A stretch of DNA of 64,000 nucleotides. It comes from an uncultured virus (IMG/VR IMGVR_UViG_3300032270_000884). Its lineage: Duplodnaviria > Heunggongvirae > Uroviricota > Caudoviricetes. Below the pieces are notes generated by a model. That model was not told the origin of the DNA. It searched no databases and saw only the letters and a list, made by a program, of their open reading frames with translations. The translations under genes and the position numbers were made by a program. The stretch is from IMG/VR virus record IMGVR_UViG_3300032270_000884. One strand, written 5' to 3'. Shown piece by piece: positions 1 to 64,000 of the stretch (the stretch's first letter is position 1; every line of letters starts with the position of its first letter).

Positions 1-10
1 ATCCTCTAAA

Positions 11-712
11 ATGAAAAAAATCCAATTTATGGCAATGTCTCAACAAGTTGAAGACATGTACCCGCACCCTAGACCAGCAAAAGCTTACGTACCAGATTGG
101 TACAAAAGTGCTAAACGTTTTAGAACTGGAAAGATGGAAGTCTTGCCAGAAGGCGCGGGTATTAACAAAGACTTAAAACTTTGTGTGCCATTTTTGGATG
201 GATTAACAGCAGGGTACGCATTGGAACTCCCCGCTGACCTTCTCGTTCAACGTGACGAACGTGGGGTCGGGTTTTTCTGGAATGAGGAACCTGGCCCCAT
301 AGAAGTCCGACCTAAAGATATGGCGGTAACTTTGCCAAGACCACATGGTCACGATCAGGATTTATACGCTTGGACGTTTCATTGGGCTTCGATTACCCCG
401 CCCGGTTATAGCCTTCTTGTAGTTCACCCATTAAATAGGTTTGAGCTTCCATTTACTACGACCGCTGGAATTATGGACTCCGATAACTTTTCCCTTGGCG
501 GACAAATACCTTTCTTTTTACAAAAAGATTTCACTGGGATAATCCCAGCCGGAACTCCAATAGCCCAACTTATTCCTATAAAGCGAGACAATTGGCGGTC
601 AGAAGTAATTCCTCATAAGCAGGGCTTTGTCCAAAAACAACTCTTCAACGTATCTCGATACCTTTATGGTGGCTACAAAAAACACCTTTGGGTTAAGAAG
701 TCATACGAATAG
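11..712 (+). CDS. conserved phage protein, dUTPase-like/DUF6065-like fold
   Basis: 233 aa; PDWYK, CVPFLD, TPPGYS...HPLN and IPAGTPIAQLIP segments typical of this phage family. Confidence 0.55.
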   Translation: MKKIQFMAMSQQVEDMYPHPRPAKAYVPDWYKSAKRFRTGKMEVLPEGAGINKDLKLCVPFLDGLTAGYALELPADLLVQRDERGVGFFWNEEPGPIEVRPKDMAVTLPRPHGHDQDLYAWTFHWASITPPGYSLLVVHPLNRFELPFTTTAGIMDSDNFSLGGQIPFFLQKDFTGIIPAGTPIAQLIPIKRDNWRSEVIPHKQGFVQKQLFNVSRYLYGGYKKHLWVKKSYE

Positions 713-733
713 CACTGCGCTAAACTGTGGGGT

Positions 734-1024
734 ATGCCTATTGACTTCCCCAACTCACCAACACTGAATCAAGAGTTCAGCGCAGGGTTGACAACTTGGA
801 AGTGGGATGGCACTAAGTGGATCATTAAAGAATCACTTGGGCCTATTGGACCAACAGGACCTTTAGGGCCTACCGGTCCAACTGGACCACAAGTTACTGG
901 ACCAACAGGCGCACCTGGGCCAACAGGCCCCACAGGACCAATATTTCAAAACGTAGATTGCGGAACACCAACAACAGTTTACGGCGGAGTTACCCCAGTT
1001 GATTGCGGAGGAGTTAACGACTAA
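734..1024 (+). CDS. short collagen-like virion protein
   Basis: N-terminal DFPNSPT...WKWDGTKW motif followed by GPT triplets. Confidence 0.7.
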
Positions 1025-1176
1025 TGCATGACCACAACAACGTAACTCTAGCAACTGGTAGCGGTATTACTGAAATGCAGTTAATGTGGGTTGTTATGGG
1101 CATCATGGCTGTGCACCATCTTTGGATGTGGCTTGACATGCGGAAAATGAAAAAGAAAGAGAAGTGTGACTGCTAA
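1024..1176 (+). CDS. 50-aa membrane protein (below ORF-track cutoff)
   Basis: [55 protein letters not shown] overlaps at both ends. Confidence 0.65.
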
Positions 1177-3113
1177 TGGCCGTTAAAGTTCAATTTAGAC
1201 GTGGCACTGCCTCAGAGTGGATTGCTTCAAATCCAATTCTTTCACAGGGTGAAGCTGGGTACGAATACGACACTGGTAAGTTCAAGGTAGGTAACGGAAC
1301 TGCCGCTTGGAACTCTCTCCCATACTCTTCTGGTACAACAGGTCCTACAGGTCCGCTTGGTCCAACAGGGCCACAAGGCGTAACAGGTCCAACAGGATCC
1401 ACGGGACCCACAGGTCCAACTGGCCCACAAGGTGTTACCGGACCAACAGGACCAACTGGTCCAGTAGGCGGAATAAATTTTGCTGTAACTAACAACGGTT
1501 CTGGATCTTATTCCATAGACGGAGTTACATCTGCAACTCTACAACTTGTTCGTGGAGCACGTTATGTATTTAACGTAAATGCTACTGGTCATCCGTTCTG
1601 GATTCAAACAACCGGAAATGGTTATGTGTCTGGTAACGTGTACTCATCTGGTGTAACCGGTGCAGGCGTTGCAGTTGGTCAAGTTGTTTTTGAAGTTCCA
1701 CTAAACGCACCTAATACTCTTTACTATCAGTGCCAATTCCACACCATGATGTACGGTCAAATTGACATCATTGGTTTTGGAGCTACAGGACCTACAGGTC
1801 CCGAAGGAGTAACAGGCCCTACTGGTCCTCAGGGAATTACTGGTCCTACGGGTCCACAAGGAAACCTTGGACCAACAGGCCCTCAAGGCGTTCCAATTAC
1901 TCTTAAAGGTTCTAAAGCAACTGTTGGTGCACTACCGTCTACAGGTAACGCTATTAATGATGCTTGGATTGTAGATGCTGACGGAGACGTGTACGTTTGG
2001 AATGGCGCTACTTGGTATAGCGCAGGACAAATTGTTGGAGCTACGGGTCCTACTGGAAACACGGGTCCAACAGGTCCAACTGGTCCAACCGGCCCTACAG
2101 GCCCTACAGGCCCTTCTGGAGTTATCTCTGTAACGGGTCCTGTTACAAATACTGGGACATCTACTGCCGCAGTTCTTAATATTAATCAATCAGTTCTTTC
2201 TATTGCTAACACTCAGGTAACTGGTCTTGGCACAGCCTCTGTAAAGGACGTCCCCGCAACTGGTGATGCAACTACTTCACAAGTAGTTTACGGAACTGAT
2301 ACCCGCCTTACTAATACTCGTACGCCTACAGACAACACTGTCACAACAGCCAAGATTGTTGATGCTAACGTGACTAATGTTAAGTTGGCCAACAGCAGCA
2401 TTACTATTGGAACTGACGTAGTGTCGCTTGGAGGGTCTATTTCTGCTCCAACGTTTACTACTTTAAACTTAGGTTCTAGCGTTGTTTTTGAAGGCACCAC
2501 CGCTGATGCTTATGAAACAACACTTACAGTTATTGACCCAACTGCTGATCGCGTTGTTACTATTCCTAACGCTACTGGAACTGTTGCTCTTGTAGATCAA
2601 ACATTAAAAGCGTTTAACCAATCAGCAACAGCTATCGACGTAGCTCCTCGTTATGATAACCGTTCAGCGTCATTTGCTAGCGGTACTATTTATTGGACGT
2701 TCTTTACTCCAATGATTAACGCAACTATCACAACGCTTTCTGTAGCCTCTGCTGGTACCGCAACTTCTGGAGCAACCACTATTCAAATGGGTCTTTACTC
2801 ATTTGATGAAACCACTGCTACGCGCCTTGCCTACACAGCAAACGACACCACTATTTTTGGTACTCGTAACACTATTTACACACGATCTCTAAACTCATCA
2901 GTAAACGTAGTTGCTGGAACACGCTACGGCTTTGCTGTACTTGTTGTTGCTACAACACCCGGAACTGGTTACCTAGCATTTGGTTACCCACCAGCGGCTT
3001 TAAACGCCCTTGGCCCAATTATGCGTGGATACCTTGAAAGCCAAACAGCACTTCCATCTTCTGCAACACCTTTAACTGACACATCTAACGGATACTGGGG
3101 ACGCCTAGCATGA
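1176..3113 (+). CDS. collagen-repeat tail fibre / receptor-binding protein
   Basis: N-terminal [32 protein letters not shown] (Mtd-N-like); three GPT collagen blocks; cupredoxin-like [11 protein letters not shown] segment. Confidence 0.85.
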
Positions 3114-3241
3114 CAGCCATTAACGTAGTAAAAACAAGCCTGGGAGTAAACGCCTCTGGTTTTGAAACCTTTGAGGTAAAGAACGCGGATACTGGGGAGA
3201 TCATTGGGACCGACATAGTCGCCCCAGACGATTCCGAGTAG
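3110..3241 (+). CDS. 43-aa protein, possible fibre-associated protein
   Basis: ATGA overlap with fibre stop; [43 protein letters not shown]. Confidence 0.55.
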
Positions 3242-3251
3242 AGTATGCGCT

Positions 3252-4301
3252 ATGAAAATAGCTGTGTACACAATCGCTTTAAACGAAGAACAGTTTGTAG
3301 AACGTTGGTATGAATCAGCTAAAGAGGCTGACTACCTACTTATTGCTGACACTGGCTCTACTGATGGCACTGTTGCCCTTGCTAAAAGTCTTGGAATCAA
3401 TGTAGTTGAAATTTCAATCAAACCGTGGAGATTTGATGATGCTCGTAATGCTAGCCTCGCTTGTCTTCCTAGGGATATTGATTACTGCATTGCTTTGGAT
3501 CTCGACGAAGTTCTAGTTGAAGGTTGGCGTAGTCACCTAGAGGCTGTCCCAACACAAACAACACGACCACGGTACAAGTACACGTGGAGTTGGAACACTG
3601 ACGGAACTCCGGGACTGCAATACGGCGGAGATAAGATCCACTCTCGTCACGGGTACCGCTGGAAGCATCCTGTACACGAGGTTATGGTTGCCGATCGTAT
3701 TATTCCAATAGAGCACTGGACTAATCTTGAAATCCACCATCATCCAGACAACTCAAAACCTAGGTCTCAATACATGCCTTTGCTAGCTCAGTCTGTTGTA
3801 GAAGACCCGTACGATGATCGTAATGCTTTTTACTACGCTCGTGAACTATTCTTTTATGGAGAATACGAAAAAGCTACCGAAGAATTTAAAAGGCATCTAA
3901 AGCTTCCTAGAGCAGTATGGAAACCAGAACGAGCCGCGTCTATGCGATACATAGCAAAAATGGAGGACGAGTTTGAAACCTCTGAGTGGTGGTTACGGCA
4001 AGCAATTGCGGAAGCACCTGACCGTCGGGAGGCGTACGTTGAGATGGCTAAACTGTGCTATGAAAATAAACTGTGGTCAGAGTGCTTAGACGCCGCAGAG
4101 CGTGCTATTGCTATTACTGAAAAACCTCTTGAATACCTATGCGAAGAGTTTGCTTGGGGCTTTGCTCCTTACGACTATGCTGCTATTGCTGCTTACAACT
4201 TAGGGTTTACAGATGTAGCGCTTAAATACGGCATGGAAGCGGTGGACCTTAACCCGACAGACGAGCGCTTGCAGCGTAACCTTATATTCTATAAAGCATA
4301 G
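3252..4301 (+). CDS. GT2 glycosyltransferase with C-terminal TPR repeats
   Basis: IALNEE, ADTGSTDGT, FDDARN, DLDE (DxD), VHE motifs; helical TPR-like C-terminus. Confidence 0.9.
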   Translation: MKIAVYTIALNEEQFVERWYESAKEADYLLIADTGSTDGTVALAKSLGINVVEISIKPWRFDDARNASLACLPRDIDYCIALDLDEVLVEGWRSHLEAVPTQTTRPRYKYTWSWNTDGTPGLQYGGDKIHSRHGYRWKHPVHEVMVADRIIPIEHWTNLEIHHHPDNSKPRSQYMPLLAQSVVEDPYDDRNAFYYARELFFYGEYEKATEEFKRHLKLPRAVWKPERAASMRYIAKMEDEFETSEWWLRQAIAEAPDRREAYVEMAKLCYENKLWSECLDAAERAIAITEKPLEYLCEEFAWGFAPYDYAAIAAYNLGFTDVALKYGMEAVDLNPTDERLQRNLIFYKA

Positions 4302-4309
4302 GGGGGCAT

Positions 4310-4849
4310 GTGAGAGCCAACGCACCTGGCGGTCGTTTTACCGCAGATTTTGAACTTAACGCTATTGGCGATGGCATTACTTGGGATCTTACAAACCCAA
4401 TTGGAACATACGCTGAGTGGTGGTCTTTTGATAAAGCAGCGTCAACGGTCGACCCTGTCTACGATGTTGACTCCACTGTGGGAGGCCGTGTTTGGACTGG
4501 CCCTAAGCCAATCCACGTAGTATTTGCCGATTGGAAACAAGGCAACGTTCAAACTAGTGATCGTGGTTTCTATAACGCTGACACGCTTGACTTTACAATT
4601 AACATTGACGACTTAATTGAAGTAAGCCCAGAGCTCTTTGAGACTCGCGGATCCTACAAAGCAAAGATTTCCGAAGCCAACAGATACCGCTGTGTCTGGA
4701 GAGAGCAAGTTTATCGTCCGTACCACGTACAGCCAAGCGGTTATTTAGAAGACCGTGGTACCCTCATTACTATTCGTATGATTCAGGTAATGGGAGATGA
4801 AATGATCAATGATGCCCAATTCCAACAATACGCAAATGGAGGTCACTAA
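4310..4849 (+). CDS. putative head-closure/neck protein
   Basis: 179-aa beta-rich protein upstream of tail genes; function inferred from position. Confidence 0.45.
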   Translation: MRANAPGGRFTADFELNAIGDGITWDLTNPIGTYAEWWSFDKAASTVDPVYDVDSTVGGRVWTGPKPIHVVFADWKQGNVQTSDRGFYNADTLDFTINIDDLIEVSPELFETRGSYKAKISEANRYRCVWREQVYRPYHVQPSGYLEDRGTLITIRMIQVMGDEMINDAQFQQYANGGH

Positions 4850-4944
4850 TGACGCAAGACGTGCAAATTGGCTCAACAGGGCAAGAAGAAGTAGGTTGCG
4901 AATGTGGCAACTGTGCCTGTGAAAAGAAGTCCGATAAGGATTAA
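4849..4944 (+). CDS. 31-aa Cys-rich peptide
   Basis: MTQDVQIGSTGQEEVGCECGNCACEKKSDKD; TAATG overlap, followed by terminator. Confidence 0.5.
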   Translation: MTQDVQIGSTGQEEVGCECGNCACEKKSDKD

Positions 4945-4950
4945 TGACTT

Positions 4951-4973
4951 AGCCCCCGAAAGGGGGCTTTTTC
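4951..4973 (+). terminator. intrinsic terminator
   Basis: AGCCCCC-GAAA-GGGGGCT hairpin followed by a T run. Confidence 0.85.
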
Positions 4974-5054
4974 ATTTACCATTGGATTAGTTCCCATGCG
5001 GGGAATGGCTTTGCCTTTTGCGTACGTGTTTGCGAGTTCCGATTGGAGACTGCT

Positions 5055-5216
5055 ATGTCCGATAGACCTGAGTGGCTTGATGGCCCAACAGAGGTTGATT
5101 TTTATCGCGGTATAACAGATCACGCTCCGGGTGCAAAAGAGTCAGCAATATCTTTAGCCGCAGTGGGACTTGGTTACATGTACGGATTTAAAAAGGCAAA
5201 GAAGAAAAAGAAGTGA
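5055..5216 (+). CDS. 53-aa protein with basic tail
   Basis: GGAG RBS; MSDRPEWLDGPTEVDFYRG...GFKKAKKKKK; GTGA overlap with next gene. Confidence 0.6.
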   Translation: MSDRPEWLDGPTEVDFYRGITDHAPGAKESAISLAAVGLGYMYGFKKAKKKKK

Positions 5217-5527
5217 CGATAAATTTAGAAACTCGCGCTTCAGATGTTGCTGATACTTTAGCAAGCAGCCTTGATGATTCTTTACAAATTACAGCCGCCG
5301 ATGCTGGCTGGACCCATCCTATTGAGCTTGTATCTAAAAATGGAAAGCTTTCCCTTGCCTACGACAAGGGCCATGGGGATGACATTTTTAATTCCGAATA
5401 TGGACAGCCGGGCATTAGTCCAAACGCTGTAATACGCCCGTTTTTGCATGAAGCAAACCCTGTAATTGAACAGACTGTTCAGAATGAGGCTTTGAACTAT
5501 CTATTTGAAACTGGAATTCTGCCATGA
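5213..5527 (+). CDS. putative neck/tail-completion protein
   Basis: EYG....SPNAVIRPFL motif; position before tail terminator. Confidence 0.55.
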   Translation: MTINLETRASDVADTLASSLDDSLQITAADAGWTHPIELVSKNGKLSLAYDKGHGDDIFNSEYGQPGISPNAVIRPFLHEANPVIEQTVQNEALNYLFETGILP

Positions 5528-6153
5528 CCGTACTAGACGATTCCTTTATTTTTGCCGAAGACGCTGCTCTTAAGACGCACCTTCAAGGCATTGTTGTATC
5601 TGACCTAAAGGATAACGAGCGCCCAGTAAAGGTTTGGTTTGGTTACCCAGATGTAGAACTTCGTGCTCAAGAATACCCATACCTTGTAATTGATTTATAT
5701 GACATCCAACCTGCTAATGATCGTCAAAGTTCTGGTATGTGGATAGATGAAACAAACAGAGGGTTCAGTGATGCTGAGTCTGGAACTACTTATGGATATT
5801 ACGCACCTGTAACTTATGATTTGTTTTACCAAGTAACGTCATATTCTCGTCATCCGCGCCATGACAGAGCAATTATGTTGAATATGCTTAATCAAAAGAT
5901 TCCCGGTAAATACGGACACCTTATGGTGCCTCAGCACAATGGCGACCCAGATGTCGCCCGACATATGTTTCTCGAAGGGTTCATTAAACGTGACTCAGTC
6001 GAGGATGGAAGACGTCTCTTTAGAAACGTCTTTAGTATCAGAGTGGTTAGCGAAATGACGCCTCTACAGACGCCACCAGCAACTACACAAGTAGAAACTG
6101 TAAACATCGAAACAACACCACAATCAATCCCAACGGGCTTCCAATCGGTTTAA
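5524..6153 (+). CDS. putative tail terminator / sheath stabiliser
   Basis: YPYLVIDLYDI and PVTYDLFYQV motifs; immediately upstream of sheath. Confidence 0.65.
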   Translation: MTVLDDSFIFAEDAALKTHLQGIVVSDLKDNERPVKVWFGYPDVELRAQEYPYLVIDLYDIQPANDRQSSGMWIDETNRGFSDAESGTTYGYYAPVTYDLFYQVTSYSRHPRHDRAIMLNMLNQKIPGKYGHLMVPQHNGDPDVARHMFLEGFIKRDSVEDGRRLFRNVFSIRVVSEMTPLQTPPATTQVETVNIETTPQSIPTGFQSV

Positions 6154-6191
6154 TACATGTACAAACTAGAAACTCTCAAAGGAGATAAATA

Positions 6192-7685
6192 ATGGCTGTA
6201 TACCTTCGTCCTGGTGTATACGTTGAGGAATCCCTTAACTTATCAACACCTGTACAAAGCACAACCTCACAGTCAATCGCTGCCTTTATTGGCTACGTGA
6301 ATAGAGGACCGCAAGCACCTACTCTGGTCACATCTTGGAGCCAATACGTCAGCTGGTACGGAGGTTGGGAAAACAATTCTCTTCTACACACTGCTGCACT
6401 TCTTTTCTTCTCAAACGGAGGAAGCCAAGCGTATTTTCAGCGTGTAGTTCATAGTTCTGTTGACACCTCAACACAAACATTCAATGATCGTGCTGGTACT
6501 CCAGACGCGACTTTGACAATTAACGCTCATAACCCAGGAGCGTGGGGCAATCTTATTAACATAAGTATTGCCAACGGATCTACAGCAGATACGTTTGATC
6601 TAACTGTTTACTATAACGGAGTAGGTCCAGCTAACATTGTAGAACGTTACACAGACTTAAGTATGACGGCAACAAATGACCGTTATGCTCCATCGGTTGT
6701 AGCAAATCAATCTAAGTACATTACTTTGGTTGATGAAGGCTCAGCGGCTACTGGTGCGACTCGTCGTCCAGTTGTAGCAAACAACACGTACTTAATCAGT
6801 GGTGATGATGGAAGCGCAACACCTACAGCATCACAAATTGCTGGAGCTGTTAATAACTTTGACATCATTACAAATGCTCTTGTGCTTAATGCACCGGGAG
6901 TTACTGAAGCAACAGCGGTTAACCTAATTACTTCATACGCAGAAGATCGCGGAGATGTATTTGTTGTTATTGACCCAGTTGCTGGTACTGCTGCTAACCA
7001 AATTACTCGTGCGAACGAATACACATCAACTTCATACGCTGCTGTTTATTATCCACGTATCGTTATTAAAGACCCATCAACAACTACACCAAACGTAACA
7101 ACTGTTGCAAACCCTGGTGGCGCTGTTGTAGGTCTATACCTTGGAACTGACGCATCTCGTGGAGTATTTAAGGCCCCTGCTGGTCTTAATACACGTGTAG
7201 GTGGGGCTGTTTCTGTATCACCATTGACAAGCGCAGAGCTAGATTCTTTAAACAGCAACTCAGCGGCGGTTAACGCAATTCGCTTTGTTCCTGGTTCAGG
7301 TATCGTAGTTATGGGTGCACGTACACTACAAGGAAGCTACGTATCTCGATACGTGCCAGTTCGTCGTACGCTTATCTACTTGCGTAAAGCTTTGTCAGAC
7401 CTTAGCCAGTTTGCAATCTTTGAGCCAAACGATGAAAAATTGTGGCGCTCAATTACTGCATCTATGGAAGGTTTCTTAAATAACTTCTGGCGTCAAGGCG
7501 GACTTCGCGGCGGTGTTCCAGCTCAAGCTTTCTACGTAAAGTGCGATTCTGAAACTAACCCACAACTTTCGATTGATGCGGGTCAGGTCAACATTGAAGT
7601 TGGTGTTGCTCTACAACGCCCAGCAGAGTTCGTAATTATCAAAATCGGACAGTTTGACGGTGGCACCACCGTTACTGTGGCGTAA
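6192..7685 (+). CDS. contractile tail sheath protein
   Basis: RPGVYVEE, AAFIG, GVFKAPAG, GARTL, YVPVRR, FEPND, PAEFVII motifs. Confidence 0.97.
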   Translation: MAVYLRPGVYVEESLNLSTPVQSTTSQSIAAFIGYVNRGPQAPTLVTSWSQYVSWYGGWENNSLLHTAALLFFSNGGSQAYFQRVVHSSVDTSTQTFNDRAGTPDATLTINAHNPGAWGNLINISIANGSTADTFDLTVYYNGVGPANIVERYTDLSMTATNDRYAPSVVANQSKYITLVDEGSAATGATRRPVVANNTYLISGDDGSATPTASQIAGAVNNFDIITNALVLNAPGVTEATAVNLITSYAEDRGDVFVVIDPVAGTAANQITRANEYTSTSYAAVYYPRIVIKDPSTTTPNVTTVANPGGAVVGLYLGTDASRGVFKAPAGLNTRVGGAVSVSPLTSAELDSLNSNSAAVNAIRFVPGSGIVVMGARTLQGSYVSRYVPVRRTLIYLRKALSDLSQFAIFEPNDEKLWRSITASMEGFLNNFWRQGGLRGGVPAQAFYVKCDSETNPQLSIDAGQVNIEVGVALQRPAEFVIIKIGQFDGGTTVTVA

Positions 7686-7700
7686 AGGAGAAAATGACAA

Positions 7701-8303
7701 ATGGCAACAGATAGCGTAATCAATCGCTTTTCTAGCGTAGCAACCGATCCACTTCGTTCGTTTCGGTTCTACGTTGAATTCCTTGCGCCTCAGCAAGGTT
7801 CAAAGGTAAGCAACAAGATCACAGGCTTTAGCGGTGGTTTTACTCAAGTTTCAGGACTTGGTATTAACACACAAAGTATTGCTTATCGTGAGGGTGGTTA
7901 CAACACCACTATTCATCAGATCCCTGGCATGACAACATTCAACCCAATTTCACTTAACCGTGGAGTTATTTACAAGAATGCTCAGGCTATTGACTGGATG
8001 AAGCACCTATTCGCAGCAGCAGCTGGAGACGGAATCGCCCTAGGCGATAACGACTTCCGTTGCGACCTTAAGATCTATGTAATGGATCATCCTTCTGCAA
8101 GCAACGCAACAGCAACTACTACAGGTGCTGGTGGGTCAAATACTCCAAAGATGGGATTCCATGTCCACAACGCATGGATTTCAACTTTGAACTACTCTGA
8201 CCTAGACGCGGGCGGAAACAACCTAATGGTAGAAACCATCGGAATCGTCCACGAAGGACTTTCTGTATTCTTTACTGATGGTTCTTACACCCGACTTCCA
8301 TAA
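7701..8303 (+). CDS. tail tube protein (T4 gp19-like family)
   Basis: DPLRSFRFYVE, GFTQVSGL, YREGG, PG.T....I.L.RG, SDLDA motifs; follows sheath. Confidence 0.93.
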   Translation: MATDSVINRFSSVATDPLRSFRFYVEFLAPQQGSKVSNKITGFSGGFTQVSGLGINTQSIAYREGGYNTTIHQIPGMTTFNPISLNRGVIYKNAQAIDWMKHLFAAAAGDGIALGDNDFRCDLKIYVMDHPSASNATATTTGAGGSNTPKMGFHVHNAWISTLNYSDLDAGGNNLMVETIGIVHEGLSVFFTDGSYTRLP

Positions 8304-8328
8304 CAACAACTTATAAGGAGAATAAATC

Positions 8329-9126
8329 GTGAACGAGACTTTGATCTCAGATCCACAACTCGTAGCAAAAGCAGCAAAGCAATTTGAAGAAGAGCCAAAA
8401 GTAGAAATTGTTACTAAGGCCCCTTCTGATACTGAGGTTACCCTTCCCGGTGGTTTTGTAAACCGGGAGGGTGCCTTAGTTAAATATGCTGAGGTGCGTG
8501 AGCTAAACGGGGCTGACGAAGAAGCAATTGCTCGTGCTGGAACAACTGGACGTGCGTTGAACACAATGCTTCAACGAGGTTTAGTAAGTATTGGTATGGA
8601 AACCGCTTCTAAAGAAGACCTAGACACTCTTCTATCTGGAGACCGAGACGCAATTCTTATCGGTATCCGTAAAGCAACGTTTGGTAGAACAATTGAATTT
8701 CAAGGCGCTTGTACAGAATGTTCTGCGGAACAAGCGTTAATTTTAGATTTAGACAAAGATATCCCAATTACAACTTTAGAAAACCCAATTGAAGATCGTA
8801 TGTGGGAATATGAGTCAAAGCTAGGAACTGTAATGGTTGGGCTTCCAACTGGTCTTACACAACGAAGACTGCTTGAGAATTCCGATAAAAATTCAGCAGA
8901 ATTGAATACAATTTTGTTGTCTGGGTGCATAGCATCGATTAACGGTAGTCCTTCAATTGGCGCCACATCGGTTCTAAAGCTCAGTTGGAAAGACCGTGAT
9001 GTACTCGTGCAACAGATTCTTGAACGTAACCCAGGCCCACGCCTTGGGGAGGTGAAGAAGGCATGCGAGGCATGTGGTGAGGATATCCTTATGCCACTGA
9101 CCTTGGCTGCATTGTTTCGAGTATAA
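8329..9126 (+). CDS. tail assembly chaperone / baseplate-hub assembly protein
   Basis: between tube and tape measure; ELNGADEE, GDRDAILIGIR..TFG, two CxxC pairs. Confidence 0.75.
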   Translation: MNETLISDPQLVAKAAKQFEEEPKVEIVTKAPSDTEVTLPGGFVNREGALVKYAEVRELNGADEEAIARAGTTGRALNTMLQRGLVSIGMETASKEDLDTLLSGDRDAILIGIRKATFGRTIEFQGACTECSAEQALILDLDKDIPITTLENPIEDRMWEYESKLGTVMVGLPTGLTQRRLLENSDKNSAELNTILLSGCIASINGSPSIGATSVLKLSWKDRDVLVQQILERNPGPRLGEVKKACEACGEDILMPLTLAALFRV

Positions 9127-9265
9127 AGACGAAGACTACGTAAACTTACTGGACCAATTTGAACTATTAACTCGGCACTTTACTGGATGGACTTTGACGG
9201 ATATCCGATCATTGTCTTTTAGAGAACGTAAAAATTGGATTGACCGATCCAGACGTAGGAGTTAA
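9116..9265 (+). CDS. start-less +1-frame extension of the chaperone (probable programmed frameshift product)
   Basis: open frame FEYKDEDYVNLLDQFELLTRHFTGWTLTDIRSLSFRERKNWIDRSRRRS with no ATG; ends 2 nt before tape measure; TTT CGA at 9115-9120. Confidence 0.65.
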   Translation, partial: FEYKDEDYVNLLDQFELLTRHFTGWTLTDIRSLSFRERKNWIDRSRRRS

Positions 9266-9267
9266 AA

Positions 9268-11562
9268 GTGGCAGATAAGCAAACTGGCCCAGCAATGGGC
9301 GTTGGTGGCGGAGGCGGCATCTTTAGTCGTAAGACTGAACTTGTTGCCGATTTGACGTCCGCTTTTAAAACTCTTAACGCGGAATTAGAAAAAACTAAAA
9401 AGCTTTCTGAAGAAATCTCCAAAAATCTTAAAAATGCTAAACCGGGTGGCGGTGGAAATAACCTTTTAGGTTCAAGTTTTGGCGGGTCTAGCGGAACTAA
9501 AGACCCATCAGAAAACGATGGAAGCCAAAATGGTGGTGGTGGTCCAAGCCTTGCCTCAAAGGCGTTTAGTTTCCTTGGTAGAAATGCTTTAAAGCTTGGC
9601 GGCCTCGCCATGCAATCAATGCCAACTGTACAACAAGCGTTTGAACAAGACTTACTTCGTTCTCGTTTTGGGTTTTACGGTGGAGCAAACGCCAATGCAA
9701 CTCAACTTGGCATGGCTCAAAAGGGCACAGCAACAGACCCTATGGATGCTGCTCGTGCCTCCATGACTGGCGCAAGCATGGGCTTGATGCCCGGATTAAA
9801 AAACTTTAATACAATTTCAAACAGCGCTGCAGGTATTTCTAACTTAATGCCCGGTGTTGGTTTACAAGGCGGTATGCAAGCAACTGCCGCGCTTAACCAA
9901 GGCAAGAACGTAAATATGTTAAAGATGATTGGCGTAAACGTTCGTGGCGCAGATGGAATGATGCGTGGCTTTGATGACATTGCTAAAGACCTTTGGAAAG
10001 TTTTAAACAGTCAAAAAGCTGGCTCTAAAAAAATTAGCAAAGACGACATATCTTTCTCTTTACAACCAGGTAACGCACTTGATTCTATGATGAATCAATA
10101 TTTTGGCAATGACCCAATTCTTCGTCAATCTGTTATTTCAAAACTTATGGATTTAGCCGGTAGTGGCGGTGGCGGATCCAGCCTTGATAAGGGACGTTTA
10201 GAAAAAGCTGGGGCAAGTACAAGTGCTGTTGGAAGTATGAGCGACAGAAACGCAGCATCCCTTAACGCTATTCAAGCTACAGCACCTTCTACCCTTAAAG
10301 GATTTGAAAGAGCAAACGAACTTCTTGCAGATGCAAGCAATAAACTTGCTGATGTGGCACGTCAAGCGGGAATTGTTGGCGATGCCCTTCGTAAAGCATT
10401 AGAAATTAAAGGCTTTACTGACACTGTTGCTACGTCGGGTAACGGAGCCGGTGGCGGATTAATGAGCCTACTTGCTGGTGGTGTTGGAGGTTTTGCTGCT
10501 AAAGGATTTGGTGGAATAAAGAACTTCTTTGGAAAAGGCGGCAAAGGCGCCGGTGCAACAAATTTCTTCAAGGGTCTTGGTAGCAAGGCAATGAAATTTG
10601 GCGGTCGCGCTTTATCTGGTGCGGCTGTGTACGGATCAATGGAATGGCTGCAAAAACAATTAAATAGAGCGGACGTTCCTGATTGGCTTCGTACCGCTGG
10701 AAACGTTGCCTTTGATACTGGTCAAGGAGCGCTAACGGGACTTGCTGTCAGTAAAAACCCTTTTGGTGCACTAGCCGGTGCTGTTGCTGGTGGAGCTGGA
10801 TCTCTTGCTAATCCTTACGGAGAAGAAGGAGACGGTTCTGACGGACAGCCTCCATCATTAGTAAACCCACTTGGTGGTGACTTAACTGTAACAAGCCCAT
10901 TTGGACAAGTTCGTCATATTACTTTTGATGATGGGTCAAGAAGCCCAACTTGGGGAAAGAGTCACGGCGGTGTAGACCTTCGTGCTGCTGAAGGAACAAA
11001 CGTATTTGCAACAAGTGACGGAACTATTGAAGGAACACCTTACGACGCGGGTGGGTTTGGTAATTACATAAAAGTTTTAGGTGCTGATGGCACTGAACAG
11101 TTCTATGGTCACTTAGACAAAAAATTAGCTCCTGGTGGTAAAGCAGTTAAAGCTGGTGAACTTATTGGTCAAAGCGGTAAAACTGGTGGTGGACCTGGCA
11201 TGGGACCACACCTTCACTTTGAAGTACGCAAAGGCGGAAACAAACTAGACCCAATGCAGTACTTGGCTGGAGCTGCGTCAAACACGGGGTCTCCATTGGT
11301 TCCACCAGCAAAACAAAGCCTAACAATCCGTAAGGGTGCTGGTGAACTACAGATTCAACCGATGGGTGGTGAAGGTAACGCTCCAGCAGCTGGTTATGGA
11401 AACATGTCTCGAACAGAGACCGCTGGCTCCATTAATTATGGTGGCGTAACCGTGCATTTCCATATGCCTGAAAAATCATCACAAGATGTTAAGGCAATTG
11501 CAAATGAAGTACGTCGTGTCCTTTCTTCAGACAATATTCGTCAAAAGGCGGTAAATAGCTGA
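9268..11562 (+). CDS. tape measure protein with C-terminal M23 peptidase
   Basis: Gly/Ala-rich helical body; M23 motifs HGGVD, YGHL, GPHLHFEVR. Confidence 0.9.
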   Translation: MADKQTGPAMGVGGGGGIFSRKTELVADLTSAFKTLNAELEKTKKLSEEISKNLKNAKPGGGGNNLLGSSFGGSSGTKDPSENDGSQNGGGGPSLASKAFSFLGRNALKLGGLAMQSMPTVQQAFEQDLLRSRFGFYGGANANATQLGMAQKGTATDPMDAARASMTGASMGLMPGLKNFNTISNSAAGISNLMPGVGLQGGMQATAALNQGKNVNMLKMIGVNVRGADGMMRGFDDIAKDLWKVLNSQKAGSKKISKDDISFSLQPGNALDSMMNQYFGNDPILRQSVISKLMDLAGSGGGGSSLDKGRLEKAGASTSAVGSMSDRNAASLNAIQATAPSTLKGFERANELLADASNKLADVARQAGIVGDALRKALEIKGFTDTVATSGNGAGGGLMSLLAGGVGGFAAKGFGGIKNFFGKGGKGAGATNFFKGLGSKAMKFGGRALSGAAVYGSMEWLQKQLNRADVPDWLRTAGNVAFDTGQGALTGLAVSKNPFGALAGAVAGGAGSLANPYGEEGDGSDGQPPSLVNPLGGDLTVTSPFGQVRHITFDDGSRSPTWGKSHGGVDLRAAEGTNVFATSDGTIEGTPYDAGGFGNYIKVLGADGTEQFYGHLDKKLAPGGKAVKAGELIGQSGKTGGGPGMGPHLHFEVRKGGNKLDPMQYLAGAASNTGSPLVPPAKQSLTIRKGAGELQIQPMGGEGNAPAAGYGNMSRTETAGSINYGGVTVHFHMPEKSSQDVKAIANEVRRVLSSDNIRQKAVNS

Positions 11563-12623
11563 TGGTCTTTTCTTATCAATTCCCAGCAATAGTTCCAGTA
11601 GTAAACACTCCTCCAAAAGAAACTGCTGCACAAAAACGCGCTAGAGAAGAGAAAGCACGAACAACAGCAAGACAAGCGGCAGCAAAGCGTAAAAAAGCGG
11701 AGGCAGCTAAAAAAGCTAAAGCTGAAAAAGCGCGTAAAGCAAAAGAAAAAGCAGAGAAGGCAAAAAACAAACCTCCTGCCGAACCAGATTTAACCTATCA
11801 ATGGAACCTTCCTCCACATCAATGGAGCCTTCCAGTAACTCCAAAAAACATGTACGAAGACCTGTACACAGACGCTAAAAATGAAGGACTAGGAAATGTT
11901 CCAGAGTCCTATCGAAGAGGCCGTATATGGTGGTACGCAAATAGCGCAAATCAATTTGTTGATGATAAAGGTAACGCTAGTTCTATGGAAACTGGTGATT
12001 CTAGAAAGATTGGTTTCCAATTTTTATGGAACCCAGAGTCATACACTACATCTATCTCCCTAAACACGGAAGTAACCCCTAGCGTAAACGATCGTTTCGT
12101 AGGTGTTGCTGGAGCGTTCCCTAGCGGTGAAACTATTTCGTTTAGCCTTCGTATAGATAGAACAAATGATTTTGTTTGCGCTAGAAATTTACTTAATAAA
12201 GAATATTCTGTTAGTAAATTTACTTCTAGTGATAATACAGCTATTTATGCTCAACTTGCCCAGTATTACAAAACAAGTTTTTTTGAAAAATCAACAGACG
12301 TGGAAATTGCAAAAAAAATTAAAGACTTAATGGAGGTTGGCACTATAGCCGACCTTGAGTACATATATACAATGATTAACGGAAAAGGTCCAGATGGTAA
12401 GGGGTGGAAAAGCATCAACGGTCGTAAAACTGGCGACATTGGGTTCTTAAGCGCAACCCTTGTTAGAATTGATGTTGGTCCTTTGTCTTATATTGGGTAC
12501 GTAAACTCTTTGACCGTTAACCACTTAGCGTTTAGCCAAGACATGACACCTATAAGAACAGATGTGTCTCTTGCATTAAACTTAATGGCATCTGCCGGAC
12601 TTCAAGCAAAAGCGGAGGAATAA
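11562..12623 (+). CDS. baseplate/tube-initiator-like protein with Lys/Ala-rich N-terminus
   Basis: FQFLWNPES and F...MTPIRTDVSL motifs; position after tape measure. Confidence 0.6.
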   Translation: MVFSYQFPAIVPVVNTPPKETAAQKRAREEKARTTARQAAAKRKKAEAAKKAKAEKARKAKEKAEKAKNKPPAEPDLTYQWNLPPHQWSLPVTPKNMYEDLYTDAKNEGLGNVPESYRRGRIWWYANSANQFVDDKGNASSMETGDSRKIGFQFLWNPESYTTSISLNTEVTPSVNDRFVGVAGAFPSGETISFSLRIDRTNDFVCARNLLNKEYSVSKFTSSDNTAIYAQLAQYYKTSFFEKSTDVEIAKKIKDLMEVGTIADLEYIYTMINGKGPDGKGWKSINGRKTGDIGFLSATLVRIDVGPLSYIGYVNSLTVNHLAFSQDMTPIRTDVSLALNLMASAGLQAKAEE

Positions 12624-12626
12624 TAA

Positions 12627-12908
12627 ATGGGAATTTTTCAAGGATCTCGATACGAGTACTCAACAATTGATTTTGTATCAATTAGCGATGACTCAGACGC
12701 TAACGCTATTGTTTTTTATGAGTTTGAAGACCTAGGAACGTTTTCTTACACCGAACATACTTTTGTTCAAGGTGAGCGAATGGACACAATTGCACATAAA
12801 TACTATAGACGACCAGACTTGTGGTGGATTATTTTAGATTTTAACCCTGAAATATCGGACGCAAATAACATCAAACCGGGAACTGTTTTAAGGATACCTC
12901 GTGTTTAA
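12627..12908 (+). CDS. LysM-like baseplate protein (P2 gpX-like)
   Basis: GERMDTIAHKYY...LWWII...NP....IKPGTVLRIP. Confidence 0.85.
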   Translation: MGIFQGSRYEYSTIDFVSISDDSDANAIVFYEFEDLGTFSYTEHTFVQGERMDTIAHKYYRRPDLWWIILDFNPEISDANNIKPGTVLRIPRV

Positions 12909-14244
12909 CTTTGCCCAAGTTACTTTTCCTTCAGCTAATGTTGCTCCAGCGCGTATAAATGAAATGACGTTGTGGCAAGATAGGTTTAAACACGAATTTG
13001 CAACGATTCAATTTCGTGATTGGGATGTGGACTACGAAGACATCAGGCCCGGATCCCCTATGACTATTTCTATAAAAGGAGATGAAGGAAGCAATGATTT
13101 TCACGGCTACGTTCATCACATTCAACCTCACGTAAGCCCGGGAGCACGGTTTACTGAAGTTACTTTTATTGGGGCATCTTATTTTTTAAAACAAACGTCT
13201 CAAAAAATTTATAAAAATGTAACTGCTGACCAAATTATTGCAAAAATTGCAAAAAGAAATAACTTTGCATATGACGCAGCGCCTCATCCACGTGTTTACG
13301 ACCAAGTGTCTCAAGCAGGATTGACTGATGTGGAAATGATGACAAAACTTGCAAAACAATGCGGTTACTCTTTGCGCTTGTCTAACTCTGAAATTTATTT
13401 TCAACCAGTAACAAAGCTATACGATGAAGAAAGAGAAAACGCACCTAGGTTTGCTTTAAGAGACGCAAATGACCCGCAGGGTTCTAACCTTTACACATTC
13501 AAACCTTTAGTTGGCGAAAGCCTTGACCAAGACGGGGAGTACAAAGCAGCAACCGCTGTAGGGGGTGTAGACAAGCACACTGGAAAAATCATTCAATTAA
13601 CAAACCAAAAACGACCAAAAGCAACAAAGGCAAAATATGAGCCTGAATTTTTTGATCGTTTTTCTACAGTAACTGTTATTAATGATTACGATATGGCTAA
13701 AAACGAGTCTAAGTCTGCTGACGATCGCACTAAACTTGCTTACAGAGCAAAGGCTGAAGTTTTAGGAGATCCAACTATTCACCCAGATATGCCTGTTTAT
13801 ATCGAAGGAGTTGGAGATATTTACGCTGGCTACTGGATTGTTTTATCAACAGAACACAAAATTTCTTCCGAGTCCTATACAAACCAAAAATACACAACGG
13901 TGTTGACTCTTGGTACGGATTCTCTAGGTCAAGCGGTAACTGGTTCTGATAACAAATTAATTAAACAACCAAACGCAAAAAAGAAAAGAACTATTATTCC
14001 TAATGTCAGACAGACTAATAAAAAGCCAAAAAATGTATTAAAAAAAGGTCAGTCTCACCCATCAAAGAAGAAATCAATTGTTGGCTTTGGTTCCATCAAT
14101 AATCGTGCAAAACCAAAAGTTGCTGGAAAAACTATAATTGCTAGCAAGTGGTCCAGTCCCTCTGGCAACCTTAAAAAGGTTACAAAGGCAAGTACTAGGC
14201 CTTCCGTGGTGGTTAAAAAATTAAGGAGTTCTGGTGTCCTCTAA
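12901..14244 (+). CDS. baseplate hub protein (gpD/gp27-like) with basic C-terminal tail
   Basis: F.GYV, Q...TD..M..LA...GY and GDPTIHP motifs. Confidence 0.8.
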   Translation: MFNFAQVTFPSANVAPARINEMTLWQDRFKHEFATIQFRDWDVDYEDIRPGSPMTISIKGDEGSNDFHGYVHHIQPHVSPGARFTEVTFIGASYFLKQTSQKIYKNVTADQIIAKIAKRNNFAYDAAPHPRVYDQVSQAGLTDVEMMTKLAKQCGYSLRLSNSEIYFQPVTKLYDEERENAPRFALRDANDPQGSNLYTFKPLVGESLDQDGEYKAATAVGGVDKHTGKIIQLTNQKRPKATKAKYEPEFFDRFSTVTVINDYDMAKNESKSADDRTKLAYRAKAEVLGDPTIHPDMPVYIEGVGDIYAGYWIVLSTEHKISSESYTNQKYTTVLTLGTDSLGQAVTGSDNKLIKQPNAKKKRTIIPNVRQTNKKPKNVLKKGQSHPSKKKSIVGFGSINNRAKPKVAGKTIIASKWSSPSGNLKKVTKASTRPSVVVKKLRSSGVL

Positions 14245-14725
14245 TCAATTTTTTGGCGTTTACCGTGCTGTTTGTGTTGACAACGAAGATCCTATTGAAA
14301 AAAATAGAATTAAAGTTAAAGTCCCACAAATTTTAGGTGAAGCAATTAGCGACTGGGCTTGGCCGTGTCTTCCTATTACAAGTAACGCTGACCATCCAGA
14401 CCACCTGCCGCACCTTGCTTCAGAGGTAGCGGCTTTGCTAAACACCCACACAAGCCACGCTGTCTCAGTTTCTGGTTCTACTGGGGGCGCTACAGCAGGC
14501 ACGGCTCATACCCACACTTTTAGTGCAACACAGACTCTTACCCATGCGGCACATGCTGGTAATTCTGGGCAGCTAACGCATGATCATGAAGATAGTGATG
14601 ACCCACTTGAGGTTAACGGTACAGAGCACACGCCACACCGTAAAGTTCCCAACCTAGAACAAGGTGTTTGGGTTATGTTTGAGGGTGGAGACCCTAATTT
14701 TCCAATATGGATGGGAGTGTTTTAA
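14234..14725 (+). CDS. baseplate spike, gp5/gpV-type OB-fold with internal His-rich insertion
   Basis: GVYRAVCVDNEDP...RIKVKVP...WAWP and VP....VWVMFEGGDPNFPIWMG. Confidence 0.85.
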   Translation: MSSNQFFGVYRAVCVDNEDPIEKNRIKVKVPQILGEAISDWAWPCLPITSNADHPDHLPHLASEVAALLNTHTSHAVSVSGSTGGATAGTAHTHTFSATQTLTHAAHAGNSGQLTHDHEDSDDPLEVNGTEHTPHRKVPNLEQGVWVMFEGGDPNFPIWMGVF

Positions 14726-15133
14726 ATGGGATCAGTAATTTCGTTACCTTTTTCTTTTAACATATCAGGCTCCGTTAATACAACGGCTGAAGAAGGAAAA
14801 ATTTGGTCAGACCGAGTAATGGGCGTTATTTTTACAAAACCTTTAGACAGAGTTATGCGTCCATCTTTTGGAAGTTTGGCAAGCACAGCAGTGTTTGAAA
14901 CGGAGGGGGCTCTTACTCAATACGTAACCAGAGCCGTCACAGCCGCTTTTTCTGAATTTTTGCCAGAACTAGAACTGATAAACATCTCAATAACTAAGGA
15001 GTCAGGGGAGTTGGGCACCGAAGGCTTTGTTATTTCTGTAGACTATGAGTTGCCCAATAAACAACAGGAAACGGTAGCCGCCAAAATTGGCGAATTTACA
15101 CGATCTGGCGAGCTAATTCAGGAGATTCAATAA
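14726..15133 (+). CDS. baseplate wedge protein, gp25-like
   Basis: ISLPF, RVMRPSFGS motifs. Confidence 0.85.
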   Translation: MGSVISLPFSFNISGSVNTTAEEGKIWSDRVMGVIFTKPLDRVMRPSFGSLASTAVFETEGALTQYVTRAVTAAFSEFLPELELINISITKESGELGTEGFVISVDYELPNKQQETVAAKIGEFTRSGELIQEIQ

Positions 15134-16587
15134 TGGCTAATTTTGTGCCTCAAGTTGACTACACCTCCCGTGATTACGCCTCAATCAGAGAAGATTTAAT
15201 AAATTTAATCCCTTTGTACGCCCCTGACTGGGTTAGCCGCGATCCAGCGGATTTTGGCATTATTTTGCTAGAAATGTTTTCTTATATGGGCGACCTTTTA
15301 AATTATTACGTTGACCGCGCCTCAAATGAAGCGTTTCTTTCTACCGCAAGCCAGAGAGATAGCATTTTAAAGATTGCTAGCGTTTTAGGGTACACACCTA
15401 CCGACAGTATCCCAGCAACCGTAACTTTGACTTTTTCAAACAGCACTAACGCTTCAATAGTTGTACCCGCTAATACTCAAGTTGCTACTACAACTGTTGT
15501 AAATGGCGTAAACACGCAAATTATTTTTGAAACAGACTCAGCAATTACAATTTCCGCTGGGGCAAGTACAAACGTTGCCGCAACAGAGGGCGAAACAATC
15601 ACTGACGAAATTGTTGGAAATTCTGACGGAACATCTGACCAAGAGTTTTTGCTTGCTGATTCCCCCGTCATTAGCGACAGTATTTCTGTAACAGTTAACG
15701 ACACTGTCTATACATCTGTTCCCTATATTATTGATGCTGGTGGAACTGACGCAGTATTTTATAGCAAAACTGATGCAGAAGAAATAACTTCTATAATTTT
15801 TGGAGACGGCGTAAGCGGACGTATTCCACCAGCAAACGCTCAAATTTTGGCAACATACCGAGTTGGTGGCGGCGTTCAAGGTAACGTTAACGCTGGAACA
15901 CTTAAAAACATTATTACTAATTTTACCCCTGGTCTTACCGTAAACAACGCAAGTGCAGCGGCTGGCGGAACTGACGCTGAGTCAACCGATTCAATTAGAA
16001 TTAATGCACCTGCAAGTATCAGATCAATTAACAGAGCCGTCTCTATTAGAGACTATGGAGATCTTGGACTTCAAGTAGCCGGTGTTGCTAAAGCTACAGC
16101 GTTGTCTGAGGTATACACAAGCGTTAACCTTTTTGTTGCTCCTTACGGTGACAAAGGAACCGATGGAAACGGAAACTTAACTCCAGTGTTTAGCCAATTA
16201 GCAAACAAAATTGGGTTATTTTTTACAGACAAAATGCCACCAAACGTGTCGTTGTCTATTCTTCCACCTACCTTTATTCCAATTAACATAACTGTAAACG
16301 TTTATGCATTACCTCAATTTAAGAGATCAACTGTAAAAAAGAATGCAGAGACAGCGCTTCAAACAATTTTAGCGTTTGACAACGTCCAATTTGCCGACAG
16401 AATATCTTTGCACTACGTAGTCCAATCTCTTGCCGCGGCGGCAGGTGTTTCTTACTCAACAGTGACAAAACTTGTTAGAAACGACGCTGCTAATCAAGCG
16501 GTTGTAGTAGACGCAGTGTGTGAAACATACGAAATTCCAGAAGCGGGGACAATTACAGTAACTGTCTCTGGTGGAATCGAAGACTAG
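15133..16587 (+). CDS. baseplate wedge protein (gpJ/gp6-like)
   Basis: DYTSRDY, FGDGVSGRIP, YRVGGG..GN, GGTDAES, RAVS..DY motifs. Confidence 0.92.
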   Translation: MANFVPQVDYTSRDYASIREDLINLIPLYAPDWVSRDPADFGIILLEMFSYMGDLLNYYVDRASNEAFLSTASQRDSILKIASVLGYTPTDSIPATVTLTFSNSTNASIVVPANTQVATTTVVNGVNTQIIFETDSAITISAGASTNVAATEGETITDEIVGNSDGTSDQEFLLADSPVISDSISVTVNDTVYTSVPYIIDAGGTDAVFYSKTDAEEITSIIFGDGVSGRIPPANAQILATYRVGGGVQGNVNAGTLKNIITNFTPGLTVNNASAAAGGTDAESTDSIRINAPASIRSINRAVSIRDYGDLGLQVAGVAKATALSEVYTSVNLFVAPYGDKGTDGNGNLTPVFSQLANKIGLFFTDKMPPNVSLSILPPTFIPINITVNVYALPQFKRSTVKKNAETALQTILAFDNVQFADRISLHYVVQSLAAAAGVSYSTVTKLVRNDAANQAVVVDAVCETYEIPEAGTITVTVSGGIED

Positions 16588-16595
16588 GAGAAATC

Positions 16596-17072
16596 ATGGC
16601 AGCCAGTTATCCATCAGCGGTACGATCTTTTAGTACTAAAACAAACGTCCTTGACATTATTGACGCTTCTGACCCAAACTCTTTGCAAGAAGAGGTTATT
16701 GCAATTGAAAGCTCTTTAGGTATTAACCCTGCGCTTTCTACAACTCCAAACCCATCGTCTGGTTTTACGGCAACTTCTACCCAGTACTCAACGCTTGCCC
16801 AAAGACTTGCTAATATTGAAAACGGAATTGTTGGAGATTCCCACACCCAGTACCTTAAAAAAGCCGGTGGTGAAACAATCACCAATGCAACTGCGTCTAA
16901 TGTTGCTATTATCGTTAAAGGCGCGACGTCTCAAAGCGCAAATCTACAAGAGTGGAAGAACAGTTCAAACACAACTGTAGCCTCGCTTACGGTTAATGGA
17001 ACTTTTACAGCTAACTCCGTATCAACTCCAGAACTAGATCTTTTAAGTATTCTTTCTATATTTGGAGTTTAA
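16596..17072 (+). CDS. virion structural protein
   Basis: within baseplate operon; NSLQEEVIAIE helix, HTQYL motif. Confidence 0.6.
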   Translation: MAASYPSAVRSFSTKTNVLDIIDASDPNSLQEEVIAIESSLGINPALSTTPNPSSGFTATSTQYSTLAQRLANIENGIVGDSHTQYLKKAGGETITNATASNVAIIVKGATSQSANLQEWKNSSNTTVASLTVNGTFTANSVSTPELDLLSILSIFGV

Positions 17073-17075
17073 CAA

Positions 17076-19313
17076 ATGGCCAAGTATGGTTTAGATTACT
17101 ACGGCATTGGTAAATACGGCTCTGGTGCCGCGTCAGTTGTTGATTTTGACGCTAGCCCCGTAGTTGCATCTTCTGTTGGCTACCAACAAATAAAAATATC
17201 TTGGATCCCGCCCTCAGGTGATTGGTCTACGTTAAGACTAGTACGAAACACTTACGGATTTCCTTTAACTGTAGACGACGGAACAATCGTGCTTGAGGAA
17301 GCAAAAAACTTTTCAATTGGTAGTTACACTGACACAGGTGAAGTACCAAACAATATTGGTTTAAGAGCCGGTATTGCTTACCACTACAGTATTTTTGTTC
17401 TTGGAGTTCAAGACAATGTATGGATTAAGGCTGGAGAAGCACTTGGCCTTTCTGTAAAAGATTTTGGCTCTTACGATGCTATGTACGACAACATTCCATC
17501 TGTATATAAAAGCACAAATTTAAAATCTGTTACTGACAACGGCTCAAATCCAGATCTAGAAGCCTTTTTAAGAATTTTTGCTATTGGGTACGACTCATTT
17601 AAAACAAGTGCTGATTTAGTTTTAAAAACATACGATACCGCTATTGCTTACGCTCCTATTATTCCAGTTATGATGCAACAGTTTGGTGTTGCGTACGAAC
17701 CTGAATTGGGTTTACAGCAATCAAGAATTTTACTTAGAAACGCTGTTTACATAAATGAAAAAAAGGGAAGCCTTCAGGGAATTCAAGATTTTGTAAAAGC
17801 TTTTACTGGATATGATGAAGAAACCGTTGTGGGTAAAAATCTTATGCTTGATTATAACGACTCTTCTTTTGAAGAATCAGTGGGGCGATGGGCAAACATT
17901 GCAAAAACAACTTTATCTTTTGCTAACGCGGCAACTATTACTCCTTATGAGGAACTAACTAGACCGTCTTTATTCCCAAATAAACAAGCTGGTAGTTTAA
18001 AAGCTCTTTGTAGTTCTTCTGGAGATATGGAATTTGCTTGCGGGCTTTCTGCTCCAAAAACAAGAGGTATTCCGGTCAAAGAAGGTTTTCCTTACACGTT
18101 TTCAATTTATACGCGCAAGGCGTCAACGGCTAGAAAAGTAACAGTTGACGTTAGGTGGTTTGATAGAACTGGACTAGAAATTTCTAGAGCAGGTGAAAAA
18201 TACATTACTAATACTGCTGCTTGGAAACGGGTACAAACAACAAGCGTTGCTCCAGTTAACGCTTACTTTGCCGTTCCGTATGTTCGAATTGATGGGGCCT
18301 CAAGTTCTGAAATTCATTATTTTGACGCCGCTCAATTTGAGGTAAACGCTGAAGGAGCAACTGAATTTGAAGAAGCTCGAGAATTAAAAATTACTCTTAA
18401 AGCAACTAGAGTAAACGAGTTTAAAAACCCTAGTTTTGAATTACAAGTTGCACCTTGGGTGGCCTCTAACGCAAATATTGCTAGAGATTTAACAATTGTA
18501 GACGAGGACCGTGGTAGTGACGCGTGTCTGTTAATTACTCCAATTGCTTCAGGTGAGGTTACTTTAACTTATGATGATTATCTTCCAATTCTTGGTGGGT
18601 ATTGGTACACCGCCAGTGCTTATTTTAGAACTGGGTTTACTGGTAACCGAGAAGATGATTTTCAAGGACATTGGGGGGTTACTTGGTACGATGCAAACCA
18701 AGTTGAAATTGAAGAGAACTATAGCGACCCAACAAATTTAACAGAATTTTACTCTGTTCAAAAATACTCAAGAACTGGAAATGTTTTAACTGTATACACT
18801 GAAAACAGTACAAATTTTGCGGAAGGTGACAACGTAAGACTTGTTGAGTTTACTGAAGGTGGGTTAAACGGAACATACACAGTTTCAGGTTCGTTTGGTT
18901 CTTACTTTCAAGTTAGCTCTTCTGGATCAGATTTTGTTCAAAACACCCCATCAACTTGTTGGGTTCAAGACTTAAGTTTAAACTTTGTAAGAAATGAGTA
19001 CTCAGTTTTATCTCCCGATAACGCGGCGTATGCAAAACCATATTTTATGTGGGATAACGCATTAAGCATTCAGACTTTACGAGCCGACTCAGGGATGTTT
19101 GAGAGAGCTACGGCTGCAAAACCTTACTTTGACGGAAGTACAGGATTTACATCCTCAAACGACTTAATCTGGGAAAACGGGAATACCTACAACGCACGTT
19201 CGCATTACTACAAAAACCGTGTGGCAACTCAATTACGTTTAATAGCCCAGTTACCGAACTACCTTGTTGCTGGTACGCCGTTTTCTGTGTATTTAGCTCA
19301 ACCAGACGCCTAG
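17076..19313 (+). CDS. baseplate/tail protein (gpI-like region plus carbohydrate-binding-like domains)
   Basis: KKGSLQGI..F motif; NPSFE and YFDG segments; last gene of tail operon. Confidence 0.7.
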   Translation: MAKYGLDYYGIGKYGSGAASVVDFDASPVVASSVGYQQIKISWIPPSGDWSTLRLVRNTYGFPLTVDDGTIVLEEAKNFSIGSYTDTGEVPNNIGLRAGIAYHYSIFVLGVQDNVWIKAGEALGLSVKDFGSYDAMYDNIPSVYKSTNLKSVTDNGSNPDLEAFLRIFAIGYDSFKTSADLVLKTYDTAIAYAPIIPVMMQQFGVAYEPELGLQQSRILLRNAVYINEKKGSLQGIQDFVKAFTGYDEETVVGKNLMLDYNDSSFEESVGRWANIAKTTLSFANAATITPYEELTRPSLFPNKQAGSLKALCSSSGDMEFACGLSAPKTRGIPVKEGFPYTFSIYTRKASTARKVTVDVRWFDRTGLEISRAGEKYITNTAAWKRVQTTSVAPVNAYFAVPYVRIDGASSSEIHYFDAAQFEVNAEGATEFEEARELKITLKATRVNEFKNPSFELQVAPWVASNANIARDLTIVDEDRGSDACLLITPIASGEVTLTYDDYLPILGGYWYTASAYFRTGFTGNREDDFQGHWGVTWYDANQVEIEENYSDPTNLTEFYSVQKYSRTGNVLTVYTENSTNFAEGDNVRLVEFTEGGLNGTYTVSGSFGSYFQVSSSGSDFVQNTPSTCWVQDLSLNFVRNEYSVLSPDNAAYAKPYFMWDNALSIQTLRADSGMFERATAAKPYFDGSTGFTSSNDLIWENGNTYNARSHYYKNRVATQLRLIAQLPNYLVAGTPFSVYLAQPDA

Positions 19314-19370
19314 GTTTTGACGGGTCTCTAGACCTGTGTAGTATCTGCTCCCTAAACCTGAGGGGACAGA

Positions 19371-19976
19371 ATGGGAACAAAATTTTTAGTAATTGCCGGT
19401 AACGGTGAAACAACCAGAGTTAATGTAGAAGCGCTTTTAGAAGATTACTATCGAGGTAGCGGGAAAAATGATTTAGTTTTACTTTTGCCGTTTCAAGAAA
19501 GGCCTAGCCAAGGTCAGGTATGGGCGCATCAGGTCTCTAGTGATCTGGGAATTCCAACAACAGCCATTGCTCCAGAGAATGCTGTAATCATGAGCCTTGG
19601 GAGCGCAAGCCTTCACTCTGCTGCAAACCCAATTGCCGTAGTGTCTGAGATGGTGTCAGGTGAGGACGCAAGAGGGTTCTTGCTTTGGGATGAGGAAGAT
19701 TGGTTTGGTAAGACTGTATTTTCGGCCCTTCAAGAGGCCTCAGTGCCTTCCTACGACCTTTGTATGGGTCTAGTTGAGATATCACATCTAGAAAGAGCCG
19801 TAGAGCCCCAGGAGGTCGTTACAGCCGAAATCCCAGAATTTGAGACAGAACCAGATATAACTAAAAACCTTACGGCGTTACCGGTGATAGTAAGCGAAGA
19901 CTTGGCAAAAGCAATAGGCAAGGCTGTGGCCAATGCGGTAACTGAGGTTCTTGAAAAGTACGGTATTTCGGGATGA
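19371..19976 (+). CDS. hypothetical protein
   Basis: 201 aa, GAGGGG RBS, Rossmann-like start (LVIAGNG). Confidence 0.6.
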   Translation: MGTKFLVIAGNGETTRVNVEALLEDYYRGSGKNDLVLLLPFQERPSQGQVWAHQVSSDLGIPTTAIAPENAVIMSLGSASLHSAANPIAVVSEMVSGEDARGFLLWDEEDWFGKTVFSALQEASVPSYDLCMGLVEISHLERAVEPQEVVTAEIPEFETEPDITKNLTALPVIVSEDLAKAIGKAVANAVTEVLEKYGISG

Positions 19977-20851
19977 TGGGCGGTCTTTCTGCAAAAGCCT
20001 ATGGAATCCTTGTGGCAATTATTCAGCACAATTTAAGTATTTCAATTGATAACCTTCGTCTGTATTTTAATGAGGGGGAACGATCAATTGCATCGGGTTT
20101 AAAAGAGTTACGAACTAACGATTTTATTCAAACTAAAACGTATAGGATTGAAAATCGTTTAGTAACAATGTCGACAATAACCGAGAAAGCGGAGCGTCTT
20201 TTTTTTGGCGTAAACCCACAAAGTGTGGACCGACAAAACGTCGATACTGGTATCAGTAATGAGCATATAAGCAGAATTACTAATTCTACTGTTATAAGTA
20301 AAAAACAGACTCCGACGAAGTCGGAGGTATTATCAGAGACTGAAGAGTTTGAGGTGATTAACATGAGTGGTTGGGACGGTATTTTTTCTTCGACTTCCGA
20401 TGGTGAAGATTACTCAAAGGAAAAACGAAAGTCGGAGTTTAAAAAAAGTAAACGAGGTCTTTCGGTAAAACGTTCTGAGAGGCGATCAGTTCTTCCAAAG
20501 TCTGAATGGACTGTTTACGATGTCTGTTACGAGTTTGCTGAGCGAATTGACCAGCAGTGGGGGATTGAGCCGTGGAAAGTTACTCAAAGTAAATTTTCCG
20601 CTGCGCTAGGGGCGGCTAGGACTAGGCTTGATACTAACGGTGAAGTTGAAGTTAACGCTATGGATATATTCTTTAAGCAGATCTCAATTAGTGAATACAA
20701 AGATGCCGAGGTATTGTGGCGCCTCTTCGTTAGCCGATTACCGGGATTGATTGGACAAGCTGTACTATCAATTAAAACAGATGAAGATGTGCTTATGGCA
20801 GAAGAAGCGTGGGATAAGGCTCAAAGGTTCTTAAGGGGAGAAGATGTTTGA
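19973..20851 (+). CDS. putative replication initiator (N-terminal winged HTH)
   Basis: LSAKAYGIL...EGERSIASGLKEL...FI motif; directly upstream of DnaC-like gene. Confidence 0.65.
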   Translation: MMGGLSAKAYGILVAIIQHNLSISIDNLRLYFNEGERSIASGLKELRTNDFIQTKTYRIENRLVTMSTITEKAERLFFGVNPQSVDRQNVDTGISNEHISRITNSTVISKKQTPTKSEVLSETEEFEVINMSGWDGIFSSTSDGEDYSKEKRKSEFKKSKRGLSVKRSERRSVLPKSEWTVYDVCYEFAERIDQQWGIEPWKVTQSKFSAALGAARTRLDTNGEVEVNAMDIFFKQISISEYKDAEVLWRLFVSRLPGLIGQAVLSIKTDEDVLMAEEAWDKAQRFLRGEDV

Positions 20852-21524
20852 ACTTAAAGATATAAAACTGCGGCGTAGCAGTTGGATTAAAGCTGCGGGC
20901 ATTCCTAAAAAGTTACAAGGTTGGGAATACTCTGATTGCAAATCTGTTGATCCAAAGTTTTTAACTACCCTTTCCGATTGGGAAGCCATGGTTCAAGAAG
21001 GAAAGATTATTAACGCTATAGGACAACGGTCTTGTGGTCGTGGCGTTGCTTTATACGGCGAACCAGGTAATGGTAAAACAACTTTAGTTGCAACCATGCT
21101 TCAAAACATGATGCGAACTTCTTCCTTAGATATTTTTGCGCTAAATGATGTCCGCCCTTGTTACTTTATAACTTACGCTGGGTTGCTTGACCTTAAGGGC
21201 GAGATGATGAGCGATGAGATTGAAGAAAGCAGAGCAACCCTCTATGCTGGAATTATGGGGGAGTGTTTAGACGAGAACAGAAACGTAAAGGTTCTTGTCA
21301 TCGATGATGTCGGTAGAGAGCACGGAAGTTCAAGCGGGTGGAATAAAAACATGCTTCACCATGTGTTAAGAAGTAGGTTTAACCAAGGACTTCCTACTAT
21401 TGTTACTTCTAATATCCCATTGGGTAAGTGGAAGGATTTCTACGGGGACGCAACAGCCAGCTTTGCCCATGAGGCTTTTGTTAATATTGATTTACAATCT
21501 ATCAAGGGAGACTTAAGGAGATGA
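20844..21524 (+). CDS. DnaC/IstB-like AAA+ helicase loader
   Basis: Walker A GEPGNGKT, Walker B LVIDDVG, R....PTIVTSN. Confidence 0.9.
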   Translation: MFELKDIKLRRSSWIKAAGIPKKLQGWEYSDCKSVDPKFLTTLSDWEAMVQEGKIINAIGQRSCGRGVALYGEPGNGKTTLVATMLQNMMRTSSLDIFALNDVRPCYFITYAGLLDLKGEMMSDEIEESRATLYAGIMGECLDENRNVKVLVIDDVGREHGSSSGWNKNMLHHVLRSRFNQGLPTIVTSNIPLGKWKDFYGDATASFAHEAFVNIDLQSIKGDLRR

Positions 21525-21829
21525 GAGCGTCAGTGGATCAAGTTAAGCTGCTTCAAGTGTTCTTAAGCCCAACCCAATCACCGGGACCAAGCATTTTTGA
21601 AGTAAGCGTTAAACCTAATGGTGACTTACTCTGCACCTGTCCCGGATTTAAAGGAAGAACTACCTGTAAACATACTAGGTTTGTTAACGCCAGAATTGAA
21701 TCTAATGGCGGAGTTTATCCATTAGAGATATCTAAACGTGCTACCGAAGAAGATACCGACATGGCCAAAAGGTCTCCAAGCGCTTACAGAGACTTTGTTC
21801 TTAATTTTGGCAAGATAGAAGTTTTTTAA
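21521..21829 (+). CDS. SWIM zinc-finger protein
   Basis: CTCPGF....TCKH motif. Confidence 0.8.
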   Translation: MRASVDQVKLLQVFLSPTQSPGPSIFEVSVKPNGDLLCTCPGFKGRTTCKHTRFVNARIESNGGVYPLEISKRATEEDTDMAKRSPSAYRDFVLNFGKIEVF

Positions 21830-22240
21830 ATGCAGTACGGGGATATTAGTAACGACATACCGCAAAGGATTATTGTTACTACGGATGTGTTTGTAATGCT
21901 TGAAATGGAAAAGTTGCCTAAGAAGTACAAGATTTTTAAACAATCACGCAAAAAAGTTTCTTTTAAAAAAGAAGTGCTTAGCCAATTATTTTTATGGGCA
22001 GTTCAAACGCCTTACGTAGTTGAGTTGGCTTCTTTTGATCTAGACCAAGAAGAACTTCAAAAAGTTTTAGACACGCTAGACAAGTACGGCACTAACCCAT
22101 TTAGACATTGCAACGCCTACGAGTCTGTTGACTTTTTAGTTAAGCAATTGCCTTACCGACCTGAAATTTTGGGAGTTATCGATAGGCCTGATAGATTGAT
22201 GCGCTACGGACACTGGGGAATGGACTTAACACGGTTATGA
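21830..22240 (+). CDS. hypothetical protein
   Basis: 136 aa, translationally coupled in replication operon. Confidence 0.65.
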   Translation: MQYGDISNDIPQRIIVTTDVFVMLEMEKLPKKYKIFKQSRKKVSFKKEVLSQLFLWAVQTPYVVELASFDLDQEELQKVLDTLDKYGTNPFRHCNAYESVDFLVKQLPYRPEILGVIDRPDRLMRYGHWGMDLTRL

Positions 22241-23478
22241 ACAATGAGAAACGCTTATTAAGCAAGGCCATAGCCGACCGCAACCTAACTCCTTTATTTG
22301 ACCGTAATGTTACGCCTTCTTGGTTTTCAGACGAAGCCGATAAAAAGATTTGGGTATATGTAAGGGAGCACTATTCTCGCTACGGAGAATGCCCAAGCCT
22401 TGATATTGTTAAAGAGAACTATCCTTCCTACGAACTGGTTCCAGTAAACGACTCTATTGATTATTTATTAGATGCCTTATCCAGTTCCAGACGGAAGATC
22501 TATACGGCAAACATCCTTAGGGATGCAATTGAAAAACTTGATCGTGAACAAGACCACGACGCAGCTTTGCAGGTTATGCAAGCTGGTGTTATTAAGATGG
22601 ATGAGCAAGGGTTTAGCGAAACTAACGATGTTGATATCACAGAGGGAAAACAATTAGACAAGCGTTGGGAACGATATCAAGAGCGTAAATTAATTCCCAA
22701 TGGTCTTTTGGGATACCCAACAGGTTTTCCAACTATTGATAAAGTTACTAACGGTCTTCAAGACGAACAGTTAATTGTTATTACAGCAACCCCAAAGACT
22801 GGTAAATCAACAGTTGCTATGCAGGTTGCAATTAACATCCACGTTGAGTCTGAAGTAATGCCTATGTTTTATTCATTTGAAATGAGTAACAGAGAGCAAG
22901 AAGATCGTTACGACTCAATGCGTGCTCGCATTTCTCATCAACGTTTAATAACTGGAACTCTAACCCCAGACGAAGAGATGCGCTACCAGCGGTTGGTTAC
23001 TCAAAGAATGCGTGACGATAGAGAAAAGTTTTGGCTTGTAGATTCTTCTTCAGGTTCTACTTTGTCCGGCGTTACCGCCAAACTTCAATTGCATAGACCA
23101 AGCATTTTATTTATTGACGGTATGTATTTGATGACCGACGAGCAAACTGGTGAACAGAACACTCCTCAAGCCCTTACTAACTTGACTCGTGGGTTTAAGC
23201 GTTTAGCTCAGAACTTTAAAATTCCTATTGTTATTACAACCCAGTCTTTAGATTGGAAAAAGAGCAAGGGTAAGTTAACCGCTAATTCGATTGGTTACTC
23301 ATCTTCTTTCTTCCAAGATGCTGACGTTTTGTTCGGTCTTGAAAAGCCAGAAGAAAGCGATGACCAAACTCGTATTCTTAGTGTTCTTGCAAGCCGTAAC
23401 TCTGGACCAGGTTCTACATTCTTAACGTGGGCTTGGGACGAAGGTACTTTCCGTGAGATGTCAGGTGAAGACGCATGA
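22237..23478 (+). CDS. dnaB: DnaB-like replicative helicase
   Basis: PTGF..ID....GL, ATPKTGKS, SFEMS, FIDGMY, TQ, QDAD motifs. Confidence 0.93.
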   Translation: MNNEKRLLSKAIADRNLTPLFDRNVTPSWFSDEADKKIWVYVREHYSRYGECPSLDIVKENYPSYELVPVNDSIDYLLDALSSSRRKIYTANILRDAIEKLDREQDHDAALQVMQAGVIKMDEQGFSETNDVDITEGKQLDKRWERYQERKLIPNGLLGYPTGFPTIDKVTNGLQDEQLIVITATPKTGKSTVAMQVAINIHVESEVMPMFYSFEMSNREQEDRYDSMRARISHQRLITGTLTPDEEMRYQRLVTQRMRDDREKFWLVDSSSGSTLSGVTAKLQLHRPSILFIDGMYLMTDEQTGEQNTPQALTNLTRGFKRLAQNFKIPIVITTQSLDWKKSKGKLTANSIGYSSSFFQDADVLFGLEKPEESDDQTRILSVLASRNSGPGSTFLTWAWDEGTFREMSGEDA

Positions 23479-24422
23479 CAGTTGAAGACATGGAAGATTT
23501 TCTTAAGGGACTTGGTATAGAAACTTACGGCGTTCGCGGTTCAGAGGTAAAGGGTCTTTGCCCTGGTCACTTTGACCGAACTGGAAAACAAGACCACAAC
23601 CCATCGTGGTCTATCAATGCTGACACTGGAGCGCATAACTGTTTCTCTTGTGGATTTCGCGGAGGATTGCAGTACCTTGTTTCATACGTTAATGGAATAC
23701 CTATGGAGCAAGCTGAAGAGTGGGTTAAGACAACCACCAGCGATCTATCAATGCGTTTAGAGCGAGCGCTTAACCCAAAACCAAAAGTAGTTGAAAGTTC
23801 AATTACAATTACAGAGGCCAACCTTGCCGCCTATGTAGCGCCCCCAGTTGAGTTACTTCGTAGTCGCGGCATAACACCAGAAGCAGCCGCTTTATATGGA
23901 ATTTTGTACGACGCTAGAAAAGAATCTTGGATTCTTCCTATTCGTGACATGAGTGGAAAACTACTTGGTTGGCAGGAGAAAGGCGCTAAGGGGCGTTACT
24001 TTAGGAACTACCCAGCCGGTATTCAGAAGAGCCATTCGTTATTTGGATACCAGCAATACACTGGCGGGACAATGGTAGTAGTCGAGTCCCCACTAGACGT
24101 GGCGCGTATGGCGTCTGTAGGCGTTTTTGGAGGGGTTTCTACATACGGCACAGCCGTGTCTAAAGACCAGCTAAACGTAATTAAGGGCGCTGATCGCGTT
24201 GTAGTTGCTATGGACAATGACGAGGCCGGTCATCAAGCTGCTCAAGATTTTCTTAAGAAGTCTATAGACATGTGGTTTGAGTGCTGGTTCTTCGATTACT
24301 CTGGGATTGATTGGGTTGAGCGCTCTAGCGTTAAGGATGTTGGCGCTATGAGTAAGTCTGAGATAGTCTACGGAATTGAGAATGCAAAGCACGCACTACA
24401 CGGGGAGAACGCACTGTCATGA
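23475..24422 (+). CDS. DNA primase (CHC2 zinc finger + TOPRIM)
   Basis: CPGH...CFSC zinc finger; VVESPLD and MDNDEAG TOPRIM motifs. Confidence 0.92.
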   Translation: MTVEDMEDFLKGLGIETYGVRGSEVKGLCPGHFDRTGKQDHNPSWSINADTGAHNCFSCGFRGGLQYLVSYVNGIPMEQAEEWVKTTTSDLSMRLERALNPKPKVVESSITITEANLAAYVAPPVELLRSRGITPEAAALYGILYDARKESWILPIRDMSGKLLGWQEKGAKGRYFRNYPAGIQKSHSLFGYQQYTGGTMVVVESPLDVARMASVGVFGGVSTYGTAVSKDQLNVIKGADRVVVAMDNDEAGHQAAQDFLKKSIDMWFECWFFDYSGIDWVERSSVKDVGAMSKSEIVYGIENAKHALHGENALS

Positions 24423-24970
24423 TTATTGGACTATCAGGTTACGCACAGTCTGGAAAAGACACGGTTGCAAAAGTTCTTGTTGAAAAATACGGATACCGTC
24501 GCGTTGCATTTGCCGACCCAATACGTAATCTTCTTTATGGCATGGATCCTTTGGTCCCTAAAGGATACGGTGAAAGCGTTATTAACTACAGGCTACAAGA
24601 CTTAGTAGATTCCTATGGGTGGGAAAAAATTAAAGTGGATTACCCCGAGGTCAGACGTCTTTTACAAGACGTGGGTGTAGAAGCAAGAAGATTATTTGGG
24701 GATACTTTTTGGATTTATCAAGCGCTGTCTGACGTAGCCCCACAAGACAAAGTTGTTGTGTCTGACGTTAGGTTTAAAAATGAAGCCGAATGGATTCAAG
24801 AATTTGGCGGGCAAATCTGGAGAATTAAACGGATTGGAACCGCTGCGGTAAACGACCACGTTTCAGAGTCCGAAATGGATGGCTATAAGGTAGATCAAAT
24901 TTTTGTTAACAACGGGACCGTAAGCGATCTTGAAATGTTAATAAGAACTAGGATGCAGTCTTACCAATGA
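24419..24970 (+). CDS. deoxynucleoside monophosphate kinase
   Basis: IIGLSGYAQSGKDT, AFADPIR, RRLLQ, SDVRFKNE, HVSE. Confidence 0.92.
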   Translation: MIIGLSGYAQSGKDTVAKVLVEKYGYRRVAFADPIRNLLYGMDPLVPKGYGESVINYRLQDLVDSYGWEKIKVDYPEVRRLLQDVGVEARRLFGDTFWIYQALSDVAPQDKVVVSDVRFKNEAEWIQEFGGQIWRIKRIGTAAVNDHVSESEMDGYKVDQIFVNNGTVSDLEMLIRTRMQSYQ

Positions 24971-26559
24971 CCTTTACAGGAACGCTTCTTCCTTATCAAC
25001 CAGAAGCTGTAAAGAAGATGGTTGAAAGACATAAAGTTCTTGTGGCTTATGATTTGGGCTTAGGCAAAACAGTGCTGACTATTGCTGCCGTCGAAGACCT
25101 TATGGATAAAGGCGATATAAAAGAGCCCGGTTTGGTAATCTGTCTGTCTTCACTTAAGTACCAGTGGGCTAATCAGATTGAGAAATTTACTAATGGAACT
25201 TCACAGGCTTTGGTTATTGATGGAACCAAGAATCAGAGAGCAGAGCAGTACGCTCAGGCCTACAACTGGCGTGAAACAAAGATTGATTACGTTGTCCTTA
25301 ACTATGAGCAAATTGTTAACGACTGGGATGCCGTCAAGAAATTACCACGAGGATTTATAGTAATTGACGAAGCGACTGCTATTAAGTCGTTTAAGTCAAA
25401 AAGATCTAAAGCCGTTAAACGAATGGCTAACGCCCCGTTCAAATTTGCATTAACGGGAACACCCATAGAGAATGGGAAACCAGAAGAAGTCTTTAGCATT
25501 ATGCAATTTGTTGATGACTCCGTACTAGGAAGGTTTGATATATTTGATAAAGCCTTTATTGTTCGTAATAATTGGGGTGGAGTCCAGCGTTATCGCAATT
25601 TGCCTACTCTTCATGAGAGACTTAAAGAAGCAAGTGTTAGAAAGTCGCAAAAAGATTCAGATGTTGCGCCTCACCTACCAGATTCCATCCATAGTGAGCC
25701 GCTTTTCATCACGTTCGATAGACGAAGTGCCAAGTTATACGACAGAATTAGAAAAGACCTTTTAGCCGATTTAGCTGAAGCAACCGCTTTGTTTGGCAGT
25801 AACTTTAATATTTTTTCACATTACGGGGTACAAAACAACAAAGGTAACTTTGAAGAAAATGAGTGGCGTGGAAAAATTATGTCAAAAGTTGGTGCTCTTA
25901 AAATGTTGTGTTCCCACCCAGACTTACTACGGACAAGCGCTAAAAAATATTTAACTTCTAACGGAGAAGGTTCTTCTTACGCTAATGAATTAGTAGAGTC
26001 TGGATACCTTGAGGGCATCGAACAATCTGCAAAATTAACCGCTTTGGTACAATACGTTAAAGACTTCTTAGATCAATCTGATGAAAATAAAGTAGTTATT
26101 TTTGCAACTTATGTTGATATGACAGACAAGATTGCAGAAGCGCTCGCCACGTACGGTACAAAAACCTACACCGGGCGGTTGGACGCTAAGACTAAAGAGG
26201 AGAATAAAATTGCTCTTAACACTGATCCTAATGTTCGTGTTCTTGTTTCTTCCGATGCTGGCGGGTATGGTGTCGATCTTCCGGCGGCTAACCTCCTTGT
26301 CAACTACGACCTTCCGTGGTCATCAGGAGGGGCAACCCAACGCAACGGACGAATAATGCGTGCGTCCTCAAAATGGCCCAGCATTGTTATTCAAGACTTT
26401 TTAATGGATGGGTCAATAGAGGTAAGACAGCATGAGATGCTTCAGCATAAAAATGCCGTAGCAAGCGCTGTAATTGACGGTGAAGGCATAAACACAGAGG
26501 GCGGGATTGACTTTAGTTTGTCCAGTTTGAACCAGTTTTTGCTTAACCGCTCCGTGTAA
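24967..26559 (+). CDS. SNF2-family helicase
   Basis: DLGLGKT, IDEA, LTGTPIEN, GYGVDL, YDLPWS, QRNGRI. Confidence 0.92.
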   Translation: MTFTGTLLPYQPEAVKKMVERHKVLVAYDLGLGKTVLTIAAVEDLMDKGDIKEPGLVICLSSLKYQWANQIEKFTNGTSQALVIDGTKNQRAEQYAQAYNWRETKIDYVVLNYEQIVNDWDAVKKLPRGFIVIDEATAIKSFKSKRSKAVKRMANAPFKFALTGTPIENGKPEEVFSIMQFVDDSVLGRFDIFDKAFIVRNNWGGVQRYRNLPTLHERLKEASVRKSQKDSDVAPHLPDSIHSEPLFITFDRRSAKLYDRIRKDLLADLAEATALFGSNFNIFSHYGVQNNKGNFEENEWRGKIMSKVGALKMLCSHPDLLRTSAKKYLTSNGEGSSYANELVESGYLEGIEQSAKLTALVQYVKDFLDQSDENKVVIFATYVDMTDKIAEALATYGTKTYTGRLDAKTKEENKIALNTDPNVRVLVSSDAGGYGVDLPAANLLVNYDLPWSSGGATQRNGRIMRASSKWPSIVIQDFLMDGSIEVRQHEMLQHKNAVASAVIDGEGINTEGGIDFSLSSLNQFLLNRSV

Positions 26560-26568
26560 ACTAGACAG

Positions 26569-26715
26569 ATGCCTAATGCACCAAAGACCCCAACTCGGAC
26601 AATTCGAGTGGCAGACGACCTATGGCTTGCCGTTCAACGCAAGGCTGCCAAAGAGGGCGTAACCGTGACCAGCGTCATAATTAAGGCGCTTGAGGAGTAC
26701 AAAACCGCCGAGTAA
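26569..26715 (+). CDS. ribbon-helix-helix DNA-binding protein (48 aa)
   Basis: MPNAPKTPTRTIRVADDLWLAVQRKAAKEGVTVTSVIIKALEEYKTAE; leaderless TAAACT promoter. Confidence 0.8.
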   Translation: MPNAPKTPTRTIRVADDLWLAVQRKAAKEGVTVTSVIIKALEEYKTAE

Positions 26716-26785
26716 GGCGTGGCTTCCCAGATTTGTCAGTCCCCCCAGGTATGGTATAGATTCCAACCAAGAAAAGGGGATACAA

Positions 26786-27175
26786 ATGTCAGACATCAAA
26801 CAGCTTACAAATGAAGCTAAGCAATACCTAGAACTTAAGAAGCAAATTAAGTTTTTAGAAGAACGCCAAAAAGAAATCAAAGAGCGTTTAAACCAAGCGG
26901 TTCAAGAACTTGGTGAGACCGATGGCCGTGGGCACATCACACTAGAACTCGACGAAGACCTGAAGGTAACAAACCAACGTCGTGTTTCAAAAACACTTAA
27001 CATGGATGTTGCAGACACGTTGCTTGCAGAACGTGGCATCAAAGAAGACTGCATCATTATGATCCCAACCGTTAGCGAAGACGCAATTATGGCTGCGTTT
27101 TATAAGGGACAACTTTCAGAGGAAGACATTGATTCAATGTTCCCAGCAAAGGTTTCATACGCGTTCGTACTATGA
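26786..27175 (+). CDS. coiled-coil hypothetical protein
   Basis: start moved to ATG 26786 behind AGGGGA RBS. Confidence 0.7.
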   Translation: MSDIKQLTNEAKQYLELKKQIKFLEERQKEIKERLNQAVQELGETDGRGHITLELDEDLKVTNQRRVSKTLNMDVADTLLAERGIKEDCIIMIPTVSEDAIMAAFYKGQLSEEDIDSMFPAKVSYAFVL

Positions 27176-27624
27176 CAGAAGATTTTATTGATCAGACGTT
27201 TGGTGATTTATATTATCCAAATAGTAAACGCAAACGTCGTGAACCAGTTGTAAAAGAAGTTAAAGAGGTATTTTGGGATTCACACCCAAGACCTACAACA
27301 CTTCCTAATGGACAAAAAATAGATTTGTTCACTATAGGGGCTTTAGCAAAAGCGCTAGACCGCCCAGTGGTAACACTAAAACTATGGATGAACGAAGGGC
27401 ACTTACCAACATCGCCTTACCGCTTACCCACTAAAACGGATAAGTTAGGAAAAGAACGACAAGGTAGGCGCTTATATAGCCGCTCAATGATCGAATCCGC
27501 GATTAACACTTTTACTAAGTTTGGCGTTTTGCACGTGAAGCGTATAGACTGGTCTAAGTACCGAGAGGTCACTGAAGAAATAGCCAAAGCTTGGGAACAA
27601 TCCCTAGCTGAGGAAACTGCTTAA
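27172..27624 (+). CDS. MerR-like HTH DNA-binding protein
   Basis: FTIGALAKALDR...TLKLW...G.LP...RRLYS. Confidence 0.8.
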   Translation: MTEDFIDQTFGDLYYPNSKRKRREPVVKEVKEVFWDSHPRPTTLPNGQKIDLFTIGALAKALDRPVVTLKLWMNEGHLPTSPYRLPTKTDKLGKERQGRRLYSRSMIESAINTFTKFGVLHVKRIDWSKYREVTEEIAKAWEQSLAEETA

Positions 27625-27661
27625 CTAACTGCACATAACTGCGAAAAGGAGAAAACCGCCC

Positions 27662-28333
27662 ATGGGCGTAAATCAAACAGCACCGGATGCATCGACATAC
27701 GGCACAGTAGAAGACGAGTCTTTCTCAGTAGAAGATCGTCCAATTCAAACAACATCAACAAGCACCTCAATCCAGTCGGGTTGGGAAGCTGCAGAACAAC
27801 TTGTACCAGTTCAGACAGAATTTCCAACTGAATTCAAGCATTCTGAAACATTCCAGTTAGTACGTTTTATCGATACTGCTGGTCCATTTGCTAACTATCG
27901 TCAACACTTCCTAAAGGAAAAGACCGAAGGCCGACGTTCTTACGTATGCCTTGGTGACACATGCCCGCTTTGCTTAAAGTTAAACGATAAGCCAGAGATT
28001 AAGCGTGCTTTTTCCATTATCAATCTGACTAATAAGCCATACCAACGTCAGATGCTTATTGCTACACCACGTTTGTATAAAACATTGCATGCGGGAGAGT
28101 TTTCGCCACAAGGTCCTTTAACAAAGAACTATTGGGCGATTAGTCGCACGGGAATTAAGCAGCAAACTGTATACAACTTGATGTCAGTAAAGGCGCGAGA
28201 TCTCCAAGAGGATTGGGGAATTGTCGAAGCCGAAGCAGAAGCAGCAATTGCTAATTTCAAACCATTTGAGCGTTCAGCTATTCGTGAGGACAATCACGCC
28301 GCGCTTGTTGAAATTGCAGATAGCCTGCTCTAA
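27662..28333 (+). CDS. putative ssDNA-binding protein (gp32-like)
   Basis: VRFI...YRQHF...YVC....CPLC and ISRTG...TVY; adjacent to polymerase. Confidence 0.65.
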   Translation: MGVNQTAPDASTYGTVEDESFSVEDRPIQTTSTSTSIQSGWEAAEQLVPVQTEFPTEFKHSETFQLVRFIDTAGPFANYRQHFLKEKTEGRRSYVCLGDTCPLCLKLNDKPEIKRAFSIINLTNKPYQRQMLIATPRLYKTLHAGEFSPQGPLTKNYWAISRTGIKQQTVYNLMSVKARDLQEDWGIVEAEAEAAIANFKPFERSAIREDNHAALVEIADSLL

Positions 28334-28344
28334 CCAATAGATGT

Positions 28345-28392
28345 CTGGAGGCGCTAGATTAATCCCCCTAGCGCCTCTAGGCTTTGGGGGAT
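28345..28392 (+). promoter_or_regulatory. 13-bp hairpin with anti-SD loop upstream of polA
   Basis: CTGGAGGCGCTAG / CTAGCGCCTCTAG stem; loop ATCCCC is complementary to RBS GGGGAT at 28387-28392. Confidence 0.6.
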
Positions 28393-28396
28393 ACTT

Positions 28397-30352
28397 ATGA
28401 ACATAATTACTAATAATGATCAATTAGATGAGATGGTTGCGTACTACCTTGGACAAGATGCATTTGCTTTTGACGTTGAAACGGTCGGAGACCGCAGAGG
28501 CGATACTCCTGTTAACGAGGTTCTTTGGATTACTTTTTCTACCCATGGTAGGTGTGATGTTATTCCTATGGGTCACCCTAATGGTGATTTAGTAGAGGTT
28601 GTTTACCCACTTACTGGTCAAGGTGAAAAACGAGTAGAGCAGGGATTACCGGCACGACCAAGCGATTATTCAAGAGATGCCAGAAAAGCAACAAAAGTTT
28701 TTACAGACCCCCCAACACAGTTATTTCCAGCAGAGGTTTTTTCTTCCCTTAAACCTCTTATGTTTAATGACAGTATTTTAAAAATTGGCCACAACTTAGT
28801 ATTCGATTTAACTTCAGTAGCAAAGTACTACGGGGGAGTATTTCCCGTAGGTCCTTACTTTGACACGATGATTGCCTCGTTTTTATACGACAACCGTAAT
28901 AAAAACAGATGTGGACTTGCCGATTGCTTAAAGCGTGAAATCGGTTTTCAAATGGAAAAGGGCGTAGGCGCTCAAGTAGAAATTTACTCTTTTGACGAGG
29001 TGGCTAAGTACGCTTATTTAGATGCTAAGTACACGTTTTTACTATGGAAGATCCTTGTAAAGAAGTTAGAGGAGAACCAAGTAACTGGCGTAATGAAGCT
29101 TGAGATGGATGTTCTTAAAGTTCTTTGCGACATGAAACTAACCGGCGCACCTATTGATATGGATGCTTTAACCGTTTTAGATGCTCAATTAAAGATTGAC
29201 ATTGAAACAGCAAAGGCTGAGATTTTTAAGGTAGCAGGGCAACAGTTCAATATTAACTCAAACGTTGATAAGCAAGTAATTTTATATGGTCCTAAGTCCG
29301 AAGGCGGTCGTGGCCTCAAGCCAAAGATTATTACAGCAAAAGGCGGAGACTCAGTTTCAGCAGAAGCGCTTGAAGCCTACAGAGGACAAGATCCTTTAGT
29401 TGACGCTTTATTAACCTACGCTGATTTAAATAAATTACACACTACATACGTTGTTCCATACTTAGGTGGAGAAGTCACACGTACTACAGCAGGGAAGGTG
29501 CGAGTTGAAACAAAAGACAGTTTACTCATTAACAATAGAATCCATTGTGATTTTATACAGCATGGTGCAGAAACAGGGCGATTCTCAAGTCGTAACCCAA
29601 ACTTACAAAACGTACCAGCGCCACACACGGCACACGGTAAAGCAATTCGCAACCTCTTTAAAGCTCCAGAAGGATACAAATTTGTTGTAGCCGATTACTC
29701 GCAGATTGAACCCAGAGTTATTGCTTCGTTTTCAAAAGACCCAATTATGGTAGAAAACTACAAAAACGGTGGAGATATTTACACAACCGTAGGTAATGAG
29801 ATGGGTGTTGACCGCAAGGCTGGAAAAGTATTAGTTCTAGCAATGTCTTATGGCGTAGGCCCAGAGAAAATTGCTCGTTCAATTGGTTGTACCAAGCAAG
29901 AGGCTAGGGATCTTTTAGACCGTTTTTCCGCACGATTTCCGTCTATTAACTCTTACCGAATTAAGGTTTTAGTTTCAACCAGAAAACAAGGTAATAAAGA
30001 GAAACCTGTTCCATACGTAACAACCATCCTCGGTAGACGCCGGTACTTACCTGAGATTAACTCCTCAGATAAGATGGATAAGTCTGGCGCAGAACGTCAG
30101 GCTTTTAATACCAAGATTCAAGGTTCGGCCGCCGACATCATTAAATTAGCCATGATTCGAGCCCACAGCTTAATCCCTAAAGAGGCTAAACTTATACTTA
30201 CCGTTCACGACGAATTGGTAACTTTAACACCAGACCGTCTGGTTGAAGACACTAAGGCAGCAATTAAAGAAGCCATGGAAGGCATAAACCTCTTAGAGGT
30301 GCCTCTTGTAGCCGACATTACGGTTGTTGATCGATGGGGAGAGGCTAAGTAA
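28397..30352 (+). CDS. polA: family A DNA polymerase with 3'-5' exonuclease
   Basis: DVET, HN..FD, YA..D exonuclease motifs; TGRFSS.NPNLQN, ADYSQIEPR, RQAFNTKIQGSAAD, VHDEL. Confidence 0.97.
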   Translation: MNIITNNDQLDEMVAYYLGQDAFAFDVETVGDRRGDTPVNEVLWITFSTHGRCDVIPMGHPNGDLVEVVYPLTGQGEKRVEQGLPARPSDYSRDARKATKVFTDPPTQLFPAEVFSSLKPLMFNDSILKIGHNLVFDLTSVAKYYGGVFPVGPYFDTMIASFLYDNRNKNRCGLADCLKREIGFQMEKGVGAQVEIYSFDEVAKYAYLDAKYTFLLWKILVKKLEENQVTGVMKLEMDVLKVLCDMKLTGAPIDMDALTVLDAQLKIDIETAKAEIFKVAGQQFNINSNVDKQVILYGPKSEGGRGLKPKIITAKGGDSVSAEALEAYRGQDPLVDALLTYADLNKLHTTYVVPYLGGEVTRTTAGKVRVETKDSLLINNRIHCDFIQHGAETGRFSSRNPNLQNVPAPHTAHGKAIRNLFKAPEGYKFVVADYSQIEPRVIASFSKDPIMVENYKNGGDIYTTVGNEMGVDRKAGKVLVLAMSYGVGPEKIARSIGCTKQEARDLLDRFSARFPSINSYRIKVLVSTRKQGNKEKPVPYVTTILGRRRYLPEINSSDKMDKSGAERQAFNTKIQGSAADIIKLAMIRAHSLIPKEAKLILTVHDELVTLTPDRLVEDTKAAIKEAMEGINLLEVPLVADITVVDRWGEAK

Positions 30353-30804
30353 TGAGTTGGAAATTTTGGAAAAAATCTCCCAAGTACACAATAGAAAGCA
30401 CCGTAACAGAGGTGCCTTTACCAGTTTTGGCTCGTTGGTACTTTTACGACGCTGGTTTAGAAGACCCAAATAAAATTGCAAGCCTTGTTGGAATGATGCC
30501 AGTAAGTGACGAGGGTGAAGAACAAGAAGAGTCCGAAAGCGACGCTCGTTTAATTAACGTTATGCCTTTAGTCCCTTTTTTAGAAACTATCGCAGATATA
30601 AACGCTAGGGCAATTACCGCTCTTCAGTTTGACCATTACACAAAAGACCAAGGGATGGATGAAGCCCAGCTATCCCATGAAAAAGAACATATAGAAGACA
30701 TGTACGTTCAAGTTGGGTATTCAGCCCTTTTATCCGCTTTTGCATCTGGTTTAGAATTGGGTATTATCAGCACTAATACAGTCAAAGGAGATATCCAAAT
30801 ATGA
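30352..30804 (+). CDS. hypothetical protein
   Basis: 150 aa, coupled to polA stop. Confidence 0.65.
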   Translation: MSWKFWKKSPKYTIESTVTEVPLPVLARWYFYDAGLEDPNKIASLVGMMPVSDEGEEQEESESDARLINVMPLVPFLETIADINARAITALQFDHYTKDQGMDEAQLSHEKEHIEDMYVQVGYSALLSAFASGLELGIISTNTVKGDIQI

Positions 30805-31163
30805 GTTGGTGGGCAGATAAATTAGGTCAACCTCAACCGCAAACACGTCCTTCTAATATGCCTCCTATGCCCCCGTCACAGCAACCTATGACGTACGCAC
30901 CACCAGCACAGCCACAGCAAGGCGCTCGCCCAACAGCATCAGCAAATGCATCACGATGCCCAGGTTGCGGAAGCGGAAACTACGGATCAGTTGAAGGAAC
31001 TAAACCACGTTGTTATGACTGCGGTTACCCAATTGTGCAAAGCGGTAGCGGTTTAGGTAAAGGAATTACTGGTGGTCCACAGGCTTCAGGACCAGCACAG
31101 CCCGCAGTTCAAGTAGCAACAGGCGGTTGGAATCCAACAACAATAATCGGAAAGTTAGGTTAA
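30801..31163 (+). CDS. Pro/Gln-rich zinc-ribbon protein
   Basis: CPGCGS...CYDCGYP. Confidence 0.7.
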   Translation: MSWWADKLGQPQPQTRPSNMPPMPPSQQPMTYAPPAQPQQGARPTASANASRCPGCGSGNYGSVEGTKPRCYDCGYPIVQSGSGLGKGITGGPQASGPAQPAVQVATGGWNPTTIIGKLG

Positions 31164-32251
31164 TGACTAAAGTGGCGCTCAATTCGGAATTATTAAAAGT
31201 CGTAGCAAAATTAAATAAGAAGTTTGGCGCTGAAACAATTGTTCTTGGCACAGATATTAGAGACGATTTAATTGGAAGAATTACAACAGGGTCACTTGCG
31301 CTAGATGTAGCTTTAGGTGGAGGTTGGCCAACCAATCAATGGCATGAAATTGTTGGAGAAGAATCCAACGGTAAAACAGCAATTGCTCTTAAAACCATTG
31401 CGGCTAACCAAGCAAAAGACCCAAACTTTACAACGGTATGGGTTGCTGCTGAGCAATGGGTACCGTCATACGCAGAGTTGTGCGGCGTTGACTTAGCAAG
31501 AGTTTTAGTTATTTCAACAAATATTATGGAGGAAGCTTATGAGGCGGTTATTCAAGTCGTGGAAAGCAAGGGTGCTGATTGCATTGTTATTGACTCACTC
31601 CCTGCTCTTGTTCCAGGAGCGGAAGATGAGAAAGAAATGGATGAGTACACCGTTGGACGAGGAGCGCTCTTAACCAATAAGTTTTTCCGCAAAGTTGGTA
31701 TTGCCTCAAAGCGTAGCCTCATTGAAGTAGAACGCCCATTTATTGGAATTATGATTAACCAATGGCGTGACAAAGTTGGAGTTATGTACGGAGATCCAAG
31801 AACCACACCGGGCGGTAAAGGAAAAAACTACAGTTACTTCACGCGAGTTGAGGTAAAGCGCGATGAGTGGGTTGAGGTAGGTAGCGGTGATAACAAGCAG
31901 CGTATTGGCCAAACTATTAAAGCCAGAACTATTAAGAACAAGTCAGCCCCACCCTCACAGGTTGCCTATCTAGATTTTTACTTTGCCGAAGGTGGGACCG
32001 TAGCCCCCGGAAGTTACGATTTTGCTAAAGAAATCGTTGCTTTAGGCATTATTAACAAGGTAATTGTTCGAGCTGGGGCCTACTACCGTTACACTTTTAA
32101 CGGAGAGCAAAGGCAGTGGCAAGGCGCAGATGCTATGGTTACGTCTATTAAAGAAGAAATTGATTTGCGAGAAACACTGGAGAAGGATGTTCTTGAAACC
32201 GTCAAAGCTGGATCTAAGTACGTTGTAGAGCCAGAAGAAGATGAAGACTAA
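31163..32251 (+). CDS. recA: RecA-like recombinase
   Basis: TTGSLALDVALGGG, GEESNGKT, IVIDSL.AL, INQWR, TTPGG motifs; start at TAATG 31163. Confidence 0.95.
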   Translation: MTKVALNSELLKVVAKLNKKFGAETIVLGTDIRDDLIGRITTGSLALDVALGGGWPTNQWHEIVGEESNGKTAIALKTIAANQAKDPNFTTVWVAAEQWVPSYAELCGVDLARVLVISTNIMEEAYEAVIQVVESKGADCIVIDSLPALVPGAEDEKEMDEYTVGRGALLTNKFFRKVGIASKRSLIEVERPFIGIMINQWRDKVGVMYGDPRTTPGGKGKNYSYFTRVEVKRDEWVEVGSGDNKQRIGQTIKARTIKNKSAPPSQVAYLDFYFAEGGTVAPGSYDFAKEIVALGIINKVIVRAGAYYRYTFNGEQRQWQGADAMVTSIKEEIDLRETLEKDVLETVKAGSKYVVEPEEDED

Positions 32252-32579
32252 AGGACAAAAGGAGTCAAGGAAGCACGAGGATAGACTCGCTAAGAAGATC
32301 GGCGGGCAGCGAACTGCTGCAAGCGGAGCATTCTGGAGTCGAAAAGGTGATGTCAGATCCAAAGATTTGCTCGTAGAGCATAAATGGACTGGCAAAGCTT
32401 CCGTATCCGTTAAGGCTGCGGTTTTAGAAAAGATTGTCACAGAAGCAATTCTTGATGGTCGAACACCTGTTCTCGGCTTCCACCTTAATGGTGAAAATTA
32501 CGTAATGTTAACTGAAGACGATTTTCTAGAGCTGCGCCAATTACTATTGGAGTGCTCTTGTACGAAGATGAAGGCGTAG
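32241..32579 (+). CDS. PD-(D/E)xK Holliday-junction resolvase-like nuclease
   Basis: HE..LAK..GG....SGA....KGDV......EHK. Confidence 0.75.
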   Translation: MKTKGQKESRKHEDRLAKKIGGQRTAASGAFWSRKGDVRSKDLLVEHKWTGKASVSVKAAVLEKIVTEAILDGRTPVLGFHLNGENYVMLTEDDFLELRQLLLECSCTKMKA

Positions 32580-32878
32580 AGAAGTGGCGTTATCAGGCTA
32601 AATGCCGAGGCATGTGCGACAGCCCAGAGACCGATTATTGGTTTCCTCCACGCGACAAAACTAAATATAAACCTATTGCTGACAAGGCTAAGGCAGTTTG
32701 CTTTGGCAAAGATGGTAAGGCAGAATGTCCAGTGAGACTAGAGTGCCTTTTGTATTCGGATCAAAACGATGAACAACACGGTATATGGGGCGGTTTATCT
32801 CACCGAGAGCGGAATGCTCTTAAAAGAAAAGCCGTTAAAAACGGAAAAACATTAGAGGAATGGGTTAAAAAGAAATGA
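32552..32878 (+). CDS. whiB: WhiB-family transcription factor
   Basis: four conserved Cys (AKC, AKAVC, CPVRLEC) and GIWGG..ER. Confidence 0.93.
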   Translation: MLLYEDEGVEKWRYQAKCRGMCDSPETDYWFPPRDKTKYKPIADKAKAVCFGKDGKAECPVRLECLLYSDQNDEQHGIWGGLSHRERNALKRKAVKNGKTLEEWVKKK

Positions 32879-33738
32879 AACCAACTGGTGCATTGAAAGC
32901 ATTTTTAGCAGCAGATAAAGGCACCAGAGTAATTGGTAAAGTTGAAAAACATCTTATTTCAAAACCACGAGATTTTCGTGCATCAGATGTAATCCACCCA
33001 TCAGAGATGGCATCAGCAAGTTGGTGCCACCGTGCACAATACTTTTGGTTAAAAGGTCATGCTCCTAAACCAGAAATCATGAGTCTTAGAAAAGCATCTA
33101 TCTTTGGCACTGGCCACGCAACGCACGATTTATGGCAAACTTGGTTTAAAGAAATGAACCAAATCAAAGGCCTTTGGTATTGCTACACACATGATTTAGA
33201 GTGGTTTGGTCTTAATGGCGATCACGAGGATGGAAACTGTAAAACAAAGTACAACGAAGTTCCTGTATTTTTTGACCCACTTCGTATTTCAGGTAAAGCA
33301 GATGGTTGGTTAGTTAATTTTGGTGAACCGCTGTTGCTTGAGGTAAAAACAATTGGTGAAGGAAGCATTCGTTGGTACGCACCAGACATTGCGTACGCAA
33401 ATGATAATGATTTTAAAAAGATGTGGGCAAATACAAACGCTCCATTTCTGGAACATATCCATCAAGCTCAAATTTATATGAAATTACTAGAGTTAATGGG
33501 TCAACCAAATGCTCCTCAAGAGGCTTTAATTTTGTACGAAGCAAAGGGTTTGCACGAGCATAAAGAGTTTGTAATCCAAAAAAGTGACTGGGGCATTGCA
33601 GAACTGTTTGAGGCGGCAGCCAACATCATTTCAGCAATTGACAGGGGTGCCCCTCCTCAATGTAATATTAACGGTACCGAAGGGTGCGGTAAATGCAGTC
33701 ACTACGTGGAGGAAAAACTTGAGCGAATTAGCAATTAA
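32875..33738 (+). CDS. Cas4-like PD-(D/E)xK exonuclease
   Basis: HPSE...C, GH..H, GKADG...LEVKT, QAQIYM, C-terminal C..C..C. Confidence 0.8.
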   Translation: MKPTGALKAFLAADKGTRVIGKVEKHLISKPRDFRASDVIHPSEMASASWCHRAQYFWLKGHAPKPEIMSLRKASIFGTGHATHDLWQTWFKEMNQIKGLWYCYTHDLEWFGLNGDHEDGNCKTKYNEVPVFFDPLRISGKADGWLVNFGEPLLLEVKTIGEGSIRWYAPDIAYANDNDFKKMWANTNAPFLEHIHQAQIYMKLLELMGQPNAPQEALILYEAKGLHEHKEFVIQKSDWGIAELFEAAANIISAIDRGAPPQCNINGTEGCGKCSHYVEEKLERISN

Positions 33739-34216
33739 TCCCGGCACTAGCCAACCAGTAATAGAAAGTTTACAACTTCAAGGGTTTCAATTTCAGACAC
33801 GCATGGAGATGCAACTGCCAAATGTACCGGCAGACATTACCGAGTTAGACGATGAAAGCCTAATGCAGTTGTTTGGAGAACTAACCGCATACGCTAACTT
33901 TTTATCAGTTCAATTTGCTTGCGCCGCAATTGACGAAAAAAATGCAGATCAAGTATTAGATATGGAAGAAAGTAAAAACTACATATCTTCGTATGAAGAG
34001 AACAAAAAAGAGACTGTAACAATTATGAAAGCAAGAATGGCTGCCGATCCTACAATTATTCATTTGCGTGAAGGATTAGCCGCTAAATATGCGTATCGCA
34101 AACTGATTGAAGTTATGGTTAATAACATAGATAGAAGCACACAATTAGTAAGCCGAGAGTTAACTCGTCGTACTTCAAATAGTTCTTTACAGCGTTCCGC
34201 TAGGATGTTCCCATGA
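33719..34216 (+). CDS. coiled-coil protein (possible recombination mediator)
   Basis: helical, ends LVSRELTRR; start uncertain (TTG 33719 behind GGAGG). Confidence 0.55.
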   Translation: MSELAINPGTSQPVIESLQLQGFQFQTRMEMQLPNVPADITELDDESLMQLFGELTAYANFLSVQFACAAIDEKNADQVLDMEESKNYISSYEENKKETVTIMKARMAADPTIIHLREGLAAKYAYRKLIEVMVNNIDRSTQLVSRELTRRTSNSSLQRSARMFP

Positions 34217-34782
34217 GATTAAAGACTTTTGGAGACGGGGTTACACCCAACGAAAAGTGTTGGGTAGGCATCGATCAGTCATATAGTGGATTTGCTATAA
34301 CCGTTTTGAGCGAAGACGGATCATACGAAACCACAGTCGCTAAGTTTGATAGCAGTGGCGGTGAACGTCTTGAGGAGATTCAGGAACACCTTTTAGAAAC
34401 CATGCATCGAACAGTAGGGTGCTGTAAGGTCCAAGATGTTGCTATGGAAGGTTACGCTTACGGATCCATTATGGCCAATAAATTGGGAGAACTAGGCGGG
34501 GTTGTAAAACTAACCTTGCATAGCCTTAACGATATTGGTAACGGAAAAGACCCGCTAATTGTTCCCCCAACAAGCCTAAAGAAGTACGTAACTGGCCGAG
34601 GCACTGGGGTACAAAAGAACCAAATGCTTTTGCAAGTGTTTAAAAAATGGGGGGTTGAATTCCCAGACGATAATGCCGCTGATTCATATGGGCTAGCGCA
34701 CATTGTTTCAGGAAAGGGTAGTATGGCCTATGAGAAAGAAATTTACGATAAGCTGAACACAGCAGAAAGTAGAGAACGATAA
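34213..34782 (+). CDS. RuvC-like resolvase
   Basis: VGIDQS, MEGY, LGELGG, P..LKKYVTG.G...K, DN.ADSY. Confidence 0.9.
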   Translation: MRLKTFGDGVTPNEKCWVGIDQSYSGFAITVLSEDGSYETTVAKFDSSGGERLEEIQEHLLETMHRTVGCCKVQDVAMEGYAYGSIMANKLGELGGVVKLTLHSLNDIGNGKDPLIVPPTSLKKYVTGRGTGVQKNQMLLQVFKKWGVEFPDDNAADSYGLAHIVSGKGSMAYEKEIYDKLNTAESRER

Positions 34783-34979
34783 TGGAATCAAATAAGAGAA
34801 CTGCTATTAAAACAGTCAGTTGGGAAACATTCCACCTTGTTGGTGTTGCTGGTGTTCTTTACTTGTTCACTGGTGAGTGGGAGTACGCAAGCTTAGGCGC
34901 TTTGTTGTACATCGCATGGGAAGCCGTTGGTTATTACATCCATGAACGCCTTTGGACAAAGGTTAAGAAGTTTAAGTAA
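34782..34979 (+). CDS. DUF2061-like small membrane protein
   Basis: RT..KTVSW...YYIHERLW. Confidence 0.75.
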   Translation: MESNKRTAIKTVSWETFHLVGVAGVLYLFTGEWEYASLGALLYIAWEAVGYYIHERLWTKVKKFK

Positions 34980-35146
34980 TGCCTAAATATGATTTTACTT
35001 GCGTACCTTGCGATAGCACGGTAGAAATGCATTTATCGTTTGATGCAACCGACCGCCCTGCTTGTGATCGTTGCGGTAATTTTATGACAAAGGTTTGGAC
35101 ACCACCAGCAGTTCAATTTAAAGGCGGAGGATGGGGAGGACAATGA
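34979..35146 (+). CDS. FmdB-family zinc-ribbon protein (55 aa)
   Basis: MPKYDFTCVPC...CDRCG...FKGGGW. Confidence 0.85.
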   Translation: MPKYDFTCVPCDSTVEMHLSFDATDRPACDRCGNFMTKVWTPPAVQFKGGGWGGQ

Positions 35147-35316
35147 CAATTACTTCATGGGTCGGTGAGGATTTACTTGTAAACGGTTTACCTGTACTAG
35201 TTGCAGATGATGATTTTATTGAACATTTGCATGAGTTAGGTTTTGCTGAAACTATTGAAGTTAATGACTTAGTGTTTGAGTGGTTAGATTGGGCTAAGGA
35301 AAACGTTAATGAGTAA
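35143..35316 (+). CDS. acidic hypothetical protein
   Basis: ATGA overlap, GGAGG RBS. Confidence 0.6.
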   Translation: MTITSWVGEDLLVNGLPVLVADDDFIEHLHELGFAETIEVNDLVFEWLDWAKENVNE

Positions 35317-35539
35317 GACACAAGAAAAACGCGCTCGCCGTCAGGCAGAGGCGGACGACTTTGTAAGAGAACGCCGTAAATTTCAAATTACTACGTTTGA
35401 ACACAACTTTGACACAGGTATGCGTTTTTATATGGAAAACAAAGAAAAGATGTCTGAAGAAGAGCAGGCATTAATCGAGGCCGAAATTGAAAAAAATCGG
35501 GTTTTGATAGAGGAGTTTAAAGAAAAATGGAACGTATGA
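35309..35539 (+). CDS. hypothetical protein
   Basis: 76 aa, AAGGA RBS. Confidence 0.65.
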   Translation: MSKTQEKRARRQAEADDFVRERRKFQITTFEHNFDTGMRFYMENKEKMSEEEQALIEAEIEKNRVLIEEFKEKWNV

Positions 35540-35718
35540 ACTTAGACCTTAGAGACAAAAACGCTCCGCTTGAGATTTGCGTGTGCGGGTCAACCCTGTG
35601 GAACGTAAAAGCCCAGTTTGAAGAGGGTGAGATATCCCTATATATGCTGGACATGGAGTGTTACCTTTGTGGCTCTTTAGCCACCGCCCCAACCCCTATC
35701 GACTATAGGACTGTTTAG
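35527..35718 (+). CDS. small Cys-containing protein
   Basis: CVCGS...CYLCGS. Confidence 0.65.
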   Translation: MERMNLDLRDKNAPLEICVCGSTLWNVKAQFEEGEISLYMLDMECYLCGSLATAPTPIDYRTV

Positions 35719-35793
35719 CATTACACCTTGGGTAATTGCCTTCATAATTTAGGCAAGGAGAGATCCACTATACGTAACCCCGAGGTGCATAAA

Positions 35794-36075
35794 ATGACTA
35801 CAGATCCAAAAGAAGAACAAGTTTTGCGTGTAGGCGCAGGTTCTAATCCCCAATCAGTTGCTTCAGCCATCGCTCACAGTGTTTATGAAACACGTGGGTG
35901 CAAAATCCGTGCTGTAGGCGCTGGTGCAGTAAACCAAGCAGTTAAGGCAATTGCTATCGCTAGAGGCTATACAGCCCCAAGAGGTATCGATCTTGTCTGC
36001 GTACCAGGGTTTGCAAGCATTGAAAGTCACGATGGACAGATTTCTGCCATCGTATTTGAAGTAAAAACCAGCTAA
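35794..36075 (+). CDS. spoVS: SpoVS-family protein
   Basis: LRV...SNP.SVA.AIA ... AVGAGAVNQAVKAIAIARGY.AP.GIDL.C.PGF. Confidence 0.92.
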   Translation: MTTDPKEEQVLRVGAGSNPQSVASAIAHSVYETRGCKIRAVGAGAVNQAVKAIAIARGYTAPRGIDLVCVPGFASIESHDGQISAIVFEVKTS

Positions 36076-36120
36076 TACTGGTACATTTAATTTTCCAACC
36101 TTTGGCCGAAGGATATAAAT

Positions 36121-36450
36121 ATGAAAGATTCAACTAAGAACCCATCACCAATTGCTCCATCTTCATTAGAAGCAGGCTCTGCGCCTATTGCAAAGACCTC
36201 AGCACCTAAGAGTGGAACACTTGTAAAGAAGTCCGGTAACGCTAAAGGCGGAACCGATTGGACTAAGCAAGCCGCACCAGCACGCACAAAAGTAACAGCA
36301 ACAAGCGGTGCTAAGTACGGCATTACTGCAAAAATTCCTGCATATAAACCATCAGAAGCTGGGGCAACTCAGGGTAACGGTCGTTTGTTTCAGGCAGCTG
36401 TCAACCGCACTGCTCCTAATTTCAAGGACGGCGTAAGCAGCCAATCCTAG
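36121..36450 (+). CDS. basic low-complexity protein
   Basis: 109 aa K/A/S/T-rich, followed by terminator. Confidence 0.7.
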   Translation: MKDSTKNPSPIAPSSLEAGSAPIAKTSAPKSGTLVKKSGNAKGGTDWTKQAAPARTKVTATSGAKYGITAKIPAYKPSEAGATQGNGRLFQAAVNRTAPNFKDGVSSQS

Positions 36451-36467
36451 TTAGTTACTAGGCGTCT

Positions 36468-36494
36468 GCCCCCCAACGTAATGGGGGGCTTTCT
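36468..36494 (+). terminator. intrinsic terminator
   Basis: GCCCCCCA...TGGGGGC hairpin followed by TTTCT. Confidence 0.7.
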
Positions 36495-36520
36495 ACTTTG
36501 TATGAATTACAACAGTGTGA

Positions 36521-36757
36521 TTGAATAGGGCCGTGGAAAAACTGCCTTCAAACGCACGAGGATATTGCTCTGTTGCCAATTGGTTAGCGGACAAAGACGA
36601 AGTCTTTAGTAAAGAGTTTGAGGAGTTATTAGCAAATGACTCAGCGTCCACAGCTAGCCTGCATAGATTTTTATATGCAAACAACGATAACTTCCCAAAA
36701 CTAACTGCATTCAAATCTCACAGAAATAAATGGTGCTCATGTGGCTCTAAAAGATGA
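36521..36757 (+). CDS. small protein upstream of phosphoesterase
   Basis: C...HR..CSC motif; start uncertain. Confidence 0.6.
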   Translation: MNRAVEKLPSNARGYCSVANWLADKDEVFSKEFEELLANDSASTASLHRFLYANNDNFPKLTAFKSHRNKWCSCGSKR

Positions 36758-37913
36758 ATATAGCGAATTTATAAAAGCAGGAAATGAAGGATCAGACAGC
36801 GTAACAAAAGACATACCAGATGCGTGGAGACCACGTTCTGAAATTGGTACAGATGGCGGTTTTGTAGTTTCAACACCAAGACCAGACGGCAATACTCCCG
36901 GTGCCGAAGAAATTTTACGGGAAGCAAATTTAGATCCAGCAGAGTGGGCCGTTATTTCCCACCGGCGCTCACGCTGGCAAAAGTATGATGGCGATTGGTT
37001 AGAATCATTTAGAGTCAACGTAGTTCCAGTTCATCCGCATGGGCAAGCAGATTACGATCAAGAGCAACTATTAGAACAAGTTATTAACTGGAAACCAGAA
37101 AAGGTTGAGCATTACAAAGGTGAGCTAACAGCAGTTTACAGCGTTGGTGACACCCAATACGGTAAAGATGACACGCCAGCCATTATTGAAAGAATGCTTA
37201 AGTCATTAGATGAATCAGTAGAACGCCATAAGTATTTAGCTGGCAAGTACGGCATTAATCAGATTGCACTTCCACAACTTGGCGATTGTATTGAAGGTAT
37301 GACAAGCCAAAAAGGTAAAGTAATGGGACGTCATGACATAGGTGTTTCAGAACAAGTGCGTGTAGGCCGCAGAGTTCTTATGGCTCAAATTAAGGCAATG
37401 GCGCCATTTGCAGAAAAAATTATTGTCCCAGTAGTACCGGGTAACCATGACGAAGTTCAACGTTTCCTCCTAGGGCGACCAGAAGATTCATGGCAAATTG
37501 AAGTTGTTGCATCGGTTGCAGACATTTGCGCTGAAAATGATTTCCTTAAAGATCGTGTAGAATTTAGATTCCCAGCCGCTGATGACAGCACTTTAACTGT
37601 TAATTTAAGCGGAACAATGTACGGAATGGCTCACGGGCACCAAGCAAGAGACATGGTTAAGTGGTGGGCGGGTCAGGTTATGGGCCGTTGTTCAGTTGCA
37701 AACGCTGACATCCTTAACGTTGGTCACTACCACCACTATCGTGCACAGAGTGTTGGACCACGTTTATTTGTTCAAAACCCAGCAATGGACGGTGGCTCGG
37801 CTTGGTTTAGAGATAAATCAGGACTTGAGTCCGCCCCCGGAATCATTTCAATGGTTGTTGGGGAAGGTTTTGATCCTCGCAAGGAGTTAACCGTACTTGC
37901 TGGGGTTCGCTAA
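36741..37913 (+). CDS. calcineurin-like metallophosphoesterase
   Basis: GDTQ, LGDCIE, PGNHDE, AHGH, GHYHH. Confidence 0.9.
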   Translation: MALKDEYSEFIKAGNEGSDSVTKDIPDAWRPRSEIGTDGGFVVSTPRPDGNTPGAEEILREANLDPAEWAVISHRRSRWQKYDGDWLESFRVNVVPVHPHGQADYDQEQLLEQVINWKPEKVEHYKGELTAVYSVGDTQYGKDDTPAIIERMLKSLDESVERHKYLAGKYGINQIALPQLGDCIEGMTSQKGKVMGRHDIGVSEQVRVGRRVLMAQIKAMAPFAEKIIVPVVPGNHDEVQRFLLGRPEDSWQIEVVASVADICAENDFLKDRVEFRFPAADDSTLTVNLSGTMYGMAHGHQARDMVKWWAGQVMGRCSVANADILNVGHYHHYRAQSVGPRLFVQNPAMDGGSAWFRDKSGLESAPGIISMVVGEGFDPRKELTVLAGVR

Positions 37914-37927
37914 CTTACAATTAGAAC

Positions 37928-38467
37928 ATGCCTAATCTTCATCAGAACGTTCAGAATCTGGGCGCTGGTGGCATGTACGGAACTAACACCACGTATGGTG
38001 GAGGTGGCGTACCTGTTGCTCGCTCAGAGCTCGACACTTCACGTATGGGCGTTGGGCGTCAACCGTCCGCAGAATATCCAGATGGATACTTAGGAACAAT
38101 TCGTTCACGTCGTGATGACCGCGGACGTTCGAGTTCAACATCAGATACCGTTCTTGACAGCATGAAAAATCGTGTTGGTCAACGTTCTTATCAACGCGGT
38201 GTTCACCGTGGTGAGCGAATTGATCCAAGCGACTACTATTACCCAGAAGGTTTTGAACCTGACCGCGGTATTAAACGACAGATGCGTGGCGTACAAGTTG
38301 GCAATACTATTCAAACAAAAAAGAATTCAGATCAAGTAACGATGGTTCCAGCACCTCATCTTCCTAACGATGGAAAAGCGGGCCCAACGGTTAAAAGCGA
38401 TTCACCAGGAACCATTAACAAACGACGTGCAGACCAATGGTCACGTATGAAACCGGCTTGGAGATAA
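37928..38467 (+). CDS. basic hypothetical protein
   Basis: leaderless TACAAT promoter; YPDGYLG motif. Confidence 0.7.
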   Translation: MPNLHQNVQNLGAGGMYGTNTTYGGGGVPVARSELDTSRMGVGRQPSAEYPDGYLGTIRSRRDDRGRSSSTSDTVLDSMKNRVGQRSYQRGVHRGERIDPSDYYYPEGFEPDRGIKRQMRGVQVGNTIQTKKNSDQVTMVPAPHLPNDGKAGPTVKSDSPGTINKRRADQWSRMKPAWR

Positions 38468-38468
38468 A

Positions 38469-38672
38469 ATGAGCGCACCAGACAAGTCTGGCGATCCTAA
38501 ACGCCGTTATGTTCCCCCTAAAGAAGGGGATTGGTACACTACACATAGTTCTGGGGTTAGCGGAAGAATTCAAGAAATTGTTCCAAATAAAACAGGAACA
38601 AGTAGAGTTAGATTACGTATGAACGATGGAAATGAACGCTGGACTACTCACATCCCTGACGGAGGTAACTGA
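38469..38672 (+). CDS. small SH3-like beta protein (paralog of 54031-54213)
   Basis: GD.YTT..SGVSG.I.EIVPN.TG..R.......RWTT. Confidence 0.7.
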   Translation: MSAPDKSGDPKRRYVPPKEGDWYTTHSSGVSGRIQEIVPNKTGTSRVRLRMNDGNERWTTHIPDGGN

Positions 38673-39007
38673 TGACCGGCAGGATTGCTGACGGCGTATA
38701 CAGCCGTAAACCTTGGGGAGATGAAGCACCCCCAGCCGATTACATTGGCCCTTTTGGTAGTAACCGAGAGCGCTTAATTATGCAGGCTGCCGCTTCTATA
38801 ACCATGCCCGCTGAAGAACTTCAGCTATATGTTCGCCCAAATCTTCCACAGATTGAGATGTTTCCAGATAAGTATGGTTACACCAAGGAAGAATACGCAA
38901 TTGAGGATATTATTGAGCTAAGCAGTAGAACCGCTACCAGAAAAGATTTTTCTGGAGAAGCAACTACTACAGAGTCCACCAGTCGAAACACGTTAGGTCA
39001 GGTGTAA
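38672..39007 (+). CDS. hypothetical protein
   Basis: 111 aa, coupled. Confidence 0.65.
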   Translation: MTGRIADGVYSRKPWGDEAPPADYIGPFGSNRERLIMQAAASITMPAEELQLYVRPNLPQIEMFPDKYGYTKEEYAIEDIIELSSRTATRKDFSGEATTTESTSRNTLGQV

Positions 39008-39008
39008 T

Positions 39009-39242
39009 ATGGCTAAAGATCCAGGTCTGTTAACCGACTCAACCGGTGAAGGAATGGTTGGGGCTTATGACGTAAGTCTAGAGACTCAACAGGATTTAAA
39101 GAAAACTTATTACAATGGTAGTAAGCCTTGTATTGAATGTGGGCTTGCTATGAATCCAGTAGAAGTACTACATTCAAACGGTTCGTGCCCAAATTGCACT
39201 CGCCGTAAAAAGGCAAAACTAGTGAAAGGACGGATGGCATGA
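39009..39242 (+). CDS. zinc-ribbon protein
   Basis: CIECG...CPNC. Confidence 0.65.
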   Translation: MAKDPGLLTDSTGEGMVGAYDVSLETQQDLKKTYYNGSKPCIECGLAMNPVEVLHSNGSCPNCTRRKKAKLVKGRMA

Positions 39243-39445
39243 CCGTTCGTAAAGCACGTTCAGAGAACGCATCCCTTATTGAGGGAGCAACAGACGGTAA
39301 GTACCGCAAGCGCCGTCCAAACACCGAAGTAGCAGCAGGTATGGGCGATCAAACTGTCGTACAGAACCGCGCTGGACTTCACCCATATATGAATTATGGT
39401 TTCATTAACTCAGAAGAGTCAAACAAAGTTAACCCACTGGGCTAA
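39239..39445 (+). CDS. hypothetical protein
   Basis: 68 aa, ATGA overlap. Confidence 0.65.
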   Translation: MTVRKARSENASLIEGATDGKYRKRRPNTEVAAGMGDQTVVQNRAGLHPYMNYGFINSEESNKVNPLG

Positions 39446-39447
39446 TC

Positions 39448-39678
39448 ATGAAACCATCTTCAAGCCAATTTAACTCAAATAAAGAAACTTTAGCTTCTTT
39501 GGGAAGAGCCGTTTCTTCGGCAAAAAAAACCAATGAAACCGCAAAGAGTGATCCATGGGTAAATACTGGCAAAGATGCAGGAAACGATTATCGTGAGCCA
39601 ATGAGTAGTGTAAAAGTTGTTTCTAAAAAGAAGCCTGAACTAAAGATTAATATTAAGTCTGAATATGGAGACAAGTAA
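39448..39678 (+). CDS. basic protein with MxPxxxQF N-terminus
   Basis: MKPSSSQFN. Confidence 0.65.
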   Translation: MKPSSSQFNSNKETLASLGRAVSSAKKTNETAKSDPWVNTGKDAGNDYREPMSSVKVVSKKKPELKINIKSEYGDK

Positions 39679-39679
39679 C

Positions 39680-40024
39680 ATGGAACCTAGCACATCGCAG
39701 TTTCCTAAAAGTTTAAGCGGGTTCAAGGCTCGTTACAATGAGCTTCCTTCAACAACTCAAGCTTTTTCAGATGCTGCTTTGGCGGGCCATAAGAAAACTA
39801 AAGTTTCACCAAGCGTTACTGTAATTGAACCCCGTGGTGGCGTAATTTCTGCCATGCCACAAGAAGCGTACAACCAAGCCAGCACCGATTTGATAAATAT
39901 GCGTAAGTCAGGCGAAGCTGCTAAGTACGATGCTGACATTCGTAAGTTTAAAGATGACACCAGTTGGAGCACGTTAAAACCTAAGAAAAAAACTATTAAA
40001 ATTGACAGCGGAAAGGCTAAATAA
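39680..40024 (+). CDS. basic protein with MxPxxxQF N-terminus
   Basis: start at ATG 39680 behind GGAG; MEPSTSQFP. Confidence 0.65.
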   Translation: MEPSTSQFPKSLSGFKARYNELPSTTQAFSDAALAGHKKTKVSPSVTVIEPRGGVISAMPQEAYNQASTDLINMRKSGEAAKYDADIRKFKDDTSWSTLKPKKKTIKIDSGKAK

Positions 40025-40452
40025 TGTCAGATCAAAGAGATTCAGCGGACGTAACGGCTGATAAAGATATTGCAACTCGTGCCAAGTACGCAGATCGTGA
40101 CCGTGGCATTCAAAATGAGATTGACTCAACCCACGCCTTGCCAGGCGGACGTAATAACCCAGTTCATACAACAGTTCCTGGTATGGACGCAGAAGACGGT
40201 CAGCATAGAGCAATGGCTCAGCACTCAGCAGACTTTATTTCAGCTCAAGTAAGCGGTAACCGAGCAAAGATGGAAACAGCCCGTACAGGATTCCATGCAG
40301 TTCGTGCCGCATCACGTGGTGTTCCTAAAGGGCTTGAAGCCCCTTGCGAAGGTTCAGGCTGTGTACAAATGGCCGCCCCTACAAAGACCAGTTGTGGTCG
40401 TGCAGACTGCGGTAAGTCCCTAGACAAGAATGTGAGCCGCCCTCGCGGGTAG
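40024..40452 (+). CDS. hypothetical protein with C-terminal Cys cluster
   Basis: CEGSGC...CGRADC. Confidence 0.65.
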   Translation: MSDQRDSADVTADKDIATRAKYADRDRGIQNEIDSTHALPGGRNNPVHTTVPGMDAEDGQHRAMAQHSADFISAQVSGNRAKMETARTGFHAVRAASRGVPKGLEAPCEGSGCVQMAAPTKTSCGRADCGKSLDKNVSRPRG

Positions 40453-40467
40453 TGTAGTATTCGGGTC

Positions 40468-41010
40468 ATGGTATTTGACCTATCGACCCTAGCAAATAAA
40501 AAGGATGAACATCGCATCCTTGTTTTGGCATGTAAAGAATGCTTAACAATGGAAGAAGTCCCAGTTGACGAGCGATATCCAATTAAAAATCAACAAGATA
40601 ACCCTTATCTTGCGCTTGCTTTAGAAAAGCATCAACGCCCACAGCCACACTTGGGCGTTCTATTTGACGTTGACTTTGCTGTATGGAATAGCGACACTGG
40701 TCGTAAGCAAATCCACTCACAAGTACTAGATGGTCTTGGTGGTGGAGGTCTTGGTCAAGAGATTTACGCTGCCAAAGACAATTACTCAGCAGACGCTATG
40801 AAGTGTTTCCAAGTTCATTTGCGCCCAGAAGGTCAGTGCCCTGATTATAAATCAGGAGCAAAACTTATTAAAATTGACGTTATGAAACGTGAACGCCGTG
40901 ATGCTGGTTTGTCTGATGAAAAACTTCCATCGTTTTATCTTTGTGATTTTTGCCCCGTTAAAAGCTTTAACATGATGAAAAGTAACAAAGAAAGAGGACT
41001 ATACAAATGA
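40468..41010 (+). CDS. Cys-containing hypothetical protein
   Basis: CKEC, C..H....CPDY, YLCDFCPV; leaderless TAGTAT promoter. Confidence 0.7.
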   Translation: MVFDLSTLANKKDEHRILVLACKECLTMEEVPVDERYPIKNQQDNPYLALALEKHQRPQPHLGVLFDVDFAVWNSDTGRKQIHSQVLDGLGGGGLGQEIYAAKDNYSADAMKCFQVHLRPEGQCPDYKSGAKLIKIDVMKRERRDAGLSDEKLPSFYLCDFCPVKSFNMMKSNKERGLYK

Positions 41011-41327
41011 CCGACGAAAATATTGAAGACGCACAAATTATTAACGAGGTAGCAGAACAACAGCCAGAGGCTGAAACTGCTTTTATTATGATTAAACAGT
41101 TTGACGGTCGATGGCGTGCAAGTACAGACCTTTCAACTACCTTCCTTATTGAAAGAAATGCTGGGAGAGCTGATATTAAAACCGGAACACGCGATATTTA
41201 CAACTTTTTAACCGATGATGACCTGTCTAGCCTAATTGCTTCAAAAATAGTTGCTTCAAATAAGACAGATACCGAGCGGGCAACGCAAGGTGTGCGGCAG
41301 GCTTTATCCGATAGAGACATCCTGTAA
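41007..41327 (+). CDS. hypothetical protein
   Basis: 106 aa, GAGGA RBS. Confidence 0.65.
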   Translation: MTDENIEDAQIINEVAEQQPEAETAFIMIKQFDGRWRASTDLSTTFLIERNAGRADIKTGTRDIYNFLTDDDLSSLIASKIVASNKTDTERATQGVRQALSDRDIL

Positions 41328-41344
41328 CGACAGAGGGGACGTGA

Positions 41345-41911
41345 ATGACAACTCTTGTTGCCGTTCAAGGAGATGGTTGGTCCGTAATAGGTTGCGATAG
41401 TCGCGCATCCGATGAGGATGGCCGTTTCATGGAACTTGCCACCTCAAAAATTATTGACAACAACGGTGTTCTTATTGCAGTTTCTGGAGCTTCCCGTGGT
41501 GGAAACATTACGCAATTTGGTTGGAAACCCCCAAAACCTCGTGGAGCAGAAGACTTAGATGTTTTTATGACCAAGAAATTCATCCCATCAATGCGTACAG
41601 CTTTCATCAAAGCTGGCTACGATGCTAAAGATGATGGTGATGCAGCGTTTCAAGATTCAAATTTGCTTGTATCAATTCGTGGAGTTGTTTACCCAATTTT
41701 TAACGATTACTCATGGGATCGAGAAGAACGCGGAATTTACTACGCCGGTAGCGGTGGGGATGTTGCTTTAGGGGCTCTTGAGGCTTTAGATTACAAAAAG
41801 TGTAAGACTCCAGAAGCTGTAGAAAAATTAGTACGCAAGGCTGTAGAGATTGCTTGCAAGCACGATATTTATTCTGGCGGGAAGATACACACCCATATTC
41901 AGCACGAATAG
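41345..41911 (+). CDS. Ntn-hydrolase, proteasome-beta/HslV-like protease
   Basis: N-terminal (M)TT, DSRAS, GSGG..ALGAL, A...DIYSGG. Confidence 0.85.
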   Translation: MTTLVAVQGDGWSVIGCDSRASDEDGRFMELATSKIIDNNGVLIAVSGASRGGNITQFGWKPPKPRGAEDLDVFMTKKFIPSMRTAFIKAGYDAKDDGDAAFQDSNLLVSIRGVVYPIFNDYSWDREERGIYYAGSGGDVALGALEALDYKKCKTPEAVEKLVRKAVEIACKHDIYSGGKIHTHIQHE

Positions 41912-41925
41912 CCTAGAATAAGCGT

Positions 41926-42858
41926 ATGGACTTTTACGAGGCATTGGCTGCAAAAGCAGTACCCGTAAATATTGAGCCGTCCTCAACATCATATTTTAGT
42001 AAACCTCAAGTTGGCCTTGATCCACGACTGTTCGTGAACGGGAAACTTATTTCTTCTGTACGTAACGGCGTGCTTACCGTTTTGTACAATTATTTATCAA
42101 ATCTGTACCAAACTCCGCAAGACTGGACATCAGCATGGTTGGCTGGTTCTGGCGTTTCCCATCAATGGGCGGCTAAAAGATATCCCGGTGACTTAGATTG
42201 TTTAGTAGGTATAGATTACCTAGCCTTTCGTCAAGCCAATACAAAGTACAACGGACTAAATAATCAAGAAATTGCAAGCATGCTCAATGAAGGCTTTAGA
42301 GAAAATTTATGGCCACTAACTGAGAACTTTATGGATTCTTTTGAACTTACTTTTTATGTAAATGTACAGACAGATATTAAAAAAATTAAACCATATGCAG
42401 CCTACTCACTTGTTAGTAATGACTGGGTTGTTGAACCTACTATTGAAGAAGCGCCTACAAATCCACAATGGACACTAAAGGTTGAACGGGATAAAGGCGC
42501 CGCTTCGGAAATTATTGCTCGTTACGCTACGGCGTTAAATGCAGTTAACTCATCCACCAACTCTGCTATGAGAGTTAACGCAGAGCGTGCTTTAAAATTA
42601 GCCGTGGACCAAGCAGCAGCATTGTTTGAAGATATCCACCAAGGTCGCAAATACGCATTTAGTGAATCTGGATCAGGATACTTGGACTATAACAACTATC
42701 GTTGGCAAGCTGGTAAAGAGGCTGGTATTGTCCAAGCCTTAGCAAAACTAAAAGAAATTGCGGATATGTCTGCAAGAGATTTCGGCGCTGCTACCTATGG
42801 TATAGAGTTACCTAACGTATCAACCCTCATCCGCAGGGCTGCTACGCACAAAAACTAA
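41926..42858 (+). CDS. pol-beta-type nucleotidyltransferase
   Basis: LAGSG...GDLDCLV plus downstream acidic strand FELTFYV. Confidence 0.7.
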   Translation: MDFYEALAAKAVPVNIEPSSTSYFSKPQVGLDPRLFVNGKLISSVRNGVLTVLYNYLSNLYQTPQDWTSAWLAGSGVSHQWAAKRYPGDLDCLVGIDYLAFRQANTKYNGLNNQEIASMLNEGFRENLWPLTENFMDSFELTFYVNVQTDIKKIKPYAAYSLVSNDWVVEPTIEEAPTNPQWTLKVERDKGAASEIIARYATALNAVNSSTNSAMRVNAERALKLAVDQAAALFEDIHQGRKYAFSESGSGYLDYNNYRWQAGKEAGIVQALAKLKEIADMSARDFGAATYGIELPNVSTLIRRAATHKN

Positions 42859-42883
42859 TTAGCCAGAATACGGAGCATTACTT

Positions 42884-43333
42884 GTGGCAGTTTTAATTTA
42901 CATCGACGGAGTATTGTCGAACGATAAAGGCGTAGCAATTACGCAAGGGCTGGGGCTCACGAGAACCCTTCAGCAAACACTTGCCGTTATTCTTTTGGCT
43001 AAAGATAAAGAAAAAGCAGACCACTGGCTCAAACAGAACAGCATGGGAAAGATTGACAACCTTGTTGGAGCTGTTCCCGGTGGAGATAACGACCCGTTTA
43101 GACAGGCGGAATGGTGCCGTTCTCAAGGACCAATCGATTACGTAATTACTTCCGATCCTGCGCTTTCCGCTAAATTATTAGAACACGGATTCAGGGTTCT
43201 TTTATTCCTTGATCCAATTTATATTGACCATAAGTTTCGCCCAGATAGCCTTGAGGGTAGGAAGAGCTGGAAAGACATAACCGCTGAGCTTAATAAGCAG
43301 GCTGATATGTATTTGGAAGACCCACGTAAGTGA
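42884..43333 (+). CDS. HAD-like protein (degenerate motif I)
   Basis: VLIYIDGVL. Confidence 0.55.
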   Translation: MAVLIYIDGVLSNDKGVAITQGLGLTRTLQQTLAVILLAKDKEKADHWLKQNSMGKIDNLVGAVPGGDNDPFRQAEWCRSQGPIDYVITSDPALSAKLLEHGFRVLLFLDPIYIDHKFRPDSLEGRKSWKDITAELNKQADMYLEDPRK

Positions 43334-44790
43334 AGATTATTTACCTTGGGGCAGAGGTCCCCAGCAACCGCATTCTTTTAGGCTCGGCTGGAGCCCGCTC
43401 AGTAGGCGTCAGTTACTGGCGACTAATGAAACGCGGTTTGCCCAAAACTAAAATTTATTTATTAGAAAGCTACTTTCCAGAAGACATGGAGATTCTGGTT
43501 CATCCCGGTATTCCTAGAACTCAGGAGATTAGCCGTACCGAACTTGAAGAGTTTGCTGCTGACTATGAGGAATTCATTGTTAACAACGTTGATCGACTTA
43601 CTCAATTCACAGAGATTAACCACTTTCAGGTAAGCCCTGACTTTGTTAGGAATCAGCGGGAAACCGTATGGGCAGAGATGCCACCAGCCAAGTTCCTGCC
43701 TGTATGGAACCCTCAAACAGGTCAGAAAGGTCTTGAGGAACTGACCGCCAAGTACTTAGACGTAGCCCTTCCCGGCGAGTCGCTAGAGGACCACACATGG
43801 CTTTCAGGAGCCACACAAAGGCTCGTAAGGACAGAAGGAAGCCGCTTCCACGCTCTTGGCACGGCTCGACCAGATAACCTGCGTCAGGTGCCCGTAGAGA
43901 GCGCTGCCACACTTTCATGGTTATCACCCATGACCCGTGGTGAAACTATTATTTGGGACGGTACCAGATTGGTACGATACCCAAAGAGCATGAAAGAACA
44001 GGCTCGTCCACGCCACAAGGCTGTGTACGAAAAGGCAGGGGTTGAGTTCGACAAAATTGTCGGAGATGATTCCGAAGAGCTTTGTAAATTAGCAGTCTGG
44101 TCATTTGATCAGTTAGAGATGAGGTTAACCAAAGTGGGCAACATATCCGATATGTTCGAGGATCCAGCAGGTGATGATTATGCGGAAAACGTCCCAGTAG
44201 TATCGGATAGGTCGGGGGTTGAGATGCGGAAAGTTCAACCACGCAATCCTGATGAAATGGGCAATTTACCTGTCTTTGGATTTGAAATAAAGACCATTGT
44301 TGAACGTGATGAATCAGGGAATGACGTACTAAAAGATGTCCCAGTAGTTCAGTCACATGACACAAGTTTAAGACAGTGCGATACATGCTTTATTGCCTCA
44401 AACTGTCCTGCTTTTAAACCTCAAAACACTTGTGCGTTTAAGCTTCCAATTGAAGTAAAGACTAAAGACCAACTTAAGAGTTTGATTAACGCAATCATTG
44501 AAATGCAGGGCCAAAGAGTGGCTTTTATGCGATTTGCGGAAGAAATGAATGGCGGATACGCTGACCCAAATGTTAGCCAAGAGATTGATCGGTTGTTTAA
44601 ATTGATTAAGACAACCAAGGAATTGGATGACTCAAGAGAGTTCATTAGGATGACCGTAGAGCGCCAAGGAAACGCTGGAGTTTTGTCCCAAATCTTTGGT
44701 GAGAAAGCTCAAATCCTTAAAGAAATACCTAACGGTGGGATCAGCGAAAGTGACACAACTAAGATAATTCAGCAGGCAATAGAAGAATAA
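43330..44790 (+). CDS. TGT/queuine-tRNA-ribosyltransferase-like barrel with C-terminal Cys4 domain
   Basis: IIYLG start, FLPVW, VAL, RFHALG, V.SA.T.SW...RG segments; CDTC....CP......C. Confidence 0.5.
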   Translation: MKIIYLGAEVPSNRILLGSAGARSVGVSYWRLMKRGLPKTKIYLLESYFPEDMEILVHPGIPRTQEISRTELEEFAADYEEFIVNNVDRLTQFTEINHFQVSPDFVRNQRETVWAEMPPAKFLPVWNPQTGQKGLEELTAKYLDVALPGESLEDHTWLSGATQRLVRTEGSRFHALGTARPDNLRQVPVESAATLSWLSPMTRGETIIWDGTRLVRYPKSMKEQARPRHKAVYEKAGVEFDKIVGDDSEELCKLAVWSFDQLEMRLTKVGNISDMFEDPAGDDYAENVPVVSDRSGVEMRKVQPRNPDEMGNLPVFGFEIKTIVERDESGNDVLKDVPVVQSHDTSLRQCDTCFIASNCPAFKPQNTCAFKLPIEVKTKDQLKSLINAIIEMQGQRVAFMRFAEEMNGGYADPNVSQEIDRLFKLIKTTKELDDSREFIRMTVERQGNAGVLSQIFGEKAQILKEIPNGGISESDTTKIIQQAIEE

Positions 44791-44929
44791 ACATATCGGA
44801 TATGTTCGTGTTTTAAACCATGAATCTATACCACCGCTAGATAAGCATAAAAGTTGCCCCAGCACTTCATGAAGTGTAGGGTCCGCTTCAGTAAAATTAC
44901 TGTTCCATTAGACGAGAAGAGGATAAAGA

Positions 44930-46969
44930 ATGAATTTGAGTTTCCGCCTAGCAGACGAATTTGTAGCTGGATACAAGGGCAAGAAGGTTCCTTGGGGTTA
45001 TAAAGATGCAGCAGGAAACTCGGTAGGAGAAATTACTTTCCTTAGAACTTATTCTCGCCTTAAAGAAGATGGAACCAAGGAGACTTGGGTAGATGTATGT
45101 GAGCGAGTCATCAATGGCATGTACTCATTGCAAAAAGATCATTGCAAAACTAATCGACTACCGTGGAATGACTCACGAGCTCAGGCATCAGCAAAAGAAG
45201 CCTTTGACCGTTTATTCCATTTGAAGTGGTCACCACCGGGGCGTGGGTTATGGGTAATGGGCACCCCAATCGTTAATGAACAAAAGAACTCAGCCGCCCT
45301 ACAAAATTGTGCGTTCGTTAGCACATCTTCAATGACGAAGAACGATCCAGCAAAACCATTCGCATTCCTTATGGAAGCCTCAATGCTTGGAGTAGGCGTT
45401 GGCTTTGACGATAAGGGAGCAGACAAGGAATTCACAATCTATGAACCAAGAGAACCAGAAGTCATCACAGTCATCCCAGACACCAGAGAAGGATGGGTTG
45501 ATTCCGTCGCAGTTGTCATCAATTCTTACCTCCGACCAGATCAGAAGATTGCAGGCTTCGATTACAGCGAAATTCGCCCAGCAGGCACACCAATCAAAAC
45601 TTTCGGAGGAACAGCAGCAGGACACGAACCGCTCTTAAAGCTTCACAACCATATCCATAAATTGTTTAAAGGTCGTGCAGGTCAGACATTAACTCGTCGT
45701 GACATCGCAGATGTTGGAAACATGATTGGCGTATGCGTTGTATCAGGAAACGTTCGTCGTTCAGCCGAACTACTTATCGGACGTTTGGATGACCCAGACT
45801 TCCTTAATCTAAAGAACGCTAAGGTATTTCCAGAGCGCAATTCATACGATCCTGCCAGCCCTGGTTGGGCATGGATGTCAAACAACTCAATTGAAGCAAC
45901 AGTAGGTGCTGACCTATCGAGCATTGTTGACGGTATTGCTAGCAATGGTGAGCCCGGTGTTGTATGGATGGACATGAGCCGTAAGTATGGGCGTTTGATT
46001 GATCCCGCTAACGATAAAGACTGGCGTGTAGCTGGGTATAACCCATGTGCAGAGCAATCACTAGAGTCATTTGAGATGTGTACATTGGTAGAAACATACC
46101 TAAACCGTCACGACAACTTAGAGGATTACAAGCGAACACTTAAGTTTGCTTACCTATACGCAAAGACCGTAACACTGCTCCCAACTCACTGGGAAGAGAC
46201 TAACGCCATTATGCAACGTAACCGTCGCATTGGTACATCAATGTCAGGCGTTGCTAACTTTGCAGACATCAACGGTCTACCAGTCCTACGTAATTGGATG
46301 GACGAAGGCTATGCAGTCATTAAGAAGTACGACACTACTTACTCAGAGTGGCTTGGTATTCGTGAGTCAATTAAAACCACAACAGTAAAGCCATCAGGAA
46401 CAGTTTCAATTCTAGCTGGTGAGAGCCCTGGAGTTCACTGGACACCGGGCGGGGAATACTTTGATCGCGCTATCCGCTTTAGTAATGATGACCCGATGTT
46501 ACCCTTATTTAGAATGGCTAACTATCGAGTGGAGAAAGCAAGTGAGTCACCAAAGACTACGTCGGTTGTATTTTTCCCTATTAAATCCGTTGCTAAACGA
46601 TCTGAAAAAGATGTATCAATCTATGAGAAAGTATCGTTAGCCGCTACAGCTCAACGACATTGGTCAGACAACTCAGTATCTGTGACCGTATCATTTAACG
46701 CAGAGACTGAAAGGGATGATGTAGGAACAGTCCTACACATGTTTGACGGACAACTCAAAACCGTTTCCTTTCTACCTATGGGGAACGAGACTTATCCGCA
46801 GATGCCTTACACTCAAATTACAGAAAAAAAGTATGAAGACGCAACTTTGAAACTGATGCCAATTGACTTTAGCGGAGTGTATGCAGGTATGGCAGCAGAT
46901 GCTATTGGTGAAATGTATTGCACAACCGATGCTTGTGAAGTAAAACTGATTAAAGATAATCAACAGTAA
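44930..46969 (+). CDS. nrdJ: class II (B12-dependent) ribonucleotide reductase, monomeric type
   Basis: RTYSR, PPGRGLW, NCAF, GNVRRSA, NPCAEQ.L...C.LVE, TTVKPSGT, C-terminal C....C; no beta-subunit gene nearby. Confidence 0.93.
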   Translation: MNLSFRLADEFVAGYKGKKVPWGYKDAAGNSVGEITFLRTYSRLKEDGTKETWVDVCERVINGMYSLQKDHCKTNRLPWNDSRAQASAKEAFDRLFHLKWSPPGRGLWVMGTPIVNEQKNSAALQNCAFVSTSSMTKNDPAKPFAFLMEASMLGVGVGFDDKGADKEFTIYEPREPEVITVIPDTREGWVDSVAVVINSYLRPDQKIAGFDYSEIRPAGTPIKTFGGTAAGHEPLLKLHNHIHKLFKGRAGQTLTRRDIADVGNMIGVCVVSGNVRRSAELLIGRLDDPDFLNLKNAKVFPERNSYDPASPGWAWMSNNSIEATVGADLSSIVDGIASNGEPGVVWMDMSRKYGRLIDPANDKDWRVAGYNPCAEQSLESFEMCTLVETYLNRHDNLEDYKRTLKFAYLYAKTVTLLPTHWEETNAIMQRNRRIGTSMSGVANFADINGLPVLRNWMDEGYAVIKKYDTTYSEWLGIRESIKTTTVKPSGTVSILAGESPGVHWTPGGEYFDRAIRFSNDDPMLPLFRMANYRVEKASESPKTTSVVFFPIKSVAKRSEKDVSIYEKVSLAATAQRHWSDNSVSVTVSFNAETERDDVGTVLHMFDGQLKTVSFLPMGNETYPQMPYTQITEKKYEDATLKLMPIDFSGVYAGMAADAIGEMYCTTDACEVKLIKDNQQ

Positions 46970-46983
46970 TTAGACATAGAAAT

Positions 46984-47029
46984 ACCCCCAGCCTTAGCAA
47001 CTCACAATTTGCTTTAAAGGCTGGGGGTA
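46984..47029. terminator. bidirectional terminator between converging blocks
   Basis: ACCCCCAGCCTT...AAGGCTGGGGGT inverted repeat flanked by A/T runs. Confidence 0.8.
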
Positions 47030-47036
47030 ATTTTAT

Positions 47037-47336
47037 TTATAGACCTGCGTCGACCTTGTAAGTTAATTCGCCATCAAGAGTAAGAGGCTTGCCAGTGTCT
47101 AGGTTCCCACTTGTTACAACCATCTTTATTGATTTGCGTGGTGTGTTATCCAATACAACTGACTTAAGATAACGTTTAGCAGCCGATGGGTTAGCCCAAG
47201 CTGTGCATGTGTTTAGATCATAAATCTGATGACCTTCAGTTTGAATTGTGATTTCCAACAACCAAGCCCCGCCCCTATCAAAGATGGTGTTCTTTGCTAG
47301 GTGAGCCTTGAGCGTTTGTGTAATTTTTTTAGCCAT
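47037..47336 (-). CDS. hypothetical protein
   Basis: 99 aa, GGAGG RBS. Confidence 0.7.
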   Translation of the reverse strand: MAKKITQTLKAHLAKNTIFDRGGAWLLEITIQTEGHQIYDLNTCTAWANPSAAKRYLKSVVLDNTPRKSIKMVVTSGNLDTGKPLTLDGELTYKVDAGL

Positions 47337-47742
47337 TTACTTCCTCCAATTGGTTTGCGAGAACATGGTACACCCCAAAGTCCATAGCCTCAACTTGCGC
47401 TATTAACTTGTGGTGTCCTTCGTACGCTTGTTCAATCGTACCGTAACGTTGAGACTTTACGATTTCACTATCTTCATTCCATACATAAGAGACAAAGACA
47501 CGAGGCCTAAAGTTAGGCTTCCACTTTGTAAGACTGAATTGATTCTTAACCATCCAATCATATTCAGGCATATCAACACCAGTCCATTTAGTGTAAATAC
47601 GTAATCCATTAACAGTAGTTTCCTTTTTGAAAGCATACTTGCTACTAGATTCAATGCACCATTGCTTCATGGTTATAGCTTTTCCATTCCTGTCCCAAAA
47701 CAGAAAATCATATGGGTTAGTCTTCATAATGCTCCTCCTCAA
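47329..47742 (-). CDS. hypothetical protein
   Basis: RY.T..QA..GH motif; real start probably 47727. Confidence 0.65.
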   Translation of the reverse strand: MRRSIMKTNPYDFLFWDRNGKAITMKQWCIESSSKYAFKKETTVNGLRIYTKWTGVDMPEYDWMVKNQFSLTKWKPNFRPRVFVSYVWNEDSEIVKSQRYGTIEQAYEGHHKLIAQVEAMDFGVYHVLANQLEEVNG

Positions 47743-47911
47743 AGAAACATTTAAGTGTTCGTGGATCTCGTGGCGTTACCGTGTCACATTCAAAGCATTG
47801 TTCCCACGGAATCAGCCGGTATTTCTGATCCAGGTAGTGATCAACAGCAGGCATACCACCAGCGTTATGTAACTCAATAATCTTATTCTTAAGATTTTCC
47901 ATTAAGTCCAT
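47717..47911 (-). CDS. hypothetical protein
   Basis: start at ATG 47911 behind GGAGG; CFEC. Confidence 0.6.
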   Translation of the reverse strand: MDLMENLKNKIIELHNAGGMPAVDHYLDQKYRLIPWEQCFECDTVTPRDPRTLKCFFEEEHYED

Positions 47912-48437
47912 TGTCCACCTCCACCAATCTGTTGATAATCCATTGAACAACAGGCACTGCAACAGCATTACCCATTTGCTTATATCGTTGTGAATCAGAC
48001 TGTGTGTCAGTCCAACCATCAGGGAACCCCTGTAAGCGCTCGCACTCTACTGGAGTAAGTCTACGAACAGTTGCATCTTCATACGCCAACGTGTCTTTAG
48101 CACGTCGAGCATTAAGACTTGGCGAAACATCTTCTTTAGGGAAGTCATACAACTCAAAGTTTCCTACTTGTGCCACATCACTATCCGTTCTTGCCACCAT
48201 TGGCATATTGTTTCCACCTGTGCCCATGCGGGCCTGTAACGTATTGATAACCGCGCCTTGCATTCTTAGATCATCCACACGATTACCATAGAAGATAAGA
48301 ACTGTAGCTCTTGTGTCTCCATTGTTATCAAAAGCGTTGAGTGTTGGAGTTACATCTCCATCTACCCATGTCTCGAAATCATCCACGTTCTGCGCTCTCC
48401 TACTCTTGATGTACCACAAGGTGACCACTATCCACAT
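47889..48437 (-). CDS. C5 DNA methyltransferase C-terminal part (TRD repeats, motifs IX-X)
   Basis: RRLTPVECERLQGFPD, YKQMGNAV; MGTGGNN. Confidence 0.85.
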   Translation of the reverse strand: MWIVVTLWYIKSRRAQNVDDFETWVDGDVTPTLNAFDNNGDTRATVLIFYGNRVDDLRMQGAVINTLQARMGTGGNNMPMVARTDSDVAQVGNFELYDFPKEDVSPSLNARRAKDTLAYEDATVRRLTPVECERLQGFPDGWTDTQSDSQRYKQMGNAVAVPVVQWIINRLVEVDNGLNGKS

Positions 48438-49134
48438 CTTGGTTGACTACTGTTGCATGATGGTAAATCTCAGCAGGAATAGCGTTTGCTACTTTGCGCC
48501 CATGCCCCGCTCTAGTGCTGAGTGGAGTAGCGCTGGCAATGACTTTCCTCTTTTTGTCGCTCGTCTCAAGATGCCCTCGCATGCCTTCGATGAGAGCAAG
48601 TACTTCTGAAGGTGCACTCCCGTCGTTTCCAAGACATCCAACAATGAAGACTCTACGGCGTCTTTGGGCGACTCCAAAGTGCTGAGCGTCAAGAATCCTG
48701 TATGCGACCCCATACCCGCGCTCAACCAACGCCCCGATAACGGTTCCCATGTCTCTTCCGTCGTTAGATGACAATAAACCGGGGACGTTTTCGAGGATGA
48801 ACCACTTCGCTTTGGTTTCGTCGAGGATGCGACAGATTTCCCAAAAGAGTCCTGACCGAGATCCAGCGAGTCCTGCCCGTTTACCCGCAACGCTGAGGTC
48901 TTGGCAAGGGAAGCCTCCGACAATAATTCCTTCACTACCGTTGAATCCGAGTTCTCTAAGTTGATCACCTGTTACATCCTTTACATCGTTGATAAGTGTT
49001 GAGTTTGGAAATTGTTTTGCTAGTACAGCTCGTGCATGTTTATCGATTTCACATGATGCAACGACTGATACACCAGCACGTTCCAACGCTAAATCAAATC
49101 CACCTACACCAGCGAATAAAGATACGGCTTTCAT
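48400..49134 (-). CDS. C5 DNA methyltransferase N-terminal catalytic part (motifs I-VIII)
   Basis: LFAGVGG, GGFPCQD, ENVPG, QRRRRVFIVG. Confidence 0.93.
   Translation of the reverse strand: MKAVSLFAGVGGFDLALERAGVSVVASCEIDKHARAVLAKQFPNSTLINDVKDVTGDQLRELGFNGSEGIIVGGFPCQDLSVAGKRAGLAGSRSGLFWEICRILDETKAKWFILENVPGLLSSNDGRDMGTVIGALVERGYGVAYRILDAQHFGVAQRRRRVFIVGCLGNDGSAPSEVLALIEGMRGHLETSDKKRKVIASATPLSTRAGHGRKVANAIPAEIYHHATVVNQDVDSGHLVVHQE
48489..48968 (-). CDS. nested alternative-frame methyltransferase-associated polypeptide
   Basis: 159-aa same-strand frame inside the catalytic ORF ending SSLLDVLE...KYLLSSKACEGILRRA..RGK.LP. Confidence 0.65.
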   Translation of the reverse strand: MINLENSDSTVVKELLSEASLAKTSALRVNGQDSLDLGQDSFGKSVASSTKPKRSGSSSKTSPVYCHLTTEETWEPLSGRWLSAGMGSHTGFLTLSTLESPKDAVESSLLDVLETTGVHLQKYLLSSKACEGILRRATKRGKSLPALLHSALERGMGAK

Positions 49135-49355
49135 TCATCCACATCCTTAAGATATTCAAGAGTTCTCTCAGCTTCCATGATGTATATAAGAACGCTGTTT
49201 ATATCCTCTTGTGTTAATGGTTGAGGTAATTCTTGAAGGGCACAACGTGCTGCCACGAGGTTGGCGCCTACTAATCCTTTAACGGTTAGCGTTGCATCCT
49301 CGAATGTACCTGTTTTAAGCATATGGATCATGATTGCATCTTTAGTTGAAATCAT
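49131..49355 (-). CDS. hypothetical protein
   Basis: 74 aa, ATGA overlaps. Confidence 0.6.
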   Translation of the reverse strand: MISTKDAIMIHMLKTGTFEDATLTVKGLVGANLVAARCALQELPQPLTQEDINSVLIYIMEAERTLEYLKDVDE

Positions 49356-49495
49356 TCGTCCTCTCCCACTTTGATGATATGAAGTCGCCCTTCTTCCTGC
49401 AACGATTGCAGTATCTGTTCTTTTGTATCTTTGTCCGAAAATTTTGAATACACCTTCGGCTTTGATTCAATAGGTATTACAGTCTCAAAATCCAT
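49352..49495 (-). CDS. 47-aa hypothetical protein
   Basis: MDFETVIPIESKPKVYSKFSDKDTKEQILQSLQEEGRLHIIKVGEDE fills the gap with overlaps. Confidence 0.55.
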   Translation of the reverse strand: MDFETVIPIESKPKVYSKFSDKDTKEQILQSLQEEGRLHIIKVGEDE

Positions 49496-49751
49496 GAACG
49501 TCAGCCTCATCTGCTATTTCTGACCACTTGTTAATAACATCGTGAATCATCCATAAGCATTGATCATCTGAATAGACTTCACCATCAAGGTCACGAATTG
49601 ACCCAACAATATCTAATACACGACCATTGAGTTCATCTGCTGGAATCTTGCCCTCTCGCAGGTCATCTACATCAGCCATGACCTCCGCCAGTGATGGCGG
49701 GTCGCCCAAAAATTGCTCGCCATTGCTGTCGTATCTAATAATGCGACTCAT
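49485..49751 (-). CDS. acidic hypothetical protein
   Basis: 88 aa, coupled. Confidence 0.65.
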   Translation of the reverse strand: MSRIIRYDSNGEQFLGDPPSLAEVMADVDDLREGKIPADELNGRVLDIVGSIRDLDGEVYSDDQCLWMIHDVINKWSEIADEADVHGF

Positions 49752-49996
49752 GCGCTCACCTTCTTACTTGCATCGACCTTGGCTTGAGAATAGCCCTTGG
49801 AGTGCCAACCTGCCCAAAACTTGGCATAGGTCGCATCTACATATAACTTGATTACTTCTTCTTGTTGCTTGCTGGTGAGGGCTGGACGTACTAGGTCCAT
49901 AAGGGCATGAAATGCCACTTCGCTCTCTTTCTCGTGCTTAGCTTCTTCTTCTAGGTGGTACTCGATTACATGATCGAACATAGTTCCGTATTCCAT
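49748..49996 (-). CDS. hypothetical protein, first gene after promoter P1
   Basis: GGGAG RBS. Confidence 0.7.
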   Translation of the reverse strand: MEYGTMFDHVIEYHLEEEAKHEKESEVAFHALMDLVRPALTSKQQEEVIKLYVDATYAKFWAGWHSKGYSQAKVDASKKVSA

Positions 49997-50086
49997 TTGT
50001 TTCTCCCTTTGTGAGTGGTAGGTGGCGGCTTTTCATATACAAGGTGAAACATCGCCTTAAACGACCTCAACGCGTTTACAAAGAGA

Positions 50087-50141
50087 ACATTAGGGCCATG
50101 AGGCTTAGTGGCCAATAGGATTTGATGTGACGTGCATCACG
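50087..50141 (-). promoter_or_regulatory. cassette promoter P1 with CRP-like box
   Basis: -35 TTGGCC, 17 nt, -10 TAATGT; TGTGACGTGCATCACG 10 nt upstream of -35. Confidence 0.8.
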
Positions 50142-50339
50142 CTGGCGAAAGGGCGCTTAATAGATTTACATCTCCTTGTTTTAATTAGAGAGAGCCTATT
50201 CAAGAGAGATATAGAGAGGGATTGAGTGTGCTCATACGATCTCTGCTTGATTAGTCTCTCATCTAGCCAGAGATGGCTACATATGCGTATATGTTTCTGG
50301 GAAACAGGCTGTAGAGCTGGTTGCACGACTGCTGGGTCA

Positions 50340-50355
50340 TGTGATGTGGCTCACA
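50340..50355. promoter_or_regulatory. isolated CRP-like box
   Basis: TGTGA-TGTGGC-TCACA. Confidence 0.65.
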
Positions 50356-50401
50356 GTAGCCTAATTAGCAGATTTGTCGACATTTAATGTCGGCTATATG
50401 G

Positions 50402-50464
50402 CTCTCTCTACTCTCTCTCTCTCTCCTTCTCTCTCTCTTCAGCTCATTCTCTCTTATCTCTCTC
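50402..50464. repeat. (CT)n polypyrimidine tract
   Basis: about 60 nt almost entirely C/T. Confidence 0.85.
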
Positions 50465-50572
50465 GAGATCGCAAATTCCCGGTGGAATGAGCCAGAATGG
50501 GTCAACAAAGCTGAGTCGGTACGACTCAACTCTCTCTGCTGTGGCCAGGATCACTACAAAAGCTATTGACAA

Positions 50573-50628
50573 AGCTCTCTCTTTACCCTATCCCGAAGGG
50601 ATAAGGGGAGGGTGGGCCAACACAAACA
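50573..50628 (+). repeat. hairpin/G-tract/CCAACACAAACA element copy 1
   Basis: GCTCTCTC...TATCCC GAA GGGATA...GGGGAGGGTGGG CCAACACAAACA. Confidence 0.85.
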
Positions 50629-50661
50629 TTTGGATGGGTGTAGGCTAAAAAAAACAACCAT

Positions 50662-50708
50662 AAAAAAAGAAAAAGCTCCCGGCAGGAGGGCTAACTACCG
50701 CCGGGAGC
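50662..50708 (-). terminator. cassette terminator
   Basis: GCTCCCGGC...GCCGGGAGC stem with adjacent A run on + (U run on -). Confidence 0.8.
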
Positions 50709-50806
50709 GTGTGCTCTACTCGTCTCCGAGGAGCAACTCTGTGTCTTCTAGGGCATCGATGATCTCTAATCCCTCTCTAAGTACTTGATCCATTAACACC
50801 AGGAAT

Positions 50807-51082
50807 TCATTCGTCATAGTCTACCCATGGATCCAGGTGATGAGCGTCCACTATTGCATAAGCTGGCGCCTCTTTCTGGCCTTTCCATAGTACGCCATCG
50901 GGTAACGTGATTAAGCGCTCGCGCTCGCCATCGTTAACGGCCGTGATGGCATCGATGCATGGGAATACCATGCTAGTCGGTACCGGCGGGTAATGATTAT
51001 TTTGCAGCTGTATCTTAATTTGGTGCTGTAGCCCGAGGTCGTGTGTACCTCCAGCTAGCTCTAGTGCCAGGTTTCTTCCCAT
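50807..51082 (-). CDS. hypothetical protein
   Basis: 91 aa, GGGGAG RBS. Confidence 0.7.
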   Translation of the reverse strand: MGRNLALELAGGTHDLGLQHQIKIQLQNNHYPPVPTSMVFPCIDAITAVNDGERERLITLPDGVLWKGQKEAPAYAIVDAHHLDPWVDYDE

Positions 51083-51092
51083 ATCTCTCCCC

Positions 51093-51794
51093 TTATCGTT
51101 TACTTATTGAGAATGTAATGTTTGCGTCGGCCTTTAGGCAGATTCTGCATGCGACGCATGCGCCCTCTAGTGGAATTTGCTTCCGCTGTTCCGGACACTT
51201 AGCGCCTCTCTCGCCTAATTCCATGAGCATGTCTTTCGCTTGAGCAAAAGTCTCATGTAATCCGGCCAGCTTGATACCGTGCTCTTTCAATCTCTTAGCC
51301 GATTCGATATTCTCGCTATCGGTTGAGAAATATAACGCTAGGTTATCCATGCCCTTGAGCATATACGCGGCAGATTCTACACGTGTGTATACCCAAAATA
51401 GGATATCCGGGTTATTTAGAATAACGTGCTTCCATGCGAATGCATAGTCTGGCTTAAAGAAATCCCCGTCCCAATGGATCCGGAATTCTTTAGGCGCATC
51501 CCATTTATCGCATTCCTTGCGAAAGTCTGCAATCATGTCCATTAATAGCGCTTCCATAGTGTCATGGTCCGCGTCTCTCAATAAATCCCAATTATGGATG
51601 AGATTAGCCTTAACGCCACTATAAATTTTCTCTAGCTTGCCCGCGTAGCATATGCGTGTGCATATACTAGTGGCGCTAGGGCATGAATATGCCTTACCCG
51701 CCGGGAGACCGAAAGAATTCGCTATTCTTACGCCGCCCGATGCGGTGAGTGAATTAGCTACCTTGCGGTCCTTACTACGTTTTAATTTCTCCAT
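51093..51794 (-). CDS. GP88-like (radical-SAM-related) protein
   Basis: SF.LPAG...CP.AT..C...CYA, FRIHWDGDF, FWVYTR, C-terminal CP...C..C..C. Confidence 0.75.
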   Translation of the reverse strand: MEKLKRSKDRKVANSLTASGGVRIANSFGLPAGKAYSCPSATSICTRICYAGKLEKIYSGVKANLIHNWDLLRDADHDTMEALLMDMIADFRKECDKWDAPKEFRIHWDGDFFKPDYAFAWKHVILNNPDILFWVYTRVESAAYMLKGMDNLALYFSTDSENIESAKRLKEHGIKLAGLHETFAQAKDMLMELGERGAKCPEQRKQIPLEGACVACRICLKADANITFSISKR

Positions 51795-51843
51795 GATTAG
51801 CCCTCTCTCTTTCATTCCTTATTTAACCCTAGGGCCCTCTAGT

Positions 51844-51953
51844 GGCCAATAGCATTTGCTGTGATATAGGTCACACCTGGATGAGCTTCTCTCTCCAACA
51901 ACTCCCTTACGAAGTAAGTGAGAAACAGGGCGGGAGGGTTTCCAACACAAACA
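51844..51953. repeat. promoter P2 + CRP box + element copy 2
   Basis: GGCCAA 51844, TGTGATATAGGTCACA 51860-51875, GGGCGGGAGGG, CCAACACAAACA 51942-51953; -10 atypical. Confidence 0.85.
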
Positions 51954-51995
51954 AAGCGCGACCCCAGCGGCCGGAGCCGCCAGGATCGCACCGGG

Positions 51996-52175
51996 CTATT
52001 TATTAATCAGAGCTTCCAATTCATAGAGAGCATCTGTGTACCCTTCCCAGTACTTTCTCTCCATGGATTCCATAGCATCTGAATATCCATTCTCTTCCTC
52101 GATTGTTTTAGCATCTAGGTAGGCTGCTGACCCTTCGACCAGCAGCCGTCCCACGATGCTTAATGCGTCAGGCAT
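51996..52175 (-). CDS. hypothetical protein
   Basis: AMESMERKYWEG..DAL; start about 52175. Confidence 0.6.
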   Translation of the reverse strand: MPDALSIVGRLLVEGSAAYLDAKTIEEENGYSDAMESMERKYWEGYTDALYELEALINK

Positions 52176-52626
52176 CTTCCCAATCAGCTGAGCTAACTGC
52201 CCAGCTATCACAGCTCGAATCTCCCGAGCTGGTATCTACTGAGACCCAATCACTGATCCAGGTCTCTGCATCGAAATCTTCTACTTCATCCATTGGTAGC
52301 TCAACCGTAACTTCTACTTCAATTACAGCTGTGATCCGAATTTCAGCTTTTGGTTCGTAACCCAGGATCTCCTGCAAAGCAGCCAGGATCTCCGATGCTT
52401 CTGTATTCGGGTTATACCAATCGTTGCGGGTCATGTGCTCCTGGATCGAAGCTATTGTGGCCCGGAGCTTTTGAGCTTCGGTGCGAGCTTCGCGCCCTTG
52501 GTGCAGCGTCCACTCGAGGTCCACTACCTTGTCGGTAATGTATTCTGGTGCTTCTGGTTCAGCATAGGTGCCAGCTATCTTTTTATAAGTAACTAGCGCA
52601 TTTGGGTTATATGTATCGACGCTCAT
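52168..52626 (-). CDS. acidic hypothetical protein
   Basis: start at ATGA overlap 52626. Confidence 0.65.
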   Translation of the reverse strand: MSVDTYNPNALVTYKKIAGTYAEPEAPEYITDKVVDLEWTLHQGREARTEAQKLRATIASIQEHMTRNDWYNPNTEASEILAALQEILGYEPKAEIRITAVIEVEVTVELPMDEVEDFDAETWISDWVSVDTSSGDSSCDSWAVSSADWEDA

Positions 52627-52868
52627 GCCTTCACCCCCTTGAGCATTGCATTGAGCTCGGCCTTGATTCGGCGAGCATTCTCTCCTCTCCATGAGGTGAG
52701 ATTAGCAAGCGCATATAACACTATTGATTCAGCGCTATCAGCGAAGTAAGTATCGCTAATTGAATTTAGCGATTTCATTGGTGTCACATATGCTTCTGCA
52801 TATACGTACCAATCCTTGGTACTGCATTCCCACTCAATCTCTTGAGCGATTTCATTCAGTGCTCTCAT
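52623..52868 (-). CDS. conserved phage protein
   Basis: R.L.EIA.EI...YFADSA.SIV.Y.L.N..SWRGE.AR.IKAEL. Confidence 0.7.
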   Translation of the reverse strand: MRALNEIAQEIEWECSTKDWYVYAEAYVTPMKSLNSISDTYFADSAESIVLYALANLTSWRGENARRIKAELNAMLKGVKA

Positions 52869-52906
52869 GTAGCCCTCCCAGTGAATGACCGTCATCCACT
52901 AAGAGC

Positions 52907-53034
52907 AACTTATGCCCACTCTCTCTAGTGGCCAATGGCTTTTGCTGTTATCTACATCACACCCAGGATCGAGCTCTCTCTTACCCATTCCCTGAAAGGG
53001 TTAGACAGGGTGGGAGGGCTGTCCAACACAAACA
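52907..53034. repeat. promoter P3 + CRP-like box + element copy 3
   Basis: -35 TTGGCC/17/-10 TAAGTT on - strand; TGTTATCTACATCACA; GGGTGGGAGGG; CCAACACAAACA 53023-53034. Confidence 0.85.
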
Positions 53035-53104
53035 TTAGGCATCGGGAAAAGAAGTTTTGGCGCCCTAAAAAACCGGGCAGCTGATCGAGCAGCTGGATCC
53101 AGGT

Positions 53105-53139
53105 AAAGAAAAACGCCCCCAGCTTTTGGCTGAGGGCGC
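53105..53139 (-). terminator. cassette terminator
   Basis: CGCCCCCAGC TTTTG GCTGAGGGCG stem next to A run. Confidence 0.75.
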
Positions 53140-53223
53140 TTCTCTAATCACCACACGGTTCGTCGTGCTTGTGAATCCAAGAACACTTGTCACATGTCTC
53201 TTCCCACTCACGCATCACGGCCA

Positions 53224-53775
53224 TTAGGCCGTGACCTTATTCTTCTCAAAGCGATTTACTATGCCTTCTGGTAATGGCTCGTATGGGTCAATAAGGAATG
53301 TCTTGCTGGTGAACTTTCCATCAACCATGTCAGACTCGAAGTGCATGTATTTGTATGGCTCAGGTTCGTCCCATCTGCGAATTTCACCTGATACGAATAA
53401 CTTGCCGTCCTTGACAAGGTATAACCAGCGCTCGCCTTCTTCCCCACTCCATTCCATTTCAGAACCATCTTTGACGAATGGTGCAAGGACTGCGAGTAGT
53501 AAATCTTCTTGACCTGTTTTGTTGTTGTATCCATCTATAGAGAATGTCCCTTGACTTTCTGATGTCTCGAATCCGAAAGCGTTGACAATCTCTTCTGCTT
53601 TAGTGGCACTCTCAAATTCAGAATCATTGACCCATGAGAACCATGACTCTCCACCTGATGAACCGCCACGCTTGATGCTGTGATACTTGGTTGGCATTTC
53701 TTTTAGAGTTGCCAATAATTCAGGAGATTCGGTAAGTTCCCAATCTGATGAATGTAAAGATACGTAGTAACCCAC
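53224..53775 (-). CDS. hypothetical protein
   Basis: GTG start 53775 behind GGGCTAAC; LAPFVKDGS.MEW.GEEG..W. Confidence 0.7.
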   Translation of the reverse strand: MGYYVSLHSSDWELTESPELLATLKEMPTKYHSIKRGGSSGGESWFSWVNDSEFESATKAEEIVNAFGFETSESQGTFSIDGYNNKTGQEDLLLAVLAPFVKDGSEMEWSGEEGERWLYLVKDGKLFVSGEIRRWDEPEPYKYMHFESDMVDGKFTSKTFLIDPYEPLPEGIVNRFEKNKVTA

Positions 53776-53815
53776 GTTAGCCCTTCTCTCTCTTAGCACC
53801 TTGCTAAGTAGTAGA

Positions 53816-53947
53816 ACCTTCTCATGCATGGCCCTAGTCACCAATGACATTTGTAGTGATTCACATCACACCTGGATCCGAGCTACCCGGTGAGCTTCTC
53901 TCATACATACATACTCCCTAAACGGGGTGGGAGGGCCAACACAAACA
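53816..53947. repeat. promoter P4 + CRP-like box + element copy 4
   Basis: -35 TTGGTG/17/GAAGGT; AGTGATTCACATCACA; GGGGTGGGAGGG; CCAACACAAACA 53936-53947. Confidence 0.85.
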
Positions 53948-54030
53948 AACGCGCCGGGCGAGCTGCCCGGGATCTCAGCTGTATTAGTGGGCCATTTTAA
54001 AGTGTGGCCCAGCACTCTCGTAGTTTGGGG

Positions 54031-54213
54031 CTAACGAGAAACCTTTACCTGCCCCAGTCTCTCAGGAACGTATGTCGTCCAACGGATCACGAGATCCGCG
54101 GTCAACAACTTCAATCTAGTGGAGCCCGTGTCATTTGGCACGATTTCCATGATTACTCCAGTAACGCCAGTCTTTTGCGTAGTGTAGGTATCACCTACTT
54201 CTAATCTAGGCAT
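54031..54213 (-). CDS. small SH3-like beta protein (paralog of 38469-38672)
   Basis: VGDTYTTQKTGVTGVIMEIVPNDTGSTR...RWTT. Confidence 0.7.
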   Translation of the reverse strand: MPRLEVGDTYTTQKTGVTGVIMEIVPNDTGSTRLKLLTADLVIRWTTYVPERLGQVKVSR

Positions 54214-54457
54214 TGAGTGTCCTCACTTCTCCACCTTGCGGATGCTCCGCAGGTAGTGCTAGTCCGAACAAGAATCCCCCGCCATTACCCTCAGGGTCCT
54301 GCGATACTGAGATTAGTCCAATCTCACCATTAGCGAATTGAACGGTGAACTCAGGGAACCCGTCACCTAAATCATCCTCGGTATTCATACCGTCGAATGA
54401 TAGGATGCGAGCGCCTACGAATGAACCGTAATACCGCTTCCAAAAATCATCTGCCAT
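54206..54457 (-). CDS. hypothetical protein
   Basis: SQDPEGNGGGFLF motif; start 54457. Confidence 0.7.
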   Translation of the reverse strand: MADDFWKRYYGSFVGARILSFDGMNTEDDLGDGFPEFTVQFANGEIGLISVSQDPEGNGGGFLFGLALPAEHPQGGEVRTLNA

Positions 54458-54501
54458 GTTAGCCCCCATTCGTTAGATACTGTGCTTCTCTAACAAGATG
54501 A

Positions 54502-54619
54502 ACACTATGCCCTAGCGCTTTACTCACCAATAGCATTTGTAGTGATGTGCGTCACAGCTTCTCTCTCCTACCTTCCCTGTAAGGGAAAGGATCAGGGCGG
54601 GTGGGATCCAACACAAACA
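54502..54619. repeat. promoter P5 + CRP box + element copy 5
   Basis: -35 TTGGTG/17/-10 TAGTGT; AGTGATGTGCGTCACA; GGGCGGGTGGG; CCAACACAAACA 54608-54619. Confidence 0.85.
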
Positions 54620-54661
54620 AATAGGCTAGGCATTGGGAAAATAATGTATTTTGGCATCCCT

Positions 54662-54695
54662 AAAAAAATAGAGCGCCCCCCGAAGGGAGCGCCCT
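54662..54695 (-). terminator. cassette terminator
   Basis: GCGCCCCC CGAA GGGAGCGC stem beside A run. Confidence 0.7.
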
Positions 54696-54711
54696 ACTTA
54701 TTGGCTAGGGG

Positions 54712-55170
54712 CTAAGCGATAGCCAACTCTTCTTCGACCTTGAAGGTTTCTACAACCTTTGGGTGCAACTCGTTACGCATTGAAGCGAACGCGTCTTTTG
54801 ACCAACCTGCTTTGAACACTCGGTCAAGCAACTTAGCAAGTGAATACTCAGGGTCGAGCAACTGCGCTTGCATAAGTGATACATAAGCCAACTCGTTATC
54901 GCCAGCCTCATAATAGAACGCTGAGAGAACTGTATAAAACGGTGAGCGGTGACCTTCTTCTACTAACGGAAGGATTTCGGTGACGAACTTAATCGCGCCT
55001 TCTGCTCCGAAAGTAATGGGTGCGTGTCCTAGTAGGTAATCACGAACCTGTAAATCCTGAATTGAATACACTAGTAAATTAACTGCATTTACTGGCAACG
55101 GCTCAGACTTTACAAACGCCTCTACAATTTCATTGTAAGCGTCTAGTGCTTGCTTATTTGTTAATTTCAT
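54712..55170 (-). CDS. DUF4192-like protein
   Basis: DLQVRDYLLG ... YSLAKLL.RV...GW. Confidence 0.65.
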   Translation of the reverse strand: MKLTNKQALDAYNEIVEAFVKSEPLPVNAVNLLVYSIQDLQVRDYLLGHAPITFGAEGAIKFVTEILPLVEEGHRSPFYTVLSAFYYEAGDNELAYVSLMQAQLLDPEYSLAKLLDRVFKAGWSKDAFASMRNELHPKVVETFKVEEELAIA

Positions 55171-55219
55171 TTCTTAGCCCCTCTTTCGTAAGTTACTTCC
55201 GTTTCACTTACTAACCCGA

Positions 55220-55343
55220 ACATTACAACCGCCTCTATTAGTCACCAATACCTTTTGCTGTGATGTGCGTCACATAGCTGAACTCTCTCCTCCCGATCCC
55301 TTTAGGGATAGGACACTGGGAGGGTGGGTGTCCAACACAAACA
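55220..55343. repeat. promoter P6 + CRP box + element copy 6
   Basis: -35 TTGGTG/17/-10 TAATGT; TGTGATGTGCGTCACA; GGGAGGGTGGG; CCAACACAAACA 55332-55343. Confidence 0.87.
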
Positions 55344-55397
55344 TTTTGGCGAGCCGCGCCGCCCCAGGCCGGAGCCTGGAGCAGCGAGCCGCTTCTC

Positions 55398-55817
55398 TTA
55401 TAGATACCTTGCTATGGATTTCATAGTTGAGGCATTTACTGTTTCTTCTTCGGTCATACGCAAGATGCTAAGGGCATTTGTAATGTCCTCTTTCATCTCT
55501 TTGTATTCGTGAAGGTGGATTTTGTCGTGTTCCCGCACGGGTTCTTTTGGAAACTCATTGCCATCAACTGTGAGGTCAAAATCAACATTGAGAGTCTTGT
55601 TCCACTCCCGATAGTTGGTTCTAACATTAGAAGCCTTTGAGAAGCGGTCAATAGCCCACTTTCCAATTTCTTTGCGCCACGCTTCCATAGCGTTTTGGTA
55701 TTGAGCATCATTGGACTCTTGAGAAGCAAAATCCAACTCAATTTTTTCCAACTTTGCTTGTAGAGCAGTTATTACTTTTGCTGTTGGAACTTTTACTGTT
55801 ATTGCTTTTGATGCCAT
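55398..55817 (-). CDS. hypothetical protein
   Basis: 139 aa, GGAGGGCTAA leader. Confidence 0.7.
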   Translation of the reverse strand: MASKAITVKVPTAKVITALQAKLEKIELDFASQESNDAQYQNAMEAWRKEIGKWAIDRFSKASNVRTNYREWNKTLNVDFDLTVDGNEFPKEPVREHDKIHLHEYKEMKEDITNALSILRMTEEETVNASTMKSIARYL

Positions 55818-55820
55818 TGT

Positions 55821-56087
55821 TTAGCCCTCCACTAGATTTTTAGTTGCGACATAATCAACGAAGTTAGACGCACCAGCCATACGAGAAACCATTGCTAGAG
55901 TTTCCAGTATTTGTAATGCCTCATCTCGTTCCATTCCCGCTTGGGTCATAGCGTGTGCGCCAGCCTGAATAAGCAAGTCTGAAAAGGGTGCTAGATTATT
56001 TTCTAGAAACTTTACTTCATCTCTAGAGAGGTCATCTACTCTTGCGATAAGGTCAAACACTTTGTATGCCTTCTGTTCTTCCATCAT
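55821..56087 (-). CDS. hypothetical protein
   Basis: 88 aa, GGGGCTAA leader. Confidence 0.7.
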   Translation of the reverse strand: MMEEQKAYKVFDLIARVDDLSRDEVKFLENNLAPFSDLLIQAGAHAMTQAGMERDEALQILETLAMVSRMAGASNFVDYVATKNLVEG

Positions 56088-56131
56088 TGTTTAGCCCCAA
56101 TTCGTTAGGGTCGTTCGCCCTAACTAAGAGA

Positions 56132-56248
56132 ACCTTCTCATCTCCTGCCCTAGTGCCCAATACCATTTGCTGTTAGATACATCACACCGCTCTCTCCACC
56201 CTTCCCTTTAGGGATTAGGTACTGGGAGGGCGGGTACCAACACAAACA
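56132..56248. repeat. promoter P7 + CRP-like box + element copy 7
   Basis: -35 TTGGGC/17/GAAGGT; TGTTAGATACATCACA; GGGAGGGCGGG; CCAACACAAACA 56237-56248. Confidence 0.85.
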
Positions 56249-56264
56249 TTTGGCGCGACATGGC

Positions 56265-56300
56265 AAAGCGCCCCGCCCCTGAACGGAGAGGCGAGGCGCT
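56265..56300 (-). terminator. cassette terminator
   Basis: AGCGCCCCGCCCCT...AGAGGCGAGGCGCT stem. Confidence 0.7.
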
Positions 56301-56312
56301 GTACCTGTTCGC

Positions 56313-56774
56313 TTACCAACTAGATCGGTAAGAGAATTCCCAATCATCTGAGATTGCTAGGCACTTCTCGACGATTTCAATCGTGCGCTTTAGGTTCTCG
56401 TAGTACCACTCATCTCGTTCGGCATTACCGAAGAAGAAGCCTGAAGCTGGTTCAAGTAGTCCAGCGCCACGAGTGTTAGCAGTAACCAAAAGCTCTAACT
56501 TACAGTTATCTCGCAACTGTTCTAACTGTTCTCGTGATACATAGTGAGGACGGCACTCGTCCTCGCCACCCTGAACTTCCTTCACGAACCAGTTATGAAT
56601 TGCGTTAGCCTTGCGCCAGTATCCAACTGTGAATTGGATTTCAATAGATGGGCTATCTTCGGTGACCTGAACATCAGGATACATTGAAGAGATAGCGTTG
56701 AACTCGCTGGTGTCCTTCATATGAGACCAGCCACCAACATACTTACGAGCGTGAAGATACATATCAAGACCCAT
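56313..56774 (-). CDS. conserved phage protein
   Basis: MGLDMYL...YWRKANAIHNWFV...GFFFG...Y.SSW. Confidence 0.8.
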   Translation of the reverse strand: MGLDMYLHARKYVGGWSHMKDTSEFNAISSMYPDVQVTEDSPSIEIQFTVGYWRKANAIHNWFVKEVQGGEDECRPHYVSREQLEQLRDNCKLELLVTANTRGAGLLEPASGFFFGNAERDEWYYENLKRTIEIVEKCLAISDDWEFSYRSSW

Positions 56775-56775
56775 T

Positions 56776-56961
56776 TTATTTTTCCTCCCAAGTGAAGTCG
56801 CACATCACGCCTTCGATAGTCTGCTTACAAGATGATTGGTCAATGACTTGATGATGAGTAGAGATGAATACAACCCCAGCGACTACGGCAGAGATAGCCA
56901 TAACGAACGCCGAGAACAACAAGGAAGCGAATACTATTTCGCCTCGTGGTGTTAGTTTCAT
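56776..56961 (-). CDS. small membrane protein
   Basis: MKLTPRG followed by a hydrophobic helix. Confidence 0.7.
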   Translation of the reverse strand: MKLTPRGEIVFASLLFSAFVMAISAVVAGVVFISTHHQVIDQSSCKQTIEGVMCDFTWEEK

Positions 56962-57006
56962 TTGTTAGCCCCATTTCATTGGTAGTCGTTCGCTACCAAT
57001 AAGACA

Positions 57007-57105
57007 ACCATAGGGGCGAGCGTGTTAGTCACCAAGACCATTTGCTGTGGTGTTCGTCACATCTACATAGAAAGACCCCCCCACCCTTAAGTGACTTGCG
57101 TCACA
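57007..57105 (-). promoter_or_regulatory. promoter P8 with two CRP-like boxes
   Basis: -35 TTGGTG/17/-10 TATGGT; TGTGGTGTTCGTCACA 57046-57061; AGTGACTTGCGTCACA 57090-57105. Confidence 0.8.
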
Positions 57106-57148
57106 GAAAGGGGGCCCAGGCCACAAAAACAAGATTCACATACACGGG

Positions 57149-58024
57149 TCACACAGTAGCCTTAAATTCTTCAGGTAGTTTCTTATTTTTGCTGAGATTG
57201 CATTTTCCGTGAGATGGTCTGACGTTGTGAAGAGCATCTGGCCCTCCACGAGAAATAGGGATTACATGATCAAATTGAAGACCTTTTTCCCAACCGGGTT
57301 GCCCAGGTTGCCGTGCAGCGTTCATGTCAATATCTAATTCGCATATGTAGCAAATTGTGCCGTGGATGGCTAGTACATCTTGCTCGGTATACTTATCAAA
57401 GCCATTCTTAAGTCTGGTAGCACGTCTTCTTCGCTCCATAGCTCTTCGCTTTTCAGGAAACTGTGCATAATACTTTTTAGAGTACTCAGCCCTTTTGTCC
57501 TTATTTCTTTGGTATGCCTCACGATTTCTTCGTGCATGGGCTACTGGATCAGCTAATTTGCGCTTACGGTTATATTCCCTAAGCTTGGCACGATTCTCTT
57601 TGCCATACTTTTTTGCTCGTGCTTTTACCTTCTCAGGGTTGTTCTTCCTGTATCGTTTCTGTAGCTCGCTTGCTTTTTTCTTTCGTTGCTTTTCTTTAGC
57701 AATATCTTCAGCAATTTCTTCAGGGGTAGGGTTGGTTAATCGCCTTACCCGTTCAAGCTCTTTTAACCTAATGCGCTCTTCACGCTCAGCGGAATAATAT
57801 AGTTTTTTATGGTATTCCTTAACAGCTGCTTTTTTCTCAGGTTTGGCTAAATATGCGTTTTTGTATTGCTTATTCTTATCTGGTTTTTTCTTGTGGTACT
57901 CCCTACGGTATTCCCTCATAGCCTCTCTGCAGGGCAGGCACAGTTCTTCTCCCCTTTTACGGTGAATCTTGTACCCTGCATATGTGCCGCATCGTTCATT
58001 TACGGTTGCGGGGGACTTTTCCAT
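57149..58024 (-). CDS. HNH endonuclease with basic helical repeats
   Basis: CGTYAGY..H...C..C N-terminus; CYIC...FDHVIPISRGG....NVRPSH..CN..K. Confidence 0.9.
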   Translation of the reverse strand: MEKSPATVNERCGTYAGYKIHRKRGEELCLPCREAMREYRREYHKKKPDKNKQYKNAYLAKPEKKAAVKEYHKKLYYSAEREERIRLKELERVRRLTNPTPEEIAEDIAKEKQRKKKASELQKRYRKNNPEKVKARAKKYGKENRAKLREYNRKRKLADPVAHARRNREAYQRNKDKRAEYSKKYYAQFPEKRRAMERRRRATRLKNGFDKYTEQDVLAIHGTICYICELDIDMNAARQPGQPGWEKGLQFDHVIPISRGGPDALHNVRPSHGKCNLSKNKKLPEEFKATV

Positions 58025-58046
58025 TTCGGAATACTATCATTGCCCT

Positions 58047-58424
58047 ATGGCTAAGAAGCAAGAGCGCTACAAGAAACTTCCTCCTTTGAAGGCAAAGAAG
58101 GTAACCTCCATGAATAAAGGTGGCGGTAATACTGAGAAGCTTTCTAAGCTAACTAAGATGGAGATTGCTGAAGGCAATTTGGCCTCTGAGAAGATTGCTA
58201 ATCGCCCTACTAAGGATTTCTCTAGGGAAGAACTAGGTTCCCTGATGCAGGTACCGCCCGGTGGCGCTGAGCCTCATCAAGTTAAGACACAGTCTCGCCA
58301 ATTCAATAGAGTCGCCAGCGACCTGCCAGAAGCAACAGTTAATGATCAAGTCATTGGAGTACGTTCTGATTACAAGAAGAAGCCTATGTCAGCTAAGACT
58401 CCTAAAATAGACCCAGAAGATTAG
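58047..58424 (+). CDS. basic hypothetical protein
   Basis: leaderless start 58047 after TATCAT. Confidence 0.65.
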   Translation: MAKKQERYKKLPPLKAKKVTSMNKGGGNTEKLSKLTKMEIAEGNLASEKIANRPTKDFSREELGSLMQVPPGGAEPHQVKTQSRQFNRVASDLPEATVNDQVIGVRSDYKKKPMSAKTPKIDPED

Positions 58425-58460
58425 AACCCATTCTGCGCTAAATAGATTTACCCTAATGCC

Positions 58461-58682
58461 ATGTTCATGCCATGGCTATTAGAGCAAGAAGATAGAGACG
58501 ATGAAATCGGCCTTCTATACAAGATGATCTATACAGATCACAATAACGGCTGTCTCAACAGCCTTAGCAGCATGAAACACATTATCCATCACTTCATTAA
58601 TGTACACCCAAAGCAGTTCCTAATCCTTCGCTCGTACCTTGTCGTTGCTATTAAGGCATACGAAGACCCACTGGCAAAGTAA
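58461..58682 (+). CDS. YozE/SAM-like small protein
   Basis: F..WL..Q..RDD.IG.L. Confidence 0.55.
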   Translation: MFMPWLLEQEDRDDEIGLLYKMIYTDHNNGCLNSLSSMKHIIHHFINVHPKQFLILRSYLVVAIKAYEDPLAK

Positions 58683-58691
58683 ACTTTACCT

Positions 58692-59090
58692 ATGGCTAAC
58701 AGAACTCCACGCATCCCCTCCAACGACTGGGTACAAGCTCGCCCGCCTGAGGGAGCCTCTACGGCTGAATTTAACAATTGGTCAAAAGAAAACCCTAATC
58801 GTGTTGCAGATGCTAAGCGCACACAACGCTCTATGGGTAAAGAGAATCCTTCTAAAGAGGGATACCGCCAGAATGCAAGTGGAACTGAATCAGCAGTTCG
58901 TAAGAAAGCAGTTGCTAAGTGGCAAGGCGCACGTCCGGTATCTGGAAAAGGTGGCGCACAATCTGCTGAAGATAAAGAGAAGAAGCGTCAGACCATGATT
59001 GAGTGGGCTAAAACAAATCCTAACCGTCGTGATAACGCTAAAGCCGCACAAGGAAAGAAAACATCAAAGCGTCCTAAGAAGGCTAAGTAA
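58692..59090 (+). CDS. basic protein
   Basis: two W.K.NPNR repeats; Lys-rich tail. Confidence 0.7.
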   Translation: MANRTPRIPSNDWVQARPPEGASTAEFNNWSKENPNRVADAKRTQRSMGKENPSKEGYRQNASGTESAVRKKAVAKWQGARPVSGKGGAQSAEDKEKKRQTMIEWAKTNPNRRDNAKAAQGKKTSKRPKKAK

Positions 59091-59224
59091 TGATTCCAGA
59101 TAAGAGCAACGTATATTCATTAGATGACAAGCGTGCTGAGAAGCAAGCAGAAGCAAAGAAGGAACGTCAATGGGGACCACAGCAAGCAGGAGTTGTAAAG
59201 AGCTATGACCCAGACAATAAATAA
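59090..59224 (+). CDS. 44-aa protein
   Basis: MIPDKSNVYSLDDKRAEKQAEAKKERQWGPQQAGVVKSYDPDNK; TAATG overlap. Confidence 0.55.
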   Translation: MIPDKSNVYSLDDKRAEKQAEAKKERQWGPQQAGVVKSYDPDNK

Positions 59225-59309
59225 ATGCAAACGTTGCGGACATACAATGGATTATGGTGTGTGCGACGAACATCTATGTGGATGCGTGTGTACTAAAAAT
59301 GATTTTTGA
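59205..59309 (+). CDS. 34-aa Cys-rich peptide
   Basis: MTQTINKCKRCGHTMDYGVCDEHLCGCVCTKNDF. Confidence 0.45.
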   Translation: MTQTINKCKRCGHTMDYGVCDEHLCGCVCTKNDF

Positions 59310-59517
59310 TCCAGCAGTAGGTAAGACTCGTGAGCAACGTGCATTTGGTAAAGATGCTAAGGGTGCTAATGGTGTCAGTACAGGGTCGGCTCGTTCGAAA
59401 GCATTTATTGGAACGCGTAAAGTTGAAAAGGGTATGTGGTCAGGTCCACGTGCTAGTTACGGTAGATATCAAGTAGGCGACACTGCAAGTGATGCTGTTA
59501 ATAAAGGAGTGCGATGA
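59299..59517 (+). CDS. basic hypothetical protein
   Basis: start probably ATG 59299. Confidence 0.6.
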   Translation: MIFDPAVGKTREQRAFGKDAKGANGVSTGSARSKAFIGTRKVEKGMWSGPRASYGRYQVGDTASDAVNKGVR

Positions 59518-59699
59518 TTCCAGATAAAATGCAATTCTCTGCCAAGGTAGAGGGAGAACGTGAACAGCGTGCTGTTGATGCTGCTTGGGCTAAAGAGCAA
59601 TGGGACGCAAAAGGCGGCGATAAGGCTGCTGTAAACTTTAAACCTGAGTTCAAAGGACAATCCTACGAACAACAACTTGCATCTAAGAAGGCAAAATGA
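59514..59699 (+). CDS. small protein with MxPxxxQF N-terminus
   Basis: MIPDKMQFS; AAGGAG RBS. Confidence 0.65.
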   Translation: MIPDKMQFSAKVEGEREQRAVDAAWAKEQWDAKGGDKAAVNFKPEFKGQSYEQQLASKKAK

Positions 59700-59839
59700 A
59701 AAAAGAAAAGAAGCCTGACGAAAAGACTGGTTTATTCAACGATAAGCCTAAAGTAGCCGGAAAAGCGTTCTACAACAAAAATGCTGTTGTAAAGCCTAAG
59801 AAGTCCCAAGGTGGGTATGTCCGTAAGGGCAACCGCTAA
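59696..59839 (+). CDS. 47-aa Lys-rich protein
   Basis: MKKEKKPDEKTGLFNDKPK...; ATGA overlap. Confidence 0.6.
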   Translation: MKKEKKPDEKTGLFNDKPKVAGKAFYNKNAVVKPKKSQGGYVRKGNR

Positions 59840-59842
59840 AAA

Positions 59843-60007
59843 ATGTACTGTGAGCACGTCTACAAGAATGTTGGCGCACTTAAATGCCCACATTGTGGAA
59901 AAGACACCCATGAGGTGGATTGGTCACTAGAACTTGCGGCACGTAAAGCTCATAGAGAAAAGCACGGAATCTTTTACAACACTCCTAACACTTGGTGGTC
60001 AATCTAA
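59843..60007 (+). CDS. 54-aa Cys/His protein
   Basis: MYCEHVY.......CPHCG.DTHE.DW. Confidence 0.6.
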   Translation: MYCEHVYKNVGALKCPHCGKDTHEVDWSLELAARKAHREKHGIFYNTPNTWWSI

Positions 60008-60195
60008 TGGCTAAAACTATTAAAGCTGATGGTGAGAAGCACACCATTAAAAAAAATAAAAAGGGCGAAGTTATTGTTGACCACGCTGGAAATAAGGGCA
60101 AATACGATAAGATTAACCTTACGAAAAAGGCTGGCGCCAAAACTATTAAGCAAGGCGTAAAGGCAACTAAAGATTGGCATAAGAAAAATGGCTAG
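60007..60195 (+). CDS. Lys-rich protein
   Basis: start at TAATG 60007. Confidence 0.65.
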   Translation: MAKTIKADGEKHTIKKNKKGEVIVDHAGNKGKYDKINLTKKAGAKTIKQGVKATKDWHKKNG

Positions 60196-60448
60196 CGAAG
60201 CTTGGCAGCGCAAAGAGGGTAAGAACTCTGAGGGCGGTCTTAACGAAAAAGGACGCAAGTCCTACGAGCGTGCGAACCCTGGTTCTGATCTAAAGCCACC
60301 AGTATCTGCTAAAGAAGCACGTCGTTCACCTAAAGGTGCATCACGCCGCAAATCATTTTGCGCTCGTATGGGCGGAATGCCCGGTGCTATGGAGAAGAAT
60401 GGCAAACCAACTCGTAAAGCGTTAGCATTGCGGAAGTGGGACTGCTAA
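60188..60448 (+). CDS. conserved basic phage protein (DUF6321-like)
   Basis: AWQRKEGKN..GGLN.KGR...RRKSFCARM.GM...ALRKW.C. Confidence 0.8.
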   Translation: MASEAWQRKEGKNSEGGLNEKGRKSYERANPGSDLKPPVSAKEARRSPKGASRRKSFCARMGGMPGAMEKNGKPTRKALALRKWDC

Positions 60449-60588
60449 TGGCATCTCCATGTTGGGAAGGCTATGTCCAAGTTGGCATGAAGATGCTAAA
60501 AGGAAAGAAAGTTCCCAACTGTGTGCCATCAGGTTCTAGTAAGAAAAAAGTTGCAAAACCTACTGCAAAGAAAGCTGGTAAAAAATAG
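60448..60588 (+). CDS. 46-aa CWxGY-motif protein
   Basis: MASPCWEGYVQVGMKMLKGKKVPNCVP followed by Lys-rich tail. Confidence 0.7.
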   Translation: MASPCWEGYVQVGMKMLKGKKVPNCVPSGSSKKKVAKPTAKKAGKK

Positions 60589-60728
60589 TGTGTGCTACAT
60601 GTGGTTGCGGAATGCCTAAGAATAAGCATGGTCAAAAGACCCTAGCTAAGGCTAATAAAAAGTTTGATAAGAAGAAGGCTTGTACCTGCGGTACTTGCAA
60701 GGCGTGTAAAGCTAAAAAGAAGAAGTAA
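60588..60728 (+). CDS. 46-aa Cys/Lys-rich metallothionein-like peptide
   Basis: GTG start; CATCGCG...CTCGTCKAC. Confidence 0.6.
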   Translation: MCATCGCGMPKNKHGQKTLAKANKKFDKKKACTCGTCKACKAKKKK

Positions 60729-61021
60729 TGGCTGAGACAAAGAAGTTTGGTCCATACAAGGGTTCCGATGCTAATGGCGGACGCCCTATTTATGTCTACA
60801 AGAAAAAAGTAGGCGATAAGTGGGTTACCACTTCGAAGAACAAGGCTCGTGCAGATTATGAGTCAAAGAATGGAAAGATTAAGTCCAAGGATATTACTGT
60901 TGACCACAAGGACAATAATCACAATAATGACTCTAAGGGCAATTTAAGAGCAATATCTAGAAGCAAGAACACAGCAAAAGAAAACAAGCGCCGCGCAGGT
61001 AAAAAGGAGAATGAAAAATAA
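60728..61021 (+). CDS. small HNH-motif protein
   Basis: VDHKDNN..ND...NLR.ISRS.N. Confidence 0.75.
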   Translation: MAETKKFGPYKGSDANGGRPIYVYKKKVGDKWVTTSKNKARADYESKNGKIKSKDITVDHKDNNHNNDSKGNLRAISRSKNTAKENKRRAGKKENEK

Positions 61022-61341
61022 TGGAACCAACTAACGGTCAGTTCTCTAATATCTACCGCAAAGGCGGAGATGATTCAGGTTTACGCAAGCGTGCCGTAGA
61101 ACAATCTATTGGCGAGATGGATCGCACCCGTAAGATGACAAGCGCAGAGCGTTACGCAGATGATGTTCAAACTGGCGTTCAAGGCGCTCGCAACGCAGTT
61201 AAACTAAACCCAAGTGTTAAAGAAGCAACCGATAATCCAGATATGCTTGGTGGTCCAGTAAGTGGTGCCGCTTTAGCAAAAGAGAAGCGAAATAAAGTTC
61301 AATCCAAAAAAACGGCAGAGCGTGAGATGAAACGCCGCTAA
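61021..61341 (+). CDS. basic protein with MxPxxxQF N-terminus
   Basis: MEPTNGQFS. Confidence 0.65.
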   Translation: MEPTNGQFSNIYRKGGDDSGLRKRAVEQSIGEMDRTRKMTSAERYADDVQTGVQGARNAVKLNPSVKEATDNPDMLGGPVSGAALAKEKRNKVQSKKTAEREMKRR

Positions 61342-61342
61342 G

Positions 61343-61471
61343 TTGGACGACAAGGAGCGCATTAAGCGCTGGACTTGTGATTTTTGTAAAAAGATTTACG
61401 TAGTTCCGGGACTAGCTCGAGATTGCGAAGATAAGCATTTAATGAGAGAGTACGAAGATGACCAAGCATAG
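61343..61471 (+). CDS. 42-aa zinc-finger-like peptide
   Basis: TTG start; WTCDFC...ARDCEDKH. Confidence 0.5.
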   Translation: MDDKERIKRWTCDFCKKIYVVPGLARDCEDKHLMREYEDDQA

Positions 61472-61673
61472 ACAACATAAAGATGTGGCTATGAACGAAC
61501 GAGGTTTTCTAAGAATTGGCGGTATGGTTATACCTTATTGGCCCGCTTATATGTGGGGCGGTATGGGATCTGGTACAACAAATGCGGATACAACTACTAC
61601 CGAAGGAGCTGGACATAATGGTTACACAGGAGCAGACGGCGCCTCGGGAGCTGACGGCGGAGGATCGCTGTGA
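61458..61673 (+). CDS. Gly-rich hypothetical protein
   Basis: 71 aa. Confidence 0.45.
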   Translation: MTKHRQHKDVAMNERGFLRIGGMVIPYWPAYMWGGMGSGTTNADTTTTEGAGHNGYTGADGASGADGGGSL

Positions 61674-61836
61674 CCATTGCGGTGCTGCAGCAAAAGTAAT
61701 TGCAACATTTATTGCAGGTGAGTTAATGTTTTGCGGACATCACGCAAAAGAATTTAGAGTAAAATTAAAAAACCAGTCTTTATCTGTATATGATCCAGAT
61801 GAGATGCTTGCTTTCGCACCGACAAAATACAGTTAA
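61618..61836 (+). CDS. actinobacterial-type small zinc-binding protein
   Basis: LTAEDRCDHCGA...GELMFCGHH; AAGGAG RBS before ATG 61618. Confidence 0.75.
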   Translation: MVTQEQTAPRELTAEDRCDHCGAAAKVIATFIAGELMFCGHHAKEFRVKLKNQSLSVYDPDEMLAFAPTKYS

Positions 61837-61871
61837 TTTAGTAAACTTTAAGTTGTCGAGGGAGAAGACAA

Positions 61872-64000
61872 CTGAACGCTTCACGTCCATTCGCAATACT
61901 AAGACGGTACTTTAAGAAGCTAAACTTACTAATAGGTACAGGAATGATATTCCTAGTGCTTACTGTGATGTCCCCTGCACAGGCGGATCAACCCACCGAG
62001 ACTTCTCAGCCACCTGTCGATCCGACTCCCGGTTCAAGTCAGACAAGTGATCAGGGTTCAACAACCCAGCCTGATACAACTTCCACGTCTTCGCCCTCGG
62101 GTAATCCTGTTGTCCAGACACAATCCGATCCACAGTCTCAGACGCCCACTTCTGGTTCTTCTCAGCAATCCGATCCAAATCAATCTGGTACATCTGGTTC
62201 TTCGACTTCAAGTTCTTCATCTCCTGCTCAGACTTCTCCAGAGCCTCAACCATCCCCTTCGCCGACTCCAACAAGTTCTGATTCTGGCGTAAGCGGTTCT
62301 CAGTCTGTTCAATCAACCACTCAAGATCCTTCACCTGCGCCCGTGCAACCGACAGGGCCAACAACAGATTCTCCAACAGTTACCTCCATTCAAACAAAGA
62401 TAGACAGTGCAACTGTAACATTGACAACATCTGTGAGCGCCGCAAATCCTACAGCAGTTTTAGAAGCAACAGTACAAGTCACAGAAGCACAGACAGCAAT
62501 TACAACCGCTCAAACAGCCTTGTCTACAGCCACTACAGCAGTCGCAGCCGTAGATACTCAAACAGCAGTAGTAACGCAAGCCGTTACTAACGTAGATTCA
62601 GCTACAGTAGTAGTGGCTACAGCAACTACAAACTTAAGTAATGCTCAAGCTGATCTCTCTACAGCTCAAACAGTAGCAACAACAGCTCAGGCTGCTGCTG
62701 ATGCCTCAGGCGTTATTACAACCGCACCTGGTCTTGCTGTAAAGGTTTATAACGTTCAAGGTCAAAATAATGCTCCAGTATTACCACAAGGCGCAACACC
62801 TATCCACACAGCAGTTGACACTAACGGTATCAATGAAAACTGGGGAAGCGGTAACGTAGCTGGTTCTAATCGTTCAGAGGATGTAATTGTTACTTATGAA
62901 GGACAAGTTACTGCACCAAATGGTGTTAATAGCATTCGTTTTTTAACTTACTCTGATGACGGAGCAAGAATCTATATAGATAACGTACTAGTAGTTGATA
63001 GATGGGTGGACCAGGGGCCTACCTGGAGCACCGCAAGTCAGTGGCTTGATTTTACTAACGACAGAACTAAAGACATTGCAGTGTGGTATTACGAAAATGG
63101 TGGTGGTGCAACCCTTCATTTAGGTTGGCAACACAGCGGTATTCATACTGGCGTAGGCGCTGAGTACTTATCACATACAACAACTACTCAAGACCCAGCA
63201 TTAGTTGCTGCTGCTGCTACAGCAGTTGCTGCTGTGCCTGTAGCAGAAGCAGTTGTTACAGATAAGACGCAAGTGAAAGAAGTAGCAGAGACAGAACTTG
63301 CAACAGCTCAGACCACATTAACAACAGAGACTCAAACATTAACTACCCTCCAATCAACGGCTAGTACGGCACTTACTACAGCAAATGAATTAGCAAACAC
63401 GGCTACTACAAAAGTAGTTACTGCTGTTTCCGCAATTCAAGCGTACGTTCCACCCGCACCCGCACCAGAGCCTGCACCAGAGCCTGCGCCTGCGCCGCAG
63501 CCAACCCCAACGCCTGCGCCTGAACCTGCGCCTGTGCCAACACCTGCTCCTGAGCCTGCTCCAGAGCCAACACCTGCGCCCGAGCCTGCTCCAGAGCCGA
63601 CTCCAGAGCCTGAACCACCTGTGGCAATTCCTGATCCTGAACCGACACCTACTGAGCCACCCACAGAAGAGCCATTACCACCCACAGAACCCCAACCAGA
63701 ACCGGTAGAGCCTGAAGCGCCACCCGTAGAGCCCGAGGCGCCTCTGGAACCTTCCATACCCGAGGAACCAGCACCAGAACCAGAGTCACCAGCGCCAGAG
63801 CCAGAAAATCCGTCAGAAGAATCACAACAACCTCCAATTGAGGAACCACCAGCAGAAGAACCTCCTGCTGAAGAACCGCCTGCCGAGGAACCTCCCGCTG
63901 AGGAACCACCTGCGGAAGAATCTACACCACCAGAAGAACCACCTGCAACTCCTGAAGAAGCAGTTGCAGAGTCTGTAGACGAGGCACTTTCTGATGGAAA
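61872..64000 (+). CDS. large secreted/surface protein with PA14 domain and Pro/Glu repeats (runs off window)
   Basis: absent from the track because it has no stop; signal peptide ...RRYFKKLNLLIGTGMIFLVLTVMSPAQA; PA14 motifs INENWGSG, SDDGARIYID, YYENGGGA; (PEPA)n and (EEPPA)n. Confidence 0.85.
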   Translation, partial: MNASRPFAILRRYFKKLNLLIGTGMIFLVLTVMSPAQADQPTETSQPPVDPTPGSSQTSDQGSTTQPDTTSTSSPSGNPVVQTQSDPQSQTPTSGSSQQSDPNQSGTSGSSTSSSSSPAQTSPEPQPSPSPTPTSSDSGVSGSQSVQSTTQDPSPAPVQPTGPTTDSPTVTSIQTKIDSATVTLTTSVSAANPTAVLEATVQVTEAQTAITTAQTALSTATTAVAAVDTQTAVVTQAVTNVDSATVVVATATTNLSNAQADLSTAQTVATTAQAAADASGVITTAPGLAVKVYNVQGQNNAPVLPQGATPIHTAVDTNGINENWGSGNVAGSNRSEDVIVTYEGQVTAPNGVNSIRFLTYSDDGARIYIDNVLVVDRWVDQGPTWSTASQWLDFTNDRTKDIAVWYYENGGGATLHLGWQHSGIHTGVGAEYLSHTTTTQDPALVAAAATAVAAVPVAEAVVTDKTQVKEVAETELATAQTTLTTETQTLTTLQSTASTALTTANELANTATTKVVTAVSAIQAYVPPAPAPEPAPEPAPAPQPTPTPAPEPAPVPTPAPEPAPEPTPAPEPAPEPTPEPEPPVAIPDPEPTPTEPPTEEPLPPTEPQPEPVEPEAPPVEPEAPLEPSIPEEPAPEPESPAPEPENPSEESQQPPIEEPPAEEPPAEEPPAEEPPAEEPPAEESTPPEEPPATPEEAVAESVDEALSDG

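Follow-up and report, generated by a model that had tools for sequence, protein, structure and literature searches.

At 57140-50087 on the minus strand, the stretch of viral DNA analyzed here (64 kb, called the window) carries a series of short gene cassettes, each behind what appears to be the same composite non-coding module. Does this module only switch the cassettes on, or does it also mark the joints at which phages exchange them, as a sequence-only reading of the DNA had proposed?

An ordered module in a lake phage

The window is part of the genome, of ~95 kb, of an uncultured, myovirus-like lake phage and encodes tail sheath, tube and baseplate proteins, PolA, DnaB, a primase, and UvsX-like and RuvC-like proteins. 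The best matches of its PolA are Streptomyces phages (38-39% identity), and a Ca. Nanopelagicaceae MAG is the source of two of the four genome-collection stretches (one of three contigs); the host is probably a low-GC freshwater actinobacterium. No DNA match to the module was found in cultured phages. All its copies in the window fall within one 7-kb stretch, which we read as a hyperplastic region of autonomous, presumably early, transcription units. A PHROGs scan of 19 ORFs of this region (49131-56961) left 15 without a family and placed four in families of unknown function, and only DUF4192 and GP88 were matched by Pfam among the array cargo ORFs.

The features are listed below. H is the spacer between the predicted terminator of one unit and the candidate promoter of the next, anti-RBS is the exact complement of the RBS motif (often just past the stop codon), G002 is a relative, and operators, -10 elements and terminators are predictions.

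57062..57140 (-), degenerate spacer-like stretch before unit 1: TTGTTTTTGTGG..CCCCC..GGGGGGG, exact 12-mer absent
57105-57090 (-), extra operator-like box in the stretch before unit 1
57007..57061 (-), candidate promoter of unit 1: operator 57061-57046, -35-like 57035-57030, -10-like 57012-57007
56313..56961 (-), unit 1 cargo: ORFs of 61 aa and 153 aa, then GC-rich hairpin 56315-56249
56190..56248 (-), spacer H(a): TGTTTGTGTTGG, stem GGTAC/GTACC around CCGCCCTCCCA, TCCCTAAAGGGA, AGAGAG; core 100% identical to G002
55398..56186 (-), unit 2: operator 56186-56171, -10 56137-56132, leader hairpin, GGGGCTAA
56087-55821 and 55817-55398 (-), unit 2 ORFs, GC hairpin after
55283..55343 (-), spacer H(b): core 100% identical to G002 despite swapped flanking units
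54620..55274 (-), unit 3: operator 55274-55259, -10 55225-55220, leader, ORF 55170-54712 (DUF4192)
54716-54708 (-), unit 3 anti-RBS CTTAGCCCC; terminator has a T run
54560..54619 (-), spacer H(c)
53948..54556 (-), unit 4: operator 54556-54541, -10 54507-54502, ORFs 54457-54206 and 54213-54031, hairpin
54035-54027 (-), unit 4 anti-RBS GTTAGCCCC
53895..53947 (-), spacer H(d), short form without closing stem
53035..53870 (-), unit 5: operator 53870-53855, -10 53821-53816
53775-53224 (GTG start) and small 53211-53065 (-), unit 5 ORFs; two terminator hairpins
52974..53034 (-), spacer H(e)
51954..52961 (-), unit 6: operator 52961-52946, -10 52912-52907
52868-52623, 52692-52168 and 52211-51996 (-), unit 6 ORFs
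51998-51993 (-), unit 6 TAGCCC; hairpin abuts next box
51888..51953 (-), spacer H(f): in G002 another H type here, flanks orthologous
50629..51875 (-), unit 7: operator 51875-51860, -10 51826-51821
51794-51093 (Pfam GP88), 51082-50807 and 50817-50716 (-), unit 7 ORFs
about 50697-50685 (-), unit 7 anti-RBS TTAGCCCTC, in terminator loop
50575..50628 (-), spacer H(g), CCCTTCGGG type; array end in most relatives
50142..50574 (-), non-coding hub: GA-rich runs, operator boxes 50555 (weak) and 50355
about 50385-50372 (-), hub palindrome AAATGTCGACAAAT
50087..50141 (-), eighth candidate promoter: same operator/-35/-10 spacing, heads the long operon
49996-47037 (-), long operon, includes C5 DNA methylase split over two ORFs

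The eight candidate promoters (operator starts 57061, 56186, 55274, 54556, 53870, 52961, 51875 and 50141) have identical spacing: a 16-nt TGTGA-N6-TCACA box, 10 nt containing G/A/T-CAAA, TTGGnn, 17 nt and a -10-like hexamer, TAnnGT or, more loosely, (T/G)AnnnT. The 17-nt distance is kept in 8/8 units, and the positions of both hexamers are conserved in relatives. With eight such promoters of invariant layout and seven spacers, the repeated, ordered minus-strand module of the sequence-only reading was confirmed. Its further claim, that the same module precedes all eight units, held in full for the promoter spacing (8/8) and with exceptions for the rest: the spacer of unit 1 is degenerate, and the eighth promoter, which has AAAGGGAG instead of GGGCTAA, is separated from the last spacer by ~430 nt of non-coding DNA.

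The eight promoters were not called by a generic sigma-70 scan, since TTGACA/TATAAT differs strongly from their hexamers. TTGGnn-17-TAnnGT is a candidate sigma-A/sigma-70-type promoter and might drive early expression. With at most one mismatch, TGTGA-N6-TCACA matches ten times in the 64-kb window, always within 50126-57105; the remaining 23 matches have two mismatches, and the total of 33 is not above that of shuffles (mean 31.3). The 16-bp palindrome, identical to the consensus of CRP/GlxR sites and at a fixed promoter distance, is a putative CRP/GlxR-type operator, but its center lies at about -53.5 from the start (our own numbering) and not at the classical CRP class I/II positions of -41.5 or -61.5. 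Searches with the CRP HTH and cNMP-binding domains found no CRP-family protein in G002 or in a second relative, the complete G004; since the complete genome lacks such a gene, the putative operator-binding regulator would be a host factor. Sister lineages fill the operator slot with other boxes (TTATCCACA, CGTTATC repeats, GGCGTGTCG).

The leader (38-49 nt) usually opens with a stem-loop. In 7/7 short cassettes the first gene has GGGCTA 1-4 nt upstream of its start codon, and the motif also precedes the internal gene at 55817. Sister lineages carry TGATAGGAG as the RBS motif where the window has GGGGCTAA, and a search of 3′-UTR zones for complements of the RBS core found that of the same lineage in 21/50 zones vs 5/150 for a foreign core (in the window, four of seven zones contain the anti-RBS). 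This covariation between lineages of the RBS motif and its complement in cassette 3′ UTRs is added by the present analysis. Strong hairpins are formed by all seven inter-unit 3′ regions, with folding energies of -25 to -45 kcal/mol and z-scores of -1.1 to -5.9; five of them were flagged by a terminator scan, and we predict that these GC-rich hairpins are terminators. The three matches to Rfam covariance models all fell short of the gathering score and lay on terminator hairpins; H and the leaders had no match.

The seven copies of H (53-66 nt) consist, in order, of TGTTTGTGTTGG, CCCNCCCNCCC, a small hairpin and AGAGAG. The exact 12-mer TGTTTGTGTTGG occurs eight times in the window: seven times on the minus strand (56248, 55343, 54619, 53947, 53034, 51953 and 50628) and once at 3560, with no module around. 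Invariant parts are the box TGTTTGTGTTG(G/A) and the tract CCCNCCCNCCC, which in about half of the copies lies in the loop of a covarying stem. For 51 long-form copies with 27 distinct 5′ arms, the helix formed with the own partner averages 4.39 bp vs 3.18 with shuffled partners (maximum 3.45, 200 shuffles). Across the DNA gathered from relatives, the C-tract is present at 104 of 168 distinct box sites. H keeps a single orientation in 21/21 stretches containing it, and in the DTR-bounded G004 there are five forward and no reverse copies, all of them at 2.6-8.3 kb from one end. H is thus common to a large uncultured phage family with differing operator boxes and has one orientation there, which the present analysis adds. 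In some relatives the H slot is occupied by long hairpins in which the box and an inverted copy of it close the stem.

Cassette order in relatives

Two separate records ~80% identical to the window, G002 and G003, both have the unit order u1,u3,u2,u4 vs u1,u2,u3,u4 in the window. Both breakpoints of this swap of units 2 and 3 lie at the two edges of H, where identity changes sharply. The 60 nt upstream of the box track the upstream cargo (A~M2 90%, B~M4 83%, C~M3 78%), the H cores keep their position (98/100/95% in one comparison and 100/100/95% in another), and promoter and leader track the downstream cargo (B~M2 78% and C~M4 78%, leaving out A~M3, whose start was mis-called). Five H cores show 95-100% identity vs 47-93% for their flanks, and at 51953 the H core was replaced in G002 between orthologous flanks. 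Cargo families are shared among 21 related stretches in many orders; families c0-c10 show differing orders and pairings in >10 contigs, and distant relatives re-sort and replace them. The proposal that shuffling occurs at module boundaries is supported by these orders, the swap breaking on either side of H.

All the relatives are metagenome assemblies, and a module repeated seven to eight times in 7 kb could in principle have led to mis-joined contigs. The repeat copies match at only 60-86% over 28-69 nt and their exact stretches of about 12-20 nt were judged too short for this, G002 and G003 agree in order, and c0 likewise precedes c7 in a third contig, 3300028025_002553, so that assembly artefacts are a barely credible source of the swapped orders.

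A second alternative would be that the module is a co-regulation device only, with one regulator for the early genes, and that order differences are ordinary mosaicism unlinked to it. Gene adjacency was kept in 52/178 genome-pair comparisons with H between the genes vs 135/241 without H (29% vs 56%), counts that come from crude ORF calls, related genome pairs and an H pattern strict enough to miss degenerate copies (one such copy was seen in G002). This roughly halved retention argues against mere co-regulation, as do the swap with its sharp identity changes at both H edges and the H core exchanged between conserved flanks. In its favor, order also changes inside cassettes: 106 of the 241 unseparated adjacencies were lost, so the module is not the only place for breakpoints, and within-cassette pairing varies (c2 occurs with c12, c6, c7, c3 or c0). 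With copies this divergent, homologous exchange would also have only very short exact repeats to act on. On balance, co-regulation alone seems an unlikely account.

Known cassette systems

Integron cassette arrays, to which the region had also been likened, share with it small, mostly unknown genes and separators with a kept structure and a variable middle. The analogy holds for the look of the array and no further: integron cassettes are promoterless and depend on one common promoter, whereas every unit here brings a promoter-like module and a terminator hairpin of its own; H does not travel with the cassette; and no IntI-type integrase was found here. The invariant parts of H are TGTTTGTGTTG(G/A), the C-tract and AGAGAG, and not the RYYYAAC ... 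GTTRRRY cores of attC. Integron identity was rejected because no IntI was found and the cassettes carry their own promoters.

H could still be the folded recombination site of another dedicated enzyme, an HNH nuclease or an unrecognised protein, making the array an integron-like platform for site-specific acquisition. Such a site might look like H, with invariant ends around a variable yet structure-preserving middle, one orientation, an intergenic position and cores far more conserved than their flanks, and the long hairpins in the H slot of some relatives would suit it. Besides, the HNH family c11 immediately precedes the array in the window as well as in five other stretches, two of which, G002 and G003, are closely related to each other. 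However, HNH genes near plastic regions are commonly homing elements, a fixed cleavage point was not seen, and searches of the complete G004 found neither a tyrosine nor a serine recombinase. With the cassettes' own promoters and an H that stays behind, we regard a dedicated-enzyme site as improbable.

The analogy with the promoter/stem-loop (PeSL) cassettes of T4-like phages is apt (Arbiol et al. 2010, PMC2839356; Comeau et al. 2014, PMC4122927). Both systems have a repeated composite motif, with a host-type early promoter (a candidate one in the array) and a stem-loop, before ORFans in a hyperplastic region, and in both, indels or replacements between close relatives end in the motifs without a dedicated recombinase. 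The array has stable stem-loops, precedes ORFans in such a region and has its inter-relative end points in the motifs. Compared with the PeSL of these accounts, its module is longer and more ordered, with a separate predicted terminator, a 53-66-nt H with invariant ends and a putative regulator box at a fixed distance, as well as a leader hairpin, a special RBS and an anti-RBS. For PeSL, mini-circles and promoter and terminator activity are reported; in the array, promoters and terminators are predicted from the sequence. The two systems belong to unrelated phage lineages, the present one with PolA-type replication and actinobacterial leads, and the motifs have no sequence likeness. Membership by descent in the T4-like system was rejected, as PolA is nearest to Streptomyces phages and no cultured phage matches the module at the DNA level; the array is a PeSL analogue.

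The SAS/ESAS elements of Cluster K mycobacteriophages (Pope et al. 2011, PMC3203893) recall the RBS motif. In the portion of that report used here, SAS is a 13-bp asymmetric consensus, GGGATAGGAGCCC, that keeps one orientation 3-7 bp ahead of non-structural genes, often with an inverted repeat and variable spacer upstream; the distance is counted to the start codon, and no function is assigned to SAS. The array has GGGGCTAA (GGGCTAA) instead; GGGATAGGAGCCC has no match in the window at up to two mismatches, and the 3′-UTR complement seen here does not appear in that portion of the SAS description.

Exchange mechanism and the role of spacer H

The sequence-only reading had noted no dedicated recombinase in the window, and rightly: the scans of window ORFs found no integrase, and PF00589 and PF00239 (tyrosine and serine recombinases) have no match in G004 or G002. 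General recombination proteins are nevertheless encoded in the window (a UvsX/RecA-like protein, a RuvC-like resolvase and exonucleases). Because no integrase was found in these relatives, general recombination at short conserved boxes is the likeliest mechanism. A unit would consist of a CRP/GlxR-type palindrome, promoter, leader, GGGGCTAA, one to three small ORFs, often an anti-RBS, and a terminator hairpin, its cargo mostly without known function and parted from the neighboring unit by H. We propose that the general recombination machinery of phage or host makes its crossovers at the short invariant boxes flanking the variable parts, so that whole units (from operator to terminator) and H cores would be swapped, replaced or lost between co-infecting relatives in a PeSL-like manner. 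Taken as a whole, this explanation, autonomous early units exchanged by general recombination at invariant boxes, is one we hold to be probable.

Within it, several roles are conceivable for H. Ranked first, and plausible although we would not quite back it, is an inter-unit insulator, the box giving a U-tract to terminators without one and the hairpin acting as a back-up terminator or processing site in read-through RNA. Ranked next, with distinctly less confidence, is a DNA site for an unknown protein. A crossover joint only, ranked third, is rather doubtful, and the conservation of the H cores exceeds what a mere joint needs; some other role, listed last, has a slightly better chance than that.

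More speculatively, H may represent a new class of structured nucleic-acid element, made of an invariant G/T-rich box, CCCNCCCNCCC on a covarying stem and an AGAGAG tail, which would be the dedicated joint of a recombinase-free cassette platform common to a large family of uncultured freshwater actinophages, insulating units and directing exchange at both its edges; it may, for example, be a Chi-like or nuclease-recognised hotspot in the first-entering genome end. If this tentative reading is true, phages could trade ready-to-express early genes, with a promoter slot that could be rewired to other global regulators of the host.

Promoters, spacers and ribosome-binding sites of the array

The sequence-only reading had described a module repeated along the minus strand in a fixed order and with fixed spacing. 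This was confirmed, with eight identically spaced promoters and seven copies of the spacer H, which lies between a terminator and the next promoter and comprises a 12-mer box, a C-tract, a small hairpin and AGAGAG. The claim that the same module precedes all eight units held for the seven H copies but had to be narrowed at both ends of the array: the spacer of unit 1, the first of the seven short cassettes, is a degenerate one, and the eighth promoter, which heads the long operon, lies ~430 nt of non-coding DNA apart from the last spacer and is followed by an RBS that differs from those of the other units. The elements are as follows.

H box: TGTTTGTGTT
12-mer copies, minus strand: 56248, 55343, 54619, 53947, 53034, 51953, 50628
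Operator (TGTGA-N6-TCACA) starts, minus strand: 57061, 56186, 55274, 54556, 53870, 52961, 51875, 50141
Cassette RBS motif: GGGGCTAA

The exact 12-mer TGTTTGTGTTGG occurs eight times within the window, seven of them on the minus strand, and the eighth copy, at 3560, has no module around it. All ten sites in the window that match the operator with at most one mismatch lie within 50126–57105, and two-mismatch hits elsewhere in the window are at chance level (33 hits in total with up to two mismatches vs 31.3 in shuffles). In 8/8 promoters the spacing is identical: the 16-nt box, 10 nt with CAAA, TTGGnn, 17 nt and then a hexamer whose second base is A and whose sixth is T, in most cases with TC after it. 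The leaders are 26–49 nt long, with a hairpin in six of the seven short cassettes, and the 3′ regions fold strongly in 7/7 (−25 to −45 kcal/mol). GGGCTA(A) is found 1–4 nt 5′ of the start codon in the first gene of all seven short cassettes and in one internal gene, while genes elsewhere in the window mostly carry AAGGAG/GGAG-type sites. A near-copy of this motif, AGGCTAA(G/A)TAATG, precedes the starts of three plus-strand genes outside the array (30342, 40014 and 59080).

Exact complements of the RBS motif (anti-RBS) were found after stop codons or in terminator loops at four places.

54708–54716: CTTAGCCCC, after the stop codon of unit 3, whose RBS is GGGGCTAAG
54027–54035: GTTAGCCCC, after the stop codon of unit 4, whose RBS is GGGGCTAAC
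50685–50697: TTAGCCCTC, within the terminator loop of unit 7
51993–51998: TAGCCC, downstream of unit 6

Ten genomes, which between them use four different RBS cores, were compared. The lineage's own core had its complement in 21 of 50 3′-UTR zones, compared with 5 of 150 for a foreign core, a covariation that supports putative 5′–3′ pairing within each mRNA, which may act on translation or on stability.

The spacer H in related phages

A pattern scan of IMG/VR for H returned 100 stretches. In the fetched DNA and the relatives, CCYNCCYNCC lies 3′ of the box at 104 of 168 distinct box sites; at another 15, the box and its inverted copy close a long hairpin, and the remaining 49 resemble chance or coding matches. 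The distance from box to AGAGAG is 47–68 nt in 103 of the 105 parsed H copies, and H has a single orientation in each of the 21 stretches holding it. G004, a complete, terminally repeated relative, has H confined to 2.6–8.3 kb from one end, with five forward copies and no reverse copy. The box that follows H varies by lineage: in the window it is TGTGA-N6-TCACA, and other lineages have TTATCCACA, CGTTATC repeats or GGCGTGTCG there. What the lineages share is therefore H, and the regulator slot can be exchanged. At the level of sequence, H is conserved far beyond its neighbours. Sister lineages with other boxes after AGAGAG include L001, L004, L016, L018 and L025; the slot is filled by TTATCCACA, the DnaA-box consensus, or its complement in some, and by CGTTATC repeats or GGCGTGTCG in place of the CRP-type box in others.

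In the 51 long-form H copies, a stem with 27 different 5′ arms presents the C-tract in its loop. Stem covariation was judged by a per-sequence helix test, in which the mean helix was 4.39 bp with a copy's own partner vs 3.18 bp with shuffled partners (maximum 3.45 in 200 shuffles). The pair count from a MAFFT alignment of 41 long-form copies (A2), in which the stem arms were out of register, was dropped. Some relatives have hairpins of 81–107 nt (−26 to −56 kcal/mol) in the spacer slot.

L016:5753–7705: spacer-slot hairpins
L014:7379–8640: spacer-slot hairpins

These are closed by TGTTTGTGTTGGG and its inverted copy CCCAACACAAACA, with interiors that are unlike between copies; those of L016 lie immediately 3′ of a terminator hairpin and 5′ of the promoter boxes.

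Other readings of H were tried and rejected. A pseudoknot between the C-tract and a downstream G-rich run, seen by eye, showed no covariation, as a C-tract complement of at least 5 nt occurred with the own partner in 48.6% of 105 copies vs 44.8% after shuffling, a value that 70 of the 500 shuffles did no worse than: they equalled or exceeded 48.6%. UNCG tetraloops were considered as a sign of RNA, and a TNCG loop closed by at least 4 bp occurred in 0/105 copies; the CTTCGG/CTACGG strings in 23/105 copies fold as 3-nt loops, so the apparent UUCG loops are not tetraloops and give no RNA-specific signal. The box can also be read as (A/T)TG TTT GTG TTG, as part of a small ORF, but no RBS lies upstream and the frame is not kept, because the distance from box to C-tract varies from 2 to 6 nt. 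For the C-tract, a Chi-like hotspot and a G-quadruplex or i-motif were considered as candidate readings; the short-form copies read (e.g. 53947) have no more than three C runs, which is evidence against a four-run structure within one molecule as the common feature. A search of Rfam found nothing on H or the leaders, and a full-text literature search with the 12-mer gave no phage paper among the matches listed; H has no described counterpart among them.

Cassette order and breakpoints

The proposal that related phages would vary in cassette order with breakpoints in the module was borne out by G002 and G003, ~80% identical relatives from separate records, in which the order is u1, u3, u2, u4, u5 onward. 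Around the swapped units, the 60 nt 5′ of each box track the upstream cargo (90, 83 and 78% identity), the H cores keep their positional order (100, 100 and 95%), and the promoter and leader track the downstream cargo (78% in two; the third value is invalid, the start having been mis-called). What was exchanged is therefore the stretch from the operator through the terminator, and each edge of H is a breakpoint. A single excision at the 12-mer, followed by a single re-insertion at AGAGAG/operator, would give the swapped arrangement, in line with the mini-circle scheme for PeSLs, the promoter-early stem-loop cassettes of T4-like phages, as outlined in PMC2839356; a mini-circle intermediate would presumably be involved here as well. 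Mis-assembly was judged unlikely because the exact repeats are short.

Five of the seven H cores are 95–100% identical between the window and G002, against 47–93% for their flanks, and at 51953 G002 has a core of a different type, although the flanks on both sides are orthologous. In G004 and ten other contigs, which are more distantly related, the same families of cargo genes recur, ordered and paired differently. In a rough count over non-independent comparisons, gene adjacency was retained in 52/178 cases across H vs 135/241 without H, and adjacency breaks within cassettes were also common. Neither G004 nor G002 encodes an integrase, a resolvase or a CRP-family protein, which agrees with the earlier remark that no dedicated recombinase is visible in the window and goes against the integron analogy made alongside it: the array is not an integron. 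The comparison of relatives supports the cassette-shuffling interpretation; how the units are expressed and recombine, the binding of a regulator and what H does are inferences.

Genomic surroundings, host and significance

Further features of the window are as follows.

50142–50574, minus strand: non-coding hub (~430 nt) between the last spacer and the eighth promoter
48400–49134 and 47889–48437, minus strand: C5 cytosine DNA methylase, two overlapping ORFs
57149–58024 and 60728–61021: two HNH endonuclease genes
43330–44790: queuine tRNA-ribosyltransferase (DpdA-like), adjoining an HslV-like peptidase and RNR

The hub may function as an origin or as a master regulatory region. It contains long GA-rich runs (GAGAGA..), then CTCTCT runs, additional TGTGA-N6-TCACA boxes and a palindrome, AAATGTCGACAAAT, with GGCTACTG after it; these last two recur 3′ of the last spacer in the otherwise divergent G004, G006, L011, L025 and 3300032242_002477. 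The two methylase ORFs may reflect a frameshift, an error in sequencing or a gene that is genuinely split. The HNH gene at 57149–58024 adjoins the array on its upstream side; the N-terminal part of its product is basic and repetitive, with a weak WhiB-like PHROG hit, and its family (c11) occupies the same place in five other stretches, among them the mutually close G002 and G003. The DpdA-like gene and its neighbours hint at a 7-deazaguanine DNA modification.

The window also encodes a tail sheath, tube, baseplate, PolA, DnaB, primase, UvsX/RecA-like and RuvC-like proteins and exonucleases, and has a GC content of ~44%. The best matches of PolA are Streptomyces phages (38–39% identity). Against cultured phages at the DNA level, the 7.2-kb region matched only in two short coding stretches, in mycobacteriophages, and the 91 nt across the last spacer (50560–50650) had no match. 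Cargo proteins matched the Pfam families DUF4192 and GP88; PADLOC gave no hit for 14 proteins, and a PDB sequence search with the GP88-family protein found nothing (best E 0.26).

A host repeat was also considered for H. In the genomes of 185,579 species, the pattern was absent save four stretches, all on short MAG contigs (three in number), so H is not a host repeat. These stretches (L137–L140) are on contigs binned into Ca. Nanopelagicaceae, Sphingomicrobium and Rhodoferax MAGs, probably phage contigs carried into the bins; two of the four are on one contig labelled Ca. Nanopelagicaceae. A low-GC freshwater actinobacterium is a weak lead for the host. The cultivated Nanopelagicales phages described in PMC10202952 have 39-kb genomes and form a group apart from this phage.

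Phage early regions carry genes for host takeover and counter-defence. To our knowledge, the gain and re-sorting of such genes is known in mechanistic detail for T4-like phages only. The analogy that had been drawn to T4-type promoter/stem-loop cassettes stands as one of function, the array working like PeSLs but being unrelated to them. The RBS motif and the repeat in the leader are reminiscent of the SAS/ESAS of Cluster K mycobacteriophages, although the SAS consensus is absent from the window, and the operator is identical in sequence to the CRP/GlxR consensus. The array as a whole also suggests a coupling of early transcription to global regulators of the host.

In this family of lake phages, which are abundant and uncultured, a PeSL-like solution appears independently. 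Its grammar is richer and very regular, with a spacer, regulator slot, promoter, leader hairpin, special RBS, anti-RBS and terminator, and this regularity makes the parts readily testable as portable expression or insulation elements for actinobacteria. The array is also a natural system in which to study how short conserved boxes steer recombination.

Follow-up and report, generated by a model that had tools for sequence, protein, structure and literature searches.

An oriented 12-mer at conserved joints between early-gene cassettes of an uncultured actinobacterial myovirus: a possible polar stop mark

Introduction

Two described phage systems bear on the repeated elements discussed here. The first is that of localised single-strand interruptions: one report on phage tf (PMC3517423) describes a 9-mer at which 14 nicks occur, the sites rising to 17 when single-substitution variants are included. 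Early and late genes converge in the tf genome, and all of the sites lie on its top strand, at a higher density in one genome half and at positions similar to those in related phages (PMC3517423). The second comprises the PeSL units of T4-type phages, which are reported to recombine and form mini-circles (PMC2839356).

The DNA analysed here (the window) is a 64,000-nucleotide stretch of IMG/VR record IMGVR_UViG_3300032270_000884. Genes for a tail sheath, baseplate, DnaB, PolA, a UvsX-like protein and RNR are present, as are WhiB, GP88, DUF4192 and tube gp19 domains among the window proteins and a DpdA-like transglycosylase gene (phrog_887). The closest cultured relatives are Streptomyces phages (~39% identity), other relatives being metagenomic phages of 90–100 kb, and the source is an uncultured myovirus of actinobacteria.

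Conserved joints in the early-gene array

Seven exact + strand copies of CCAACACAAACA, at 50617, 51942, 53023, 53936, 54608, 55332 and 56237, and a degenerate copy (CCACAAAAACA) at 57121 were found as the preliminary description had listed them. By simple arithmetic, a 12-mer is expected by chance ~0.004 times per strand in 64 kb; a shuffle control covers copies with up to two mismatches and does not bear on exact ones. The word had been said always to lie 0–4 nt after GGGnGGGnGGG. This holds for the seven sites, where the distances are, in order from 50617 to 56237, 0, 3, 4, 0, 2, 3 and 2 nt, but not for an eighth exact copy on the + strand (3549..3560), which has neither G tract nor hairpin.

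Searching phage metagenomes, as had been suggested, identified ~45 uncultured phage contigs that share the element, with 87 stretches bearing it in IMG/VR. Only one of 61 pattern matches in 596 Gb of bacterial genomes is a true element, on a 7.3-kb contig that is binned with a Nanopelagicaceae MAG and has seven co-oriented copies. No Rfam family matches positions 47000–60000 on either strand, in keeping with the earlier view that the family is not a known one; two sub-threshold matches (Thr_leader and sbrA) are located at terminators.

The genes of this region lie on the minus strand, and the seven elements can be read from their sequence as conserved joints that link small early-gene cassettes in an array. 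On that strand, the predicted terminator hairpin of the preceding cassette comes first, followed by TGTTTGTGTTGG and two small hairpins, the first with a covarying stem and an unpaired CCCnCCCnCCC in its loop; then come GGAGAGAG, a CRP-type box (TGTGA-N6-TCACA), a predicted promoter (−35 TTGGnn, 17 bp, −10), a leader and an RBS. The element that had been treated alone thus makes up half of a joint that runs from terminator to promoter between cassettes on the minus strand, a setting that had been missed.

Read on the minus strand, the element at 56190..56248 comprises TGTTTGTGTTGG, the stem GGTAC/GTACC around CCGCCCTCCCA, the hairpin TCCC-TAAA-GGGA and GGAGAGAG. The same order, beginning with the 12-mer, is seen at 55283..55343 (stem GGACA/TGTCC around the C tract, hairpin ATCCC-TAAA-GGGAT, GGAGAGAG), 54561..54619 (GGAT/ATCC around CCCACCCGCCC, TTCCCT-TAC-AGGGAA, GGAGAGAG), 52974..53034 (GACAG/CTGTC around the C tract, CCCT-TTC-AGGG, AGAGAGAG) and 51889..51953 (GAAAC/GTTTC around CCTCCCGCCCT, CTTAC-TTC-GTAAG, GGAGAGAG). 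In the short form A at 53896..53947, the 12-mer abuts CCCTCCCACCCC, followed by GTTTAGGGAGT and GAGAGAA; another form A element (50575..50628) has the 12-mer, CCCACCCTCCCC, the hairpin TATCCC-TTC-GGGATA and AGAGAGAG, and leads into a 450-nt GA-rich non-coding stretch with no promoter directly after it. A degenerate eighth joint at 57062..57131, also on the minus strand, has TGTTTTTGTGG, C- and G-rich stretches and an extra TGTGAC-N4-GTCACT box, and lies upstream of the promoter at 57007–57061.

Eight predicted minus-strand promoters share identical spacing: box, 10 nt, TTGGnn, 17 nt, hexamer. They are found at 50087..50141 (CGTGATGCACGTCACA, TTGGCC, TAATGT), 51821..51875 (TGTGACCTATATCACA, TTGGCC, TTAAAT), 52907..52961 (TGTGATGTAGATAACA, TTGGCC, TAAGTT), 53816..53870 (TGTGATGTGAATCACT, TTGGTG, GAAGGT), 54502..54556 (TGTGACGCACATCACT, TTGGTG, TAGTGT), 55220..55274 (TGTGACGCACATCACA, TTGGTG, TAATGT), 56132..56186 (TGTGATGTATCTAACA, TTGGGC, GAAGGT) and 57007..57061 (TGTGACGAACACCACA, TTGGTG, TATGGT). 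The promoter at 51821..51875 is predicted to drive 51093–51815 (GP88 family) and 50807–51082, and that at 55220..55274 to drive 54712–55170 (DUF4192).

The analysis counted 26 terminator-like sites where 11.3 were expected, some of them with hairpin tails that run into the 12-mer. Examples on the minus strand are the terminator hairpin of the preceding cassette at 51955..51992, with the tail TTGTTTGTGT, and CCGGGC-AGCTC-GCCCGG at 53954..53970, with the tail CGCGTTTGTT. An upstream GC hairpin accompanies 66 of the 82 family elements, ending no more than 12 nt away in 40 of the 82.

The 12-mer as an independent word

The 12-mer had been described as the end of the element, a view that does not survive its discovery alone inside late genes: it is, as far as sequence can tell, an autonomous word that exists independently elsewhere in the family genomes. 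The copy at 3549..3560 falls in a glycosyltransferase-like ORF (3252–4301), where it encodes PTQT in a hypervariable stretch. These four codons are hypervariable in 75 of 81 homologues and are exactly CCAACACAAACA in the window and the five closest homologues, next to a conserved TRPRYKYT. A one-mismatch + strand copy, TCAACACAAACA, lies within the tail-sheath gene (6468..6479), and the variant TGTTTGTGTTGA is frequent in relatives. Solo copies within late genes use two reading frames.

In six genomes (the window, G003, G006, G023, G024 and G027), crude ORF picks as gene calls place 25 of 35 solo exact copies in the sense orientation, four in antisense and six at junctions, whilst 10 of 13 joint copies are antisense to CCAACACAAACA, with TGTTTGTGTTGG in gene sense behind terminators. 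The UGUUUGUGUUGG orientation is mostly confined to convergent junctions, the antisense strand of genes and positions just behind early terminators. At the convergent junctions G003:242, G023:71293 and G024:43054 the 12-mer forms the reverse-direction tail of bidirectional terminators. The homologous early block of G023 has 11 copies in the opposite orientation, with CCAACACAAACA in gene sense.

A polar stop mark between cassettes

Our tentative preference, which falls a little short of an even chance, is that the 12-mer is a polar stop mark insulating the cassettes, working either as the tail of a terminator or as the site of a nick or roadblock. Transcription reading the word as CCAACACAAACA, the orientation used nearly everywhere in and between genes, would pass, and transcription reading it as UGUUUGUGUUGG would stop; at the joints, the 12-mer would seal each cassette, keeping read-through from the next promoter. 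The stop might be achieved by a U/G-rich termination tail requiring a factor, by a protein roadblock or by a nick made at a specific site of the template strand, of the kind seen in phages with localised nicks. The C tract shown by the hairpin could, speculatively, provide a backup such as a C-rich Rho loading patch.

Several observations sit uneasily with a stop mark. At several joints, 3–4 A residues separate the hairpin from the 12-mer, a poor fit to a classical U tract. No hairpin was found adjoining the solo copies, which are thus not ordinary intrinsic terminators, so that a stop there would call for an added factor or a nick. At least one real gene contains a solo copy in stop orientation (G027:6719), and in G005, G011, G016 and G017 the 12-mer occurs as inverted pairs at the base of ~20-bp hairpins, which blurs its polarity. 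The intragenic sense bias could, moreover, reflect coding constraint only (PTQT/NTN versus CLCW/VCV).

Nicking or sense-direction signals

It is possible, though unlikely, that a phage nicking system instead recognises the 12-mer and produces localised single-strand interruptions there, any effect on transcription being secondary or absent and the joints being merely where most nick sites are parked. One strand holds all 36 exact copies in six genomes (8 in the window, 4 in G002, 9 in G003 and 5 each in G004, G006 and G013) with early and late genes on opposite strands, and with one mismatch allowed the same strand has 46 of 49 copies in G002, G003, G004 and G006. The copies are concentrated in the early block, some are intragenic and their positions are shared between relatives. 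Strand exclusivity fails, however, in G023 (11 versus 2), G024 (4 versus 1), G027 (3 versus 5) and G012 (4 versus 4), where the conserved feature is orientation relative to local genes, and the inverted pairs, 50–90 bp apart, would place nicks on both strands. Nor was a conserved nickase found: the early HNH endonuclease (57149–58024) has a homologue in only one of five complete genomes bearing the motif, and no HUH or relaxase domain is present among the 63 window and 92 G003 proteins scanned.

We regard as improbable a role for the word in the sense direction, as CCAACACAAACA, whether as the core of a late or operon promoter, as a non-template-strand loading or pause site for an elongation factor (ops/RfaH-like) or as an mRNA site, close to ribosome sites, that a phage RNA-binding protein recognises. 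In that case, the joint copies of the window would act in + strand (antisense) transcription through the early block. Amongst decidable solo copies outside joints, 25 of 29 have CCAACACAAACA on the local sense strand. With one mismatch allowed, 10 of 46 solo copies lie −12 to +45 nt upstream of an SD-preceded start, against 329 of 4685 random positions. The layout stop codon or terminator, 12-mer, SD, start recurs at G003:9348 (after the capsid gene), G023:73523, G024:46969, G027:8424 and G027:23253, and each joint copy lies, on the + strand, immediately 5′ of a GC hairpin. Against this, 36 of the 46 solo copies are away from starts, many of them mid-gene, and their flanks are conserved neither upstream nor downstream. 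No sigma factor or NusG-like protein was found among the scanned window and G003 proteins, the joints have no evident + strand promoter, and the 10 of 13 inverted joint copies would be purposeless unless antisense transcription exists.

Folding of the joint elements

The elements are real, structured and strand-oriented, as first proposed. In 29 elements with 18 different arms, a local 4–6-bp stem encloses the G/C tract in its loop; the pairs sum to 108 for own arms against a shuffled mean of 46 and a maximum of 71, with none of 5000 shuffles reaching 108. The tract obeys a rule of exactly three tracts of three, its single-nucleotide spacers being free but never C, a constraint of tract type rather than sequence type. 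GNA triloops are very stable in DNA. The second-hairpin loops, TTC/TAC (GAA/GTA on the + strand) in 20 of ~30 clear hairpins, fit stable DNA triloops on the + strand, an observation that counts against a stop mark. The elements may have a role at the DNA level, one of the possibilities first listed. A stop mark leaves the role of the folded part unaccounted for, since this part lies downstream of the proposed stop point.

The preliminary description favoured a + strand RNA or ssDNA that switches from a hairpin (CTCTCTC:GGG) to a G-quadruplex and back, and that possibly signals priming, recombination or DNA entry, a model we consider very unlikely. A fourth GGG is indeed within reach in five of the seven window copies (51889..51953 and 53896..53947 have only three G3 tracts on the + strand), RNA folds using CUCUCUC:GGGAGGG pairing make the + strand 2–6 kcal/mol more stable than the minus strand in six of seven copies (the exception, 56190–56248, favours the minus strand by 0.6 kcal/mol), and the + strand loops and three-tract constraint are also in its favour. 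Four G3 tracts are, however, present in only 26 of 65 family members, and so the switch is not a conserved property. The compensating changes claimed for the CTCTCTC and G tracts were not borne out across 65 distinct elements: tract/purine partners taken from the same element matched no better than those exchanged between elements, with 1485 of 2000 shuffles for form B and 886 of 2000 for form A reaching the observed value. This long-range pairing also competes with the covarying local stem, in the loop of which the G tract lies rather than being paired with CTCTCTC. Folds with DNA parameters are no better than shuffles (z +0.7 to −1.3). The asserted + strand preference is mixed, as the RNA folds favour the + strand but closing G.T pairs of the local stem, nine in number, occur on the minus strand and never in the + strand equivalent. 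A + strand ncRNA is not supported, given that no + strand promoter is seen and the RNA-fold z-scores are weak (−2.0 to −0.2, mean ~−1.1, on the + strand; −0.75 to +0.10 on the minus strand). Finally, 7-deazaguanine in DNA, putatively made via the DpdA-like protein, would be expected to block quadruplexes.

Cassette shuffling

Homologues of the early genes occur in differing orders across L003, G006 and G003, showing that relatives have rearranged the cassettes. In the stop-mark reading, the repeated joints would double as crossover points in this shuffling. Dedicated mobility would make the joints attC-like folded sites or MITE-like units with the 12-mer as terminal repeat, and a recombinase or structure-specific nuclease acting in cassette movement would account for their conserved sequence. 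Cassette order differing between close relatives would fit this, as would the perfect inverted repeats that the 12-mer and its complement form around 40–90 bp in G005, G011, G016 and G017, with compensated changes such as TGTTTGTGCTGG/CCAGCACAAACA, the endonuclease-VII-like HNH protein encoded by the first early gene, and the recombination and mini-circles reported for PeSL units (PMC2839356). This is nevertheless the least probable explanation, and a highly improbable one, as the 63 window and 92 G003 proteins scanned yielded no domain of the integrase, transposase or HUH type, the HNH gene and the motif are not conserved together, solo 12-mers in coding sequence are not insertion scars, and homologous recombination at any repeated regulatory sequence accounts for shuffling without a dedicated enzyme.

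Comparison with known systems

Taken as nick sites, the 12-mers would resemble the localised interruptions of phages tf/LUZ24-like, phiKMV-like and T5. The 9-mer nick sites of tf (PMC3517423) show the same pattern as the 12-mer: one strand, clustered, at positions shared with relatives. The array of early-gene cassettes that the joints link can, for its part, be likened to the PeSL cassettes of T4-type phages.

Architecture of the early-gene joints

The seven elements lying between the minus-strand early-gene cassettes of the window (50575..56248) are very probably the joints of an actinophage early-cassette array akin to the promoter-early stem-loop (PeSL) cassettes that Arbiol et al. (2010, PMC2839356) described for T4-type phages, with a real local hairpin that lies outside the known RNA families. 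The word that marks them, CCAACACAAACA, has exact + strand copies at 50617, 51942, 53023, 53936, 54608, 55332 and 56237 and an eighth at 3549; the chance expectation for a given 12-mer is ~0.004 per strand in 64 kb (our own arithmetic). The degenerate form CCACAAAAACA is present at 57121, as previously described. The preliminary description had the 12-mer always following GGGnGGGnGGG by 0–4 nt, a spacing that is seen at all seven joints but not at the copy at 3549, which has no G tract.

Read on the minus strand, the element as first delimited opens a longer repeated joint and makes up half of it. A GC-rich hairpin, the putative terminator of the preceding genes, is followed by TGTTTGTGTTGG (the minus-strand reading of the 12-mer), a hairpin around CCCnCCCnCCC, a second small hairpin, GGAGAGAG and a TGTGA-N6-TCACA box; exactly 10 nt further on comes TTGGnn and then, after exactly 17 nt, a −10-like hexamer, a leader, GGG(G)CTAA and the start codon. 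From this repeated terminator-to-promoter order it follows that the 47–58 kb block is an array of eight self-contained early cassettes, with the elements as its joints.

The eight predicted promoters are of the sigma-70 family type, with the −10-like hexamers TATGGT, GAAGGT, TAATGT, TAGTGT, GAAGGT, TAAGTT, TTAAAT and TAATGT: five of the eight fit TAnnnT, seven have A at position 2 and all eight have T at position 6. They lie 17–38 nt upstream of the conserved GGG(G)CTAA ribosome site where this was found (six of eight). The palindrome TGTGA-N6-TCACA is the consensus of CRP/FNR-type binding sites, and the eight candidate CRP-type boxes of the window (50126–57061) show 0–2 departures from it, always lying 10 nt from the −35 and centred near −53.5. 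Terminator-like sites are enriched (26 observed vs 11.3 expected), and the tails of two of them run into the 12-mer. A predicted GC-rich hairpin follows each cassette; across the family, an upstream hairpin is predicted in 66 of 82 elements, no more than 12 nt from the 12-mer in 40 of them, and the 12-mer element lies 0–13 nt behind a putative terminator in 46 of the 82 cases.

In two joints (53035–53075 and 54620–54668) a further conserved insert separates the terminator from the 12-mer; it reads TTTTTTAGGG.GCCAAAA...TTTTCCC.ATGCCTA on the minus strand and is present also in the relatives' loci L002, L004 and L005. The ~450 nt (50150–50575) that separate the eighth promoter from the last joint contain no convincing ORF. 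The minus strand of this stretch has long (GA)n/(GAGAGA) runs, the palindrome TTGAGTCG...CGACTCA and a TTGTCAATAGC motif, a similar stretch follows the last joint in L001 and in the relative G003, and it could be an origin or entry-related region. A small ORF starting at the AATG of the 12-mer was rejected, as it has no ribosome site and its upstream A is, by eye, not conserved.

The phage and its probable host

The window is part of a myovirus, encoding tail sheath, tube and baseplate proteins together with a DnaB-type helicase, a primase, PolA, a UvsX/RecA-like recombinase and RNR. It carries the actinobacterial-phage markers WhiB, GP88 and DUF4192, and among cultured phages its closest relatives, at ~39% protein identity, are the BRock group of Streptomyces phages; megablast of 47000–58500 against a cultured-phage collection gave no nucleotide match. 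Genes lie on the minus strand between 47 and 58 kb and on the + strand on either side of that block (1–47 kb and beyond 58 kb), the minus-strand block consisting of small genes of mostly unassigned function (no PHROG match for 11 of the 15 early-block proteins scanned). A tRNA/tmRNA scan found none.

A DpdA-like transglycosylase gene at 43330–44790 (phrog_887, queuine tRNA-ribosyltransferase, E 7e-49; no Pfam match at E 0.01) is a hint that the phage DNA may contain 7-deazaguanine. Two overlapping minus-strand ORFs (47889–48437 and 48400–49134) match different profile parts of DNA methyltransferase families and may represent a split or frameshifted methyltransferase. The first early-block gene (57149–58024) is HNH/endonuclease-VII-like, its first 50 residues being similar to the C-terminal portion of WhiB-like regulators, and a complete WhiB gene lies elsewhere, at 32552–32878. 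The window also has a SpoVS-family gene (35728–36075), as does G003, whose early block encodes an ArdC-like protein (L121:16920–17789) that joins an ssDNA-binding anti-restriction N-domain to a metallopeptidase and belongs to a family known from plasmid leading regions.

Among bacterial and archaeal genomes (one representative per species, 185,579 species), 61 pattern matches were found, only one of them a true element: a 7.3-kb contig with seven co-oriented copies, binned with a Nanopelagicaceae MAG. Outside this contig the MAG contains near-matches at chance level only. From this lone contig among cellular genomes we conclude that the element is phage-specific; a low-GC freshwater actinobacterium (acI/Nanopelagicaceae) is its probable host, the one binned contig being weak evidence. 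A host Chi-like or host regulatory word was rejected, the 12-mer being confined within the MAG to the 7.3-kb contig. Its 8-mer cores are not enriched there: TGTGTTGG has 25 matches vs 17 for the control and TGTTTGTG has 30 (seven inside the contig) vs 12.

A family of elements and shuffled cassettes

A search of IMG/VR for the 12-mer with a C tract returned 87 stretches on ~45 contigs, comprising 85 distinct elements, of which 65 could be parsed as far as the purine run, the GA-rich end of the joint insert (relatives said to have ‘direct terminal repeats’ are so labelled by IMG/VR). The segment from the 12-mer to GAGAGAG is the best-conserved part across the family. The operator slot varies by phage, being occupied by the CRP-type box in the window, by TTATCCACA (DnaA-box-like) in G005 and others and by TTATAACGAAATCGTTATAA in L017, and the promoter too differs between phages, unlike the insert. 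Homologues of the early genes are reordered among the window, L003, G006 and G003, the DUF4192 gene, for example, having moved relative to 55398–56087. No copy of the 12-mer is present in the nearest record (G001, 17 kb), and it is missing in more distant relatives, namely 16 of the 20 genomes of one set plus G018, G019 and G021. Matches to the 12-mer listed in published full texts were, in the part inspected, unrelated eukaryote or primer contexts.

The local hairpin and the G tracts

In 29 distinct elements (form B), 2–4 extra bases after the GG of the 12-mer pair with bases just past the C tract, using 18 different arms (GGTA/TACC, GGACA/TGTCC, GGAT/ATCC, GGTCAG/CTGACT etc.). Arm-swap permutation tests were used to analyse this stem because a MAFFT alignment puts its variable-length arms in shifting columns. 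The elements' own arms make 108 Watson–Crick pairs vs a shuffled mean of 46.4 (sd 5.8, max 71), and none of 5000 swaps matches the observed value. This is strong comparative evidence for a covarying local hairpin that would leave the C3/G3 tract unpaired in an 11–13-nt loop. In the 37 parsed elements (of 65) that take form A, the loop could be closed by GG/CC only.

The hairpin first proposed was a different one, in which an upstream CTCTCTC tract paired with the G tracts through compensating changes. That pairing did not hold up: across 65 elements, own partners are no better than swapped ones, the observed complementarity being reached by 1485 of 2000 and 886 of 2000 shuffles. The CTCTCTC:GGGAGGG helix is RNAfold's prediction for the + strand, and it competes with the covarying stem because the tract itself serves as pairing partner. 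Neither a pseudoknot nor loop-to-purine-tract pairing shows covariation on either strand. Modelled fold energies are unremarkable, with z-scores vs shuffles of −2.0 to −0.2 for + strand RNA, −0.75 to +0.10 for minus strand RNA and +0.7 to −1.3 for DNA of both strands.

Folding had also been thought to favour the + strand, and here the evidence is divided. RNA fold energies agree, as do the loops of the second hairpin, which are TTC (13), TAC (7) and TAAA (7) on the minus strand and so GAA, GTA and TTTA on the + strand; GNA triloops are very stable in DNA. The closing pairs point the other way, the outermost pair of the local stem being G.T on the minus strand in nine cases and the + strand equivalent never occurring. 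The four G3 tracts on which a quadruplex switch was postulated are present in five of the seven window copies but, in the family, in only 26 of 65 distinct elements, and an intramolecular quadruplex is therefore not a conserved property. What the family keeps is three tracts, each of exactly three, separated by single-nucleotide spacers that are free but never C. The earlier view that the element belongs to no known RNA family was borne out by Rfam 15, which (window 47000–60000, both strands, E up to 1) gave nothing at the elements; two sub-threshold matches, of 27 and 25 bits (gathering scores 55 and 45), lie at terminators, away from the elements. Our guess is that, on read-through RNA, the tract-in-loop hairpin might present a C-rich Rho-loading patch.

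The 12-mer as an autonomous word

Exact copies of the 12-mer are confined to a single strand in the window (eight copies) and in the relatives G003 (nine), G004, G006 and G013 (five each) and G002 (four). In the window the copy at 3549 lies on the + strand inside ORF 3252–4301 and a one-mismatch copy at 6468 lies inside the tail-sheath gene. Several of the family's solo copies, those outside joints, fall within late structural genes, where they are read in two frames (PTQT, NTN) and have neither tract nor hairpin nearby; no consistent hairpin was found beside solo copies.

The clearest case is the gene with the copy at 3549, which belongs to a glycosyltransferase-like family with a four-residue hypervariable spot before a conserved TRPRYKYT, at which more than 50 codon strings occur in 81 sequences (window 3531–3581, loci L192–L271). 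The window and the five homologues nearest to it (79–85% identity) have exactly CCAACACAAACA as the four codons, and the residues just upstream vary. From these frozen codons in a hypervariable spot we infer that the word is selected as DNA (or RNA) and put where the protein tolerates it.

Polarity of the word

The one-strand rule is broken in part of the family. Forward and reverse exact copies number 11/2 in G023, 4/1 in G024, 3/5 in G027 and 4/4 in G012, and in G005, G011, G016 and G017 inverted pairs of the 12-mer form the base of ~20-bp hairpins with compensated changes. Orientation relative to local genes appears to hold more widely. Counted over the window, G003, G006, G023, G024 and G027, with genes called by our own rough ORF heuristics, 35 solo exact copies have CCAACACAAACA on the sense strand in 25 cases, antisense in four and at opposed-gene junctions in six. 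By the same count, 10 of 13 joint copies have TGTTTGTGTTGG in gene sense, always behind a putative terminator.

G023 has a homologous early block (71.4–84.9 kb, L275, L276), placed after RNR and including DUF4192, WhiB and AAA/VWA genes, in which there are 11 solo 12-mers ~1.1 kb apart (840–1842 bp) and no C-tract joints. All of these copies have CCAACACAAACA in gene sense, the opposite of the window. Two long genes in G023 each have one copy mid-gene, as if a maximum spacing were kept. At the convergent junctions G003:242, G023:71293 and G024:43054 the word forms the reverse-direction tail of putative bidirectional terminators. Solo copies lie no more than 45 nt upstream of a ribosome-site-preceded start in 10 of 46 cases vs 329 of 4685 at random, a threefold excess; a late-promoter reading was rejected, since only these 10 have a start nearby and the surroundings show no conservation.

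Proposed function

Taken as a whole, a reading of the 12-mer as a polar mark is quite possible, if somewhat short of probable: the word would be tolerated by transcription in the CCAACACAAACA direction and placed where UGUUUGUGUUGG-reading transcription should end. At the joints such a word would shield the promoter of each cassette from read-through out of the cassette before it, and the stop might be brought about by a factor-requiring U/G-rich tail, by a one-way roadblock or by a template-strand nick. A more far-reaching proposal, which we put forward as speculation unlikely to hold in full, is that this lake actinophage family uses the 12-bp word as a genome-wide directional barrier (a template-strand nick or one-way roadblock) that passes gene-direction transcription only and is set both in permissive late codons and after each early cassette; the G3/C3 tract displayed by the hairpin would be the single-strand handle that loads a barrier enzyme or termination factor.

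That the 12-mer is simply a phage nick motif we consider improbable. The nick 9-mer of phage tf has all 17 sites on one strand despite convergent gene blocks, a greater density in one half of the genome and similar positions in relatives (PMC3517423). The appeal of the idea is that the 12-mer has the same genomic signature: all 36 exact copies in the window, G002, G003, G004, G006 and G013 lie on one strand and, with one mismatch allowed, so do 46 of 49 in four of those genomes. Strand exclusivity fails, however, in G023, G024, G027, G012, G016 and others, and no conserved nickase was found. The HNH endonuclease (57149–58024) was rejected as cognate enzyme, with a homologue in only one of five motif genomes. 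The original idea of a + strand ssDNA or RNA element seems very doubtful.

Should the polar-mark reading be true, one short oriented word would divide a genome into insulated transcription units and could be imposed on coding sequence, a hypervariable four-codon stretch being frozen to exact DNA within the clade using the word. The enigmatic ‘localized nicks’ of phages would also gain a testable function, and uncultured freshwater actinophages a first regulatory grammar, made up of terminator, stop word, operator box and promoter. The quadruplex switch is replaced as an attractive but unsupported reading.

Comparison with known systems

Lambda-type nut sites (boxA + boxB) and the RfaH ops element are placed between a promoter and the terminators that they override. 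The joints share with them a conserved ~12-nt linear word beside a small hairpin with variable stem and conserved loop, and are likewise orientation-specific, but each follows a putative terminator and precedes the next promoter; the proteins scanned include none that is N-like, NusG-like or RfaH-like. The joints differ from integron attC arrays, whose cassettes are promoterless, in that each cassette has its own predicted promoter and no tyrosine recombinase (IntI) domain is present in the proteins scanned.

The stoperators of cluster A mycobacteriophages are asymmetric 13–14-bp sites in fixed orientation to transcription that are bound by the immunity repressor of a temperate phage and are thought to stop elongating RNA polymerase. 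The 12-mer resembles them as an asymmetric, oriented word scattered through an actinophage genome. Stoperators have the stop orientation inside operons, whereas the 12-mer has the proposed pass orientation there and the proposed stop orientation only behind terminators. No integrase domain was found among the 63 window and 92 G003 proteins scanned, and we name no repressor.

Like the nick motifs of tf/LUZ24-like phages, phiKMV-like phages and T5 (PMC3517423), the 12-mer is a rare oligomer with ~10–17 copies per genome, one-substitution variants included; it lies on one strand in several genomes despite convergent blocks, is regionally denser, may fall inside genes and keeps its positions among relatives. 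It differs in its length of 12 nt with a G/T-only strand and in its tie to hairpins at the joints.

With PeSL cassettes (PMC2839356) the joints have in common that short repeated intergenic units, here with a putative terminator stem-loop and a predicted host-type early promoter, flank small genes of mostly unassigned function that relatives gain, lose and reorder. The present array, however, belongs to an unrelated actinophage rather than a T4-type myovirus, and its joint is longer (~130–190 nt), with a 60-nt conserved insert (12-mer, two hairpins and purine run) and a CRP-type box between terminator and promoter. This insert is kept across phages whose operators and promoters differ, and its 12-mer is found outside joints too.
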